Source: an uncultured SAR86 cluster bacterium
GTDB lineage: Bacteria; Pseudomonadota; Gammaproteobacteria; Magnimaribacterales; D2472
DNA: 64,000 nucleotides
Reading direction: 5' to 3'
Assembly (NCBI GenBank): GCA_943788365.1
Contig: CALSPZ010000001.1
Span: 678,263 to 742,262 of the forward strand
Shown here piece by piece: positions 1 to 64,000 of the stretch. The position numbers and the translations under genes are program-made. Numbering within the stretch: position 1 is the first letter of the stretch; every line of letters starts with the position of its first letter. The notes beneath the pieces are model-generated. The model was not told where the DNA came from. It worked only from the letters and a program-made list of their open reading frames with translations, and ran no database searches.

Positions 1-1441
1 CTACAAATAACATGGGTCTTTCGTCCCACTTAGGATGAGGTAAACCAACAACACAAGCTTCGGCAATCTCAGGATGTCCAACAGTTGCATTTTCTAGATC
101 AATAGAGCTTATCCACTCTCCTCCAGATTTAATAACATCTTTAGCTCTATCAACAATAGCCATATATCCATCTTTATCAATTGATGAAATATCTCCAGTA
201 TCAAACCAGCCATTCTCATCAACAGCATCATGATCAGCTTTAAAATACCTTTGTAATATCCATGGTCCTCTTACAACCAAGTTGCCATATGCCTCTCCAT
301 CATGAGGTAAAGAATTGCCCTCTTCATCTCTGATATCAATTTCTACACCATATATTGGTCTTCCGGCTTTTGCTTGCAATAAATACCTCTCTTCTTTCGG
401 CATTGATAACATCTCATCAGTTATAATATTTGTAGTTCCAAGCGGGCTCATTTCTGTCATACCCCAACCTTGAACTAATGTGACGTCATGCTCCTCATCA
501 AACTCTCTAATCATTGAAACAGGTACTGCCGCACCTCCAACAAGAGTTTTATTAAGCGAATTTAATTTAAGATTATTTTCTCTGCAATGTCCAAGTAACT
601 GCATCCAAATTGTTGGAACTCCAAATGCCATAGTTATATTCTCGTTTTCAATTTGATTATATAAAGATGGTCCATCCATTTGCATTCCAGGCATTACAAT
701 TTTAATACCATTCATAGGAGCAAAATATGGCAATCCCCATGCCATTACATGAAACATAGGAACAACCATCAATATTGAATCCTTTCTATTTATATCAAGT
801 GCTACAGGCATAGCTGCAGTCATTGAATGCAAAACAGTTGATTTATGAGAATATAAGACGCCCTTTGGATCGCCTGTTGTACCAGATGTATAGCAAAGTC
901 CACAAGCTGCATCATCTTGCAATTGAGGCCAGGAATAGTCTTCATCTCCATCTTCTATAAATTCTTCATATGAAATGGTATTTTTTAATGAGCTTTCTGG
1001 AAGCTCATCTTTCTCACATAAAATAATAAATTTTTCGACTGAATGAAGTTGGTCTTGTAAAGATTCTAAAAGCGGCACAAAAGGAAGTTCGCAAAAAATA
1101 ATTTTATCTTCAGCATGGTTGATTATATAAACCGCTTGATCAGGGTGAAGTCTAAAATTTAAAGTATGATTAACTGCGCCCATACCTGAAACACCATAAT
1201 ATATCTCTAAATGTCTATACGAGTTCAATGCTAACGTAGCAAGAATATCTCCTTCCTTATAACCATTTTTTTCTAGTGCAGATGCTAATTTTCTTGATCG
1301 AATACATACCTCTCCATAGTTTGTTCTGTGGGTTTCGCCTGAAACTAGTTTGCTTACAACCTCTACATCAGGAAAAACCTTATTTGCATGCTCTATTATT
1401 CCAGCAATATTTGGTGTCCAACTTTGCATATCTCCTTTCAT
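1..1441 (-). CDS. AMP-dependent acyl-CoA synthetase/ligase (fatty-acid--CoA ligase family); C-terminal end cut by window edge
   Basis: Not in the supplied ORF track because it runs off the window. Hand translation of the minus strand from ATG (complement of 1439-1441) gives [23 protein letters not shown]... It contains the AMP-binding signature [12 protein letters not shown] (about 860-900), GWGMTE (about 450-480) and WFDTGD...[15 protein letters not shown] near the 5' window edge. A G-rich SD (AAGGGGGAA) lies just upstream. Alternative ATG at 1429. Confidence 0.85.
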
Positions 1442-1514
1442 GTTTCCCCCTTTAAGAAATATAAAATATTTGCATTTCTTATATTATAGTTACTTCAAAA
1501 AAAGATAAAGAAAA

Positions 1515-2342
1515 TTATTTTAAAGCTATCGTAATTCTATTGTGTCCTTGTTGATCTTTAAGCACTTCTTTAAATTCTAGGCCTGCGCTTTGAATAATTT
1601 TTAAAATTTGCTGGTGTTGATTATACCCGTGCTCAATAATTAACATTCCTTCATTTTTTAAAACGCTATAAGCTTTATTACATATTTCTTTGATGTCACT
1701 AAAACCATTATCTTTTGAAACTAAAGCTTCAATTGGTTCGTGAGATAATTCTTTTAAATGGCTATCATTTTCTTCAATATAGGGAGGATTTGATACAACA
1801 ACATCAAAAATTTCTTCTTGAATTGCTGAAAGCCAATGCATTTGCGTTAAAAACATATTGGTTATTTTATTTCGATTAATATTAATAGCTGCTACTGCAA
1901 GAGCATCACTGCTTTTGTCTGTTGCATAAACTGTAAGTCTTTTATCTAAATGAGCAATGGATATGCCTATGCACCCCGAACCTGTTCCAGCATCTAGAAT
2001 GTTTTTATTTCCTTGAAGTTTAATATCTTTTAAGTATTGAATAATTGATTCTGTCTCACATCTTGGGATTAGTACTCTCTCATCAACAAAAAAGTCTCTG
2101 CCAAAAAAAGATGATTCATTTAAAATATAATCAAGAGGTTTTTTTAAAAGCTTTTGATTGAAAAAATAATCAAGTTTAGTAGATTGATCTTTGTTTATTT
2201 TTAAATCCTTACTTGAATACAAATCAGCAAGGCTAATATTTAGAGCTTTTTTTAAAAAAAATATCAATTCGTTATATATTTCTTCATCGCCGTTGAACTT
2301 TTCAGATATGGCGGCTCTGAGAATTTTTGTATTTAAAATCAA
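1515..2342 (-). CDS. prmC: peptide chain release factor N5-glutamine methyltransferase
   Basis: NPPY catalytic motif (VVSNPPYI) and SAM-binding DAGTGSGCIG. Lies immediately downstream of prfA with no spacer, as in the conserved hemA-prfA-prmC operon. Confidence 0.92.
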   Translation of the reverse strand: MILNTKILRAAISEKFNGDEEIYNELIFFLKKALNISLADLYSSKDLKINKDQSTKLDYFFNQKLLKKPLDYILNESSFFGRDFFVDERVLIPRCETESIIQYLKDIKLQGNKNILDAGTGSGCIGISIAHLDKRLTVYATDKSSDALAVAAININRNKITNMFLTQMHWLSAIQEEIFDVVVSNPPYIEENDSHLKELSHEPIEALVSKDNGFSDIKEICNKAYSVLKNEGMLIIEHGYNQHQQILKIIQSAGLEFKEVLKDQQGHNRITIALK

Positions 2343-3431
2343 TTACTCTTCTTCAAGCTTTGAGAGCATGGCAAGTTGATTTTCTGCAAGTAAGGCATCA
2401 CAAATTGCTTTGATGTCACCATCCATTATTTGATCTAGATTATGTTGTGTTAATTTAATTCTATGATCTGTCATTCTGCCTTGAGGAAAATTATAAGTTC
2501 TAATTTTTTCACTTCTATCTCCAGTTCCAACGAGTATTTTTCGTTCACTTGCAATGCTCTGCTGCTGAGAATCTATTTCTTGTTGTTTTAACTTTGCGGC
2601 TAAAAGAGACATAGCTTTTTCCTTATTCTTGTGCTGAGATCTTCCATCCTGGCATTCCACAACCAATCCAGTTGGAATATGGGTAAGTCTTACTGCTGAA
2701 TCAGTTTTATTCACATGCTGTCCTCCAGCGCCAGATGCTCTAAATGTATCGACTCTAAGATCATTTTTATCTATATGAATATCTTGAACCTCTTCTACTT
2801 CTGGGAGTATGGCAACGGTACAGGTTGATGTATGAACCCTCCCCTGAGATTCAGTTTCAGGCACCCTTTGCACCCTATGAACTCCAGATTCAAATTTAAG
2901 AACTTTAAAGACCCCCTTTCCTTCCAACTTACCGATTACCTCTTTCAAGCCTCCTTGCTCTGCAGGACGAATATTAATTTCCTCTAGGCCCCAGCCTTCT
3001 CTTTCAGCAAGACGAGAATACATCCTATAAAGATCTCCAGCAAAAATTGCAGCCTCGTCACCACCTGCTCCAGCCCTTATCTCAATATAGGCAGACCCAT
3101 CATCAGCTGTATCCTTTGGTAGCAACATTAATTTAAGTTCTTGTTCAATAATTTCAGGCTTGTTTGCAGCCTCAGCAATTTCTTCTTCTGCAAGAAGAAC
3201 CATATCCTGATCATCTGATTCTAATAACTCTTTTGCATCATTTATAGCCCTATCTAAGTCGATATATTCATTGTATTTACTAACGATAGGGTTAATTTCA
3301 GAAAACTCTTTATTTAATGCTGTGTAGTTTTCCATATCATTTACAACGTCTGGTTGGGATAGCATCTTCTGAATTTCGTCCAGCCTTTCTTTGAGCTTGC
3401 TAAGCTTTATATTCATTGAACTATGCATCAA
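2343..3431 (-). CDS. prfA: peptide chain release factor 1
   Basis: GGQ motif (SGAGGQHVNKTDSAVR) and RF1-type PxT tripeptide context (RVPETESQGRVHTS). Start uncertain: ATG 3416 (MNIKLSKL...) would remove the 11-nt overlap with hemA. Confidence 0.95.
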   Translation of the reverse strand: MMHSSMNIKLSKLKERLDEIQKMLSQPDVVNDMENYTALNKEFSEINPIVSKYNEYIDLDRAINDAKELLESDDQDMVLLAEEEIAEAANKPEIIEQELKLMLLPKDTADDGSAYIEIRAGAGGDEAAIFAGDLYRMYSRLAEREGWGLEEINIRPAEQGGLKEVIGKLEGKGVFKVLKFESGVHRVQRVPETESQGRVHTSTCTVAILPEVEEVQDIHIDKNDLRVDTFRASGAGGQHVNKTDSAVRLTHIPTGLVVECQDGRSQHKNKEKAMSLLAAKLKQQEIDSQQQSIASERKILVGTGDRSEKIRTYNFPQGRMTDHRIKLTQHNLDQIMDGDIKAICDALLAENQLAMLSKLEEE

Positions 3432-4653
3432 AATACCCCTTTACCATTGAGCTAACAATATGTTTATCAACTTTTTTAATATCCTTAAGTGCTTCAAATG
3501 AGTCGTCGTAAAATGAGTTGTTGGAAAGCAAATTTATAATGAGATCTTTGTGATTTATTTCTTCTTTGAAAGAATCTAATTCATTGGCTTTCAGGCTATC
3601 TAGAAGGTTGTATATTTCGGAGTTTAGGGAAGATTTAAAGTGAGTATTTCGTAATTCTAGTAAAACATTTTGAGATTCTCTAACAATCATATTTAAGGCT
3701 TTTTCAGCTTCGATCCTTCTTTGCCCAAGGTTGTCTTGAGTTATTTTTTCAATATCATCTATTGTGTAAAGGTAAATCGTTTCAATATCTTTTACCCCTT
3801 CTTCAATATTTCTTGGAACCGCTAGGTCAATCAGAAGCAGTGGCTTATTTCCTCTCTTCATTAATGCTTTTTCAATCGCTCCTTTACCGATAATTGGTAA
3901 TTCTGCCAAAGCAGAGGCTATTACCACATCAGCTTTCTCTAGCTCAAAGTGCAATGATGATAATGGTGAAGATACAATTCCAAAAGAATCAGAAATGGTA
4001 ATTTCTTTAATGCTTCTATTAACTGATCTGATGTCTGTGATACCTTTGTTGTAAAGATTTTTAATAACATCTTGTGCAAGAGAGCCAGCTCCTATTACTA
4101 AGACTTTTTGATTAATTGGATTTTCAAAAATATTTTTTATTAATTTAAGTGAAAGGCCGCTTATTGACAGAGGATTTACACCAATATTTGTATTAGTTCG
4201 GACTTTTCTTACAACCTCTATTGCTTTATTGGCATATCTCTGGAGATTTGAATCCATAACTCCAATATTTTTCGAGACTGCAATTGCATTTTTATATTGA
4301 CCAAAAATTTCCTGTTCGCCTAACACCTGAGAATCGATGCCTGCAGCAACTTTACACATGTGTATAAATGCATCCTCATCTTGAAGAAAATAAAACTGTG
4401 AGGTGTTAATTTTATTTAGATTGAATAATTTAGAAACTTCATCAAAAAAGCTATTAATTACTCCTTTTTCGCCCAGTAAATATATTTCGCTTCTATTGCA
4501 AGTTGATAATCCAAAAAAGGAGATAATAGAATTATTAAATTTATCTTTTATCAAGCTATTGAGTAAAAATTGGTTAGACTCACTTATAATGAATCTTTCT
4601 CTTTCAGAAACATTAGAGGTTTTGTGATTTATGCCAAAGAGTTGTAATTCCAT
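3421..4653 (-). CDS. hemA: glutamyl-tRNA reductase
   Basis: N-terminus MELQLFGINHKT, catalytic-Cys motif LSTCNRSEIY, Rossmann motif VLVIGAGSLA. Upstream of prfA as in other gammaproteobacteria. Confidence 0.93.
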   Translation of the reverse strand: MELQLFGINHKTSNVSERERFIISESNQFLLNSLIKDKFNNSIISFFGLSTCNRSEIYLLGEKGVINSFFDEVSKLFNLNKINTSQFYFLQDEDAFIHMCKVAAGIDSQVLGEQEIFGQYKNAIAVSKNIGVMDSNLQRYANKAIEVVRKVRTNTNIGVNPLSISGLSLKLIKNIFENPINQKVLVIGAGSLAQDVIKNLYNKGITDIRSVNRSIKEITISDSFGIVSSPLSSLHFELEKADVVIASALAELPIIGKGAIEKALMKRGNKPLLLIDLAVPRNIEEGVKDIETIYLYTIDDIEKITQDNLGQRRIEAEKALNMIVRESQNVLLELRNTHFKSSLNSEIYNLLDSLKANELDSFKEEINHKDLIINLLSNNSFYDDSFEALKDIKKVDKHIVSSMVKGYFDA

Positions 4654-5140
4654 TAGTAAAAATTTATTTTTATTTTTATTGCTACCTTTTCTGTTTTCAT
4701 GTGTTGTAAATCCATCTTCATCTAAGCAAAAAATTTATACTGGTAAGTTTTATGTTGAAAACGCAAAAGTTGGCTCAACATTTAATACAAGCATTATTAA
4801 GCAAGGTAATGGGTTAATTATACAGGTAAGCAAGCCTTTTTTTGGTAATGTTTTAAATTTAACTATAAAGAGCAATGGATATATAGAATCAACTTCATCA
4901 GAAGATAATGTCTTTATTAATTCAAGCTATACGCCCAAGGATTACAAAAAAATTTATAACTGGTTGAATAACTGTCTTGACTCAACCAAGCTTTCTAATA
5001 ATGAAACAGCTATAGAGCCTCAAGAGTATCTATTTATACATAGTGAAAGTATTAGATTGGTATGCTCAAAGGGTAAAGATAAAATTTCTTTTGATATAAC
5101 AGATAGCAAATTTAAAATTAATGGGCATGTTCTAACTTAG
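4631..5140 (+). CDS. lolB: outer-membrane lipoprotein, LolB-like (lipoprotein receptor)
   Basis: Signal peptide with lipobox LFS-C (Cys codon at 4700), +2 residue Val. Sits in the conserved slot divergent from hemA and directly upstream of ispE. Sequence similarity to E. coli LolB is only weak by eye, so the call rests mostly on synteny and lipoprotein features. Confidence 0.6.
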   Translation: MPKSCNSISKNLFLFLLLPFLFSCVVNPSSSKQKIYTGKFYVENAKVGSTFNTSIIKQGNGLIIQVSKPFFGNVLNLTIKSNGYIESTSSEDNVFINSSYTPKDYKKIYNWLNNCLDSTKLSNNETAIEPQEYLFIHSESIRLVCSKGKDKISFDITDSKFKINGHVLT

Positions 5141-5144
5141 TAAA

Positions 5145-5939
5145 ATGATAAAAGTAAAATCACCCGCTAAGATAAATCTGTATCTTAATATAATATCAAA
5201 ACTTGAAAGTGGCTATCATGAGATTGATTCTGCATTTCAATTAATTGATATATACGATGACTTAATATTTGAAAAATCATCTGGGGGAATTCAGTTAGAT
5301 TGCGATCTCGATATTGAAACGCATGAAAACATTGTATATAAAGCTGCTTTGCTACTTAATGAGCAGTCAAATAAAGATAATTCAATTAGAATTAAGTTGC
5401 ACAAAAATATACCTACTGGCTCTGGCCTAGGAGGTGGCAGTTCAAATGCAGCTTCAACCCTAGTTACTCTAAATAAACTTTGGGATATAAATTTAAACAA
5501 AAGTGAGCTAATGGTTTTAGGGACAAAATTAGGAGCGGACGTTCCATTTTTTATAAATGGGAATAATGCTTATGTAAGTGGTATCGGAGAAAAGCTCATA
5601 AATAAAAAAATGGAGACTGCAAACTATTTAATCATATATCCAAATATCCACTGCTCTTCAGCTGAGATGTATAGAAAATTTGATCTAGAAAATACTCCGT
5701 CAAAGGATGAACAAAATTCATTTTGGAATATTTATAAATCATTAAATAAAGAAATCTATGAATTTGTTAATGAATTTAAAGATGATTTAAATATATGTCT
5801 TTCTGGAAGTGGTTCAAGTATGTTTATAAGATATAAGTCACAAGAAGAATTGGATAAAATTTTAAAAATAATTCCATTCAATTGGAGATTCTTTTTAACT
5901 AAACCATTACAATATGCACCCTTAACTATGAAATTATAG
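5145..5939 (+). CDS. ispE: 4-diphosphocytidyl-2-C-methyl-D-erythritol kinase
   Basis: GHMP-kinase motif PTGSGLGGGSSNAAS; lolB-ispE-prs synteny. Confidence 0.92.
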   Translation: MIKVKSPAKINLYLNIISKLESGYHEIDSAFQLIDIYDDLIFEKSSGGIQLDCDLDIETHENIVYKAALLLNEQSNKDNSIRIKLHKNIPTGSGLGGGSSNAASTLVTLNKLWDINLNKSELMVLGTKLGADVPFFINGNNAYVSGIGEKLINKKMETANYLIIYPNIHCSSAEMYRKFDLENTPSKDEQNSFWNIYKSLNKEIYEFVNEFKDDLNICLSGSGSSMFIRYKSQEELDKILKIIPFNWRFFLTKPLQYAPLTMKL

Positions 5940-5944
5940 AGTTA

Positions 5945-6019
5945 TGGGGTGTAGCCAAGCGGTAAGGCAACGGGTTTTGATCCCGTCATGCGTAGGTTCG
6001 AATCCTACCACCCCAGCCA
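5945..6019 (+). tRNA. tRNA-Gln (anticodon UUG)
   Basis: 75-nt cloverleaf read by hand. Acceptor TGGGGTG/CACCCCA, anticodon arm ACGGG-TTTTGAT-CCCGT, T-arm GTAGG-TTCGAAT-CCTAC, encoded CCA. Closely resembles E. coli tRNA-Gln. Confidence 0.93.
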
Positions 6020-6034
6020 TTTTTGGATTAACTT

Positions 6035-6988
6035 ATGAATGTTAAAAAAATTGATCTTTTTACCGGAACTGCTAATGCAGCACTTGCTAACGAAGTTGCG
6101 TCAATTCTTGGAACTGTCATAGCTCCTGCTGATGTTGGATATTTTTCAGATGGTGAAATTAAAGTGCAAATTGAAGATAATGTTAGAGGTCATGATACAT
6201 TTATAATTCAATCTACTTGTGCTCCAAGCAATAAGAATTTAATGGAGCTAATGCTCCTTGCTGATGCATTAAAGCGCTCATCAGCATCTAAAATTACAGC
6301 AATTGTTCCTTATTATGGTTATGCAAGGCAAGATAGAAGAGTTAGATCTGCTAGGGTCCCAATCAGCGCTAAGGTAGTTGCTGATATGTTCCATGGTGTT
6401 GGTATTGATAGAGTTTTAACAGTCGACCTTCACTCTGAAACTATCCAAGGTTTCTTTGATATGCCTGCTGATAACGTATATGCAACTATGTTAATGGTAG
6501 ATGATATTAAAGAAAATAATGAAAGAGATGACATAGTAGTTGTATCTCCAGATGTTGGAGGTGTTGTTAGATCTAGAGCTCTTGCAAAATTGCTAGATGA
6601 CACTGATTTAGCAATTATTGATAAAAGAAGAGCCGCTGCAAATCAATCTGAGGTAATGAATATAATTGGAGATATTGAAGGAAAGGTATGTATTGTGCCT
6701 GATGACATCATAGATACTGCTGGTACTTTATGTAATGCTGCTGCTGCTCTTAAAGAAAAAGGAGCAAAGGCTGTAAAAGCATATATTACCCACCCTGTAC
6801 TATCAGGTCCTGCTATCGAAAGACTGGAAAATTCAGAAATTGATGAGTTAGTTGTAACTAATTCAATTCCATTGTCCCATGAAGCACAAAAATGCAGTAA
6901 AATACGCGTCATTTCACTAGCATCAATTATTGCTGAGTGCATTAAGCGACTGAGTCGCGATGAGTCACTAAGTGAAATATTTATATAA
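6035..6988 (+). CDS. prs: ribose-phosphate pyrophosphokinase
   Basis: PRPP-synthetase motifs ([31 protein letters not shown]); synteny. Confidence 0.95.
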
Positions 6989-6997
6989 GAGGATATT

Positions 6998-7678
6998 ATG
7001 AGTGAAGAAATTATTTTAAATGCAGACCCTAGAGAAAGAACTGGGTCTAATAAAGCGCGTGTTATTAGAAAAATAGATGGAATGGTGCCAGCTATTATTT
7101 ATGGAGCCGAAAAAGATTCATTAAATATTAAACTCAGATTAAATGAGCTAACAAAAGCTTCACAAGATGAACTTTTTTATACGCAGGTTCTTGTTATAAA
7201 AACAGGAGAACTTGAAGAAAAAGTTGTACTTAAAGAACTTCAAAGAGATCCTGCAAAAGGAAGGTTTCTTCATGCTGATTTTTTAAGAGTATCTAGTAAA
7301 ACTAAATTAAAAGTTATTATTCCTGTTAATTTTATCAATGAAGAAGAGTGTGATGGAGTTAAAAACGAAGGCGGAGTAATAAACAAAGCAATCCGTGAAA
7401 TAGAGATTCTCTGTTCAGCTGGTAACATACCTGAATCAATTGAGGTAGATGTTCTAAATTTAGCTCTAGGAAGCTCAATGAGACTTTCAGAACTTAAGCT
7501 TCCTGAGGGAAGTGAAATACCAGGCCTAGATGAGTCTACTGATCAGATGATTGTATCCATCAACGCTCCTAAAGCAGTTGTTGAAGAAGAACCTATACTT
7601 GCTGAGGGAGAGGAAGGCGAAGAGGCTGAGTCTTCAGAAGAGAATGCGGATGAGGATTCTAGCGAAGAATCTGAGTAA
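6998..7678 (+). CDS. rplY: 50S ribosomal protein L25 (long Ctc form) with acidic low-complexity tail
   Basis: L25/Ctc N-terminal domain (RERTGSNKARVIRKIDGMVPAIIYG) plus the Ctc C-terminal domain. Ends in an E/S/D-rich tail. prs-rplY-pth order. Confidence 0.9.
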   Translation: MSEEIILNADPRERTGSNKARVIRKIDGMVPAIIYGAEKDSLNIKLRLNELTKASQDELFYTQVLVIKTGELEEKVVLKELQRDPAKGRFLHADFLRVSSKTKLKVIIPVNFINEEECDGVKNEGGVINKAIREIEILCSAGNIPESIEVDVLNLALGSSMRLSELKLPEGSEIPGLDESTDQMIVSINAPKAVVEEEPILAEGEEGEEAESSEENADEDSSEESE

Positions 7679-7695
7679 TATAAAAAAACTTGCTC

Positions 7696-8262
7696 ATGTA
7701 TGATCTTTGCCTTATAGGTCTTGGTAATCCTGGGTCTAAGTATGATCAAACTAAGCATAATGTAGGTAAAGATTGGTTAATTAAATTAGCTGATAGTTAT
7801 TCACTGGTTTTTGAAGAAAAAAAGAGGTACGAGGCTTCAATTACATCATCTCATCAAAATAAAATTCTATGGGTAATACCTGATAATTATATGAATAATA
7901 GTGGCATTACAGTGTCTAAGATTATAAAGAATAAAAATTTAGATGTTAAGAATATTATTGTCTTCCATGATGATCTAGATTTAAATCCTGGAGATGTAAG
8001 GTTTAAAGTGGATGGTGGTCATGGCGGTCACAATGGTCTTAAAGATATTTTCCATAGAACTTCATCAAGAGGATTTTCAAGGGTTAGGATTGGAATTGGT
8101 CACCCAGGTATGAAATCAGAAGTAAACACATGGGTTTTGAATAAATTTAATCCCACTGATAGAGATCGTGTTGAAAAAAGCTATCTCAACTTTCTTGATG
8201 TATTTGATGATATTTGTAATAAAAAATATGCTGAAGCTCAAAAAAAGCTTCACACTAATTGA
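7696..8262 (+). CDS. pth: peptidyl-tRNA hydrolase
   Basis: GLGNPGSKYDQTKHNVG motif. The track ORF begins at TTG 7690; ATG 7696 (MYDLCLIGLGNPG) fits the family N-terminus better. Confidence 0.92.
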   Translation: MYDLCLIGLGNPGSKYDQTKHNVGKDWLIKLADSYSLVFEEKKRYEASITSSHQNKILWVIPDNYMNNSGITVSKIIKNKNLDVKNIIVFHDDLDLNPGDVRFKVDGGHGGHNGLKDIFHRTSSRGFSRVRIGIGHPGMKSEVNTWVLNKFNPTDRDRVEKSYLNFLDVFDDICNKKYAEAQKKLHTN

Positions 8263-9354
8263 ATGGGTTTTAGGTGTGGAATTATAGGCTTGCCAAATGT
8301 TGGTAAATCAACATTATTCAATGCTCTAACAAACTCTTCAATTCCTGCAGAAAATTTTCCATTTTGTACAATTGAACCAAATATTGGGAAAGTACAATTA
8401 CCAGATAATAGATTGGTAGAACTCCAAAAAATAGTATCTTCAGAGAAAATAGTTCCAGCAACACTAGATTTAGTAGATATAGCAGGTTTGGTTAAAGGCG
8501 CGTCTCAAGGCGAAGGGCTTGGTAATGCATTCTTATCAAATATAAGAGAAATGAATGCCCTTGCTCATGTGGTCAGGTGTTTTGAAGATAAAAATATAAC
8601 TCATGTTGATGGCGAAATAAATTCAGTTAAAGATGCTGAAATAATAAATCTAGAACTTATTATGGCTGACTTAGAGTCAGTAGGTAAAAGGCTAATAAAA
8701 TGCGAGAAGCTTCTAAAAACTAATGATAAAGATAATAAACGTGACCATGAACTATTGTCAGCTATAAAGATTGAACTTGAAGCTGGTAACTTAATTGATA
8801 TTAATCAGTACGAAACTGATGATAAAAAAATTATTAACAGATATCAGCTATTAAGCACAAAGCCTATTTTTTACATTGCAAATATATCTGATGATGGCTC
8901 TTCTGATAATGAGCTAAAAAAACTTCAAGAGTTTGCTAAACAAAGTAATTCGATGGTTATACCTGCATCAATAAAAATTGAACAAGAGATAGCCTCTATT
9001 GATAATGATGAAGAGAGAAATGAATACCTAGAACTAATGGGAATGGATGAGCCTGTACTAAATAAAATAATTTTTAAAGGTTATGAAGTTTTAGGGCTTG
9101 AAACATATTTTACAGCAGGACCCAAAGAACTTAGGGCCTGGACAATTAGAAAAGGTTCACTTGCGCCTAACGCTGCAGGGGTTATTCATACTGATTTTGA
9201 AAAAGGCTTTATAAAAGCTGAGGTTATCGGTTTTAGCGACTATATAGAGTGCCAGGGTGAATCAGGGGCAAAGGAAAAGGGTAAGCTCAGGTTAGAAGGA
9301 AAAGATTATCTGGTAAAGGATGGGGATGTCATCCATTTTAAATTTAATGTTTAA
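8263..9354 (+). CDS. ychF: ribosome-binding ATPase YchF
   Basis: G1 motif GLPNVGKST, DIAGLVKGASQGEGLGN, C-terminal TGS-like end (GKDYLVKDGDVIHFKFNV); pth-ychF synteny. Confidence 0.95.
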   Translation: MGFRCGIIGLPNVGKSTLFNALTNSSIPAENFPFCTIEPNIGKVQLPDNRLVELQKIVSSEKIVPATLDLVDIAGLVKGASQGEGLGNAFLSNIREMNALAHVVRCFEDKNITHVDGEINSVKDAEIINLELIMADLESVGKRLIKCEKLLKTNDKDNKRDHELLSAIKIELEAGNLIDINQYETDDKKIINRYQLLSTKPIFYIANISDDGSSDNELKKLQEFAKQSNSMVIPASIKIEQEIASIDNDEERNEYLELMGMDEPVLNKIIFKGYEVLGLETYFTAGPKELRAWTIRKGSLAPNAAGVIHTDFEKGFIKAEVIGFSDYIECQGESGAKEKGKLRLEGKDYLVKDGDVIHFKFNV

Positions 9355-9367
9355 GTAAAAAATTATA

Positions 9368-9395
9368 TTGACTAACGTTTATATATAATTATCAT
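9368..9395 (+). promoter_or_regulatory. candidate sigma70 promoter for tRNA-Met
   Basis: TTGACT (9368-9373), 16-nt spacer, TATCAT (9390-9395), ending 9 nt before the mature tRNA 5' end. Pattern match only. Confidence 0.45.
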
Positions 9396-9404
9396 TCAAC
9401 GATT

Positions 9405-9481
9405 GGCTATGTAGCTCAGATGGTTAGAGCACAGCACTCATAACGCTGGGGTCGGTGGTTCAATTCCACCCATAGCCACCA
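9405..9481 (+). tRNA. tRNA-Met, elongator type (anticodon CAU)
   Basis: 77-nt cloverleaf. Acceptor GGCTATG/CATAGCC, anticodon loop CTCATAA, T-arm GGTGG-TTCAATT-CCACC, encoded CCA. Near-identical in acceptor and D arm to E. coli elongator tRNA-Met as I recall it. The innermost anticodon-stem pair (31:39) is an A-C mismatch. Confidence 0.85.
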
Positions 9482-9542
9482 CTATAATAATTAAGATAGA
9501 CTTAGATTAAATTGCCATTAGCATGGCTAATAAAGACTTGGA

Positions 9543-9776
9543 TTAATCTTTCTTTAAATAACTGAGTATTATTACTAGAGAAATCAATGCAAGAAGTGCA
9601 TCTTCTCCAAGCATATTTAATATACTAGATACATTATTGTAAACATCTCCAACAAAAGGAGTTTGTGGGCCAAATATAATACCAAGAAGAAGCGATACAA
9701 TTACAAGTGGTATAAGAAGTTTTGTAACTTTATTTAGAAAGGTTGTAAGACTTGTTAATGTAACTTTAAAATTCAT
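9543..9776 (-). CDS. small hydrophobic protein (77 aa), two predicted TM helices, unknown function
   Basis: Two hydrophobic stretches (LLIPLVIVSLLLGIIFG and ALLALISLVIILSYL) with KKD at the C-terminus. Same architecture and weak similarity to the upstream 71-aa protein. No SD; the ATG follows an A-rich tract 16 nt after a strong hairpin. Confidence 0.55.
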   Translation of the reverse strand: MNFKVTLTSLTTFLNKVTKLLIPLVIVSLLLGIIFGPQTPFVGDVYNNVSSILNMLGEDALLALISLVIILSYLKKD

Positions 9777-9792
9777 ATTTTTTTATAAAAGA

Positions 9793-9823
9793 GTTAAGAA
9801 GAGCGCAATACGCTCTTCTTAAC
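9793..9823 (-). terminator. perfect 13-bp stem / 5-nt loop hairpin, rho-independent terminator-like on the minus strand
   Basis: GTTAAGAAGAGCG (9793-9805), loop CAATA, CGCTCTTCTTAAC (9811-9823). On the minus strand it is followed by UCUUUUAUAAAAAAAU and then the next ATG. Confidence 0.7.
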
Positions 9824-9835
9824 ATATTAAGTATA

Positions 9836-10051
9836 TTACTTAACTAGGCTCATTAGAACAGCTAAAACAAGAAGTCCAACAACACCACTAGTAGCTAATT
9901 GTTCAACTAATGCTGTTATATTTCCTATCACATCAAGTCCTAGAACATCGCCAAAAGCCAAAGCTCCTACAATTCCTAGACCCAAGATTCCTGTTATAAC
10001 GCTAGTTAAATTACTAACTAGGTCGCCTATCATTCTCCATGCATTATCCAT
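9836..10051 (-). CDS. small hydrophobic protein (71 aa), two predicted TM helices with glycine-zipper-like motif, unknown function
   Basis: GILGLGIVGALAFG and GVVGLLVLAVLMSLV hydrophobic segments. Strong G-rich SD (AGGGGGGAAATATT-ATG). Followed by the 9793-9823 hairpin. Confidence 0.6.
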   Translation of the reverse strand: MDNAWRMIGDLVSNLTSVITGILGLGIVGALAFGDVLGLDVIGNITALVEQLATSGVVGLLVLAVLMSLVK

Positions 10052-10132
10052 AATATTTCCCCCCTATAGGTTTTATATGTTTTGCATACATATGAGACCA
10101 TATTTGAAGGTTTAGAGCAAATTATATGAAAT

Positions 10133-10168
10133 GATAAATTCTCAAAGTTTGACTTTTGAGAATTTATC
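10133..10168 (-). terminator. candidate pnp terminator hairpin
   Basis: 14-bp perfect inverted repeat GATAAATTCTCAAA (10133-10146) / TTTGAGAATTTATC (10155-10168) with an 8-nt loop. It begins 12 nt after the pnp stop and is followed on the minus strand by AUUUCAUAUAAUUU. The stem is AT-rich, so stability is moderate. Confidence 0.5.
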
Positions 10169-10179
10169 TTATAAGCGTA

Positions 10180-12321
10180 TTATTCTTCTGAATCTGATGC
10201 TTCCTCTGCATCATTTGCAGGCTCAGCAACTTTTTTCTCTTGAAGCGCCTTAACTGATAATTTCATTTTACCTCTATCAAAGCCAATGAGTTTAACCTCA
10301 ACCTCATCACCTTCTGAGTATACAGCAGATACACTTTCAGTTCTTTCATGAGATATTTCTGATATATGCAGCAGACCATCTTTACCTGGAAGAATATTAA
10401 CAAAAGCTCCAAAATCAACAATTTTAACAACTTTACCGTTATACACCTTGTTTAGCTCTGGTTCTTCTAAAATACCTTCAATGATTTCTAGGCATTCTTG
10501 CATTGATGTTTGATTTTGACCAAACACAGAAACCGTTCCGTCATCACTAACATCCACCGTGGCACCTGTTTTTTCTTGCATACCTTTAATAACAGCTCCG
10601 CCCTTTCCTATAATCTCTTTGATCTTATCTTTTTCGACCATAAATGTTTTCATTGCAGGAGCGTTTTCAGACAGTTCTTTAGGAGATGAGATTGCCTCAT
10701 TCATAATTCCTAATATATGAGTGATTGCAACCTTAGCTTTAGTTAAAGCTGTTTCCATGATTGCTTCATTAATTCCTTGTATTTTGATATCCATTTGAAG
10801 GGCTGTAATACCATTTTCAGTTCCAGCTACTTTAAAATCCATATCACCAAGATGATCTTCGTCGCCTAAAATATCAGTCAAAACAGCAAAATCGTCGCCT
10901 TCTTTGATTAATCCCATCGCTATGCCAGCAACTGGGCTTGAAATAGGAACACCCGCATCCATTAGTGATAATGATGTTCCACATACTGATGCCATTGAGC
11001 TTGATCCATTTGATTCAGTTATCTCAGAAACAACTCTCATTGTATAACCAAAATCTTCTAGATCAGGCAATACAGCTTTAATGGCTCTTTTTGCTAAATT
11101 GCCATGACCAATTTCTCTTCTTTTTGGCCCCATTGGCATTCCAATTTCTCCAACACTATATGCTGGAAAATTATAATGAAGCATAAAATTATCAGTACTT
11201 TGACCTTCAATAGATTCTATTCTTTGCGCATCTCTTGAAGAACCAAGTGTTGCAACAACAATTGCTTGTGTCTCTCCTCTAGTAAATAAAGAAGACCCAT
11301 GGGTACTTGGAAGAACGTCTGTCTCAACAAATATAGGCCTAACTGTGTCTGTATCTCTTCCATCAATTCTTGGCTGCTTACTTAAAATATTCTTTCTTAC
11401 TATATCTTTTTCAAGATTCTTAAATGCACCAAGAACTTTTCCAAGTTGGATTTCATCAGCATCTGGATAAGAATCAACAATTGAATCTTTTATAACCCCA
11501 ATAGCTGCGGTTCTCTCTGATTTGTCTTTAATTGTAAAAGCTTCAGTAATTTGATCGCTGAACTTCTCAGATAATTCTTTAGCATAAACAGGAGACTCTT
11601 CATCTACTTTTAGTACCCAATCTTCTTTGCCAGCTTTTTCTTTGAGTTCTGAACAAGCTTTTACAACTGTTTGCATTTCTTGATGAGCAAATAGAACAGC
11701 ACCAAGCATTAAATCTTCATTAAGCTCTTTTGCCTCTGATTCGACCATTAATACAGCTTCTTCTGTCCCTGCAACAACCATGTCTAGATATGATTCTTCC
11801 AACTCTTCAAATGAAGGGTTTAGAACATAGTTACCATCAACAAAGCCAACTCTTGCAGCTCCCATAGGACCGTCAAAAGGAACTCCTGCTACACATAAAG
11901 CTGCAGATGCGCCTATCATAGCCGCTATATCAGGGTTTTGATCCTTACCTGATGACATTACAGTACAAAAAATCTGTACTTCATTCTTAAAACCTTCAGG
12001 AAATAGAGGTCTTATAGGTCTATCTATAAGTCTTGATGTTAAGGTCTCTCTTTCTGTTGGTCTAGCTTCTCTTTTAAAGAAGCCTCCAGGAATAGCCCCT
12101 GTTGCGTAAAATTTCTCTTGATAAAATACAGCAAGTGGGAAGAAATCTTTTTTTGGATCTGCCTCTTTCTTTGCTACAACAGTTGTTAAGACAACCAAAT
12201 CATCAATTGTAACTACTACTGCTGCTGTTGCTTGTCTTGCAACTTTATTTGTTTCTAATTTTACTAATTTATTTCCGTACTGAAATTCTACTGTTGTAGA
12301 TTCTAATTTATTATTTTCCAC
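10180..12321 (-). CDS. pnp: polyribonucleotide nucleotidyltransferase (PNPase)
   Basis: Two RNase PH-like domains plus KH and S1 domains (C-terminal [27 protein letters not shown]); rpsO-pnp synteny. Confidence 0.96.
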
Positions 12322-12336
12322 GATTTTCCTTTTTAA

Positions 12337-12606
12337 TTAACCTCTTAGTTTTAGCTCTTTAATAATACTTGAGTAACTTTCTGGGTTTTTTCTTTTCAAA
12401 TAAGCCAATAATTTTCTTCTTAGGTTAACCATTCTAATTAAACCAGTTCTTGAATGATGGTCTTTTTTATGTTCCTTGAAGTGACTTTGAAGTTTGTTGA
12501 TATTTTCTGACAGTAAAGCAATTTGTACTTCTGGAGACCCAGTGTCGTTATCGCTTTTCTTAAATTTCTTAACTATCAGTTCTTTTTCTTTAGCTATTAA
12601 TGCCAT
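12337..12606 (-). CDS. rpsO: 30S ribosomal protein S15
   Basis: 89 aa with [43 protein letters not shown] 8 nt upstream. Confidence 0.96.
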
Positions 12607-12690
12607 TATATAATTCCTCGATGCGTATAATTAAAGTTTGCAGCCTCCGCAACTAAAGCGTGCGAACGTACTTTAAACCTAATTAAGCTA

Positions 12691-13530
12691 TTAAACAAGT
12701 CGTTTGAGTTGAAGCTTTGAATCCCAGATCTCACCAAGCCCAAGAAAATTTTTTTCATTGTCATATAATCTGTAGAGTGCATCTTTATCAATATTAAAAT
12801 CAAACCTAACACCATTAAGAAATAGTTTAGTTTCATCTTTAGTGAGTGATATCTCATTGAGATTAAGGAAGGCATTTTCAATGTTAATTATTGAGTTTTC
12901 ATTTAATTCATCCAAATGAAATGCATTTTCTATATTGAATATTCCCTGACTCAACCTTGTAAGAGATGCTAGGTGGGCTCCTGTTCCAAGTCTTTCACCC
13001 AAATCTCTAGCAATAGACCTGATATATGTTCCTTTTGAGCAATGTATATCACAAACACACATATCTTTTTCTATATTGATATTTTTTATTGAATAAATAT
13101 TAATTTCTCTGGGGGGCTTGGAAATTAACACTCCTTCCCGAGCATATTTGTATAGCGCTTTTCCTTTATGTTTTAAAGCAGAAAAATGGGGTGGGTTCTG
13201 CATTGACTTACCAATAAACTTTTTAAGTTCTATCTCAACCTCTTCTTTTTCTTTTTTAAGATTTGATGTGTAGATAATTTCTCCCATAGCATCGTCTGTA
13301 TCAGTAGAAGAACCGAGCAATATACCTGCTCTGTAAGTTTTATCTCCATTTAGAAAAAATGAAGAAAACTTTGTTCCCCTATTGATACCTAAAACCAATA
13401 CACCCTCTGCCATAGGGTCTAATGTACCCAGGTGGCCTGCTTTTTTTATTTGTAGCTTTTTTTTTGCAGATTGAAGAGCGGAATTTGAGCTAACACCTTT
13501 TTGCTTGATAAGGTTTATAAAACCATGCAT
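12691..13530 (-). CDS. truB: tRNA pseudouridine(55) synthase
   Basis: Catalytic-Asp motif GHLGTLDPMAEG; rbfA-truB-rpsO synteny. Confidence 0.94.
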   Translation of the reverse strand: MHGFINLIKQKGVSSNSALQSAKKKLQIKKAGHLGTLDPMAEGVLVLGINRGTKFSSFFLNGDKTYRAGILLGSSTDTDDAMGEIIYTSNLKKEKEEVEIELKKFIGKSMQNPPHFSALKHKGKALYKYAREGVLISKPPREINIYSIKNINIEKDMCVCDIHCSKGTYIRSIARDLGERLGTGAHLASLTRLSQGIFNIENAFHLDELNENSIINIENAFLNLNEISLTKDETKLFLNGVRFDFNIDKDALYRLYDNEKNFLGLGEIWDSKLQLKRLV

Positions 13531-13875
13531 TTATAAGTCTTGAAGTAGCTTTTCAATATTTTCAGAGTATTCAATACTTTCATCAAATCTAAAATTGATA
13601 ATAGGAACCCTCCTAATCTGCATAGTTTTTGATAGTTGAGACCTAACCATACCAGAAAATTTTTTAAGAACTTTATTCTCAAGACTGCTTTCAGACTTAT
13701 TTATTGATTGTCCAATCAAAGAATAGTATACGGTTGCTATACCAATATCATCAGAAACCTTAACAGCTGTTATATTTATATTTTGAAGTCTTGGATCTTT
13801 TGTTTTCCTATTTATAATTAAGGAAATTTCTTTTTTTAGCTCATCTGCAATTTTATCTGATCTAAGTGATGCCAT
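13531..13875 (-). CDS. rbfA: ribosome-binding factor A
   Basis: 114 aa with the RbfA-like pattern (RSDKIADELKKEISLII...DPRL...ITAVKVSDD). Lies between infB and truB. Confidence 0.9.
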   Translation of the reverse strand: MASLRSDKIADELKKEISLIINRKTKDPRLQNINITAVKVSDDIGIATVYYSLIGQSINKSESSLENKVLKKFSGMVRSQLSKTMQIRRVPIINFRFDESIEYSENIEKLLQDL

Positions 13876-13880
13876 AAAAA

Positions 13881-16163
13881 TTATGAAATTGTTTGAGCTT
13901 CCTCTTTTCTATCAAAAACTTCAATTTTATCTTTTGGTCTTATGTCTTTATAGTTTTTGATGCCCATTCCACACTCACTTCCATTCTTCACCTCTGAAAC
14001 ATCATCTTTAAATCTTCTTAGGGAATTCAGTTCTCCTTCGAAAATTACCACATCATCTCTTAAAACTCTAACAGGCTTATTTCTATTAACAGAGCCTTCA
14101 ACTACCATACAGCCTGCAACCTGACCGAATTTAGGAGAGTTAAATACTTCTAAAACTTCAGCTGTACCTATAATTTCTTCTCTAATAATAGGGTCAAGCA
14201 ATCCACTCATTCTAGCTTTAACATCATCAAGAAGCTCATATATGATGCTGTGGTAATTAAGTGGTATTGATTCTTCTTCAGCAATTTTTTTAGCTGTGTT
14301 ATCGGCCCGAACGTTAAATCCTAAAATAATCGCATCAGTTGCTAGAGCTAGATTTGCATCAGACTCAGAAATTCCTCCAACCCCACTTGATACAATTTTT
14401 ACTTTTGCTAAATCATTACCTAGGTCATGTAATGCGGCAATAATTGCTTCACATGTTCCACCTACATCAGTCTTAACAATTATATTTAAAACTTTTTTAG
14501 CATCTTGTCCAAATGATTCGAAAAGGTTGCCTGCAGATTCATCTTTTTGTTTTAAAAGCTTTCGTTCTTTTTCTCTATCAACTCTGTGCTCAACGATTTC
14601 TCTTGCTTGCTTATCATTCTTTACAACCTGAAATACATCACCAGCATTTGGAACACTATTTAACCCAAGCACCTCAATTGCAGCAGACGGGCCTGCAGAT
14701 TTTTCTTTTTTTCCATCACTTGTAGTAATGCTTTTTATTTTTCCTATTGAGTTACCTGCAGCAATAATATCGCCAGTTTTTAAGGTTCCATTTTGAACTA
14801 ATAATGTCGCAACAGAGCCTTTAAATTTGTCTAATTCAGACTCAACAACAACTCCTTGTGCAGGACCATCATATGATGCTTTAAGTTCAAGCAGTTCAGC
14901 TTCCAGAGAGACTGAATCTAATAATTTATCAACACCATCGCCTTTAAGGGCTGAAACAGGAATCATTTGAATATTTCCACCCCAGTCCTCTGGAACTAAG
15001 TCTTTAGCAGCAAGCTCACCTTTAACTTTTTCAGCATCAGCTCCAGCTAAATCCATTTTATTAATGGCAACTACAATAGAAACATTTGCGGCTTTTGCAT
15101 GATTTATTGCTTCTTCTGTTTGAGGTTTTATTCCATCATTAGCAGCAACAACCAAAATAACAATATCTGTAGTATTTGCCCCTCTTGCTCTCATTGATGA
15201 AAAAGCTGCATGGCCTGGAGTATCTATAAATGTAATTTTTCCTTTGGATGTCTCAACTTGATAGGCTCCTATGTGCTGAGTAATTCCTCCAGCTTCACCA
15301 TCAACTACCTTTGTTTCTCTAATATAATCTAGTAAAGTTGTTTTGCCATGGTCAACGTGTCCCATAACAGTTACAACAGGTGATCTTTGTGAAGGTTTAT
15401 CTTTATACTCAATAAGACTTGCGAAATCTTCTTCTAAGTCTTTTTCTTCTAAAGCGACACCTATATGGCCAATCTCCTCAACAACAAGAACTGCGGTTTC
15501 TTGATCAATTACATCATTTATTGTTGCAGGGACACCAAGCGCCATTAAGTTTTTAACAACAACGCCCCCTTTTACTGCCATAAGCTTTGCCAACTCGCCA
15601 ACTTGAATGGTTGAAGGTATTTGTATTTCTTTCTTTATAATCTCAGTAGGAGCTTCAAACTGATGGTCTCCATCTGACTTAAAGCTACCCTCTCTCCTTC
15701 TATAAGCATTCACAGCGCTAGATAACTGATCTTTTACATTAACTTTTTTTGCTGGTCTTTCAGGAGTTCTAGCTGCAGCTTTAAATTTTTCTCTTTTCTT
15801 CTGCTCTTCTTGTTTTAGTCTTGCTGCTTCCTTAAGTTGATCTTCTCTCTTTTTTTGTTGCTCTTTTAATTGCTCAGATGCTGCAGCTCTTTTAGCCTCA
15901 ATATTATCTGAGTAACTCTTAATAGGCTGACCGTCATTAGAAGATTTATTTTTAGAAGTTACAGTAATATTTCCAGATGACGTTACTGATTTAGATGCAG
16001 GCGCCTTGCCTCCCTTTAAGGACCTTAGTAATGCCTGCTTGTCAGAAGCAGTAATTTCATCAGAACTACTGGCATGTTTTAAACCAGCATTCTGCATTCT
16101 TTCAATAAGAGCAGTGTCTGAAATTTTTAATACTTTTGCAAAATCTTTTACTGTTAAAGCCAA
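13881..16163 (-). CDS. infB: translation initiation factor IF-2
   Basis: GTPase motifs GHVDHGKTTLLD, DTPGH, NKMD. Lys/Glu-rich N-terminal region; nusA-infB synteny. Confidence 0.96.
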   Translation of the reverse strand: MALTVKDFAKVLKISDTALIERMQNAGLKHASSSDEITASDKQALLRSLKGGKAPASKSVTSSGNITVTSKNKSSNDGQPIKSYSDNIEAKRAAASEQLKEQQKKREDQLKEAARLKQEEQKKREKFKAAARTPERPAKKVNVKDQLSSAVNAYRRREGSFKSDGDHQFEAPTEIIKKEIQIPSTIQVGELAKLMAVKGGVVVKNLMALGVPATINDVIDQETAVLVVEEIGHIGVALEEKDLEEDFASLIEYKDKPSQRSPVVTVMGHVDHGKTTLLDYIRETKVVDGEAGGITQHIGAYQVETSKGKITFIDTPGHAAFSSMRARGANTTDIVILVVAANDGIKPQTEEAINHAKAANVSIVVAINKMDLAGADAEKVKGELAAKDLVPEDWGGNIQMIPVSALKGDGVDKLLDSVSLEAELLELKASYDGPAQGVVVESELDKFKGSVATLLVQNGTLKTGDIIAAGNSIGKIKSITTSDGKKEKSAGPSAAIEVLGLNSVPNAGDVFQVVKNDKQAREIVEHRVDREKERKLLKQKDESAGNLFESFGQDAKKVLNIIVKTDVGGTCEAIIAALHDLGNDLAKVKIVSSGVGGISESDANLALATDAIILGFNVRADNTAKKIAEEESIPLNYHSIIYELLDDVKARMSGLLDPIIREEIIGTAEVLEVFNSPKFGQVAGCMVVEGSVNRNKPVRVLRDDVVIFEGELNSLRRFKDDVSEVKNGSECGMGIKNYKDIRPKDKIEVFDRKEEAQTIS

Positions 16164-16181
16164 AATAATTCCCTTTTAAAT

Positions 16182-17648
16182 TTATTTAAACCAATCTTCT
16201 CTAGCTTTCATAATTGCTGCCGAACCAACATCATCAGCTATCTCTATAATATCTTGGAGCTCGTCAACTGAGAGCTCAGCAAAATCATCTTTATTTTTAA
16301 TACCTTTATTTGAAAGTTTCTGTATATCGTCCTCACTTATACCTAAGCCTTCAAATGAATCAAGATTGTCTTCTTCCTCTGTGATAGCACCCATTGCTTC
16401 CATTAAAGCAGCATCTTCAGCTGCACTTTTAATTCTCTCAATCTCAGCATCATCTTCAGCAATATTTTTTAGGGCTGTGTTATCTGCATATGCAATATCA
16501 TCAAAACTAGACAAACCTGAAGAAATTATCTTTTCTGCTACTTCTTCTGTAACAGCTAAGCTGTCTATTAATTTGACCATAAACTCTGTTTCATCGACCT
16601 TAACTTTAGCTTCAGCCTCTTCGCTACTAATAATATTTAATTCCCAACCAACTAATTGAGATGCCAAACGAATATTTTGTCCTCTTGAACCAATTGCTAG
16701 AGCAAGGTTATCTTGATTTACAGCAATCTCCATCGATCTAGAGTCTTCATCCATAACAATAGAATCTACCTTTGCTGGCACCAATGCATTAATGACTAGT
16801 TGAGCCGGGTTATCGTCATATATGACTATATCAATTCTTTCATTTCCCAGCTCTGATGAAACAGCTTGAACGCGTGATCCTCTCATTCCAACACATGCAC
16901 CAACAGGATCAATTCTTCCATCATTAGTTTTAACAGCAATTTTAGAGCGTGATCCAGGCTCTCTGGAGACGCCTCTTATTTCTATAATATCTTCATTAAT
17001 CTCAGGCACTTCAATGCTAAAAAGCTCCGTTACCATTTCTGGACATACTCTATCAAGCATAAGTTGTGGGCCTCTTCCCTCAACCTCTTGTATCTTAAGG
17101 ATAGCTCTAATACGATCGTTTATTTTATAAATCTCTCCAGGCATAAGCTTATCTCTTGGCAGTATAGCTTCAGCTTCATTTGCAATATCAACAATTATAT
17201 TGTCACGAGTTACTCTTTTAACAGAACCTCCAACCAGAGTTTTATCTTTAGATTTAAATTGAGCAACCACTTTTTCTCTTTCAGCCTCTCTTACTTTTTG
17301 AAGCATTACCTGTCTAGCAGCTTGAGTTTCTATTCTGCCAAATTTTATATTTTCGACAGCTTCTGTATGTATATCGCTTAATTCAAGTTTAGAATCTTCA
17401 GGTGAGATATGTGTTTCTTTGTGAAAATAAATATCTTCAGGATCTGCAACTATCCAGCTTCTATGGGTCTGATATTCTCCCGTCTCTCTGTTAATGCTAA
17501 CACTTAGCTCAGCATCTTCATGAAAGTGTCTTTGAGAAGCTGAAGCCAATGCAACTTCAACAGCATTAAATATAACTTCTTTCGTGAGACCTTTCTCATT
17601 TGATACTGAATCAACTACCAATAATATTTCGTTACTTTGCATGTTCAC
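16182..17648 (-). CDS. nusA: transcription termination/antitermination factor NusA
   Basis: N-terminal NusA domain, S1 and two KH regions (GACVGMRGSRVQ), acidic C-terminal repeats; operon context. Confidence 0.95.
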   Translation of the reverse strand: MNMQSNEILLVVDSVSNEKGLTKEVIFNAVEVALASASQRHFHEDAELSVSINRETGEYQTHRSWIVADPEDIYFHKETHISPEDSKLELSDIHTEAVENIKFGRIETQAARQVMLQKVREAEREKVVAQFKSKDKTLVGGSVKRVTRDNIIVDIANEAEAILPRDKLMPGEIYKINDRIRAILKIQEVEGRGPQLMLDRVCPEMVTELFSIEVPEINEDIIEIRGVSREPGSRSKIAVKTNDGRIDPVGACVGMRGSRVQAVSSELGNERIDIVIYDDNPAQLVINALVPAKVDSIVMDEDSRSMEIAVNQDNLALAIGSRGQNIRLASQLVGWELNIISSEEAEAKVKVDETEFMVKLIDSLAVTEEVAEKIISSGLSSFDDIAYADNTALKNIAEDDAEIERIKSAAEDAALMEAMGAITEEEDNLDSFEGLGISEDDIQKLSNKGIKNKDDFAELSVDELQDIIEIADDVGSAAIMKAREDWFK

Positions 17649-18114
17649 TTTCCTTCATAATTTTTTCAAAATTTGGTTCTAATTTACAAAAATCCATATC
17701 ACCAAATTCTAGTTTATATTCAAGATCAGAAGTCTCTATTGTAATTATCTGATCTTTGCATTCTGTTAAGCTGCCACTGATATTTTTAATCCCATTCAAT
17801 GGTTCTCTGAGTTTTATCTTAAAGTCCTCCCCAAGATAGTCGTTTAATTGATCAAAGTTAAAGAAACGTCTTTCAATTCCAGGAGTAGAGACCTCTAAAA
17901 CAAAATCCTCTCCAAGTAATGATTCTAACTCAACCTCATAATTTAAATCTCTAGAAATATTTTCACAATCTTCTATACCGGCGCCTTCATGAGATTCAAT
18001 ATATATTCTTAAAGTAGGCCTTTTCCTGCCTCTTAATATCTCAATACCCCATAGATAACATTCATGTCTGCCAATAACAGGGTTTACAATGTTTTCTATA
18101 TCGTCTTTATTCAT
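17632..18114 (-). CDS. rimP: ribosome maturation factor RimP
   Basis: The track ORF (to 18192) runs into the tRNA-fMet gene. The internal ATG at 18114 (MNKDDIENIVNPV...) gives a normal-length RimP that clears the tRNA and the putative attenuator. Confidence 0.88.
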   Translation of the reverse strand: MNKDDIENIVNPVIGRHECYLWGIEILRGRKRPTLRIYIESHEGAGIEDCENISRDLNYEVELESLLGEDFVLEVSTPGIERRFFNFDQLNDYLGEDFKIKLREPLNGIKNISGSLTECKDQIITIETSDLEYKLEFGDMDFCKLEPNFEKIMKESEHAK

Positions 18115-18124
18115 TCTCTTATAT

Positions 18125-18144
18125 AAAAAAAGGGCAAATGCCCC
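18125..18144 (-). terminator. weak terminator/attenuator-like hairpin plus U7 tract between tRNA-fMet and rimP
   Basis: The minus strand reads GGGGCAUUUGCCC followed by UUUUUUU. The stem is only 4-5 bp. A terminator after metY is reported for the E. coli metY-rimP-nusA operon, so the position is plausible. Confidence 0.35.
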
Positions 18145-18165
18145 ACAAAAATTAATATATGTATG

Positions 18166-18242
<77 letters not shown>

Positions 18243-18322
18243 TCGCACCGAACGTGAAGTGTAAATAAAGGTACTACCATTGGTCAAGTTATATATTTAT
18301 TAATATTTAAAATATATGTTGT

Positions 18323-18328
18323 TATAAT
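18323..18328 (+). promoter_or_regulatory. candidate -10 box (TATAAT) for tRNA-Leu
   Basis: Perfect TATAAT ending 9 nt before the mature 5' end of tRNA-Leu. No convincing -35 (TTAATA at 17-nt spacing). Confidence 0.3.
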
Positions 18329-18337
18329 TCTGATTCG

Positions 18338-18424
18338 GCCGAGGTGGTGGAATTGGTAGACACGCTAGCTTGAGGGGTTAGTGAGTGAAAACTCGTGCGG
18401 GTTCAAGTCCCGCTCTCGGCACCA
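18338..18424 (+). tRNA. tRNA-Leu (anticodon GAG), class II with long variable arm
   Basis: 87 nt. Acceptor GCCGAGG/TCTCGGC (one G-U pair), anticodon arm CTAGC-TTGAGGG-GTTAG, variable arm TGAGTGAAAACTCGTG, T-arm GCGGG-TTCAAGT-CCCGC, encoded CCA on the plus strand. Confidence 0.9.
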
Positions 18425-18461
18425 GTTACTATGAAAAACTGAAAAAAATCTTAAATGACCC

Positions 18462-18773
18462 CTACTCTTCTGGAATAGTATCTGATTTATTTTCTTCTAA
18501 TGCCTCTTCTATCAGCGGTGCATCAAATACTTGTTCGGTATTATCGGTTTTATATAGATATGCTAAAAATAAAGTTAGAACTAGCCATAAAGCTGCGAGG
18601 AAAGATGTGAGTTTACCTAAAAAATTAGATGGTCCTAAAGCTCCAAACATAGAGTTAGATGAGCCTCCGCCAAAAGCTGATCCTAGATCCGAGCCTTTTC
18701 CTTGCTGAAGAAGAACTAACACAATAATAGCAACAGCTAAAATCACGCATAAAATTTGTATTAAAGTAATCAT
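18462..18773 (-). CDS. secG: preprotein translocase subunit SecG
   Basis: 103 aa with the LLQQGKGSDLGSAFGGGSSNSMFG motif between two TM segments; tpiA-secG synteny. Confidence 0.93.
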   Translation of the reverse strand: MITLIQILCVILAVAIIVLVLLQQGKGSDLGSAFGGGSSNSMFGALGPSNFLGKLTSFLAALWLVLTLFLAYLYKTDNTEQVFDAPLIEEALEENKSDTIPEE

Positions 18774-18774
18774 C

Positions 18775-19518
18775 CTAATTATTCCTATTAAATTTATTTG
18801 CTATTAAAGCAAACTTCTTACCATCCAGTGATGCTCCTCCAATAAGAGCTCCATCTACATTGCTGCATTTAAAAAAAGATCCAGCATTTTCAACATTAAC
18901 ACTCCCACCATAACAAACCTTTGGAGTGTAATTATTTGAAGTTGTCGATTGTACAACATCTTTTATATATTCGTTAATTTGATTTACATCATTTGGACTG
19001 GGAGTTTTTCCGGAACCAATTGCCCACAAAGGCTCATAAGCAATAATAATATCTTCAGGTATGCTTATGTTTTTAAGACATTCTTCAAGCTGCATCCTTA
19101 TTGTTGTATATGTTTTTTTCTCTTCAAAATCTGAAAGAGATTCACCTACGCATAAAACCGGAGTCAATTTAAAAGAAATTAAATTCTCGATCTTTTGTTT
19201 AATTAATGCATTATCTTCTTTAAAATTTTTTCTTCTTTCTGAATGGCCCACAATTGAAAAATTACAATTAAGATCGCTTAACATGGCTGAAGAAATTGAA
19301 CCAGTATTGGGACCAGAACCAGCTCCAACATCTTGAGCTCCAATTTTTATATTTTCTAGGTCATTCTGCGATATGGATTTATAAAATTTGTCTATGTATA
19401 TATGAGGTGGTGCAACTCCTACTGATGCAACATTGTCTTGAATTTGTGATTTAAAATCCTTTACCCAGCAATCAATCATCTCTTTAGATCCATTAGACTT
19501 AAAGTTAGCTATTATCAT
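18775..19518 (-). CDS. tpiA: triose-phosphate isomerase
   Basis: Motifs GHSERR and AYEPLWAIGSGKT. Confidence 0.94.
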   Translation of the reverse strand: MIIANFKSNGSKEMIDCWVKDFKSQIQDNVASVGVAPPHIYIDKFYKSISQNDLENIKIGAQDVGAGSGPNTGSISSAMLSDLNCNFSIVGHSERRKNFKEDNALIKQKIENLISFKLTPVLCVGESLSDFEEKKTYTTIRMQLEECLKNISIPEDIIIAYEPLWAIGSGKTPSPNDVNQINEYIKDVVQSTTSNNYTPKVCYGGSVNVENAGSFFKCSNVDGALIGGASLDGKKFALIANKFNRNN

Positions 19519-19524
19519 TTTTTT

Positions 19525-20847
19525 TTAAAGCTTTGATTCGATTAATTTAGAAAGATCTTTTGCGTATTTCTTGGCTGTGTTCTCATCAGTTGCTTCAACC
19601 ATTACTCTTATTTTACTCTCTGTTCCGGATGGTCTAACCAAGACTCTATCAACTGTAATATCAGATTGAGCATCAGAGATAGCAGATTGAATAGACGAAT
19701 CGTTTATAACATCCTTATTTTTTACAGGTACAGCAATATTTATTTGTGGTCTTTTATTGTAATTAGACAGAACCTCGCTAGGTGTTTTTTCTAATATCAT
19801 TAGTGAAGAAATAACTTTTAAAGCTGCAATTGTTCCATCTCCTGTACTCACTAAATCTTTGCTAATAATATGTCCCGAGGTTTCACCACCTAGCAACCAA
19901 CCTTTTTCAGAAAGTTTTTGGCTTACATATTTATCGCCGACATCAGCCCTTATGAATTTGTATCCTAATTTTTTGAGACCATCTTCAAGGCCGAAATTAC
20001 TCATTTTAGTCCCAACTACGCCTCCCCAGGGACCCACTCTGTTAGGGTTTGAAAATGCCATAATATACAGTAGATCATCTCCATCTAAAATATTTCCATC
20101 ACTATCAACTAAGATTACCCTATCCCCATCTCCATCAAGTGCAACACCATAATCTGCTCTATGCTTAATAACTTCATCTTGAAGAAGTTCAGGGTGAGTT
20201 GAGCCACAACCTTGGTTAATATTAAAGCCATCTGGATCAACTCCAATTAGAATGACCTCAGCTCCGAGTTCTTTAAATATAGCTGGGCTAACTTTATAAC
20301 AAGCCCCATGAGCGCAATCTAGGACTATCCTCAATGATGAAAAATTTAAATGAGCAGGAACAGTTGATTTACAAAATTCAATATATCGAGCGCCAGACTC
20401 ATCAAATCTCTCTGCCTTACCTATCGATGAGGTGTTAACTATATGCATTTCACCAGCTATAATTTTTTCTATTTTTTTCTCAAGATCTTTCGAAAGTTTT
20501 TCACCATTAGGCATGAATATTTTAATTCCATTATCTAAAAAATCATTATGTGAAGCGCTAATGACAAGACCAAATGCATCTCTGACTGATCTGGTAAGAT
20601 ATGCAACACCAGGTGTTGGTATGGGACCTAAAAGCTTTACATCGATACCTGCTGATATAAAGCCGGCTTGAAGTGCAGATTCAAGCATGTAACCTGAAAC
20701 TCTTGTATCCTTGCCAATCATTACGGTTTTCCAGCCAAGCTCTTTTGCAATAGTTCCTACAGCATGTCCAATTTTAAGACATGCCTCAGGAGTAATAAGA
20801 GTCTCAACAGGGCCTCTTATTCCATCTGTTCCAAATTTCAAATTCAT
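19525..20847 (-). CDS. glmM: phosphoglucosamine mutase
   Basis: Phosphoserine loop ISASHNDF, FGTDGIRG N-terminus, GDGDRV metal-binding loop. Confidence 0.95.
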   Translation of the reverse strand: MNLKFGTDGIRGPVETLITPEACLKIGHAVGTIAKELGWKTVMIGKDTRVSGYMLESALQAGFISAGIDVKLLGPIPTPGVAYLTRSVRDAFGLVISASHNDFLDNGIKIFMPNGEKLSKDLEKKIEKIIAGEMHIVNTSSIGKAERFDESGARYIEFCKSTVPAHLNFSSLRIVLDCAHGACYKVSPAIFKELGAEVILIGVDPDGFNINQGCGSTHPELLQDEVIKHRADYGVALDGDGDRVILVDSDGNILDGDDLLYIMAFSNPNRVGPWGGVVGTKMSNFGLEDGLKKLGYKFIRADVGDKYVSQKLSEKGWLLGGETSGHIISKDLVSTGDGTIAALKVISSLMILEKTPSEVLSNYNKRPQINIAVPVKNKDVINDSSIQSAISDAQSDITVDRVLVRPSGTESKIRVMVEATDENTAKKYAKDLSKLIESKL

Positions 20848-20854
20848 AATTGAA

Positions 20855-22765
20855 TTATAGCTCTTCGGCAGTACCTTTGATTGAAGTTTTTTTATCTACT
20901 TTTTTTGAAGGCTCATCATCAGACCAGCCTTTTGGCTCTCTAGGCTCAGCCCCAGCCATAATATCGTCTATCTGATTTGCATCAATTGTCTCATACTTTA
21001 AAAGCGCATCAGCCATAACATTAAGCTTATCTAGATTGCTTTTAAGCATTTCATCAGCCTTGTCGTAACAGGTACTTATAATAGATTTAATCTCTTGATC
21101 AATTAATTTAGAAGTATCTTCGCTTATTAGTTGAGATGGTGATGATGCAGATCTTCCTAAAAATGGACTTCCTTCATCCTCTCCATATTTTAATGGACCT
21201 AACTTTTCAGATAATCCCCATTTTGTAACCATATTAGTTGCAATATTTGTTGCAACCTCAATATCATTAGATGCTCCTGTGGTGATGCCATCATCTCCAT
21301 TAATAATATTCTCGGCAATTCTGCCTCCAAATAATGCACATATTCTGCTTAATAAATACTCTTTACTCTGCATATAGGTATCTTCCTCAGGAAGAAACAT
21401 GGTTACCCCAAGAGCTCTTCCTCTAGGAATTATTGTTACCTTGTACACAGGGTCATGTTTGGGTGAAAGTCGACCTACAATTGCATGACCTGCTTCATGA
21501 TATGCTGTGACTCGCTTTTGCTCTTCACTTAATATCATTGATTTTCTTTCTGCACCCATCATAATTTTATCTTTAGCTTGATCAAGATGATTTTGATCAA
21601 TTTTTTTATCAGAGTACCTCGCAGCAAACAGAGCCGCTTCATTAATTAAATTAGCTAAATCTGCACCTGAAAAACCAGGTGTTCCTCTAGCAATAACGGA
21701 TGGGTCAACATCAGCACTGATGGGTACTTTTCTCATATGAACTTTTAAAATAGCCTCTCTACCTCTTATGTCAGGTAAATCAACAACTACTTGTCTATCA
21801 AATCTTCCTGGTCTTAATAAAGCTGGATCTAAAACATCAGGCCTATTAGTTGCAGCAATAACAATCACGCCATCATTGCCCTCAAAACCATCCATTTCAA
21901 CTAAGAGCTGATTTAGGGTTTGTTCTCTTTCGTCATGGCCTCCACCAAGACCAGCGCCTCTATGACGACCAACAGCATCAATCTCATCTATAAATACAAT
22001 ACATGGTGACTGTTTTTTTGCTTGTTCAAACATATCTCTTACTCTTGAAGCGCCTACTCCAACAAACATTTCAACAAAATCAGAGCCTGAAATTGTGAAA
22101 AAAGGAACTTTTGCTTCACCAGCTACAGCTCTTGCAAGAAGTGTTTTACCTGTTCCTGGAGGGCCCACCATAAGAACACCTCTTGGTATCTTTCCACCGA
22201 GTTTTTGAAATTTTGTAGGGTCTCTTAAAAAATCTACGAGCTCTTGAACATCTTGCTTAGCTTCTTCACAGCCCGCAACATCATTAAAATTTGTTTTTAC
22301 CTTTCCCCCCTCCATGAGCTTTGCTTTGCTTTTACCAAAAGACATTGGGCCGCCTTTGCCTGACATGCCGCCTTGCATTTGCCTCATGAAAAAGAAGAAT
22401 ATCCCTAAAAGAAGAATTATTGGGAATGCCCCAACCAAAAGCTGGGATAGTATTGAAGGTTGTTCAATTTTTTCATACACAGCAATTACGCCGTTATTTT
22501 CAATTGCAGAATCAACTGCTTCATCTTTTTTGAAGATTGGATGAGTTGTTTCAAACTTGGAGCCATCTAATCTATCTCCAATAATTGTCATTTGATCGCC
22601 TTTATAAACTACCTTTGCGATACTGTCAGATAAGACCTCTTCTTTAAATTGACTATAACTAATTTGCTCTCTCGTGTTTGAGTTCTCAATATTGTTAAAT
22701 ACAAATATTAAAAAAGAACCCAAGATCATCCATACAAATAAATTTCTAACTATGCTATTCATCAT
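20855..22765 (-). CDS. ftsH: ATP-dependent zinc metalloprotease FtsH
   Basis: Walker [12 protein letters not shown] region, zinc motif HEAGHA, two N-terminal TM segments. Confidence 0.97.
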
Positions 22766-23334
22766 TGTTTTTTAGCTCCATACAAATATATTTCTGCCGA
22801 TTGTTTTTTAGAAGCGGCAGGTTTGAAAGTTTGGACTGTCTTAAATAACAAGCCCATTTCTTTTCTAAGACCCTTAAACATACTGTTTTGAAAGGTCTTA
22901 ATTATAAATTTACCATTATTATTTTCTACATATCTATGAGCTGCTCTTAAAGTAAGCAAATTCAATTCATAAATATTTTCAATATCAACTGTATTTATAC
23001 CAGTAATGTTTGGGGCTATGTCAGAAATTACAAGATTAAATTTACCTTTCAATTGATTTATTTGTGGTATTTCGTCAATAAGCTCTATGCTTTTTTGAAA
23101 GAAATTTACTCCTGCTATGTCTTCCATTTCGAGTATATCAATTGCATAAATTTCTGATTTAGGTAATTTTAATTTTAAATAATGAGACCACCCTCCTGGA
23201 GCAGACCCTATATCTAAGATTTTTTGAGTTCCTTTAAGTGAGTTTGTTTTAATTAAAATCTCTTCAAGCTTGAAGACGGCCCTAGTTTTAAAACCAGATT
23301 GTTTTGCCTTAATAGCCCATTTGTCTGCATGCAT
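22762..23334 (-). CDS. rlmE: 23S rRNA (uridine2552-2'-O)-methyltransferase
   Basis: SAM motif [10 protein letters not shown]; upstream of ftsH with a 4-nt overlap. The N-terminus looks about 20 aa shorter than the E. coli protein. Confidence 0.9.
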
Positions 23335-23810
23335 TATAAATGCTTTACATCTATGACTTCAAAATTAAGTTTTTTAGACGGAGTATCAATTATTAATTCG
23401 TCATCCACATGCTTCCCAATTAAGCCCTTTGCTATAGGAGTATCTATTGAAATTTTTCCAGCATCTGGATCTGATTCAAGATTACCCACTATTTTGTATG
23501 TAATCTCCCTATCTTCGTCAATATTATAAAGGGTTACAGTTGAACCAAAAATAACCCTACCTGTCTCCGGAATGTCTTTTACATCAATTACTTGAGCGCT
23601 AGATAGAGCGCTCTCAATTTCGTTTATCTTTGCCTCAACAAGACCTTGAAGCTCTTTTGCAGCATGGTACTCTGCATTTTCTTTTAAATCCCCATGGGCT
23701 CTTGCTTCAGCAATAGCTTCAGAAATTTTAGGCCTCTCAATAAACTTCAGCTGAGATAATTTTTCTTTTATGGCCTTTTCACCATCTTTAGTAATAGGAA
23801 CTGAATTCAT
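23334..23810 (-). CDS. greA: transcription elongation factor GreA
   Basis: 158 aa with the coiled-coil N-terminal half (EARAHGDLKENAEYHAAKE) and an FKBP-like C-terminal half. Confidence 0.94.
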   Translation of the reverse strand: MNSVPITKDGEKAIKEKLSQLKFIERPKISEAIAEARAHGDLKENAEYHAAKELQGLVEAKINEIESALSSAQVIDVKDIPETGRVIFGSTVTLYNIDEDREITYKIVGNLESDPDAGKISIDTPIAKGLIGKHVDDELIIDTPSKKLNFEVIDVKHL

Positions 23811-23837
23811 AATATTATTATAACAAGATATTTGAAA

Positions 23838-26800
23838 CTAATTAATTTCTTGTAATGAAGAGTAATCCCAATCGTCTTCATGGGTATTTAAAGCTTCCAT
23901 TATAGCAAAAGCTCCAAACATGGTTGTGGTGCAGAAAGTCTTAGTTCTTAATGCAGATTGTCTTATGGATGAAGAATCTTCTATTGATTGCTTGCCTTCA
24001 GTCGTATTTATAACTAAATCAATCTCATTATTTAATAGACTATCGACTGTATGAGGTCTTCCCTCATTAACTTTATTAATTTTCTTTACTTCAAAACCTA
24101 AATCTGAAATATATTTAGCAGTGCCGCCTGTAGCAATAAGGTTGAAATTATTTTTTATAATTAAAGGTATTAAATTATTTAAATATTTTTTATCGGCATC
24201 TTTAACACTTATAAATACATCACCTCCAAGAGGAATATTCTTACCTGCTCCTCTTTGGGCTTTTGCATATGCTTCACCAAAATTTCTACCAATCCCCATA
24301 ACCTCGCCTGTAGATTTCATCTCTGGGCCAAGTATTGGATCTACCAAAGGAAATTTATCAAAAGGAAGTACTGCCTCTTTTACAAAAAATAAGCCCTCTG
24401 GAAGTTTGGCTGAAAAGTTTTGATCGATTAAAGATTTGCCTATCATTGCTTTTGATGCAACTTTTACAAGAGAGTGTCCTATAGCTTTAGATATAAAAGG
24501 AACTGTTCTAGATGCTCTTGGATTAACTTCTATTATATATATTTCATTGCTCTTAACAGCAAATTGAATATTCATAAGACCTATAATATTCAGCTCCTTA
24601 GCAATTTTTATTGATTGATCTTCAATGCGCTCCTGTATATCCGCTGATAGACTATATGGGGGTAAAGAGCATGCTGAATCTCCTGAATGAATGCCTGCTT
24701 GCTCTATATGCTGAAGTATTCCACCTATTTGGATATTTTCACCATCAGACACTACATCCACATCCACCTCTATTGCGTCTGTTAAATATCTATCGAGTAA
24801 AACTGGTTTGCTATTAGATACCTCAACTGCATCAGTTAAATAAGAGTCTAATTCATTTTTATTATGGACAAGTTGCATAGCTCGTCCTCCAAGAACATAT
24901 GACGGTCTTACAACAATTGGGAAGCCAATTTTTTCAGATGCCTTAAGAGCCTCTTCTTTATTTTTAACAGTAGCGTTATTTGGTTGAGTTAGATCAAGCT
25001 TTTGAATTAGCTCCTGGAATCGCTCTCTATCTTCAGATCTATCTATTGCATCAACATCAGTTCCAAGTATCTTTATTCCCCTCTCAGCAAGAGTGTCGGC
25101 TAACTTTAATGGAGTTTGGCCGCCAAATTGTATTATCACACCATCAGGAGACTCAATATCTATAATATCTAAGATTTTTTCAGAAGTAATTGGTTCAAAA
25201 TAGAGTCTATCTGAAATATCAAAATCTGTAGATACAGTTTCAGGGTTGCAGTTAACCATAATTGACTCTATTTGCTCTTCTTGCATTGCGAGAGATGCAT
25301 GGACGCAGCAATAATCAAATTCAATACCTTGACCAATTCTATTAGGGCCGCTCCCCAAAACCATAATTTTCTTATTTTTAGTTGGATTGCTCTCGCACTT
25401 TTCACCATATGAGGAGTACATATAGCAAGTTGAAGTTGAAAATTCTGCCGCACAAGTATCGACTCTTTTAAATATTGGTAACACCCCTATAGATTTTCTA
25501 TGGTCCCTTACAATTCTTTCTGATGAATTGGTTAGAAAGGCTAGCCTAGAATCTGAAAAACCTTTTTTCTTAAGTGAGATAAGCTCATTTTTATCAAGTG
25601 TGGCTATGTCTCTTTTAGTTGTTAGTTTTTCAATTTTTATAATTTCAGCAAGTTGATCAAGAAACCAATAGTCTATCTTGGTGAGGTCATAGATTTTTTC
25701 ATTGCTCCACCCCATTCTCATTGCATCTGTAACATAAAAAAGTCTATTTGGGCCTGGGAATGAGAGCTGATACTTTAATTCATTTTCTGAATCGGGATTG
25801 TCAGTGTCCAAAATAGAGTTAAAACCATCGAGATCTTCTTCCATACTACAAATTGCTTTTTGAATAGATTCTTGAAAATTGCCTCCCATGGCCATAACCT
25901 CTCCAACAGACTTCATTTGAGTTGTTAATCTTGAGTTAGCCTCAGGAAATTTTTCAAAAGCAAATTTTGGAATCTTTGTAACAATATAATCAATGCTTGG
26001 TTCGAATGATGCTGGTGTTAAACCGCCTGTAATATCATTTTTAAGCTCATCTAATGTAAAACCAACAGACAATAATGCAGCAACTTTAGCAATTGGAAAT
26101 CCAGTGGCTTTTGATGCAAGCGCAGAGGACCTACTTACACGAGGGTTCATTTCTATTACAACCATTTTTCCATTATCTGGATTTACAGCAAACTGGACAT
26201 TAGATCCTCCAGTTTCAACGCCAATCTCTCTAAGAATTTTAAATGAAGCATTTCGCATTATTTGATATTCTTTATCAGTCAAAGTTTGTGCAGGAGCAAT
26301 GGTTATTGAGTCTCCTGTGTGAACACCCATTGGATCCAGATTTTCAATTGAGCATATTATGATACAGTTATCATTTTTATCTCTTACAACCTCCATTTCA
26401 TACTCTTTCCAACCAATTAATGACTCATCAATTAATAGTTCAGTTGTTGGAGATAGTTCTAGGCCTTTTTCACATATTTTCTTAAACTCATTGATATTAT
26501 AAGCAATTCCCCCTCCCGTACCTCCCATTGTAAATGAGGGTCTGATAATGCAGGGGAATCCAATTTTTTCCTGAACAAGCAAAGCATCTTCCATAGAATG
26601 AGCAATTCCAGAATTTGGAGTATCAATATTTATTGATTTCATTGTCTTATCAAAGAGCTCTCTATCCTCTGCCTTGTCGATAGCTTCTTTATTTGCTCCA
26701 ATAAGAATTACTCCATACTTCTCAAGCACACCCTCTTTTGCAAGAGATAACGCTGTATTAAGAGCTGTTTGCCCTCCCATTGTAGGTAAAATTGCATCAG

Positions 26801-27047
26801 GTTTTTCTTTCTCAATAATTTTTTCAACAGACTTCCAATTAATAGGTTCAATATAAGTTGCATCTGCCATTAATGGGTCGGTCATTATTGTTGCTGGATT
26901 AGAGTTAACAAGAATTACTCTAAAGCCCTCATCTTTTAGTGCCTTGCAAGCTTGTGCGCCAGAATAATCAAATTCGCAAGCCTGCCCAATAATAATAGGC
27001 CCTGCTCCAATGATTAGTATTGAAGATATATCCTTACGTTTTGGCAT
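23838..27047 (-). CDS. carB: carbamoyl-phosphate synthase large subunit
   Basis: 1069 aa with duplicated ATP-grasp halves and a C-terminal MGS-like domain; carA-carB overlap. Confidence 0.97.
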
Positions 27048-28155
27048 AGTCTTCCACCATTAATCTAAATTTGTTAAATAGCACCTGTATTTCCTGAGGA
27101 CCTGGACTTGCTTCTGGGTGTCCCTGGAAACTAAATGCAGGATTATCTTTAAATTCTATACCTTGAAGAGAGTTGTCAAAGAGAGATATGTGTGTAGGTA
27201 TAATATTGTCTGGTAGTGTTTTGGCATCAACAGAAAAGCCATGATTCTGGCTAGTTATAAAAACTTCTTTAGTCGCTATGTCTTGAACAGGATGATTTGC
27301 TCCGTGATGTCCAAACTTCATCTTATAAGTTTTAGCACCAGCTGCAATCGATAGTAATTGGTGTCCCAAACAAATTCCAAAAATCGGTATTCCTGCTTTT
27401 AGAAATAATCTTATATTATCAATTGCATATGAGCATGGCTCAGGATCTCCAGGGCCATTTGAAAGAAAAATTCCATTTGGAGATTTTTTCATTATTTCTT
27501 CGAAAGAGGTCTTTGCGCATACCACATCAACCTTTCCAACGGAGTCAGACAGCAACCTTAAAATATTTTTTTTAATCCCAAAGTCATAGGCAACAACATT
27601 AAGGTCCTTTTCGCTTTCAAGATAATCAGGCCAAGTACCCTCTATCCAGCCGTATGCATCTTTTGTTGATACTACTTTTGCAAGATCTAATCCGGACAGG
27701 CCATCAAATCCTTGAGCTTTCTTAATAGCATCTTCTTTATTAATTTTATTAAGAGAGCCAATACAACAACCCATTGACCCCTTCTCTCTTATTAAAGCGG
27801 TTAGATTTCTTGTATCAATTCCAGAAATTGCCATAGAGTTATTTTTTACTAGGAATTCTTCTAATGATTGAGAGCTCCTCCAGTTAGAAGGCTTAGAGCA
27901 GAAGTTTTTAACAACTATGCCACATGCATGAATTTTTTCAGATTCATAATCTTCAATATTAATCCCAGTATTTCCAATATGAGGATGTGTAAAAGTAATA
28001 ATTTGTTTTTTATAAGAAGGATCAGTGATTATTTCTTGATAGCCTGACATTGATGTATTAAAAACAATTTCTCCAACATCAACAATTTCACTTCCAAAAC
28101 CCTCTCCATAGAAAATAGTTCCATCTTCTAGTGCCAATATAGAATTAAAAGGCAT
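27034..28155 (-). CDS. carA: carbamoyl-phosphate synthase small (glutamine amidotransferase) subunit
   Basis: GATase catalytic motif GICLGHQ, later HP(E) triad region ([11 protein letters not shown]). Confidence 0.96.
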
Positions 28156-28306
28156 TATAATAAGCCCTGAAGAGTTTTAGATAAAAAAGAGTTAGAAACT
28201 TTTATAGAAGATTTTTCGGATTTTAATGGGCTAAAATTATGAGCTAGCATTAAAATTGTACTTTATAGACTTAGTCGCTTTATGTCTATGTTTTTCTGAG
28301 AAAAAA

Positions 28307-29077
28307 ATGAAAATAACAATAAAAAATAAAGAAGAAATTAACAAAATGAGAGTTGCAGGAAAATTAGCTGCAGAGGTTCTTGAAATGATTACTCCATTTG
28401 TAGTTCCTGGAGTTTCAACTGGTGAGCTTGATGATATTTGTTACAAATATATAACGGAGGTACAAAAATCAATTCCTGCTAATGTTGGGTATAGAGGTTA
28501 TGAAAAAACAATATGCTCAAGTGTAAATCAAGTAATTTGTCATGGCATACCAGATAAAAATAAGATTCTTAAAAATGGTGATATTTTAAATATAGATGTC
28601 ACAGTCATTAAAGATGGTTGGCATGGCGATACATCTAAAATGTTCTTAGTAGGCAAATGTCAGCCGCATAATGAAAGATTGGTTAAAATTACACAAGAGT
28701 GCTTATATAAAGCAATAGAGATTGTTAAACCAGGAGCTTATCTAGGAGATATAGGTAATATTATCCAAAAACATGCTGAATCAAATTATTATTCAGTTGT
28801 TGAGGACTATTGTGGGCATGGCATTGGTACTGTCTATCATGAAGAACCTCAAGTTCTTCATTATGGGAATCCAAATACTGGAATTCAGCTAAAAGAAGGC
28901 ATGTGTTTTACTATAGAGCCAATGATCAATCAAGGATCAAAGTATACAAAATCACTAAGTGATGGTTGGACTGTTGAAACTAAAGATGGTCGAAACTCTG
29001 CTCAATGGGAGCATACCTTGGCTGTAACTAATGACGGCGTAGAAGTCCTTACAAAAAGATCTGAAGAGTCCATATGA
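28307..29077 (+). CDS. map: type I methionine aminopeptidase
   Basis: Family N-terminus MKITIKNKEEINKMRVAG at ATG 28307; the track ORF from 28256 adds a hydrophobic, non-homologous extension. Metal ligands lie in conserved contexts (DVTVIKDGWHGD, CGHGIG, FTIEPM, QWEHT). Confidence 0.93.
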   Translation: MKITIKNKEEINKMRVAGKLAAEVLEMITPFVVPGVSTGELDDICYKYITEVQKSIPANVGYRGYEKTICSSVNQVICHGIPDKNKILKNGDILNIDVTVIKDGWHGDTSKMFLVGKCQPHNERLVKITQECLYKAIEIVKPGAYLGDIGNIIQKHAESNYYSVVEDYCGHGIGTVYHEEPQVLHYGNPNTGIQLKEGMCFTIEPMINQGSKYTKSLSDGWTVETKDGRNSAQWEHTLAVTNDGVEVLTKRSEESI

Positions 29078-31587
29078 ATGAAAGGATTGCCCTTTTAAAT
29101 CAAGATTTTTGGGATAATTTTTCATCAATATATTTGAATCCAAAAAAAACAAATGATTATCTAAATAAGATTTGCAAACATGTAGAGAGTAAAGTTATTA
29201 AAGATTTTAAATCAGCAGGCTTGCAGAAAAATTATTCACTTTTTGCAATTGGTGGTTTTGGTAAAAAGGAGATGTTTCCTTCATCCGATATTGATATTTC
29301 AATTATAAAAAAAAATAAAGATAAGACTAAGGAATCTGATCTAGAAGATTTTATTGCAAGTCTCTGGGATACGGGTTTCAAGATTGGTTGTTCAGTTAGG
29401 TCTATAAATGAATTAAAAAAAATAGTTAAAGAGGATGAGAAAGAACTTACTTCATACTTAAGTATAAGGTCATTGATATCATCAGAGAATGAATGCAAAA
29501 GAATAAAAAAAATTATCAGTCAAGCATGGAGCAAGAAAAGATATTTTAAAGCTAAATCTCAGGAGCAATTATATAGACATACATCATTTGACTCATCAGC
29601 CTTTAGTTTAGAACCAGATTTAAAAGAGTCTCCGGGAGCTATGAGAGATTTTCATAATTCAGAATGGATTCTTAGTTATTGTTTTGGTTTGAGTAATTAT
29701 AATCAAATAAGATCGTGCAATACGTTTAGGGAAGATTTTAATTCAGCTCTTACCTCCTATGAATTCATAAAAACACTCAGATATGCCACAAATATATGCT
29801 CAAAAAATAAAAATAGGTTAAATTTTGAATCCCAGATAGATATAGCCAAGCAGTCAATAAAAAAAGATTTAAACTATAAAGATAAAGTAGAAACAGTGAT
29901 GAAGAGTTTTTACTTTCATGTTCAAAATATATCTAGTTTTAATGAGATGGTTTCACAAAGATTTATTGAGCAAGGTTTAATAGGATTGAAAAGGAAAAAG
30001 GGAGCTTTTTATCTTAAAAAAAATCAAATTGGACTTCTTGAGCTCGAACTAACCTCTAAAAATAGAGAGCTAATATTTGATATATTTATTGAGCTTGGGA
30101 GCAACAAGAAGATAAATGAAATCAATTCCCAAACCATATCCCTTTTAAAGAAATCTAATAAGTTAATAAATAATTCCTTTAAAAAAGATAAAGGTATATC
30201 TAAAAAATTTATTGAAATACTTAAATCTGAATATAACCTATCATCAATTCTAAGGATGATGAAAACTGTTGGTGTTCTGCAATCATATGTACCAGATTTT
30301 GCCGAGATAGTTGGCCAGATGCAGTTTGATTTATTTCATATTTATACTGTTGATGAGCATACCTTTAAATTATTAAGAAATATGAGGCAAATGAAAATTG
30401 CTGACTCAGCAGAGTTTAATCTTGAAAATGAGCTAATAAAAAAAATACCTAAAATAGAAGTGCTTTATATAGCTGGTTTGTTTCATGATCTAGGAAAAGG
30501 TAAAGGTGGTAATCACTCAGATATTGGAGCAAAAATTAGCTTAGATTTTGCAAAAAGATTAGGTTTATCATTGGCAGACTCAGATTTAATTTCTTGGCTT
30601 GTGCTCAATCACTTGAAGATGTCATCAATTTCACAACGACAGGATATAAGTGATCCAAAAACCATATCTGATTTTGCTAAAATTGTACTTAACACCGAAA
30701 GGCTGGACTATCTATATCTACTTACAATTAACGATATTAGATCTACAAATCCAAATTTATGGAATGCTTGGAAGCATGGCTTATTAAAAGATCTGTTCCT
30801 TGCAACAAGATCTTTTTTAAATAAAGAGCCCATCAAAACATCTAAAGAAATTTCTAAAGACAGACAAGCCTTTGTATATAAGCTTATTAAAAAAACTGAC
30901 CATGCCGCTCTGCAAAGTATTTGGTCAAACTTTGATGATGCATTTTTTAATAAACATTCTTCGGAAACATTAAAATGGCAAAGCGACCTGATTTTATCTT
31001 CTACCAGAAATGATATTAGGGTTGCATGCAGAAAACGGTATGATAATTTTCTCGAGATATTTATCTATGTTGATAATGCAGATGGTTTATTTTTAAAGCT
31101 TGTGGAAGTGCTTGATAATGTTGGGCTTGAAGTTATTGATGCAAGTATATGTTCGAGCATTGATAATAAAGTAGCGCTTAATACCTTTATTACTAAATTC
31201 CACTCACATGACAACCCTCTATTAATAAGTGAAATAGATGCTATAACAAAAAAAATTAAAAATAATTTTAATAATTTTACTCCTTCAAGCAATTCAGCGA
31301 AGGTAAAAATTAAAAATAGCGCTTTTAAAAATTCATCTAGAATAAGTAATATTGAAGATGTTAATCGAAAAAAGAATTTGCTTACTGTAGAAGCTCTTAA
31401 CTCAGCAGGCTTGTTAATAAAAATTGCAAAAACCTTTAATGAGCACGGAATTTCTATTCACTCTGCAAGAATAAATACCTTGGGTGAGAAAGTAGAAGAT
31501 ACTTTTGAGGTTGAAGATTTTACAATATCAAGCGTATCTCAAAATAAAATTAATAAAATTTCATCTGTATTGGAAAAGATCATATAA
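29074..31587 (+). CDS. glnD: [protein-PII] uridylyltransferase / uridylyl-removing enzyme
   Basis: 837 aa with an N-terminal nucleotidyltransferase domain (GGFGKKEMFPSSDID), HD domain (FHDLGKG) and two C-terminal ACT-like domains. ATGA overlap with map, as in the map-glnD-dapD arrangement. Confidence 0.93.
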   Translation: MNERIALLNQDFWDNFSSIYLNPKKTNDYLNKICKHVESKVIKDFKSAGLQKNYSLFAIGGFGKKEMFPSSDIDISIIKKNKDKTKESDLEDFIASLWDTGFKIGCSVRSINELKKIVKEDEKELTSYLSIRSLISSENECKRIKKIISQAWSKKRYFKAKSQEQLYRHTSFDSSAFSLEPDLKESPGAMRDFHNSEWILSYCFGLSNYNQIRSCNTFREDFNSALTSYEFIKTLRYATNICSKNKNRLNFESQIDIAKQSIKKDLNYKDKVETVMKSFYFHVQNISSFNEMVSQRFIEQGLIGLKRKKGAFYLKKNQIGLLELELTSKNRELIFDIFIELGSNKKINEINSQTISLLKKSNKLINNSFKKDKGISKKFIEILKSEYNLSSILRMMKTVGVLQSYVPDFAEIVGQMQFDLFHIYTVDEHTFKLLRNMRQMKIADSAEFNLENELIKKIPKIEVLYIAGLFHDLGKGKGGNHSDIGAKISLDFAKRLGLSLADSDLISWLVLNHLKMSSISQRQDISDPKTISDFAKIVLNTERLDYLYLLTINDIRSTNPNLWNAWKHGLLKDLFLATRSFLNKEPIKTSKEISKDRQAFVYKLIKKTDHAALQSIWSNFDDAFFNKHSSETLKWQSDLILSSTRNDIRVACRKRYDNFLEIFIYVDNADGLFLKLVEVLDNVGLEVIDASICSSIDNKVALNTFITKFHSHDNPLLISEIDAITKKIKNNFNNFTPSSNSAKVKIKNSAFKNSSRISNIEDVNRKKNLLTVEALNSAGLLIKIAKTFNEHGISIHSARINTLGEKVEDTFEVEDFTISSVSQNKINKISSVLEKII

Positions 31588-31617
31588 ATTAATATTTCTT
31601 CAACCTATAATAAGCTT

Positions 31618-32526
31618 ATGAAAATTCATGCAAAAGGTTTCTCATCTGTATCAAAAGTTGGAAAAATTCTTGATGTGCATTTTTACTCAATTAAATCAGA
31701 AAGTTTTGATCTTCAGTTTGAGGTCAATGAGTCTTTAATTGAGAATAAGGTAGATTTAGTTTTGAATGATGATGATTTATCAAGCACAATTGAATCTGTT
31801 GAAGAAGCATACTTAAAACTGCACTTAATATCTCATAAATTATTCTTGCCAAACTCACTTAATCTTGATGGCCTGTTTGCAAGTTTGCCTAATGTTGCAT
31901 GGACAAATAAAGGCCCAATAGCAGCAGATGAAATAAATCAAGAGCTTTTAGACTCTCAACTTAAAAAGGAGCCTATACAATTAATATCATTGGATAAATT
32001 TCCTCCTTTAACAAACTATATTATTCCTAAAAATGTAAGGATAGCTGACACCAGCAGAGTGAGACTTGGCGCATATTTATCTGAAGGAACAACAGTGATG
32101 CATGAGGGATTTGTAAACTTCAATGCAGGGACTCTTGGAAATGCAATGATTGAGGGAAGGATTTCAGCAGGAGTAGTGGTTGGTAATAATTCAGACTTAG
32201 GTGGTGGATGTAGCACTATGGGAACTCTTTCTGGAGGCAATGATATCAAAATATCTATTGGTGAGAACTGTTTGCTTGGAGCTAACTCAGGATTAGGAAT
32301 ACCTTTGGGAAATAACTGTATAATTGAAGCAGGTCTATATGTTACATCTGGATCAAAAATTGAATTGCAAAATATAGAAGGTGATAAATTAGATGTGGTT
32401 AAAGGCTCTGACTTATCTCATGCAAATAATATACTTTTTATAAGACACTCTCTTAATGGCAAAATAATAGCAAAGCCAAATAAAAAAAGTATTGAATTAA
32501 ATAATAGCCTACATAAAAATGATTAA
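31618..32526 (+). CDS. dapD: 2,3,4,5-tetrahydropyridine-2,6-dicarboxylate N-succinyltransferase (long form)
   Basis: Left-handed beta-helix hexapeptide repeats (GTTVMHEGFVNFNAGTLGNAMIEGRISAGVVVGNNSDLGGG); position after glnD. Confidence 0.88.
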   Translation: MKIHAKGFSSVSKVGKILDVHFYSIKSESFDLQFEVNESLIENKVDLVLNDDDLSSTIESVEEAYLKLHLISHKLFLPNSLNLDGLFASLPNVAWTNKGPIAADEINQELLDSQLKKEPIQLISLDKFPPLTNYIIPKNVRIADTSRVRLGAYLSEGTTVMHEGFVNFNAGTLGNAMIEGRISAGVVVGNNSDLGGGCSTMGTLSGGNDIKISIGENCLLGANSGLGIPLGNNCIIEAGLYVTSGSKIELQNIEGDKLDVVKGSDLSHANNILFIRHSLNGKIIAKPNKKSIELNNSLHKND

Positions 32527-33637
32527 TTTCTTACAAAAACTCATACAAATTGAATCTATATCTCCAAAAGATATGGGGTGTTTTGACTTGATAGAGGAGC
32601 GATTAAATAAGCTTAACTTTAATTGCGAAAGAATTAACTATTTAAATGTTGAAAATTTATATGCTACCTATGGAGAAACTGGAAAACTGTTTTGCTTTTT
32701 GGGTCATACCGATGTTGTTCCAACTGGGCCATTAGAAAATTGGACATATCCACCCTTCTCTGCGCATATTGAAGATGGAATGATGTATGGAAGGGGCACT
32801 GCAGATATGAAAGGGTCGATTGCAGCTTTTCTTGATAGTGTTGAAGAATTCCTTAAAGAAACTAAAGAGCCTAATTATAGAATCTCTATATTGCTAACAA
32901 GTAATGAAGAAGGTAATGCTTGTGACGGCTTTATTGATAGAATTGTTGACGATATGATAGATAAAGCTGATGAAATAGATTATTGCTTAGTCGGCGAGCC
33001 AACATCGAATGAAAAATTGGGTGATAGTATTAGAGTTGGAAGAAGAGGTTCTTTAAGTGGCGAGCTAAGAGTCAAAGGTAAGCAAGGACATATTGCATAT
33101 CCTGAAAATGTGAAAAATCCAATATTTTTATCAAGCGATCTTATTGTTAAATTAAAAAATAAAGTTTGGGATAATGGCAACGCCATTTTCCAACCAACAA
33201 GCTTTCAAATATCAAATATTGCATCAGGAACAGGAGCTAAAAATGTAGTGCCTGGCCATCTAGATATGGTCTTTAATTTTAGATTTTCAACTGAATCAAC
33301 AGAAAGCTCACTAAGAGATGAGTTTGAATCAATACTGCAAAGCTTAGATCTGAACTATGATATTGATTGGTATTTAAGCGGACTTCCATACCTAACAACA
33401 GATAGCACCTTAAAAGATATTGTCGTTAATTCTATAAAAAAAGAAACTGGGATTGATGCGGATAAAAATGCAAAAGGTGGCACATCTGACGGTAGATTTA
33501 TTGCAAAAATGAACACTGAAATTATTGAGCTTGGGCCTTTAAATAAAACAATTCATCAAATTGATGAGTGCGTTAGCGTTAAAGACTTAGAGACTCTCAA
33601 GGCAATATATCTTGGTGTACTCAAAGAATTAAATTAA
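32519..33637 (+). CDS. dapE: succinyl-diaminopimelate desuccinylase
   Basis: M20 peptidase motifs (GHTDVVP, GRGTADMKG, SNEEG); 8-nt overlap with dapD. Confidence 0.92.
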   Translation: MINFLQKLIQIESISPKDMGCFDLIEERLNKLNFNCERINYLNVENLYATYGETGKLFCFLGHTDVVPTGPLENWTYPPFSAHIEDGMMYGRGTADMKGSIAAFLDSVEEFLKETKEPNYRISILLTSNEEGNACDGFIDRIVDDMIDKADEIDYCLVGEPTSNEKLGDSIRVGRRGSLSGELRVKGKQGHIAYPENVKNPIFLSSDLIVKLKNKVWDNGNAIFQPTSFQISNIASGTGAKNVVPGHLDMVFNFRFSTESTESSLRDEFESILQSLDLNYDIDWYLSGLPYLTTDSTLKDIVVNSIKKETGIDADKNAKGGTSDGRFIAKMNTEIIELGPLNKTIHQIDECVSVKDLETLKAIYLGVLKELN

Positions 33638-33662
33638 TTTACTTTTCTTTTAAAAAAATCTG

Positions 33663-35138
33663 TTAATTTATTCCGTGCATCCCTTTTTTGAGCAGCGGAG
33701 TTAATAGGGCTAAAGTAATTCCAACAGCTAGCGCTATTAAACCAACGCTTGTATACACATCAATAAATGCTGCTTTTTGATTCAATGAAAAGACAGCTTC
33801 TCCGCCTGATACTTCCTCGCTAGCTGTTGCTCTTGCAATCAAGCCAGCAACATAATTTCCAGCTGCAGAAGCGCAAAACCACATTCCCATCATCATGCCA
33901 ACTATTCTTTGTGGCGATAATTTAGTTACTGAAGATAGCCCCACTGGTGATAAGCATAACTCACCAATAGTATGCATAAGATAAATAAGCATAATCCAAA
34001 TAACTCCAGTTTGAATGCCGGCACTATTATTCATACCGTAAACAAGAACTAAAAAACCAAGTCCAACAAATATAATGCCTATTGCAAATTTTAAAGGCGT
34101 TGAGGGCTCAATATTTCTTTTTGAAAGTGCAAGCCACATAAATGCAAAAATTGGAGCAAGAGTGAATATAAAAAATGCATTTAATGATTGAAACATTGAA
34201 GCAGGAACGGCCCATCCAAATATTGTTCTATCCACACCTCTATCTGTAAGAATATTCAAAGATGAGCCAGCTTGTTCAAAAAGAGCCCAAAATATTAAAG
34301 AAAATAAAATTAGCACGCCCACAACCAGGAGCCTATCTCTTTCCTCTGCAGAACATTTAAAAAGAGCATAAAACAACCAGAATGCTACACATATTGCCCC
34401 AAACCCACCGAGAAGGTTTCCAACAATTTCTTGATTCTGAATAAGAAGATAAGAGAATATGACCATAGCTATACCACTAATATATGCCCAATTTTCATAT
34501 GATATTTTGAATTTAGTTTCCTTATAAAGTTCGCTTGTAGGTTCTGCATGACCTTCTAGATAATCTTGCCCCCATAAGAATATAGATAATCCAATTAACA
34601 TACCCACACCAGCTGCGCCAAAACCATATGACCAGCCATATGTTTCGCCAAGATACCCGCAAAGCAAGGAAGCTGTAAATGCACCTATATTTATGCCCAT
34701 ATAGAATATTGTAAATCCAGGGTCTCTTCTTGGATCACCTTCTTCATAGAGCGCACCGACCATTGTAGATATATTAGGTTTTAAAAAGCCTACTCCTGAA
34801 ATAATTAATGCTAATGATAAGTAAAATATTTGAACACTGCTTTCAAATGCCATACCGGTGTGACCTAAAACAAGCAATACGGCTCCAAAAGTTACAGCTT
34901 TACGAGAGCCTAAAATTCTATCAGCTAGCATCCCACCAAAGACAGGCATGATATACACCAAAGATGTATAGGCTCCATAAATAATATAACTTTGCGCATC
35001 TGAGAAATTCCAATGCTTTGTTAGATAAAGGATCAGTAATGCGCGCATTCCATAATAGGAAAAACGCTCCCACATTTCTGTTGCAAAGCAAACAAATAAA
35101 CCCTTTGGGTGGCCTAAAAATTCTGATGATGTATTCAT
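33663..35138 (-). CDS. proton-dependent oligopeptide transporter (POT/PTR2 family di-/tripeptide permease)
   Basis: ExxERFxYYG signature (TEMWERFSYYGMRALL) and about 14 hydrophobic segments. Confidence 0.88.
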   Translation of the reverse strand: MNTSSEFLGHPKGLFVCFATEMWERFSYYGMRALLILYLTKHWNFSDAQSYIIYGAYTSLVYIMPVFGGMLADRILGSRKAVTFGAVLLVLGHTGMAFESSVQIFYLSLALIISGVGFLKPNISTMVGALYEEGDPRRDPGFTIFYMGINIGAFTASLLCGYLGETYGWSYGFGAAGVGMLIGLSIFLWGQDYLEGHAEPTSELYKETKFKISYENWAYISGIAMVIFSYLLIQNQEIVGNLLGGFGAICVAFWLFYALFKCSAEERDRLLVVGVLILFSLIFWALFEQAGSSLNILTDRGVDRTIFGWAVPASMFQSLNAFFIFTLAPIFAFMWLALSKRNIEPSTPLKFAIGIIFVGLGFLVLVYGMNNSAGIQTGVIWIMLIYLMHTIGELCLSPVGLSSVTKLSPQRIVGMMMGMWFCASAAGNYVAGLIARATASEEVSGGEAVFSLNQKAAFIDVYTSVGLIALAVGITLALLTPLLKKGMHGIN

Positions 35139-35179
35139 AAATTATTTATTATTTTCAATGTTTTAAGTACTATAGCAAA

Positions 35180-35590
35180 ATGATTGAAAAAACACAGTTT
35201 GTATCGCCCGTTAAAAGAATAGCTGCAACTATTTATGATATTTTTTTGCTTTTAGGTGTCTGGTTTGGAGTTGGCTCCATAGCCTTATGGTTAAACAATA
35301 GTGAAATTCTTCATCCTGGAGTAGGTCTAAGTATTGTAATAATTAGTGCTTGGATATTTTATTCTTTCTTTTGGATGAGGGGTGGAAAGACCCTTGGTAT
35401 GGCTGTTTGGAATATAGAAATCTACTCTTTAAAAAGTAATAATATTACGTTTATGCAAGCTACGCTGAGATTTTATGTCAACTTATTAATATTTATCTTG
35501 ATGGGAGTCCCCCTACTTCAGATATATTTTTCAAAAGATAGGTTGGCTATAAATGACAGGATTTCTATGACTAGTTTAAGGTTAATTTAG
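35180..35590 (+). CDS. RDD family membrane protein
   Basis: 136 aa and 3 TM segments. RDD-like pattern (KRIAATIYDIFLL..., GKTLGMAVWNIEI). Confidence 0.7.
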   Translation: MIEKTQFVSPVKRIAATIYDIFLLLGVWFGVGSIALWLNNSEILHPGVGLSIVIISAWIFYSFFWMRGGKTLGMAVWNIEIYSLKSNNITFMQATLRFYVNLLIFILMGVPLLQIYFSKDRLAINDRISMTSLRLI

Positions 35591-36646
35591 CCTTCTATAC
35601 ATAATAAAGCTGGACATTAGCAGGATAAAAGCAGGAAGACATACACCTATCAATAAAAACATATTAAATGAGATAGCAATACTTATAGTAAGATCTTGGA
35701 TAATTTGATACACGAAAGCTCCAAGAACTGATATTACAATTTTGGATCCAGGCGATGAATCCCTCAAAGATCCAAATATAAAATAACCAAAAAATAATAT
35801 TAATATAATTATAGAAATTGGCATAAATAAAAATTTATAAAACTTTTTTTCAATGTGTGCTTTAAAAATTCTATCTTGCTTTCCAATATCTCCAGATAAT
35901 AACTGATTTAAATTATAGCTTTCTCTCATTGTAAGAGTTTCAATATCACGCAGGCTCTTTGAAATGATTATTGGAAAATTAAAATCTTTGCTAAGTGACC
36001 TATTGTTAGATGTTGATGATAAATTTTTATTTATAGTTAAAGAGGTTGAATTATCAAAATTTATTTCAGAATTTTTTATTTCAGCTGACAATGATGAGAG
36101 AGCTAGATTTATTTTGTTATCTTGAAGTTCAAAATACTGAACTCCAAAAATCTGATCTCCAATTTTTCTTTCAAAATTTAGAAACTTATTACCGTCAATC
36201 AACCAAACTGATTCTTCTTGGGCATTGTTAATGCTTGAAGTCATGATTGTTTTATTGATGACGGCTTTATTTCCAATATCTTTAAATATAAATTCACTGC
36301 CAAACATAAAAAAGAAAGCAATACTTAATGGTCCTATAGAGGTTAGAAGCACTATTTTTAATGGAGATATTCCACTAGATCTCAAAACATTTAAATTACC
36401 TTCTTCTTGAGACAATCCCATTGCAATCATGAAGCCCAATAGACATGAGCCCTCTATAAAAGCATAGGCTCTATCAGGAATAGATAATAAAGAAAAATTA
36501 AAGGCTTTTATGAAAGTGTAGGTTAAGGATAAATCTTCAAACTCCCCAATGAGATTGAATAAAAAATCTACAAAAATAAATAGCCCGAATACAAAACCAG
36601 TTATTACAAGTGATCTCTTGATAAGGTAATTGATATAGATGCTCAT
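35582..36646 (-). CDS. lptG: LPS export ABC transporter permease LptG
   Basis: YjgP/YjgQ-type topology (3 TM, periplasmic beta-jellyroll region, 3 TM). Second gene of a pair divergent from pepA, as in E. coli and Pseudomonas. Confidence 0.85.
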   Translation of the reverse strand: MSIYINYLIKRSLVITGFVFGLFIFVDFLFNLIGEFEDLSLTYTFIKAFNFSLLSIPDRAYAFIEGSCLLGFMIAMGLSQEEGNLNVLRSSGISPLKIVLLTSIGPLSIAFFFMFGSEFIFKDIGNKAVINKTIMTSSINNAQEESVWLIDGNKFLNFERKIGDQIFGVQYFELQDNKINLALSSLSAEIKNSEINFDNSTSLTINKNLSSTSNNRSLSKDFNFPIIISKSLRDIETLTMRESYNLNQLLSGDIGKQDRIFKAHIEKKFYKFLFMPISIIILILFFGYFIFGSLRDSSPGSKIVISVLGAFVYQIIQDLTISIAISFNMFLLIGVCLPAFILLMSSFIMYRRLN

Positions 36647-36647
36647 T

Positions 36648-37796
36648 TTAAAAAAAGGCCCACAAAATAAATAAAATTAAAATTGTTGCTAGAATTAATC
36701 TATAGAATAATTTTTTAGTAATTTCATTAAAAATTAAAATAAAAAATCTATCTCTTAAATACAATAAAATTGCAAAAAATATAAAAATTAAATGAATAAA
36801 AATTAAATTAAATTCTGTTTGGTTATTTTGAGCGATATGATCTCTGCCAAGCAATAAAAGACTTAAATACAATATATAAATAAGCATTCCAGGTAAGATT
36901 ACCGATAGCCTGCCCTGCCTTGGTTCTACTTTTCCTATATAGATTGCAATAACCATCAAAACTATAATTGTAATAGATAATGAAATGCTCCATTGAAATC
37001 CTAATGGGTCATCAATATTTATTGAGCTAAATATATTTTCAAAACTTGTTACAGCATCAGTTTGGTTATTAGCTAATGGAAATTTAAAATTTTTAAAACT
37101 TGAAATTATCTTTGGATCATCTGAGAAAATGCCTGCAGTTAATGATCCATCTTTAAACAAGAGCTCATAATCTAGCTGCGAGCTTGAAATGCTCAGTATA
37201 TCTGATGAAATTAAAATAGAATCTTTTCCGTCATCATTAAAAAAAATTACATTTTTTAAGTAGGCTTCATTATTCTCACTAACTGTTATAAAACTTTTAG
37301 ACCCTTTAATACTAAAGATTTCTCCCGGAGAAAGAGATGCTATTTGCTCTTCAAAAGTATCTACTTTTAAAAGCTCATTTGATACTTGCTTGCTAACTGG
37401 AGCTATGTAGAGGCTCAGAATAAGCGTAAAGACCATATAAATAATAGCTTGAGGGAAAATAAATTTTATTAATGTGATGGGTGAAATGCCAGTAGAAAAA
37501 TAAGCATATATTTCCCTGTCAGCATAAAGTCTACTAACGGTGATTAATATGCCAATAAAAAAAGAAAGTGGAAGAAGGAGAGATATAAAATCAGGAAACC
37601 TTAAAAATACTGCATATAAAATTATAGATGGATCAATCAGTCCCTCAGAAGCTTGCTCAAAATATGATACAAATCTTGATCCAACTACCAATAGAAATAA
37701 TATTATTAATATAGATGTGGTAGATTTAAAAACTTCCAAATTAAAACTTTTTGAAAGAATATTATTTTTAAACATGCCTTGAGAACTGTGATGCAT
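36648..37796 (-). CDS. lptF: LPS export ABC transporter permease LptF
   Basis: Same family and topology, adjacent to and divergent from pepA. Start may be the second ATG at 37775. Confidence 0.85.
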   Translation of the reverse strand: MHHSSQGMFKNNILSKSFNLEVFKSTTSILIILFLLVVGSRFVSYFEQASEGLIDPSIILYAVFLRFPDFISLLLPLSFFIGILITVSRLYADREIYAYFSTGISPITLIKFIFPQAIIYMVFTLILSLYIAPVSKQVSNELLKVDTFEEQIASLSPGEIFSIKGSKSFITVSENNEAYLKNVIFFNDDGKDSILISSDILSISSSQLDYELLFKDGSLTAGIFSDDPKIISSFKNFKFPLANNQTDAVTSFENIFSSINIDDPLGFQWSISLSITIIVLMVIAIYIGKVEPRQGRLSVILPGMLIYILYLSLLLLGRDHIAQNNQTEFNLIFIHLIFIFFAILLYLRDRFFILIFNEITKKLFYRLILATILILFILWAFF

Positions 37797-37842
37797 TACA
37801 ATAAATATCTTATCAGTAAATACTATAAATAGGAGAGCTTAA

Positions 37843-39357
37843 ATGCCATATAAAATCTTAAATAACATAGCGGTTAAAGATACTTCATCAGTTGATTTAA
37901 CTTCTGCCAAAACTTCACTTCTTGTTATTACAATTAATAAAGATACTTTAAAAGATGCAGCTTTTAAAGCCCTAGATAAAGCATCTAAGGGGTTTCTTAA
38001 GAATTCAATATCTTCTCATCTTAAAGATGAGGGCTCTTCGTTACTTCTTCCTAAGGTTAATGGCATTGAGGCGGAAAGTATTATGATGGTTAAGGCTTTG
38101 AATGCTGATGCTCCATTGCATAAATGGTTAGGCTCATTAAAATCTATAACCAAACAAGCAAATAAACTAAAAGCAAAAGATATTTCATTACTTTTAAGCT
38201 CTTCCTTGCCTGAAGGTAAAGATATTTTCTGGATGATAGAAAATTCTGCTAAAACTATTGAATCTAATGCCTACATCTTTACAGAAACAAAGAATAAGAC
38301 AGTGAAAAATCCTACGCTTAAAAAATTAGTTATATATGGTAATGACTTTTCTGGAGCCAACCTAAAGAAAGCTAAAGATTCTGCAAAAAAAGGTTTCGCA
38401 ATTGGTGAGGGAGTTAATACTGCTAAGTACCTTGGCGACCTTCCTGCAAATCATGCCACTCCAAAAATTATTGAAAAGAAAGTGAAAGCTATGACTAAAG
38501 ACTTTCCAAACTTAAAAGTGAAATCATTTAATGAAAAAGATTTAGCAAAAATGGGCATGGGATCATACCTAAGCGTTTCAAAAGGTAGTGATGAACCTCC
38601 AAGAATGATGGTTATAGAATACAAGGGTGGAAAAGCAACAGAAAAACCAATTGCGCTTGTAGGTAAAGGTATAACTTTTGATACTGGGGGCGTATCCTTA
38701 AAACCACCTCAAGGAATGGATGAGATGAAATGGGATATGTGCGGAGCAGCAACTGTTTTTGGAGTTATGTCCACATTAGCAAGGCTTAATGCAAAAGTGA
38801 ATGTTGTGGGTATTATGGCTTGTGCAGAAAATATGTGTTCTGCAAAAGCTACAAAACCAGGAGATGTAGTTACATCTATGTCAGGACAAACAATTGAAAT
38901 ACTTAATACTGATGCAGAAGGAAGATTGGTCTTGTGTGATGCTTTGACGTATGTTGGGAAATATAAACCAAAATATGTAATTGATATGGCAACTTTAACT
39001 GGTGCTGTTGTTGTTGCTCTTGGCAGACATGCAAGCGGAGTTATGGCAAATGATCAACATTTAGCCGATATGATAATTGCCTCTGGAGAAGAGTCAGGTG
39101 ATAGAGCTTGGCAATTACCTCTTTGGGATGAGCATCAGTCATGCACTAATACAAGCTATGCAGATCTTGCAAATATTGGTGGAGGTCGTGAAGCTGGAAC
39201 TATTCATGCCGCTGCGTTTTTATCTAAATTTACAACTGACTACAAATGGGCGCATATAGATATTGCAGCAACAGCATCTCATAGCACCCCTGTTAAGGAG
39301 GGAACTGGAAGACCTGTTCCGTTAATTAGTGAGCTTTTATTAAGTAAGAAACTATAA
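37843..39357 (+). CDS. pepA: leucyl aminopeptidase (M17)
   Basis: M17 signature NTDAEGRLVLCD, VGKGITFDTGG; good SD (AGGAGAG). Confidence 0.95.
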   Translation: MPYKILNNIAVKDTSSVDLTSAKTSLLVITINKDTLKDAAFKALDKASKGFLKNSISSHLKDEGSSLLLPKVNGIEAESIMMVKALNADAPLHKWLGSLKSITKQANKLKAKDISLLLSSSLPEGKDIFWMIENSAKTIESNAYIFTETKNKTVKNPTLKKLVIYGNDFSGANLKKAKDSAKKGFAIGEGVNTAKYLGDLPANHATPKIIEKKVKAMTKDFPNLKVKSFNEKDLAKMGMGSYLSVSKGSDEPPRMMVIEYKGGKATEKPIALVGKGITFDTGGVSLKPPQGMDEMKWDMCGAATVFGVMSTLARLNAKVNVVGIMACAENMCSAKATKPGDVVTSMSGQTIEILNTDAEGRLVLCDALTYVGKYKPKYVIDMATLTGAVVVALGRHASGVMANDQHLADMIIASGEESGDRAWQLPLWDEHQSCTNTSYADLANIGGGREAGTIHAAAFLSKFTTDYKWAHIDIAATASHSTPVKEGTGRPVPLISELLLSKKL

Positions 39358-39381
39358 AAAAAATCTTCGCAAAGCAGCATT

Positions 39382-41601
39382 ATGGATAAAAAGTATTACC
39401 CCATTGAAATAGAGGAAAAATGGGCAAAGATTTGGGCTAAAAGAGGCATTAATGATTCTAATGCAACTGAGTCCTTTGCTCAGGTAATACCACCGCCAAA
39501 TGTTACTGGAACACTTCATATGGGACATAGCTTCCAATATGCGATCATGGATTTTTATACAAGATATAACCATATGTCAGGTAAAGATTCTTACTGGCAA
39601 GTTGGCGCTGATCATGCAGGTATAGCTACCCAAATGGTTGTTGAAAACAATTTAGCAAGAGAAGATATCTCAAGAAAGGATCTTGGGAGAGAGAAGTTCC
39701 TTGATGAGACTTGGAAATGGAAAGAATTCTCTGAAGAAAAAATAACCTCTCAAATAAAAAGACTTGGCTGTTCAGTAGATTGGGATAAGTATCGATTCAC
39801 TCTAGATGATGGGTTTAATAAAGCAGTAATAAAAGCTTTTGTTGACCTTCATAGAAAAAACAAAATTTACAGAGGGTATAGACTAGTTAATTGGGATCCA
39901 TCACTAAAGACTGCTGTGTCTGATTTAGAGGTTGTCAGGCAAGAAAAGAAAGGCTTATTGTGGCATATAAAATATCCTATAGAAGGAACTGGTGAGTATG
40001 TTGAAATCGCTACCACAAGACCTGAGACTATGTTTGGAGATATGGCTATAGCAGTTAATCCAAATGATGAAAGGTACAAGCCTATTGTTGGTAAATATGT
40101 AAATTTGCCATTTGTAGGAAGAAGAATACCCATCATTGCAGATGAATATGTAGATATGGAATTCGGAACTGGGTGTCTTAAAATTACTCCAGGTCATGAT
40201 TTTAATGATTATGAAATTGGTAAGAAATATTCACTTTATGAGCTTAATGGCACAGTTCATACCTCCGATAAACAAGAGGATTTTTCTCCTATAAGTATAT
40301 TTAATGATGATGCTTGGAGTAATGAAAATGTCCCAGAACCATTCAGTAATCTTGATAGATTTAAAGTTAGAAAACTAGTCATTCAAGAACTGCAAAATAT
40401 TGGCTTATTGGTTAAAGAGGAGCCACATGATATTAGCGTCCCAAGAGGAGAAAGATCAAATATAGTTATAGAGCCTAGGTTGAGCTATCAATGGTATGTA
40501 AAGACATCTGAAATGGCTGCAAGGGCAAATGATGCAGTTAATAATGGAGACATAAAATTTCATCCAAGCAATTGGGATAAAACCTATTTCAATTGGATGA
40601 ATAACATTGAAGACTGGTGCATTAGCAGACAAATCTGGTGGGGGCATAGAATACCTGCTTGGTATGATAATGAAGGCAATGTTTATGTTGGTGAAGATGA
40701 GAATAATGTAAGGGAACAATACAATCTTGGAGATGTTGAGCTTAATCAAGATGAAGATGTTTTAGATACTTGGTTTTCATCAAGCTTATGGCCTTTTGCC
40801 TCTTTAGGATGGCCTGAAAAAACTGATGAATTTAAAAAGCATTTTCCAACCTCATTACTTGTTACTGGTTTTGATATTATTTTTTTCTGGGTAGCGAGAA
40901 TGATGATGATGAGTCTAGAATTCACTGATCAGATTCCTTTTAAAGATGTCTATGTGACTGGATTAATCAGAGATGAGAATGGCCAAAAAATGTCTAAGTC
41001 CAAAGGAAATGTTATTGATCCATTGGATTTAATTTATGGAATTTCTCAAGAAGATCTTGTTAAGAAAAGGACTAGCAATCTTATGCAAGAAAGCACGGCT
41101 GAAAAAATTGCTAAAAAAACAAGAAAGCAATTTCCTAATGGCATTAATTCCTATGGATCAGATGCATTAAGAATGACTTTTTACTCATTAGCTACGCATA
41201 CTAAAGACATTAGTTTTGAACTAGGAAGGCTAAAGGGTTATAGAAATTTTTGCACGAAAATTTGGAATGCGGCAAGGTTTATTAATGGCTATCCAGAAAG
41301 CAATGATGTCTTTAAGGCGGAGAATGATAATGATGCTTTGATATTAGAAGAGTTTAAAAAATCGAAGCTTAAAATTGCTCAAAATATTGCAGACTATAGG
41401 CTTGATTATGCTATTAATGAAATATATGAATTCTTCTGGAGCAAATTTTGCGATGTCTATATTGAAGAATGTAAAAAAAGTGGAGATACAAAAAATCTTA
41501 GGCCGCTTTTGAAAGAAATACTAGTTATGATGCACCCTTTCGCGCCTTTCATAACCGAAGAGATACATAGTTTATTATTTGATAGTACTATAATTAGGTG
41601 A
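39382..41601 (+). CDS. valS: valine--tRNA ligase, C-terminally short (739 aa)
   Basis: HIGH (GTLHMGHSF), editing-domain motifs (TTRPETMFGD, GTGCLKITPGHDFND) and KMSKS are present. The protein ends 14 residues after the conserved HPFAPFITEEI segment. Confidence 0.9.
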   Translation: MDKKYYPIEIEEKWAKIWAKRGINDSNATESFAQVIPPPNVTGTLHMGHSFQYAIMDFYTRYNHMSGKDSYWQVGADHAGIATQMVVENNLAREDISRKDLGREKFLDETWKWKEFSEEKITSQIKRLGCSVDWDKYRFTLDDGFNKAVIKAFVDLHRKNKIYRGYRLVNWDPSLKTAVSDLEVVRQEKKGLLWHIKYPIEGTGEYVEIATTRPETMFGDMAIAVNPNDERYKPIVGKYVNLPFVGRRIPIIADEYVDMEFGTGCLKITPGHDFNDYEIGKKYSLYELNGTVHTSDKQEDFSPISIFNDDAWSNENVPEPFSNLDRFKVRKLVIQELQNIGLLVKEEPHDISVPRGERSNIVIEPRLSYQWYVKTSEMAARANDAVNNGDIKFHPSNWDKTYFNWMNNIEDWCISRQIWWGHRIPAWYDNEGNVYVGEDENNVREQYNLGDVELNQDEDVLDTWFSSSLWPFASLGWPEKTDEFKKHFPTSLLVTGFDIIFFWVARMMMMSLEFTDQIPFKDVYVTGLIRDENGQKMSKSKGNVIDPLDLIYGISQEDLVKKRTSNLMQESTAEKIAKKTRKQFPNGINSYGSDALRMTFYSLATHTKDISFELGRLKGYRNFCTKIWNAARFINGYPESNDVFKAENDNDALILEEFKKSKLKIAQNIADYRLDYAINEIYEFFWSKFCDVYIEECKKSGDTKNLRPLLKEILVMMHPFAPFITEEIHSLLFDSTIIR

Positions 41602-41613
41602 GATAAAGCTCCT

Positions 41614-42378
41614 ATGGCTATTATTAAAGCATCTAATCTTGTTAAAAAATATAAAAATCCTGAAGAAAAATTAAAGACTTTTAACGCAGTAGATGGAGTT
41701 TCTTTGTCTATTAAAACTGGTGATATCTTTGGAATACTAGGCCCTAATGGAGCCGGCAAGACCTCAACTCTTGAAATGCTTGAAGGTCTTAAGGATATAG
41801 ATGAAGGCTCGGCTTTAATTAATTCAATTGATGTTACAAACAATCCATATGAAATAAAAAAAATAATAGGGGTTCAACTTCAAGCTAATGAATATTTTGA
41901 TAATATGACATTGACTGAACTGCTTAAATTATTTATAGCATTGTACAGCTCTTCGAATGATCCGCTGGAATTACTTAAAAGAGTAAAGCTGCAAGATAAA
42001 GCAAATGCTAATGCAAATGAGTTGTCTGGGGGCCAAAAGCAAAGATTTTCAATAGCCTCAGCATTAGTCAATAATCCTTTAGTTTTATTTCTTGATGAAC
42101 CAACAACGGGTTTAGACCCGCAAGCAAAGAGAAATATTTGGGATCTTATCCTGGAACTAAATGGAGCTGGCATGACCATAGTTCTGACTACTCACAATAT
42201 GGAAGAGGCGGAGTTTTTATGCCATAGGATAGCAATTATGGATTATGGAAAAATTATTGCAGAGGATTCGCCTAAGAACTTAATTATGAAACATGCTCCT
42301 AATAAAATTAGAGAAATTAAATATGGAAATATGGAAGATGTATTTATAGCCTTAACAGGTCACGGACTAAGAGATTAG
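41614..42378 (+). CDS. ABC transporter ATP-binding protein (ABC-2/DrrA-like exporter type)
   Basis: Walker A GPNGAGKTS, signature LSGGQKQR, Walker B LFLDEPTTGLD, H-loop TTHNMEE. Confidence 0.9.
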   Translation: MAIIKASNLVKKYKNPEEKLKTFNAVDGVSLSIKTGDIFGILGPNGAGKTSTLEMLEGLKDIDEGSALINSIDVTNNPYEIKKIIGVQLQANEYFDNMTLTELLKLFIALYSSSNDPLELLKRVKLQDKANANANELSGGQKQRFSIASALVNNPLVLFLDEPTTGLDPQAKRNIWDLILELNGAGMTIVLTTHNMEEAEFLCHRIAIMDYGKIIAEDSPKNLIMKHAPNKIREIKYGNMEDVFIALTGHGLRD

Positions 42379-42379
42379 G

Positions 42380-43468
42380 ATGCTTAGAAAACCTCAATTA
42401 TATTTAACGAAAGTTTTTATTCAGATATTTCTAAGAAATAAGCAATATATTTTTTTTAGTCTCTTATTACCTGTGGTTATTTTAGGGATTGTGGGCTTGA
42501 ATGATGGAGAAAGAGATCCAGTAGACATTGGTCTTGTTGACTACTCAAACTCGAATATTTCTAAAGAGTTTATTGAAAAACTTTCTAACAATGCATTATT
42601 TAATATCAATCAGTCTGATGAGGTGAATCTTAGAAATAAACTTATTAAAGGTGAGCTAACGTTAATACTTGTTCTTCCTAATGATATGGGGAATACAAAT
42701 AAAACAACAAATATAAAATTATTAGCAGACAAATCACAAATTAATTTTATTGAAGCCATAAAACCAATTATCAATCAGACGCTCATAAGCCTTGAGAGAG
42801 AAATTTCTGAAAAAATACCTATGTTTAGTCTTGAAATAAAAGACATTAAATCAAGAACTCAAACTTACTTAGATTTCTTATTGCCTGGCATTATGGCATT
42901 TATGCTTATGAATCTTAGTATTGCTGGAAGTGGATTTAATGTTGTTGAATTTAGAAGAAGAGGAATACTTAAAAGATTATTTGTAACTCCAATTAAACCA
43001 ATAGATTTTGTCTCTGCAATAGTTATTGCTCGTATGGTTATTGTCCTTGGTCAGTTAAGTATTATTTTTAGTTTTGCCTTTTTCTTTTTAGATGTAAATA
43101 TTGTTGGAAGTATTTCACACTTATTTTTCGTTATTATGCTAAGCGTATTAATGTTTTTAACTTTAGGTTTTTCAATTGGGAGCTTGGCTAAAACCCAAGA
43201 ATCAGTTGGTGTGATAGCTTCTATTTTTATTTATCCTCAGATAGTTATGTCAGGAGTTTTTTTTCCAATAGAAACCTTGCCAGAATTCATTCAGCCATTT
43301 TCAGAAATATTACCCCTTTCAATAGTTGCAGATGCCATGAGATCAATTTCTAGTGATGGCCTTTCATTTTTAGCTGTATATAAGAATATGATTGGTATAA
43401 GTATATGGATTGTTATAGGTACCTTTGTTTCAACGAAGCTATTTGTATGGAAAGAAGTTGCAGGGTAA
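42380..43468 (+). CDS. ABC-2 family transporter permease
   Basis: N-terminal TM, about 130-aa extracytoplasmic region, then 5 TM segments. Starts 1 nt after the ATPase stop. Confidence 0.82.
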   Translation: MLRKPQLYLTKVFIQIFLRNKQYIFFSLLLPVVILGIVGLNDGERDPVDIGLVDYSNSNISKEFIEKLSNNALFNINQSDEVNLRNKLIKGELTLILVLPNDMGNTNKTTNIKLLADKSQINFIEAIKPIINQTLISLEREISEKIPMFSLEIKDIKSRTQTYLDFLLPGIMAFMLMNLSIAGSGFNVVEFRRRGILKRLFVTPIKPIDFVSAIVIARMVIVLGQLSIIFSFAFFFLDVNIVGSISHLFFVIMLSVLMFLTLGFSIGSLAKTQESVGVIASIFIYPQIVMSGVFFPIETLPEFIQPFSEILPLSIVADAMRSISSDGLSFLAVYKNMIGISIWIVIGTFVSTKLFVWKEVAG

Positions 43469-43498
43469 TTTAAGGTATCTTCAGCAACTTTTATATGA

Positions 43499-43981
43499 CT
43501 ACTGAGTAGGAATAAAATACATTTGTATATGATCGATATTATCTTCTAGGTAAACCTCTCCTCTTGGAGTAAACCCCAAATCAATATAAAAATGTTGTAA
43601 TCGATGTTGTGCTGAAATTACGATTTCGTAATTTGAGTATTCTTTTCTTAAAAAGTTTACTCCCTCAATGGTTATCATTTTACCCACACCAAGACCTCTT
43701 GAATTTATTTCAGTAACTATCCTTCCCAGTGATGAGCCTTCATACTTTATTCCAGGTTTAAAAGCCCTAAGGTATCCAATTAAGTCATTATCTTTATACG
43801 CCAATAAATGAAATGCATCTTGGTCTGAGTAGTCAGCATCTATGTATGGACAATCTTGCTCTAAAACAAATACCTTTTGTCTTAAATGCAAAATTGCATA
43901 TAACTCATCACTTGATAAATCTTTATATTCTTTCCAAATAAGCTTAATTTCTTTTGAACTTGTCATACTTAAATACCTCAA
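43499..43981 (-). CDS. elaA: GNAT family N-acetyltransferase, ElaA-like
   Basis: Aligns by eye along its length to E. coli ElaA as I recall it (LYAILHLRQKVFVLEQDCPYIDAD..., GRIVTEINSRGLGVG, AQHRLQHFYIDLGF). Start may be at the second Met. Confidence 0.75.
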   Translation of the reverse strand: MRYLSMTSSKEIKLIWKEYKDLSSDELYAILHLRQKVFVLEQDCPYIDADYSDQDAFHLLAYKDNDLIGYLRAFKPGIKYEGSSLGRIVTEINSRGLGVGKMITIEGVNFLRKEYSNYEIVISAQHRLQHFYIDLGFTPRGEVYLEDNIDHIQMYFIPTQ

Positions 43982-44099
43982 ACTAAATCATGCATCTTAC
44001 ATCTTTTTAGAAATAAGTAATTATTAACTATATATTAAAGGTAATATGTGGAGAAATAATTATTAATAACTTAAAATCTTCACACTGTAAAGGTAGCCT

Positions 44100-44579
44100 A
44101 TGAAAAAAATAACCGACTTTGTTGTAAAAGATAATAATTTAGATGCTGTAGATCTCTCTATCTATGATGGAAAAACACTTCTAATAGTCAATGTGGCTAG
44201 TGAATGTGGTCTTACTTATCATTATGAAGGATTGCAGGAACTTTATAATGAATTTAACTCTCATGGACTAGAGATATTAGCTTTTCCAAGCAACCAATTT
44301 GGTGCTCAAGAACCTGGGAGTAACGATGAAATTAAATTTTTCTGTACTGAAAAATATAATGTAACCTTCCCTCTTTTTAATAAAATAGATGTTAATGGCC
44401 CTAATGAGGACCCTTTATATACTTTTTTAAAACACATCAGTTCAGAAAAATCTAATACAAAAGATATTGAATGGAATTTCACAAAATTTCTTTTTAATAA
44501 AAACTCTGATTTATATAAAAGGTATGATCCGAGAGTAGAGCCCTCTGATCTCATTAAAGATATTCAATCAATTTTATAA
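44100..44579 (+). CDS. glutathione peroxidase family protein (Cys type), copy 1
   Basis: VNVASECGLT (peroxidatic Cys encoded by TGT), FPSNQFGAQEPG, WNFTKFL. Confidence 0.92.
   Translation: MKKITDFVVKDNNLDAVDLSIYDGKTLLIVNVASECGLTYHYEGLQELYNEFNSHGLEILAFPSNQFGAQEPGSNDEIKFFCTEKYNVTFPLFNKIDVNGPNEDPLYTFLKHISSEKSNTKDIEWNFTKFLFNKNSDLYKRYDPRVEPSDLIKDIQSIL
44334..44432. repeat. 99-nt tract identical to 44828-44926 (inside gpx copy 1)
   Basis: Compared base by base: aaatttttctgtactg...acttttttaaaa is 99/99 identical at an offset of 494 nt. Flanking paralogous sequence is clearly diverged. Confidence 0.95.
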
Positions 44580-44593
44580 ATAAAAAAATTATC

Positions 44594-45076
44594 ATGAAAA
44601 ATATATACAACATAACCGTAAAAGATGCAGAGCTTAATGAAATTAATTTAGGAAATTACAAAGGTAAAACTCTATTAATTGTTAATGTGGCAAGCCATTG
44701 TGGATTGACGTATCAATATGAAGGTCTTCAGAATCTGTCTAATAAATTTAAAAATGATGATTTTGAAATTCTAGCTTTTCCATGCAATCAATTTAAAGCA
44801 CAAGAACCTGGAACTAATGATGAGATCAAATTTTTCTGTACTGAAAAATATAATGTAACCTTCCCTCTTTTTAATAAAATAGATGTTAATGGCCCTAATG
44901 AGGACCCTTTATATACTTTTTTAAAAGATTCTAAGCGTGGATTCTTGGGTTATAAGCCAATTGAGTGGAATTTTGCAAAATTTTTAATAAATGCTGATGG
45001 TGAAGTTGTAAAGAGATTTCTGCCCTCTACTAAGCCAAATAAAATTGAAAAAAAGATCAGCAAATTATTAGGCTAG
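44594..45076 (+). CDS. glutathione peroxidase family protein (Cys type), copy 2
   Basis: VNVASHCGLT (TGT Cys), FPCNQFKAQEPG, WNFAKFL. Tandem paralog 14 nt after copy 1. Confidence 0.92.
   Translation: MKNIYNITVKDAELNEINLGNYKGKTLLIVNVASHCGLTYQYEGLQNLSNKFKNDDFEILAFPCNQFKAQEPGTNDEIKFFCTEKYNVTFPLFNKIDVNGPNEDPLYTFLKDSKRGFLGYKPIEWNFAKFLINADGEVVKRFLPSTKPNKIEKKISKLLG
44828..44926. repeat. 99-nt tract identical to 44334-44432 (inside gpx copy 2)
   Basis: See the partner repeat. Confidence 0.95.
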
Positions 45077-45508
45077 AGTTTTTGACATTAAGAGGGCATC
45101 TTCTTTTTGCTCTCCAGTGTAATAGTTCTCTCGGACTGCATCTTTTTTAAAACCAAATTTTTCATAAAATAAAATAGCTTTCGCATTACTTATTCTTACT
45201 TCAAGATATATATTTTTAATGCCCATCACTTTGCATTGATTAATAATGGTATTAAGCAATATAGATCCAGCACCTTTTTTTTGAAATTTTTGTGTTACAG
45301 CTATATTTAAGAGGTGTGCTTCAGGCTTAATTGGGGAATAGATAGCAAAGCCTGCTATTTCATTTTTATGAGTACAAATTAAACCAAAGTGGCCAACTTC
45401 AAAAGAAGATTTAAAATTTGTATAAGTCCATGGTGTTGGATTTGTTAGTTTTTCGATTTCATATGACTCTTTTAGATGCTCTTCGTTAAGATTTGAAACT
45501 TTGAACAT
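45068..45508 (-). CDS. rimI: ribosomal-protein-alanine N-acetyltransferase
   Basis: 146-aa GNAT (acetyl-CoA site QKFQKKGAGSILL). Lies immediately downstream of a holD-like gene, as in E. coli holD-rimI. Confidence 0.8.
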   Translation of the reverse strand: MFKVSNLNEEHLKESYEIEKLTNPTPWTYTNFKSSFEVGHFGLICTHKNEIAGFAIYSPIKPEAHLLNIAVTQKFQKKGAGSILLNTIINQCKVMGIKNIYLEVRISNAKAILFYEKFGFKKDAVRENYYTGEQKEDALLMSKTLA

Positions 45509-45943
45509 TCAAAGATTGAGCAAAGTCTTTATTGAAGTCCATAATTGCTTCTTCTTATGTGGATTGGCTGCAAGTTCGTCAATATTAGCTGAGTTTATGA
45601 CTGGAATTTTTGTGAAGACTTTAATTTCATTATCTGTAAAATTGATAATCAATCTCGAATTTTTATCAACTTCATTGTTTAGATTTTTTGCGCTATCTGC
45701 AGAACTAGATTGACCGAGTGATTGTCCATTTGTAAGAGTTGTTGAATTCATTATCGCCATAATTAATTTTTTCTGGTTATCATCATGCTCTTCAAAAGAC
45801 TCATTCAATAAAACAGTTATGTTTTGAATTTTATAAATATGAATTGGGGTATGCCTTGATTTATTTTCTACTGATCTTAAAGAAAATCTTGTAATACCCA
45901 GCTCTTTTAATATAAGGTTAGTTTTTAAAGATGCAGTTATCAT
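45509..45943 (-). CDS. holD: DNA polymerase III psi subunit (divergent HolD)
   Basis: 144 aa. The N-terminal LKELGITRFSLRS resembles E. coli HolD LQQLGITQWSLRR. The C-terminal ELAANPHKKKQLWTSI resembles DLRANPTARAALWQQI (E. coli sequence from memory). Abuts rimI with no spacer. Confidence 0.65.
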   Translation of the reverse strand: MITASLKTNLILKELGITRFSLRSVENKSRHTPIHIYKIQNITVLLNESFEEHDDNQKKLIMAIMNSTTLTNGQSLGQSSSADSAKNLNNEVDKNSRLIINFTDNEIKVFTKIPVINSANIDELAANPHKKKQLWTSIKTLLNL

Positions 45944-45976
45944 AGATAAATAAATATTAACATTTACTAATAAAAA

Positions 45977-47635
45977 ATGGACAATCCTTACAAAAAATAT
46001 AAGCCTTTTAGGGCGATTAAAATTGATAATAGAGAATGGCCATCAAAAACTATTGGATTGGCTCCAATGTGGTGTTCGGTAGATCTTAGGGATGGTAATC
46101 AGGCTCTTATTGAGCCTATGGGACCAGAAAGAAAAAATAGAATGTTTGATCTTCTATGCAAAATAGGTTTTAAAGAAATTGAAGTGGGTTTTCCTTCTGC
46201 TTCAGATACAGATTTCAACTTTGTTAGGAGTCTTATTGAAGATAATAAAATACCTAGTGATGTAAACATTCAAGTTTTGACCCAGTCAAGAAGTGAGCTT
46301 ATCGAGAGAACATTTGAATCTTTAAAAGGTGCATCAAAAGCTGTTGTGCATTTCTATAACTCAACTTCGACCCTTCAAAGAAGAGTCGTATTCAATCAAG
46401 ATAAAGAGGGTATTAAACAAATTGCCCTTAATGGTGCAAAGCAAATAAAAGAACTTGCTTTAAAAAATCCAGATACAAACTGGAGTTTTGAATATTCTCC
46501 GGAAAGCTTCACAGGTACTGAATTGGATTATGCTGCAGAGGTTTGTGATGAAGTTGTTGATATTCTAAAAGACGTTAATAATAATAAAATTATTATTAAT
46601 CTTCCCGCTACAGTTGAGATGTCATCTGCCAATATATATGGTGATCAAATAGAATGGATGAATAAAAATCTTAGAAATAGAGAGTATATTTGTCTTAGCC
46701 TCCACCCTCACAATGATAGAGGCACTGCTGTCGCAGCAGCTGAGTTTGGTTTAATGGCTGGAGCTGACAGGGTTGAGGGTACTCTTTTTGGCAATGGTGA
46801 AAGGACTGGTAATGTAGATATAGTGACATTAGCACTTAATATGCTTACCCAAGGCATTGATCCTAGATTAGACTTTTCTAATATCAATTCTGTAATGAGA
46901 GAGGTTGAGTACTGCAATCAGTTACCTGTTCATCCAAGGCATCCTTATGCAGGTGATCTTGTATTTACAGCATTCTCTGGCTCTCATCAAGATGCAATTA
47001 AGAAGGGCTTTAAGGCCATGAAAGAAACCAATCAATATAATTGGGAAGTACCATATCTTCCTATTGATCCTGCAGATCTTGGAAGAAGTTATGAAGCGGT
47101 TGTTAGAATTAATTCACAATCTGGAAAGGGTGGAGTTGCATTTCTTTTAGAAAAAGATCATGGGGTCTCTTTGCCAAGAAGACTTCAGATTAGTATGAGT
47201 CAAAAAATTCAAAAATTAGCAGATGAATCTGGTAAGGAGATTATGACATCAGAGATTTGGGATATTTTTGATAAGGAATTTATGCAGCCAAAAGAAGGTT
47301 ATTCTTATTTAGATCACAAATCTTCTACTAACGGAAGCACTCATAACTTGTCAATTAAAATGCTTTTAAACAACAACGAAGTTCAAATGGAGGGAATAGG
47401 AAATGGGCCTATCGATTCATTTATAAATGCTTTGGCTAGTCAAAATATAAAACTTAAGGTCTCAGACTATAATCAATCTGCTATATCCTCAGGCTCAGAC
47501 GCAAAAGCAGCAGCATATATTGAACTTGAGAGAAATGGGAAAACTAGCTGGGGTGTTGGGATAAACTCAAACACAACGAGAGCATCGTTTGAAGCTATAG
47601 TTGTAGGATTAAGTAAAATTCTTAATCAAAATTAG
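45977..47635 (+). CDS. leuA: 2-isopropylmalate synthase (long, LeuA type 2 form)
   Basis: WCSVDLRDGNQ, HPHNDRGTAVA, and a C-terminal LeuA dimerisation/regulatory domain. At 552 aa it matches the Pseudomonas/actinobacterial form. Confidence 0.93.
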   Translation: MDNPYKKYKPFRAIKIDNREWPSKTIGLAPMWCSVDLRDGNQALIEPMGPERKNRMFDLLCKIGFKEIEVGFPSASDTDFNFVRSLIEDNKIPSDVNIQVLTQSRSELIERTFESLKGASKAVVHFYNSTSTLQRRVVFNQDKEGIKQIALNGAKQIKELALKNPDTNWSFEYSPESFTGTELDYAAEVCDEVVDILKDVNNNKIIINLPATVEMSSANIYGDQIEWMNKNLRNREYICLSLHPHNDRGTAVAAAEFGLMAGADRVEGTLFGNGERTGNVDIVTLALNMLTQGIDPRLDFSNINSVMREVEYCNQLPVHPRHPYAGDLVFTAFSGSHQDAIKKGFKAMKETNQYNWEVPYLPIDPADLGRSYEAVVRINSQSGKGGVAFLLEKDHGVSLPRRLQISMSQKIQKLADESGKEIMTSEIWDIFDKEFMQPKEGYSYLDHKSSTNGSTHNLSIKMLLNNNEVQMEGIGNGPIDSFINALASQNIKLKVSDYNQSAISSGSDAKAAAYIELERNGKTSWGVGINSNTTRASFEAIVVGLSKILNQN

Positions 47636-48395
47636 GCTCTCTTTTCTCAAAGAAAGCTTTTACAGCCTCACGGTTTTCTGAACTTCCTGTTAAGGTTGTT
47701 TGGATATCGCCTTCGAATTCATATATATCCCAGTAACCATTGCTTTGAGATTTTCTCATCAGTTTTTTTGTATGTATCAATGACTGAGGTGATCTTTTTG
47801 ATAGGTTTATTGCCCAATTTTCTGCACATTCTTCCAATTCATCTGCTAAAACAACTTTATTAGCTATTCCGAATTGCAAACACTCATCAGAAAAAATCTT
47901 TTTCGCCTCAATAGCATATTCATAAGCCTTACCATAACCCATAAATTTAGGAAGAGTCCATGAAAGGCCCCCATCTGGAACAAGAGCTATATTGCTGAAA
48001 ACCGACATAATATATGCATTCTGAGACATTACTCTTAAATCACATGCAAGCGCTAAAGCAGCTCCTATTCCTGCCGCAGGCCCATTTATAGATGCGATAA
48101 CAGGTTTATCCATATTAATAATATTTTGAAAGATAGGTTTGTAACCTCTTTCAAGTGCATCCTTTGAACTACTCCAACTAGCTGATCTTTCTCCTAGATC
48201 TGCTCCAGCTGAGAAACCTTTACCATTCCCAGTGATGATTAAGACTCTTATCTCTTTATCTGCTCCAACTTCAGAGGTAGCCTTCTGAAGATCCCACATT
48301 AATTGCTCATTAAATGCATTTAATACATTTGGTCTATTTAATTTTATAGTAGCGATATTATTTGATTTTATAAGTTCTAATGTTTCGAAGCTCAT
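47622..48395 (-). CDS. enoyl-CoA hydratase/isomerase (crotonase) family protein
   Basis: Crotonase fold motifs (GKGFSAGADL, INGPAAGIGAALALACD). Confidence 0.88.
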   Translation of the reverse strand: MSFETLELIKSNNIATIKLNRPNVLNAFNEQLMWDLQKATSEVGADKEIRVLIITGNGKGFSAGADLGERSASWSSSKDALERGYKPIFQNIINMDKPVIASINGPAAGIGAALALACDLRVMSQNAYIMSVFSNIALVPDGGLSWTLPKFMGYGKAYEYAIEAKKIFSDECLQFGIANKVVLADELEECAENWAINLSKRSPQSLIHTKKLMRKSQSNGYWDIYEFEGDIQTTLTGSSENREAVKAFFEKREPNFD

Positions 48396-48426
48396 TTTTA
48401 AATTCCAATTTTTTATTAATAATAGT

Positions 48427-49383
48427 TTAACTCTTATGAATATGAATAGTTTTATTTTTATATGTTATGTAGCCTCCAGGCTGATCATTGTCAGACCTGC
48501 TCCAGCTAACAATTGATTTTGGACCAGGTCTAGATTGCAAAAAAGTTTTGAGAATTTCTTCAATTATTTTCTTATTGGGCATAGCTATATCATTTTTCTT
48601 TATGGAGGACCGAATTATCTCAATGGCTATTTCTCTCTCAACTGATTTCAAGCTTTCAATTGATATTGATTCTGAAATAAGATTTCCGTATGCAGAATGA
48701 AATAATTCATTAAAAATTTTTAGCTTTACATCGATTGAATTAGAGGTGCTACTCAACCTATTTGCAACTTTATTCCAGCGATCATTTGCTAATGGCAATA
48801 CTTTATTTCTAATAAAGTTTCTATCTTGGTCATTTGTAAAATTTGATGTATCTTCTACGAATTCTAGGCTATTTGAGGAAGCATAAGCCTGTAAATCAGC
48901 TTTGCTGTATGAAAGAAATGGTCTTATTAGAAATCCTTTACCTAAAACTCTTTTTTCCTGAAGGCCTCTGATACCATCTATTCCAGTACCCCTAAATAAT
49001 CTCAATAAAACTGTTTCAGCAACATCATCTTGATGATGCGCAGTCAATATTTGCTCTTCATTATCAATTATATTCTCAAATATTTTATACCTTTCCCCTC
49101 TGGCAGCAGACTCTAAACCACCTCCGCTCTTGATAATTTCAGCTGAAGAGACATGAAGTTTAATTCCAGTTTTTTTACAAAAATTTCTACAATGGTTTTC
49201 CCATAACTTACTTTGATCATTTAAATTATGATTAATATGAATTGCTTCTAGGTCAATTTCATTATTTTTTGATAATTCATAAAAAGTATGGAGTAGAACT
49301 GAAGAATCGATTCCTCCACTATATGCAATAAATACCTTTTTATTTAAATTTATTTTATCAAGTAAAGGTTGAGCATTCTTCAT
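48427..49383 (-). CDS. tilS: tRNA(Ile)-lysidine synthase, short form (318 aa)
   Basis: PP-loop SGGIDSSVLL, HINHNL, TAHHQDDVAETVLLRLFRG. No recognisable TilS C-terminal (PPW-containing) domain; accA-tilS synteny. Confidence 0.88.
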   Translation of the reverse strand: MKNAQPLLDKINLNKKVFIAYSGGIDSSVLLHTFYELSKNNEIDLEAIHINHNLNDQSKLWENHCRNFCKKTGIKLHVSSAEIIKSGGGLESAARGERYKIFENIIDNEEQILTAHHQDDVAETVLLRLFRGTGIDGIRGLQEKRVLGKGFLIRPFLSYSKADLQAYASSNSLEFVEDTSNFTNDQDRNFIRNKVLPLANDRWNKVANRLSSTSNSIDVKLKIFNELFHSAYGNLISESISIESLKSVEREIAIEIIRSSIKKNDIAMPNKKIIEEILKTFLQSRPGPKSIVSWSRSDNDQPGGYITYKNKTIHIHKS

Positions 49384-49385
49384 AT

Positions 49386-50390
49386 CTAAGTGCCAATTTT
49401 TAGCAGCCTTTGATACCTTCTCTCAATGAGCTTTTCGGTTGAAAGCTTCTGTAAATTAGACAGGTTTTTAACTAATGACTTTTTTATAATCTCAGATGTA
49501 AGATCATAGTTTCTATGAGCTCCGCCAAGTGGCTCTTGGATAATCTCATCAATAATGCTAATTTTTTTAAGCTCACTAGCTGTAACTTTCATAGATTCTG
49601 CAGCTTTTTCAGCCTCATCAGCAGACCTCCAAATAATTGATGCACATGCTTCTGGAGATGCAACAGAATATGTTCCATATTCAAGCATTGATAAATGATC
49701 GCCCACACTTATTGCAAGGGCTCCACCAGAGCCTCCCTCGCCTGTCACGACAACTAATATAGGAGTTTTTAATTCAGACATTACTGCTAGGTTTTTCGCT
49801 ATTGCTTCGCTCTGCCCTCTTTCCTCACCTTCTATTCCTGGATATGCGCCAGCAGTGTCTATGAAAGTTATTATAGGCATTGAGAATTGCTCAGCTAGCT
49901 TCATAAGTCTCTTGGCTTTTCTATAGCCCTCTGGCTGAGGCATTCCAAAATTTCTTCTAACTTTTTCCTCGGTATCCCTGCCTTTCTCATGACCTATGAT
50001 CATGACGGGCGTCTCATTTAAGTAACCTAAGCCTCCAACAATTGAAGCATCGTCTGCAAATTGTCTATCACCATGAAGCTCATCAAAATCTTTAAAGATT
50101 CTTTTAATAAAATCTAAAGTATGAGGTCTTTGAGGGTGTCTTGCGACCTGAACTGTCTCCCATGTTGTTAGCTTGGAATAAATCTTCTTAATCAATTGTT
50201 CGCGATCTTTTTTAAGAGATTCAATTTGCGACTTGATTGCTGGATTTCCAGTATCAGCTAGCTTAAGTGCGCTAATTTTCTCTGACACCTCTTGAACAGG
50301 CTTTTCAAAGTCAAGAAATTTTTGATCTCTCTCTTGAAAGGTCTGTTCATGATTATTTAAGTCTTCTTGTTTTAAATCACTCATTTTCAT
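49386..50390 (-). CDS. accA: acetyl-CoA carboxylase carboxyltransferase alpha subunit
   Basis: FLDFEKPV...; carboxyltransferase motifs ([21 protein letters not shown]). About 20-aa N-terminal extension relative to E. coli; 4-nt overlap with dnaE. Confidence 0.94.
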
Positions 50391-53300
50391 TTACTCAAAC
50401 TAATTGCATCGGAACCAAATATATCAATTAGCTTACTTACTTTCTGTAAATCAGCAAGGAAGTTAAAGCTATCTCCAAGCTCTATTATAGCTTCTGAATT
50501 GTCACTTATAACTTTAATATTTATTTTACATCCTGAGGATTCTTCCCAAAAATCTGTATCAATATCATAAATAATTTTTGATACGTCTTCTAGACTATCA
50601 ATTTTAGATTTTGGCAAATCAATAGTTAGTATTTTTAATTTCTTTTTAAGCTCGCCATTTATATCGTTTACCTCTTTAACTCTCATCCTAAAAGATGATG
50701 TTCCCAACTCTTTAGATCTATAGTCATCTAGTTCAATAGATCCTTTAATAACCAGAATTTCTCCTTCTTTAAGTATATTATGGCAATTCTCTAAAACATC
50801 ACTAGAAATAACTCCATCCATAGTGCCAGTTCCATCATCAAAATTTATAAAAGTTAATGGTTTGCCTGATCTGTCTCTTATCTGTCTTGATGAGTTAATT
50901 AATGCTACAAGTGAACCTTTTTTAGAATCAATATTCAATTTACCAATTTGCGAAGATCTTAATACACTTATCTGTTTGTTTATTGCGTCTACTGGATGTC
51001 CGGATAAGTAATATCCTAGAGATTTTTTTTCAAGCGAAAGTAATTCACTAAGGCTAAATTCTTGAATTTTTGAATATTTTTCATAGGGATCAAATTCATG
51101 GTTTGTATTTGCAAAAAGGTCTCCTGATTTAATTGCATTACCTGAAGAATTTTTAGATCCATCTTTTAACATGTCTGAAACACTTCTTATTGCTGTGCTT
51201 CGAGATGGGGCGATGCTATCAAACGCTCCTGATTGCGATAATGCTTCTAATGATTTTTTACCGCCAAGCTTAATATCAACTTTTTTAGAGAAATCCCATA
51301 AATCTTTAAAACTATCTGATTCTCTTTTTGCACAAATATGCTTTATAAAAGAGTCTGCAACCCCTTTAATTGCTCCAAGACCATATTCAATTTTCATATC
51401 ATTGTTAACAATAAATCTTTTGCTGCTTGATAAAATATCTGGGTTTAAAACAGTAATGTCCATTCTTTTACATTCTTGGGTTAAAGAATAAATCTTATCT
51501 GTATTTCCAAGTTCTGTTGATAAAACTGCTGCCATAAAATGTTCTGGATAGTAAGCTTTAAGATATGCGGTCTGATATGAAATAAGTGCGTAAGCTGCTG
51601 AATGAGATTTATTGAAGCCATAGCCTGCAAATTTCTCTATTAAATCAAATATTCTCTCTGCAACAGAGGGTTTGATATTATTTTTTTCACAGCCTTGTGT
51701 AAAATATTTTCTTTGCTGCTCCATTTCTTCAACTTTTTTCTTACCCATGGCCCTTCTAAGAATATCTGCTTCGCCAAGAGAAAAGTCTGCTAGAACTCTT
51801 GCTGCTTCCATCACTTGTTCTTGGTATAAAATAACTCCGTAAGTTTCTGATAGAACTGGTTCTAGTAGCTCATGAGGATAGGTAACTGGTGACTTGCCAT
51901 GTTTTCTATCTACAAATTGATCATGCATGCCAGAATCCAGTGGGCCTGGTCTATAAAGAGCCAAGAGTGCGACAATTTCTTCAAATCTAGTTGGTTTCAA
52001 TCTTTTTATAAGATCTCTCATTCCAGATGACTCTAATTGGAAGACAGCCATTGTCTTACCTGAACTCAAAAGTTCAAAAACCTTAGGATCATTTAAAGGA
52101 ATTTTTTCAAGATCAACTCTTGATTTTTCTGATGTATTGATAGACTTTAACGCCCTATCAATTACAGTTAATGTTCTTAAACCTAAGAAATCAAACTTCA
52201 CGAGCCCAATTTTTTCTACATCATCTTTATCAAATTGAGTCATCACAGATTGAGACTGTCGATCATTATAGATTGGGCAGAAATCAGAGATACTTCCAGG
52301 GGCAATAACAACACCGCCAGCATGTTTCCCAACATTTCTTGCTATACCTTCAAGTTTGTATGCTAAATCTACAACTTCTCTCACCTCGGCATCATTTTTA
52401 ATACTTTGATCAAATATTGGTTGCTCTTTTCTTGCTCTATCAAGGGTCATACCTGGAGCAAAAGGTATCATTTTTGAAATCCTATCTCCGAGAGCATATG
52501 GTCTGCCTAATGCCCTGGCAACATCTCTAACTACTGCTCTTGCTGCCATGGTTCCAAATGTAGCTATTTGTGATACTGCACCAGCTCCATATTTTTTTCC
52601 TACATAATCAATAACCCTATCTCTTTTTTCCATGCAAAAATCAATATCAAAGTCAGGCATTGAAAGTCTTTCGGGGTTTAGAAATCTTTCGAATAATAGC
52701 CCATGCTCAATTGGATCAAGTGCAGTAATGCCGATGGCAAATGCTACCAATGAACCTGCCCCCGAACCTCTACCAGGGCCTACTGGAACCTCATTATTTT
52801 TTGACCATTCAATGAAATCATAAACAATCAAAAAGTAGCTTGAGAAACCCATTGTTTTAATTTGTTCAAGCTCATAGTCAAGCCTCTTGATATAAATACT
52901 TTTTTTATCATCATCAAAATCTTTAATAAATTCATTAAGATTTTTAAATGCAAGCTCATTAAGAAAGGAGTCAAAATTATGTTCATTTGGTACAGGGTAT
53001 TCTGGTAAGAAATATTCCTGAGTATCGATTGATACGTTGCACCTCCTGGCTATCTCATTTGTGTTTGTAACAACTTCGTCAATGTCATTAAATAATTCAT
53101 ACATCTCGTCAGATGATTTGAAATATTGTTCTGATGAAAATGCCTTTTTTCTGTTTGGATCACTCAAAGTTCTACCTGTATTGATGCAAACCTTAGTCTC
53201 GTGAATATCATAATCTTCTTTATTTGCAAAAAGTACATCATTTGTAGCTATGACTGGAATGCCTTTATGGGAAGCGATTGGTAGGATATTTTTGATATAT

Positions 53301-53830
53301 TCTATTTCATTTTGTCTTTTGGTATTTTGCACTTCAATTACAAAGTCATCTCCAAAATTATTTAAAAATTTATCAATTCTATCTTTAGTTTCATCAACCT
53401 TGTTAAGGTTCATTAACTCAAATAAATGGCTGGATTTTCCACCAGAAATAACTATCAAATCTTCTTTTATTTCACATAATTCATTAAAAGTTATTATTGG
53501 GGAGGAGTAATTATAATTATTATGAGCTTGCGAAATAATTTTCATTAAGCTTATATGTCCCTTATTAGTTTTTGCTAAACAAAGAAGTTCATGAGGAAGT
53601 TCATCTCCATCAAAAATTACTCTTAGAGATGCCCCTGATATTGGTTTTATTCCTGCTGACTCACATTTATTAAAGAATTTTACTAAGCCAAACATATTTA
53701 AATTATCTGTAAGCGCGACAGATGGAATAGAGTATTTTTTAGCTTGATCTACTATCTGATTAATAGTTAGCAACCCTTGAGTTATGCTAAATTCTGATGA
53801 AACTCTCAGATGAGAAAAAGTTTTATTCAT
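50387..53830 (-). CDS. dnaE: DNA polymerase III alpha subunit
   Basis: 1147 aa with an N-terminal PHP domain ([11 protein letters not shown]), a palm/fingers core (PDFDIDF) and a C-terminal OB fold. Confidence 0.97.
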
Positions 53831-53833
53831 TGC

Positions 53834-54379
53834 CTAGCTAACTCCCTTAAAAGAGTGTCTATGGATAGGGCAAGATCCATGAATTTTTAGCATCTCCTTA
53901 TGGAATTTAGTTGGATATCCTTTGTGTTTATTGAATTTATAAATAGGATATTTTTTATCAAAATCAAGCATCAAATTGTCTCTATAAACTTTGGCAATAA
54001 TAGAAGCGGCACTTATCTCACTTATTATTGCATCTCCACCCACAATAGCCTCTTTTTTGTATTCTACATCTGGAAGATAGAGCCCATCTACCAAGACTTT
54101 ATTTGGTTTTATATTTAGATTGAGTATAGCTCTTTTCATTGCTAATAAAGATGCATTATGGATATTAATTTCATCAATCTCTTGATGTGAAGCATGCCCA
54201 AATGCAAAAAAGGAATTCTGCATGATTATTGTGCTTAAATGTTCTCGTTTATCTTTTGATATTTTCTTAGAATCATTGAGGTTATTAATTGAGTTATTTA
54301 ATATTACAGCTGCAGCAATAACAGGGCCGGCTAAACAACCCCTCCCCACCTCATCAACACCTGCAATAAGCTCTTTCAA
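53834..54379 (-). CDS. rnhB: ribonuclease HII
   Basis: GVDEVGRGCLAGPV active-site motif; lpxB-rnhB-dnaE synteny. Confidence 0.93.
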   Translation of the reverse strand: MKELIAGVDEVGRGCLAGPVIAAAVILNNSINNLNDSKKISKDKREHLSTIIMQNSFFAFGHASHQEIDEINIHNASLLAMKRAILNLNIKPNKVLVDGLYLPDVEYKKEAIVGGDAIISEISAASIIAKVYRDNLMLDFDKKYPIYKFNKHKGYPTKFHKEMLKIHGSCPIHRHSFKGVS

Positions 54380-55488
54380 GATAAATTTAATATTTCTTGT
54401 GCTATTAATGCAAAACCCTTTCCTTTAAGGGTTGATTTAATCTCCATTACAGAGGAATTATCATTTTGGATTTGTATAAGGTGATTTATTTGCTTTGCTG
54501 AGCATTTGTTCTGAATTAGCTCAGGATATATAGATTTATTTAGTAAGAGATTTGGAAGCCCTATGAAGTCAACCTTCAGCATTTTTGAAATAATTGCATA
54601 ATTAATAAAATTAGTTTTATAGCAAATAATTGGAGATGCATTTAGGACTGCGGCTTCAAGTGAAGCTGTTCCAGATGTCACAACTGATTTGTTTGAAATT
54701 GATAAAAAATCTTTTGTAGCTCCTTCATAAATTAGATATGGAGCATTGGTATCCTTTAGGTATTTTTTAACATCAAGCGTACTTGAGTTGTCGGCAGTTG
54801 GAATTAAAAAAAATGCATTTTTATTGTTTTTATAATGTAACTCCATAAAATTTCTGTAAGTAGGCATCATACTTATAATCTCAGAACTTCTGCTTCCAGG
54901 AAGAATTGATATGAATGACTTGCCTGCTTCTAAAGAATATTTAGTAAGAACATCATCTACATTGCTTAAGACAAGATCAGAAAATGGATGCCCTAGATGG
55001 GAGCTGCTCAAACCTTTGTCTTTATAGAAATTATGCTCAAAATTAAATAAACAAACGGTATGGTCTATGTATTTTTCAATTTTCTTTATTCTCCCCTGTC
55101 TCCAGCCCCAAACAGATGGACTAACTAGTTGAATAGTTTTACATTTTTTTATAGGTTTAAGAGCTTTATGTATGCCTATGTTAAAGTCTGGAGAATCGAT
55201 ACCAATAAAAAAATCTATCTCTTTATCTTTAAACAAAGAAATTAAATTATTTCTTTTATTAGTAAGTTTTTTAAAGTTTAGCAAGGGATCTATAATTCCC
55301 ATTACCTGAAGCTCTTTAAAATCAAAAAGTGAATTTAGCCCCAAAGATTCTATCTTGGGGCCACCAACTCCATATAACTCAAAATTATTATCTTTAACGA
55401 TCTCTTTAATGAGGTTGTACCCAAGAGTGTCACCAGAGTGCTCTCCAGCAACAACACCTATTTTAAGTCTAGATTTTTCTTGGATCAC
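54376..55488 (-). CDS. lpxB: lipid-A-disaccharide synthase
   Basis: 370 aa with N-terminal GEHSGD; position between lpxA and rnhB. Confidence 0.92.
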   Translation of the reverse strand: MIQEKSRLKIGVVAGEHSGDTLGYNLIKEIVKDNNFELYGVGGPKIESLGLNSLFDFKELQVMGIIDPLLNFKKLTNKRNNLISLFKDKEIDFFIGIDSPDFNIGIHKALKPIKKCKTIQLVSPSVWGWRQGRIKKIEKYIDHTVCLFNFEHNFYKDKGLSSSHLGHPFSDLVLSNVDDVLTKYSLEAGKSFISILPGSRSSEIISMMPTYRNFMELHYKNNKNAFFLIPTADNSSTLDVKKYLKDTNAPYLIYEGATKDFLSISNKSVVTSGTASLEAAVLNASPIICYKTNFINYAIISKMLKVDFIGLPNLLLNKSIYPELIQNKCSAKQINHLIQIQNDNSSVMEIKSTLKGKGFALIAQEILNLS

Positions 55489-56268
55489 TTACCTGGTGAT
55501 TCCTCTTGAGGATACTTTTACAGAGTCAATAAAATTTAATAGGTGCTTGTCTGAATATTTTTTATTTAGTTCTTCAATTTTTGATATAGCTTCATCTAAT
55601 TTTAATGATTTTCGATATAACAGTTTATATGCTTTCTTAAGGTTTGAGATTGAGTCCTCGCTAACTCCATTTCTTGAGAGACCTACAGTGTTTAATCCAA
55701 CAACTCTTGCGGGGTGAGAGGCGGCCTTCACATAAGCAGGCAAGTCCATTGTGATCATAGTGCTCATTCCAGTGAATGCGTAATCTCCTATATTGCAGAA
55801 TTGATGGATAAGGGTATATCCACCGAGAGTAACATTATTGCCAACCTTTACATGGCCAGCTAAACCTGAATTGTTTGCAAAAATATTATTATCACCAACC
55901 ATACAATCATGGGCAATATGAGCATATGCCATAATTAAATTATTACTACCTATCTGGGTTATACCATTATCTTGAATAGTTCCCCTATGGACTGTTACTC
56001 CCTCTCTGAATATATTATTTTTACCAATAATAAGTTTAGTTTCTTCGCCTTTAAATTTTTTATCAGGAGTATCCTCTCCAATAGAAGAAAATTGGTAGAT
56101 GCTATTACCCTCTTCAATAAAGGTTGGTCCTTTAATAACAACATTTGAGTGAATTTTACATCCTGCGCCTATCGTGACACCCTTGCCAATAATGCAGAAT
56201 GGCCCAACATATGAGCTTTCATCAATAATAGAATCGGGGTGAATGATAGCGGTTTCATGAATATTCAT
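55489..56268 (-). CDS. lpxA: acyl-ACP--UDP-N-acetylglucosamine O-acyltransferase
   Basis: Hexapeptide-repeat beta-helix plus a helical C-terminus; fabZ-lpxA-lpxB order. Confidence 0.94.
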   Translation of the reverse strand: MNIHETAIIHPDSIIDESSYVGPFCIIGKGVTIGAGCKIHSNVVIKGPTFIEEGNSIYQFSSIGEDTPDKKFKGEETKLIIGKNNIFREGVTVHRGTIQDNGITQIGSNNLIMAYAHIAHDCMVGDNNIFANNSGLAGHVKVGNNVTLGGYTLIHQFCNIGDYAFTGMSTMITMDLPAYVKAASHPARVVGLNTVGLSRNGVSEDSISNLKKAYKLLYRKSLKLDEAISKIEELNKKYSDKHLLNFIDSVKVSSRGITR

Positions 56269-56708
56269 TATGCAGGCCTATCAGCGCACATTATTGTTGC
56301 AGAACATGCTAATTCTCCATTAACTTCTGCTCTAACATCAAATTTCCATATACCTCTTTTAACATTTTTTACAGTGCTGAATAAATGCAACGTATCTCCA
56401 GGTCTAACTCTTTTTCTAAATCTTACATTATCAACGCCCGCAAATACATATAAAGAACCTTCATCAGGAGTTTTGTCCATTGTTTTAAAACCTAAAATAC
56501 CAGATGCTTGCGCCAAAGCCTCGATAATGATGACGCCTGGCATTATTGGGTTTCCAGGAAAATGACCTCTTAAATAGTCTTCAGTTGGCAAAACATTTTT
56601 AATGGCATGAATAGAATTACCTTCATCAACTTCAATTATTTCATCTACAAATAAGAATGGCTCTCTATGAGGTAAGTATTTTAAGACCTCTTTACTAGGT
56701 TGCGACAT
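56268..56708 (-). CDS. fabZ: 3-hydroxyacyl-ACP dehydratase FabZ
   Basis: Hot-dog motif LRGHFPGNPIMPGV. Confidence 0.95.
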   Translation of the reverse strand: MSQPSKEVLKYLPHREPFLFVDEIIEVDEGNSIHAIKNVLPTEDYLRGHFPGNPIMPGVIIIEALAQASGILGFKTMDKTPDEGSLYVFAGVDNVRFRKRVRPGDTLHLFSTVKNVKRGIWKFDVRAEVNGELACSATIMCADRPA

Positions 56709-56710
56709 TT

Positions 56711-57649
56711 TTACTTCCTTCTTTTTATAAAGATTGAGGATTTAGCCCAGTCTTTTGGTTTTTGTGCCGGCATTATACCTATATATTCTCCACTTTCTTG
56801 AATGCTTTTTGTTATTAAAGTATGCGCTCCAACAGTAACATCATCAGCGATATTGAGATGTCCCAAAACTCCTGATAATCCACCCATTCTAAACTTCTTA
56901 CCAATAACTGTAGAACCAGCGATAGCACAACATGCAGCAATTGCTGAATCACTTCCAAGCTCTACATTATGAGCAATATGAACTTGATTATCTAATTTCA
57001 CCCCATCATGGATATGTGTGTCGCCCAAGGCACCTCTATCAATAGTGCAACCTGCTCCCATTTCAACATTTGATCCAATAATCAAACTCCCCAGTTGTTC
57101 TATCTTAATATAACCATCTTCTGAAGGTGCATACCCAAAACCATCAGATCCAAGAACTGTTCCATTATGAATGTGAGTATTACTACCAATATGAACATCT
57201 GATATTAGAGATGAGTTTGCTCTAATAGAAGAAAAATCTCCAATAGAACAATTAGGGCCAATAAATACATTTGAGCCTATTACAACATTTTGTCCAAGTT
57301 TGGTCTCAGGAGAAACAGTTGCAGTGGGATGAACGCTACCAATATTTTGTTTCAATGGATGTGGACTAAATAAAGAGCTTGCTTTTGCATAAGCCAAATA
57401 CGGATCCTCAGTAACTAAATAATTGCCAATTTCATTACCATTAATGGTGTTTGGATGAACTATAAATGCCAATGCTTTAGAGGTTGTAAGATATTTAGAA
57501 TATTTTTGGTTTGATACAAATGTTAGGGAGTTGGCATTTGCATCTTGAATTGTTTTTAGATTATCGACGATGGCATTGCCATCGCCAATTAATTTAGTGT
57601 TTAAGAGCTTAGAGAGCTCTAGTAAAGAATAATTCTTACTGCTGGTCAC
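56711..57649 (-). CDS. lpxD: UDP-3-O-(3-hydroxyacyl)glucosamine N-acyltransferase
   Basis: Hexapeptide repeats; skp-lpxD-fabZ order. Confidence 0.92.
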   Translation of the reverse strand: MTSSKNYSLLELSKLLNTKLIGDGNAIVDNLKTIQDANANSLTFVSNQKYSKYLTTSKALAFIVHPNTINGNEIGNYLVTEDPYLAYAKASSLFSPHPLKQNIGSVHPTATVSPETKLGQNVVIGSNVFIGPNCSIGDFSSIRANSSLISDVHIGSNTHIHNGTVLGSDGFGYAPSEDGYIKIEQLGSLIIGSNVEMGAGCTIDRGALGDTHIHDGVKLDNQVHIAHNVELGSDSAIAACCAIAGSTVIGKKFRMGGLSGVLGHLNIADDVTVGAHTLITKSIQESGEYIGIMPAQKPKDWAKSSIFIKRRK

Positions 57650-58188
57650 TACTCGCTTGAAGCGGGCTCATTAGCTGCAACATCAAGCATAGATGTAACA
57701 TCATCAGTCAAATCTAGAGATGGATCACTAAAAAGCAAAGTTTCATTTTTTGCAAGTAATACAGTTATTTGCTTTGCAGCTATAAGTTCTCCAATGATTT
57801 TTTGCATTTCTGGGCCACTTTCAGCAAAAACTCTTTGGGCTGTTTCTTCTTGTGCTGCCTGAACTTTGCTTGCAAGAAATTCTAAGTCTTTAGTTTTTTC
57901 TTGAATGTCTCTTTGTACTTCTGCAATTTCAGCTTGTGAAAGAGTTTCAGCATCTTTTTGAAGATTTTCTGCAAGAGTCTGTCTTTCTGCCTGAATTGAT
58001 CTCGCCTCTTCTAGATTTGCAGCATAATCAGCATCTTCTTCTAGAGCTTTAAATGCGTCTTGAGCTGCTTGTGTTGATAGAACAGCAGTTCGCATATCTA
58101 TAACAGCGACTCCATTAGCTGAAATAGCTGGAAGTGCCAGAAATAATACAGAAAGTACTATTAAGTTAAATTTAAATTTGTTAGTCAT
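57649..58188 (-). CDS. skp: periplasmic chaperone Skp (OmpH)
   Basis: Signal peptide, Gln/Glu/Ala-rich coiled-coil body; lies between bamA and lpxD. Confidence 0.85.
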   Translation of the reverse strand: MTNKFKFNLIVLSVLFLALPAISANGVAVIDMRTAVLSTQAAQDAFKALEEDADYAANLEEARSIQAERQTLAENLQKDAETLSQAEIAEVQRDIQEKTKDLEFLASKVQAAQEETAQRVFAESGPEMQKIIGELIAAKQITVLLAKNETLLFSDPSLDLTDDVTSMLDVAANEPASSE

Positions 58189-58244
58189 ATCTACCCCTTG
58201 TTGGAATTCTATATTTTATATTAAAACTCTTGAAAAATACTCAA

Positions 58245-60668
58245 TTAAAAAACATTTCCTACAGTAAATTGAAATTCTTCTGTTCTTTCTTGCGGCCCAG
58301 CATTTGTAGGTTTAGCAATTGCAAAACTCATTGGACCAAAGCTTGTTATCCACGTAACACCTACTCCATATGAATATCGTAGCTCCTCAATATCAGGCTC
58401 AGAACAGTTATATTGATAATCTTTACAGCTATCTGAAAAAACATTACCAAAATCAAAGAAGAAAGCAGATCGCATAGATCGTTGATCCTCAATAAATGGA
58501 AGTCTAAAAATAAGTTGAAGGCTTCCTTCAACCTTAACATTTCCTCCAATTGGAGCATCATAGTAGCGAGATGTACTATTTGCGTATGGGTTGTAATAAG
58601 GTAAATCTAAAATCTCATCTCCATCTGTATCAATTAGATTTGGGCAAGATCCTTCTGTGTAATTAAATTCATAACAAGGAGCTTGTGTGCTCCTTGGCCC
58701 AAGAGTGTTTGATTCAAACCCTCGCAATGATCTGGGGCCTCCAGCATAAAAATTTTGAAAGAAAGGTGTCTCATTTGTATCACCATATGCATCCATATAT
58801 CCTAATTCACCACTAAATCCAACCACAAGATTAGCAAAACCCAATGGTTGATATGCTTTTTGTTGAATGCTCGCTCTATAATAATTTAAATCGCTAAATG
58901 GCAGAGTTGCCATCAAGCTAACACTTGTAGATGATCCATCAGTGGGAAATAGTCCTCTATTTAAAGTAACTCTTGACCACACAAAGTTTGCACTAAGAGT
59001 ATCAAATATATTCCCTTCTGAGGCTACAAAATCATAAATTTCTCTTGCTGGTAATGTGCCAATATCAATATCTGTTTGGTCATAAGTTAAGTTTAGTCCA
59101 AGTCTTTGTGTGTCTGATATGGGGTAGCTGTACTGAACTCCTAAACCAGCAGAATTAGTTAAATAATTTGCTACGTTGTACTCCCCGTAATCCGTTTCTC
59201 TAAAGTAAAGATTGTATCCTACGCTCACTCCATCAACAGTTGCATAAGGATCCATGAAAGAAAAATTATACATTTCACTGTAGATATTTTTATTGATTCC
59301 TAAGCTCAAGGTATTTCCAGTCCCCATAAAGTTTTGTTCTTGGAGATTAAAACCGAGCTGAAGACCAAAATCACTATATCCAACATTTCCGCCAATACTT
59401 CCTGTGCTTTCTTCATCAACTGAGTAAACTACATCAATTTGATCATCTGTTGTTGGTACAGGAATGGTTTCAACAGATACTTCTTTAAAGAAGCCAAGTC
59501 TTTCCAGTCTTATTCTTCCTGCCTCAATATTATCGTCTGACGTCCACGCACCTTCAAACTGCCTCATCTCTCTTCTTAAAACATAATCTTGAGTTATCTC
59601 ATTACCAGTGAATAGTATTTTTCTAGTATAAGTTCGTTTGCCAGGAACAATATTATATGTAAGCTCTACTGTTTTATCATCATCATTAGTTTCAGGCACC
59701 CCAGTTACTTCAGCAAATGCATAACCTTGATTACCCAATATATTTTTAAAATACTCTTCGATAGCAGTTATTTGTCCTTGTGAGTATATTTGACCTTCTT
59801 GTGATGAGGTGATTGGTAAATATGCATTCTCATCAAATGGAAGGTCTCCAATTACATTAACGCTAGAAATTTTATATTCATCGCCTTCGAATATATTAAA
59901 ACTTATAAATATTGATTTCTTGTCTCTGGATAAACTTATTTGTGATGACTCAATAGAAAATTTTAGATACCCTCTATCTAAATAAAATGATTCAAGTGAT
60001 TCAATATCCCCTTGCAATTTCTCTCTCGAGTATTGGTTATCGTTTGAAAGAAAGCTAAATAAAGAGCCCTCTGATAGTTCAAAACTATCTATAAGATCTT
60101 CTGATTCAAAAACTTCGTTACCAATAATATCAATTTTTTTTATGGTAGCGCTCTTGCCTTCATCGACTTCAATAGAAATTTCAACTGTATTTCGAGGCCT
60201 AATATTTTCTTGAATATCTACATTTGCGCCATAGCGTCCATTTGAAGCATAAGATCTAACAAGCTCTGATTTAACTTTTTCTAAAGTTGATCTCTTATAT
60301 ACCTCACCCTCTCTTACATCAACGCCATCCAAGCTATCCATCAACTGTTCTGTTTTTATTGCCTTATTACCAGTTATATCAATTCCAGATATGGATGGTC
60401 TTTCAGCAACTGTTATAACCAAAGTATTTCCTTCCTTGCCAATCTGAATATCATCAAACTGTTCTGTAGAAAATAATGACTTCACTATGTCTCTAGATTT
60501 CCTGTTATCAATTTTGTCACCAACGCTAATAGGTATCACATTAAATATGCTACCTGTTGAAACTCTCTGAAGCCCTATAATTCTTATGTCACTAATTAAA
60601 AACTCGTCAAAGGCATTAACATTGGTGATTATAAGAAGAGTCAGAAAGATTTTTTTAAACTTACTCAT
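58245..60668 (-). CDS. bamA: outer membrane protein assembly factor BamA
   Basis: 807 aa with a signal peptide, five POTRA-like repeats, a C-terminal beta-barrel and a terminal aromatic residue (…FTVGNVF). Confidence 0.95.
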   Translation of the reverse strand: MSKFKKIFLTLLIITNVNAFDEFLISDIRIIGLQRVSTGSIFNVIPISVGDKIDNRKSRDIVKSLFSTEQFDDIQIGKEGNTLVITVAERPSISGIDITGNKAIKTEQLMDSLDGVDVREGEVYKRSTLEKVKSELVRSYASNGRYGANVDIQENIRPRNTVEISIEVDEGKSATIKKIDIIGNEVFESEDLIDSFELSEGSLFSFLSNDNQYSREKLQGDIESLESFYLDRGYLKFSIESSQISLSRDKKSIFISFNIFEGDEYKISSVNVIGDLPFDENAYLPITSSQEGQIYSQGQITAIEEYFKNILGNQGYAFAEVTGVPETNDDDKTVELTYNIVPGKRTYTRKILFTGNEITQDYVLRREMRQFEGAWTSDDNIEAGRIRLERLGFFKEVSVETIPVPTTDDQIDVVYSVDEESTGSIGGNVGYSDFGLQLGFNLQEQNFMGTGNTLSLGINKNIYSEMYNFSFMDPYATVDGVSVGYNLYFRETDYGEYNVANYLTNSAGLGVQYSYPISDTQRLGLNLTYDQTDIDIGTLPAREIYDFVASEGNIFDTLSANFVWSRVTLNRGLFPTDGSSTSVSLMATLPFSDLNYYRASIQQKAYQPLGFANLVVGFSGELGYMDAYGDTNETPFFQNFYAGGPRSLRGFESNTLGPRSTQAPCYEFNYTEGSCPNLIDTDGDEILDLPYYNPYANSTSRYYDAPIGGNVKVEGSLQLIFRLPFIEDQRSMRSAFFFDFGNVFSDSCKDYQYNCSEPDIEELRYSYGVGVTWITSFGPMSFAIAKPTNAGPQERTEEFQFTVGNVF

Positions 60669-60674
60669 GTTTAA

Positions 60675-62030
60675 TTATAAATACCTTGAGATATCGTTAA
60701 AAACAGCAAAAATCATCAACATACCAACAAGAATTGCTCCAATGGTAAAAACATAGTTTTCGACTTTCTCAGGCAAAGGTTTTCCTCTCACAGCCTCTAC
60801 TCCTAAAAGCACTAATTGCCCGCCGTCTAAAACTGGAAGCGGTAATAAGTTAAGCACCCCTAAGCTTATGCTTAAAAGCGCCATTAGATATAAGAAAGGA
60901 ATAATTCCAGCTTTAGCTGTATCTCCTGCCATTTGGGCAATGCCTATCGGCCCACTTAGATTATCAGCACCCATATTTCCTGTAAGCATTTTTCCTATAA
61001 ACTGAAGTGTTTTAATGCTTAGGTTGTATGTCTCATAAGTTGCTTTGTTAACAGAGGAAATAAAACCCCTTTGAGAACCAAAGCTTACTCCAAGCGATCC
61101 TTGTAAAATTTCTTTTTGATTTAATGCCGAGCCAATTAAAATTGGTTTGTATATCTCTTCGCCATTTCTATTAATCAGAAAACTTAGCTCTTTTCCTGGG
61201 TTATCTTTAATAAGTCCTTTAATGTCTTGAATATAGTTAATGGATTGATCGTCTATTTTTAATATCTTATCGCCAGGCTTAATATCAGCAAGATCTGCAG
61301 CACTTCCTTCTGCAACTCCTCCAATAATTGGTAAGCTTTTATATTCAATCACAAGCCCTAGTCCTGACATTGGATCTTTTTGCGCTTCTGAGGTATCTAA
61401 AAATTCTTCTACATAAATTGATGCATTGTATGATTCCGAAGAGTTTGCACTTTTAAGCATAAGTTCTATTGGGCCTGTATACCCTGCATATGATAGAAGC
61501 TCTAATGAAAAGTCTTTTGGATCAGTTATAAGTTGAGAGTTTATTCCCACCAATTGATCTCCAGGGATAATATTATTTGCAGACTGTATATTCACTGATT
61601 CATCAACTTTTTGAATCGTAGCAACATTATTTGGATCAATAGTATTCATGAAAATAAAACTGAAGACTAAAATTGAAAGAAGAAAGTTAGCCATTGGGCC
61701 AGCAATCATTATGGCAGCTCTTTGCCATTTTGGTTTTGAATCAAAAGTATTTTGAAGCTGCTTCTCGGTTAACTGATTTTTAATTTCAGGCTCAACCTCA
61801 ATAAGCTTGTTTGTTATCATAGAAACATAACCTCCAAGAGGGAGGGCTGATAATGCAAACTCTGTTCCATGCTTGTCTTTTCTTTTATAAATTATTGGTC
61901 CCATACCCAAAGAGAATGTTTGGACATGCACTTTACATAGCCTTGCTACGATAAAGTGACCATATTCATGTATTGTTACTAGTATTCCTATTAAAACTAG
62001 AAATGATGATATATATATTAAAGTTGACAT
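60675..62030 (-). CDS. rseP: RIP metalloprotease RseP
   Basis: HEYGH zinc motif, PDZ region, and NLLPLPVLDGG motif. Confidence 0.94.
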   Translation of the reverse strand: MSTLIYISSFLVLIGILVTIHEYGHFIVARLCKVHVQTFSLGMGPIIYKRKDKHGTEFALSALPLGGYVSMITNKLIEVEPEIKNQLTEKQLQNTFDSKPKWQRAAIMIAGPMANFLLSILVFSFIFMNTIDPNNVATIQKVDESVNIQSANNIIPGDQLVGINSQLITDPKDFSLELLSYAGYTGPIELMLKSANSSESYNASIYVEEFLDTSEAQKDPMSGLGLVIEYKSLPIIGGVAEGSAADLADIKPGDKILKIDDQSINYIQDIKGLIKDNPGKELSFLINRNGEEIYKPILIGSALNQKEILQGSLGVSFGSQRGFISSVNKATYETYNLSIKTLQFIGKMLTGNMGADNLSGPIGIAQMAGDTAKAGIIPFLYLMALLSISLGVLNLLPLPVLDGGQLVLLGVEAVRGKPLPEKVENYVFTIGAILVGMLMIFAVFNDISRYL

Positions 62031-62043
62031 AATTTAAGTAATT

Positions 62044-63201
62044 TTAAGTAAGAGATTCTATCACCTTCTTAGCTTGTTTGCGTGTTTCTTTATCCATTTC
62101 ATATATTGATTCAAGCTCAATATCTTTAGACATATCTTTGCCATTAAAAGTTCTATTTAATATAGAATATATGTCTGAGAATTTAATTTCTTTATTAAGA
62201 AATGCGGTAACAGCCATCTCATTAGCTGCATTAAAAACTGTCCCTGTTAATCCTCCTTCATTACAAACATCACGAGCCATTTTTTCTAAAAAAAGACGAT
62301 CTTTTGGAAATGCCTCAAACGAAAGGTTTAAACCATTTAGATCCATTGGGTTAAATTGAATTGGTATTTTTCTATTATTTGATAATGCATTGGCAATAGG
62401 AACTGTCATATCTGGGTTGCTCATATGCGCAATGCTTGAGCCATCAACATACGTTACAACTGAATGAATTATGCTTTGAGGGTGAATTACAAGATCAAAA
62501 AAACTTTCCTGCAAATCAAATAAGTACTTTGCTTCAATTAATTCTAAGCATTTATTCACAAGTGAGGCAGAATCAATTGATATTTTTGATCCCATCGACC
62601 AGTTAGGATGATTAAGGGCTTGTTCTAATGTGACTGTATCTAATTCACCAATTGACTTACCAAGAAAAGGCCCCCCAGAAGCAGTGATAATTACTTTTGA
62701 GATGTCTTTAGAGCTTTTACAAGAAGCAAGGCATTGATGAATAGCGTTGTGTTCGCTATCTATAGGAATTATGGAGGTGTTATATTTCTTAGCCAAAGGC
62801 ATTAAAAGGTCGCCAGCAACAACAATACTTTCCTTGTTAGCAAGAAGAATAGTTTTGCCAGTTTTTGCTGCTGACATTGTTGTTTCAAGACCTGCAAAAC
62901 CTGAGATAGCTGAGATAATTATGTCCACATCATCTTTAACTATTAAATTTTGAAGGTCATCTTTGTTGAATATGACTTGTGTGTCAAAGTTTCCACATTC
63001 TTTTTCTAATTTCTTTGCTGACTCCTCATTATTTGTGTGAATAAAATTTGGGGAGAAATCTTTAATAATTTCAACTGCTCTATCTACATTATTATCAAAA
63101 GATATTCCGTAAAGATTAAATTCATTTTTATTTTGATGTATAACCTTTAAAGAACTGCTTCCAACACTTCCAGTTCCACCAAGCAAGAGTATATTTTTCA
63201 T
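62044..63201 (-). CDS. dxr: 1-deoxy-D-xylulose-5-phosphate reductoisomerase
   Basis: NADPH motif LGGTGSVG, ANKESIV, IDSEHNAI. Confidence 0.95.
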   Translation of the reverse strand: MKNILLLGGTGSVGSSSLKVIHQNKNEFNLYGISFDNNVDRAVEIIKDFSPNFIHTNNEESAKKLEKECGNFDTQVIFNKDDLQNLIVKDDVDIIISAISGFAGLETTMSAAKTGKTILLANKESIVVAGDLLMPLAKKYNTSIIPIDSEHNAIHQCLASCKSSKDISKVIITASGGPFLGKSIGELDTVTLEQALNHPNWSMGSKISIDSASLVNKCLELIEAKYLFDLQESFFDLVIHPQSIIHSVVTYVDGSSIAHMSNPDMTVPIANALSNNRKIPIQFNPMDLNGLNLSFEAFPKDRLFLEKMARDVCNEGGLTGTVFNAANEMAVTAFLNKEIKFSDIYSILNRTFNGKDMSKDIELESIYEMDKETRKQAKKVIESLT

Positions 63202-64000
63202 TAAAAAGCTAAGATCAAGATAGATGTAAGTATTGGTAATGAGGAAAGGTGAGAGTCTATTCTATCTAGAATGCCACCATGACCAGGAAGTAAATTTCCG
63301 GTATCTTTTATACCTGACTTTCTTTTAAGAAAGCTAAAGAAATAATCCCCAACAAAAGCATAAAAAGAACCAGCTATCATAAGAATTATTATCAACGGCG
63401 TTGTATTAAATAAAGCAAATATGAGGCCACCAAATAAAGTACTAAACAAAATTCCCCCAACAAAACCCTCAACCGTTTTGTTTGGACTAATCTCAGAGAA
63501 TAATGGATTTTTTCCAAAATTTGAACCTGCTAGATACGCCGCACTATCTGAAATTGCTGAATTTAAAATAAATATTAGAAATAAAATATAATTTGAAAAA
63601 GTAAAAATGTTATCCGCTTCTAAGATATAAATTGAACATAAGAAGAAAGATATTATGACTAGGTACCTAATAAAAATATTATTAAAATTTACAAAATAAA
63701 GTTTTGATGTTGAGTTTGATATAAGAAAAACACTGAATATAATCCAAAATACTCCTGATAAAAATATTGTTAACTCAGCAAACTTATGAGGTGCTAAAAA
63801 TAGCAAAATAAAAAAGATCAACAATGCCATATGATTTAAGACAAAAGAACTTGAGGTAGAGTTTTTTAACCATTCATGAAAAGCGAAAAATAAAGTAACT
63901 AAAATAGTTAATAAAACTAAAATTTTATTTTCGAATAATACTATGCCAAAAATAGGCACACTTATAACTAAAGCAGTAATGCTTCTAGTTAAAAAATTAG
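63201..64000 (-). CDS. cdsA: phosphatidate cytidylyltransferase; 5' end probably beyond the window edge
   Basis: C-terminal CdsA signature (SFLKRKSGIKDTGNLLPGHGGILDRIDS). The track starts it at GTG 63959, but the frame stays open to base 64000 (...NFLTRSITALVISVPIFG), which resembles the usual CdsA N-terminal TM segment. The true start is likely outside the window. Confidence 0.9.
   Translation of the reverse strand, partial: NFLTRSITALVISVPIFGIVLFENKILVLLTILVTLFFAFHEWLKNSTSSSFVLNHMALLIFFILLFLAPHKFAELTIFLSGVFWIIFSVFLISNSTSKLYFVNFNNIFIRYLVIISFFLCSIYILEADNIFTFSNYILFLIFILNSAISDSAAYLAGSNFGKNPLFSEISPNKTVEGFVGGILFSTLFGGLIFALFNTTPLIIILMIAGSFYAFVGDYFFSFLKRKSGIKDTGNLLPGHGGILDRIDSHLSSLPILTSILILAF

Follow-up and report, generated by a model that had tools for sequence, protein, structure and literature searches.

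A shortened valyl-tRNA synthetase across the SAR86 clade

Valyl-tRNA synthetases and the loss of their C-terminal domains

Bacterial-type valine-tRNA ligase (valyl-tRNA synthetase, ValRS) has its full-length reference forms in Thermus thermophilus (1GAX/1IVS, 862 aa) and E. coli (ValS, 951 aa), and a clamp on the tRNA elbow together with contacts to the anticodon stem is, outside the case described here, near-universal in enzymes of this type. Deletion of the coiled coil from the Thermus enzyme, by Fukai et al. in 2003, is said to have raised the KM for tRNA 28-fold and lowered kcat 19-fold, with a reported loss of about 500-fold in kcat/KM, and for this reason an uncompensated loss of the C-terminus should be costly. 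Archaeal-type or alternative ValRS (PRK13208, NF000540) likewise lack the PF10458 coiled coil; these enzymes are about 800 aa long (the models have 801 and 827 positions), and their C-terminal domain is a different one. Elsewhere in class Ia, short MetRS have no Trbp111-like C-terminal domain and the LeuRS of Mycoplasma mobile has no CP1, i.e., some lineages, mostly those with small genomes, can do without an appended module for tRNA binding or editing, though these are other enzymes and other modules than the ones discussed here. We know of no free-living bacterium described with the ValRS architecture reported below, and our literature searches returned no relevant account of a truncated ValRS or of SAR86 synthetases.

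The gene in question lies in a window of 64,000 nucleotides (the whole stretch of DNA that was analysed) from a SAR86-clade gammaproteobacterium, with a GC content of ~33% and ~94% of it coding. It is an ORF of 739 aa at positions 39382..41601 of the plus strand, and its product, like the Thermus coiled-coil mutant, has no arm to clamp A20 and the G19-C56 elbow pair. That mutant was engineered, whereas the SAR86 form occurs naturally, is conserved, is under selection and is without the preceding domain as well. From sequence comparison and a structure model, we think it quite probable that this short ValRS is a lineage-wide, functional, minimised enzyme, in which catalysis, editing and the recognition of A35 and C36 were kept whilst the stem-binding domain and the elbow clamp were lost.

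Contents of the 739-residue protein

By its profile scores the window protein is a bacterial-type ValRS and not an archaeal-type one. It is above the cut-offs of the NCBIfam equivalogs TIGR00422 / PRK05729 (1001.5 bits vs a cut-off of 704; 903.3 vs 612.1) and below those of both archaeal-type ValRS models (491.6 vs 738; 300.7 vs 900). The equivalogs are nevertheless covered in part, as only positions 2-683 of 860 are matched in PRK05729, and 1-699 of 863 in TIGR00422. Pfam Anticodon_1 (PF08264) is matched at profile positions 1-87 of 148 only, and PF10458, the C-terminal coiled-coil arm, finds no match in the window protein, nor in the SAR86 loci L006 and L008. Full-length relatives, used as positive controls, gave Anticodon_1 at 1-146 of 148 plus PF10458, which was found in L009, L010 and the SAR11 locus L053. 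The initial annotation, made from the letters alone, had proposed such a profile check of a ValRS that seemed to stop about 200 codons early; the protein indeed has neither the full Anticodon_1 region nor a coiled-coil domain, but the missing part is smaller than was thought, at about 160-190 residues (median 181 over 76 full-length representatives), with query residue 732 aligning with residue 694 of the 862-aa Thermus ValRS.

To the Thermus enzyme the protein is 40% identical, shares with it the Rossmann core, CP1, the stem-contact fold and the helix bundle as well as KMSKS, and carries the gammaproteobacterial insert after KMSKS. Unlike Thermus ValRS, it has no anticodon-stem-binding domain and no PF10458 coiled coil (past about Thermus residue 700); compared with canonical ValRS, its bundle is missing residues in three loops, and its editing domain holds an insertion of 16 aa. 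The HIGH, editing-domain and KMSKS motifs, earlier described as intact, were all found and are invariant in alignments. The HIGH signature (H46-M-G-H49; 39517..39528, plus strand) is so in alignments A2 and A3, and in the 80-sequence alignment A4 G48 and H49 do not vary and H46 hardly does. The CP1 editing domain (residues ~191-349; 39952..40428, plus strand) conserves TTRPET and HDFND (residues 272-276, including D273 and D276, in invariant columns), and query residues 191-349 align with 1wka and 1wk9, which are structures of the Thermus ValRS editing domain on its own. The SAR86-specific 16-aa insertion within it (YELNGTVHTSDKQEDF; residues 286-301; 40237..40284, plus strand) is predicted to form a beta-hairpin, with strands E286-288 and E291-293 in the AF2 model, and leaves 28 aa between its anchors vs 12 aa in 73 of the 76 representatives. 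The KMSKS signature (residues 536-540; 40987..41001, plus strand) also falls in invariant columns.

The helix-bundle anticodon-binding domain (residues 589-732; 41146..41577, plus strand) aligns with Thermus ValRS 544-694 and is complete, yet the shortest among the 80 sequences (145 aa vs a median of 159). It keeps the ValRS-wide conserved residues D594, K626, E695, K698, P719, P722, G592, R597, F623, W628, N629 and C690, and shows no gain of positive charge that could be read as compensation (-2 vs a median of -3). The AF2 model built from the 80-sequence alignment (pLDDT 94, pTM 0.91) replaced one built from a SAR86-only alignment (18 sequences, 82-93% identity), which was unusable at a pLDDT of 36. 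It superimposes on Thermus 1gax_A with a TM of 0.87 (query-normalised) and an rmsd of 2.9 A, and its C-terminal region is a complete set of six helices (593-602, 614-635, 649-670, 674-700, 706-717 and 722-732) ending at residue 732; across residues 590-730 the mean pLDDT in blocks of 10 residues is 88-98. Both the model and the Thermus alignment thus place the truncation just after the last helix of the bundle. What follows is a seven-residue unstructured tail (FDSTIIR; 41578..41598, plus strand; pLDDT <50 for 737-739), the C-terminal peptide ending ...EEIHSLLFDSTIIR; in alignment A2 this tail stops at an S/T-I-I/M motif, where full-length enzymes go on 'MLxxYP...' into the next domain. Two AT-rich, endosymbiont-like ValRS (P0245, 779 aa, and P0235, 839 aa) also have shortened or degenerate C-terminal regions, but they keep about 90-130 low-complexity residues past the bundle, whereas in the SAR86 form no more than seven residues follow the last bundle helix, and the remainder of its sequence is well conserved.

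The end of the gene in the window and across SAR86

The ORF coordinates agree with a 739-aa ValRS ending at the TGA of 41599..41601 (plus strand) and a next gene at 41614, as first read, although the stop lies 11 codons after HPFAPFITEEI and not 14. A spacer of 12 nt (gataaagctcct; 41602..41613, plus strand) leads to an ABC_tran ORF (MAIIKASNLVKKY...) in frame with valS, and promoter, terminator and Rfam scans gave nothing at the valS/ABC junction. The ABC ATPase (254 aa) and the ABC-2 permease (362 aa), both recognised by Pfam at 41614..43468 of the plus strand, are a variable insert downstream of valS: L001-L003 have it, but L004 does not, and there the gene directly after valS is a convergent GNAT gene. 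These transporter genes are an unrelated, variable neighbour with no part in the ValRS story. An antisense ORF at 41457-41843 does exist (128 aa, TTG start), but since two conserved genes occupy the opposite strand there we treat it as noise, as was done before. Upstream, lptG and lptF (minus strand) and pepA (plus strand) occupy 35582..39357, the gene order lptFG/pepA/valS is conserved among the loci compared, and pepA is likewise upstream of valS in full-length gammaproteobacterial relatives. Given this conserved neighbourhood, valS sits in its ancestral position.

The ABC start codon, in frame with valS and 12 nt past the TGA in the window and in L001-L003, could suggest read-through of the TGA that fuses ValRS to the ABC ATPase. 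Such recoding, like an assembly join or rearrangement or a hidden frameshift, has next to no probability. The identical protein is found on 37 contigs (the longest of 1.26 Mb) from five independent sources (NCBI, JGI, Logan, ENA and Tara) and other SAR86 species have the same end residue, which refutes the rearrangement or assembly join at 41.6 kb that the initial annotation had listed among its options; and no downstream frame encodes the missing module, which speaks against a frameshift. In the genomes of five SAR86 species, among them the complete CP097973.1, valS ends at the same position with TAG, TAA, TAA, TAA and TGA, respectively, and the downstream genes differ. Because orthologues end here on TAA or TAG and are not followed by an ABC gene, the read-through fusion is rejected. 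Against recoding, too, TGA is the terminator of 7 of the 54 ORFs in the window, and the long conserved genes of the window are intact under table 11.

The short form recurs across the SAR86 lineages sampled, with no full-length valS at the locus in the sister genomes compared. The 120 best homologues of the window protein are all 738-741 aa long, and so are the 120 best found for the most divergent of the SAR86 orthologues fetched, with the exception of one 654-aa fragment across both sets; identities across the two sets are 71-99%, and the source names are SAR86 or Gammaproteobacteria. The 17 non-SAR86 relatives checked (<=56% identity), on the other hand, are 876-990 aa long, except for L017 (a probable frameshift); all non-SAR86 relatives run on for a further 121-198 aa. 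In the best 150 cluster representatives, those ValRS that are intact reach well past the query end; this search, at 50% clustering, had a best match of 53% identity and no SAR86 representative at the top, and is therefore informative only on the long relatives. The short entries in it were fragments (P0165, P0190, P0194 and P0241), frameshifted GC-rich sequences (P0162 and P0252) or the eroded, AT-rich forms.

With a dN of 0.12-0.22 and dS saturated, dN/dS is ~0.05-0.13, and 0.066 for the helix bundle alone against L008. Judged by these rates, the short valS is under purifying selection across SAR86. This makes it very improbable that SAR86 holds a second, complete ValRS (e.g., archaeal-type) and that the short gene is a decaying relic or has another role. 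Archaeal-type ValRS do occur in some bacteria (the NCBIfam models PRK13208 and alt_ValS exist), but the selection is strong and acts over the whole of valS, the catalytic, editing and anticodon motifs are all intact, the ancestral neighbourhood is retained, the equivalog scores given above are far over their cut-offs, and the short form persists across lineages with saturated synonymous sites. The conservation across SAR86, the purifying selection and a model that ends after the last bundle helix together lend strong support to a naturally minimised ValRS, which was one of the options first put forward.

The missing module and the recognition of tRNA-Val

Could the missing part be encoded elsewhere? 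A truncation falling just past the last bundle helix would fit a split enzyme, whose anticodon-stem-binding and coiled-coil module would be a separate gene in the SAR86 genome, acting in trans. Precedents for split or trans-assisted synthetases include the Aquifex LeuRS alpha/beta, the split AlaRS of Nanoarchaeum and cofactors of the Arc1p/Trbp111 type. We nevertheless hold such a split to be improbable: our literature searches gave no split ValRS as precedent, and the module was found neither by tblastn nor by profile in the 64-kb window and the eight loci L001-L008. In the former search, the last 215 aa of 15 full-length relatives matched nothing but the helix that they have in common with the end of valS. 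In the latter, a 181-position profile of the missing module (positive control E=3e-47) reached at best E~3 over all frames of the window and of the SAR86 loci (4-22 kb), which agrees with the earlier reading that nothing coiled-coil-like is encoded around the junction. The module is thus absent within about ±10 kb of valS in relatives (±6 kb in some loci). No tRNA-Val gene was found in the window, in L001-L008, or in 10-kb extensions past both window ends.

If the minimised enzyme is the correct interpretation, the window valS would be the housekeeping valS of its host, and the ancestor of the sampled SAR86 lineages would have deleted everything past the helix-bundle domain, i.e., by alignment with Thermus ValRS, ~160-190 residues made up of the anticodon-stem-binding domain and the coiled-coil 'tRNA-binding arm' at the C-terminus, and would have trimmed three loops within the bundle as well. 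The 739 aa that remain hold the Rossmann catalytic core and the CP1 editing domain, along with the stem-contact fold and the helix bundle. Valine identity rests on A35, C36 and A73 as major elements, and on G20 and G45 as minor ones (PMC9976931). The bundle would read the major identity bases A35 and C36, and the short enzyme would charge and proofread tRNA-Val on its own, recognising it by anticodon and acceptor end (A73) and touching neither the anticodon stem nor the D/T-loop elbow (position 20, G19-C56). For this to suffice in vivo, either a slower charging of tRNA-Val would be tolerated or some other feature would compensate. One may speculate, with some doubt, that SAR86 rewired its recognition of tRNA-Val so that elbow clamp and anticodon-stem contacts became unneeded, be it through the 16-aa hairpin of the editing domain, a co-evolved tRNA-Val (at positions 19/20/56 or in the anticodon stem) or an unrelated tRNA-binding protein acting in trans. 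In that case this would be the smallest naturally functional, editing-competent ValRS of bacterial type, and a natural template for the design of minimal class Ia synthetases.

Another tRNA enzyme of the window, TilS, is also short (318 aa, with only the PP-loop domain detected). The lack of its distal domain had been noted before and taken as a hint of a genome-wide trend; the observation stands, but TilS alone does not establish such a trend, as a short form of the same length class is already known from Aquifex aeolicus (317 aa, solved structure PDB 1WY5), which makes it weak evidence. Nor does a small genome by itself explain the loss of the ValRS arm, since the streamlined SAR11 relative (L053) retains it. 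PF10458 has served as a universal single-copy marker (PMC3663571); were the short form the only ValRS of SAR86 and functional, this domain would be systematically missing from SAR86, and completeness estimates and marker-based trees would be slightly biased. Few bacterial clades of the surface ocean are as abundant as SAR86. If the short ValRS is its only ValRS and works, the C-terminal arm, which is treated as a hallmark of bacterial ValRS, would be dispensable in vivo in a free-living organism, and streamlining would trim domains of core translation enzymes and not whole genes only. The SAR86 enzyme would then be a naturally minimal scaffold on which to study the grip of class Ia synthetases on their tRNA.

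A short valS throughout SAR86

The valS gene (39382-41601, plus strand) encodes a valine-tRNA synthetase (ValRS) of 739 aa that stops at TGA 41599-41601, and position 41614, after the spacer gataaagctcct, is the start of an ABC ATPase gene (254 aa) on the same strand and in the same frame. The initial annotation was therefore right about the early stop and the ABC gene shortly after it, and wrong in counting 14 codons between HPFAPFITEEI and the stop, where there are 11. The profile comparison that it proposed also agrees with a shortened protein. Pfam gives four domain matches in total: tRNA-synt_1 at residues 14-612, weaker and overlapping matches to tRNA-synt_1g and the LeuRS-type editing domain, and Anticodon_1, matched by residues 651-729 over no more than positions 1-87 of its 148; PF10458, the valyl ‘tRNA binding arm’, has no match in this protein. 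All positive controls (two full-length gammaproteobacterial relatives and the SAR11 ValRS) match Anticodon_1 over positions 1-146 of 148 and contain PF10458. Against the NCBIfam ValRS equivalogs the protein clears the cut-offs by a wide margin, but its matches span only 2-683 of 860 and 1-699 of 863; an archaeal-type identity was rejected on the same scoring. Score and motifs place the protein in the bacterial-type ValRS family. It lacks two features of that family's usual architecture, PF10458 and the complete Anticodon_1 profile.

An assembly join or rearrangement at about 41.6 kb, one of the causes first considered, is contradicted by the exact 739-aa sequence being present on 37 contigs of up to 1.26 Mb (NCBI, JGI/IMG, Logan, ENA and Tara), and by five SAR86 species genomes in which valS ends at one and the same alignment position, with the stops TAG, TAA, TAA, TAA and TGA. 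Of the window's 54 large ORFs, 7 end in TGA, and the standard bacterial code leaves its long conserved genes uninterrupted. Given the 37 contigs, the varied stops and the varied downstream genes, artefact, frameshift and recoding are ruled out as causes. The best 120 database homologues, named SAR86 cluster bacterium or Gammaproteobacteria by their sources, are all 738-739 aa (82-93% identity), and a second search with L008, the most divergent SAR86 orthologue at hand (71% identical; complete genome CP097973.1), returned only matches of 738-741 aa and one fragment, at 71-99% identity. The length comparison with sister genomes, suggested at the outset, thus gives 738-741 aa for all SAR86 homologues seen, that fragment aside. 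Comparison of the window gene with those of other SAR86 species gives a dN of 0.12-0.22 and a dN/dS of about 0.05-0.13, with dS saturated (1.8-2.6 or undefined); the helix-bundle segment alone gives 0.066 against L008. On these comparisons valS is an orthologous housekeeping gene under selection, and its short form is real and lineage-wide in SAR86.

What is lost and what is kept

Relatives from outside SAR86 (17 checked, at most 56% identity) are 876-990 aa long with a coiled-coil-like C-terminal end, with the exception of L017. Its 744-aa valS (6001-8233), the sole short non-SAR86 one among the fetched loci, has a GC-rich nonsense tail suggestive of a frameshift error in a GC-rich long-read MAG, not of a second natural truncation. 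Of the 150 top-ranking representatives of 50%-identity clusters, nearly all are 857-1235 aa, the short entries being fragments, frameshifted sequences or AT-rich eroded forms. In an 80-sequence alignment, the part that follows window residue 733 has a median length of 181 residues (minimum 121) in the 76 full-length representatives and of six residues in SAR86; SAR86 proteins end at an S/T-I-I/M motif and the others run on with ‘MLxxYP...’. The shortening first claimed therefore stands, and its size comes down from about 200 codons to about 160-190 residues.

The AlphaFold2 model built from this alignment (mean pLDDT 94.0, pTM 0.91) predicts C-terminal helices at 593-602, 614-635, 649-670, 674-700, 706-717 and 722-732, with a short tail after them that is disordered, and fits 1gax_A with a TM of 0.87 query-normalised, or 0.75 normalised to the longer target (rmsd 2.9 Å). 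Residues 4-543 and 544-694 of the solved Thermus thermophilus ValRS (862 aa) align with window residues 2-551 and 589-732. In Thermus, the work of Fukai et al. of 2000 and 2003 is said to place the helix bundle up to about residue 700, the anticodon-stem-binding domain next, and the coiled coil up to 862; if these limits hold, the deleted part would be exactly the anticodon-stem-binding domain plus the coiled coil. The bundle left behind (41146-41577, residues 589-732) keeps all residues conserved across ValRS (D594, K626, E695, K698, P719, P722) as well as the nearly invariant G592, R597, F623, W628, N629 and C690. It is nonetheless the shortest of the 80 (145 aa vs a median of 159), with three loop deletions of 12, 10 and 5 residues common to all SAR86 sequences. 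The editing domain, in turn, carries a SAR86-specific 16-aa insertion, YELNGTVHTSDKQEDF (40237-40284, plus strand; residues 286-301), predicted to form a beta-hairpin; the anchors here are 28 residues apart in SAR86 and 12 in 73 of 76 other ValRS.

A minimal ValRS and its possible compensation

Valine identity resides in A35, C36 and A73 (major) and in G20 and G45 (minor elements) (Giege and Eriani 2023, PMC9976931). The anticodon-reading and acceptor-end-reading domains and the editing site are intact in the window ValRS, and the parts lost would be those contacting the anticodon stem and the D/T-loop elbow, so that tRNA-Val would be recognised via anticodon and acceptor end only. From this combination we infer a self-sufficient but minimal enzyme, and the product of SAR86 valS is probably a functional, minimised ValRS. 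A split enzyme, with the missing module encoded as a separate gene elsewhere, is improbable on a search of the window and of eight SAR86 loci, which reach at most 10 kb to either side of the gene. The tblastn check proposed initially, made there with the C-terminal 215 residues of 15 full-length relatives, found no detached module, its sole match being the shared HPFxPFITEE helix at the valS end; a profile of the module (181 positions, 74 sequences; positive control E=3e-47) likewise gave no match below E~3 in the window and the SAR86 loci, all frames included. A second ValRS in the genome besides the short one is less likely still, and nothing in the stretches covered supports either alternative.

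A minimised ValRS may come at a price. Removal of the coiled coil alone from the Thermus enzyme reportedly raises KM for tRNA 28-fold and lowers kcat 19-fold, so either SAR86 tolerates a less efficient enzyme or something compensates. Candidate compensators would be the editing-domain insertion, which might make up for the lost tRNA contacts, an altered tRNA-Val, or another protein. The 80-sequence comparison revealed no gain of positive charge in the SAR86 helix bundle, and there is no SAR86 tRNA-Val gene in the window, the SAR86 loci or the 10-kb extensions past both window ends. Closest to the SAR86 form come the engineered deletion mutant of the Thermus enzyme, other class Ia enzymes that have naturally lost an appended domain, and AT-rich, symbiont-like sequences with an eroded ValRS (P0245, P0235); the SAR11 relative, also streamlined, keeps the arm that SAR86 lacks.

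Gene neighbourhood, other economies and consequence

The order lptG-lptF (minus strand), pepA, valS (plus strand) is kept in SAR86, and pepA also precedes valS in full-length gammaproteobacterial relatives. The pepA-valS gap (39358-39381) is only 24 nt, so no holC (DNA polymerase III chi) lies in it, the position of holC in E. coli; holD (psi subunit) is present beside rimI (45068-45943, minus strand). Downstream, an ABC ATPase and ABC-2 permease pair (41614-43468, plus strand) occurs in the window species and in L001-L003; L004 lacks it and has a convergent acetyltransferase (GNAT) gene (4249-4721) 14 nt past valS, L006 and L007 have an unrelated ORF in another frame, and about 5.8 kb of other genes intervene in L005 and L008. 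As the valS end is the same whatever follows, the truncation is older than, and independent of, the ABC junction, and the downstream region is, on this comparison, variable, an indel hot spot. A scan of the valS-ABC spacer found no terminator-like and no above-chance promoter-like site, and the two genes are therefore probably co-transcribed in the window species. The contig L007 (CAJVZM010000096.1, 4.2 kb) has a pepA-valS of SAR86 type (74% identical, 741 aa), and its assignment to ‘uncultured Flavobacteriaceae’ is probably a binning error. Two glutathione-peroxidase paralogues in tandem (159 and 160 aa; 44100-45076) are kept in L001-L004, with one copy only found in L006.

TilS (318 aa; 48427-49383, minus strand) does lack its distal domain as initially noted, only the PP-loop domain being detected. 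Since its length is that of a known short form, the solved Aquifex aeolicus enzyme (317 aa), rather than that of E. coli (433 aa), it lends weak support to the genome-wide trend proposed along with it. IF2 (760 aa; 13881-16163, minus strand) is shorter than its 890-aa E. coli counterpart, in keeping with shortened N-terminal regions in this genome. Immediately outside the window, on its left, lie the gatCAB amidotransferase genes (L084, 12992-16148). They suggest an indirect route to Asn-tRNA or Gln-tRNA in SAR86, which would be a further economy among its synthetases.

No description of the short SAR86 ValRS was found in the literature searched, whose coverage is incomplete. In practical terms, PF10458 has served as a universal single-copy marker (PMC3663571), and this marker would be missing from SAR86. 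The significance of the finding would rise if biochemistry gave full activity or a compensating mechanism.
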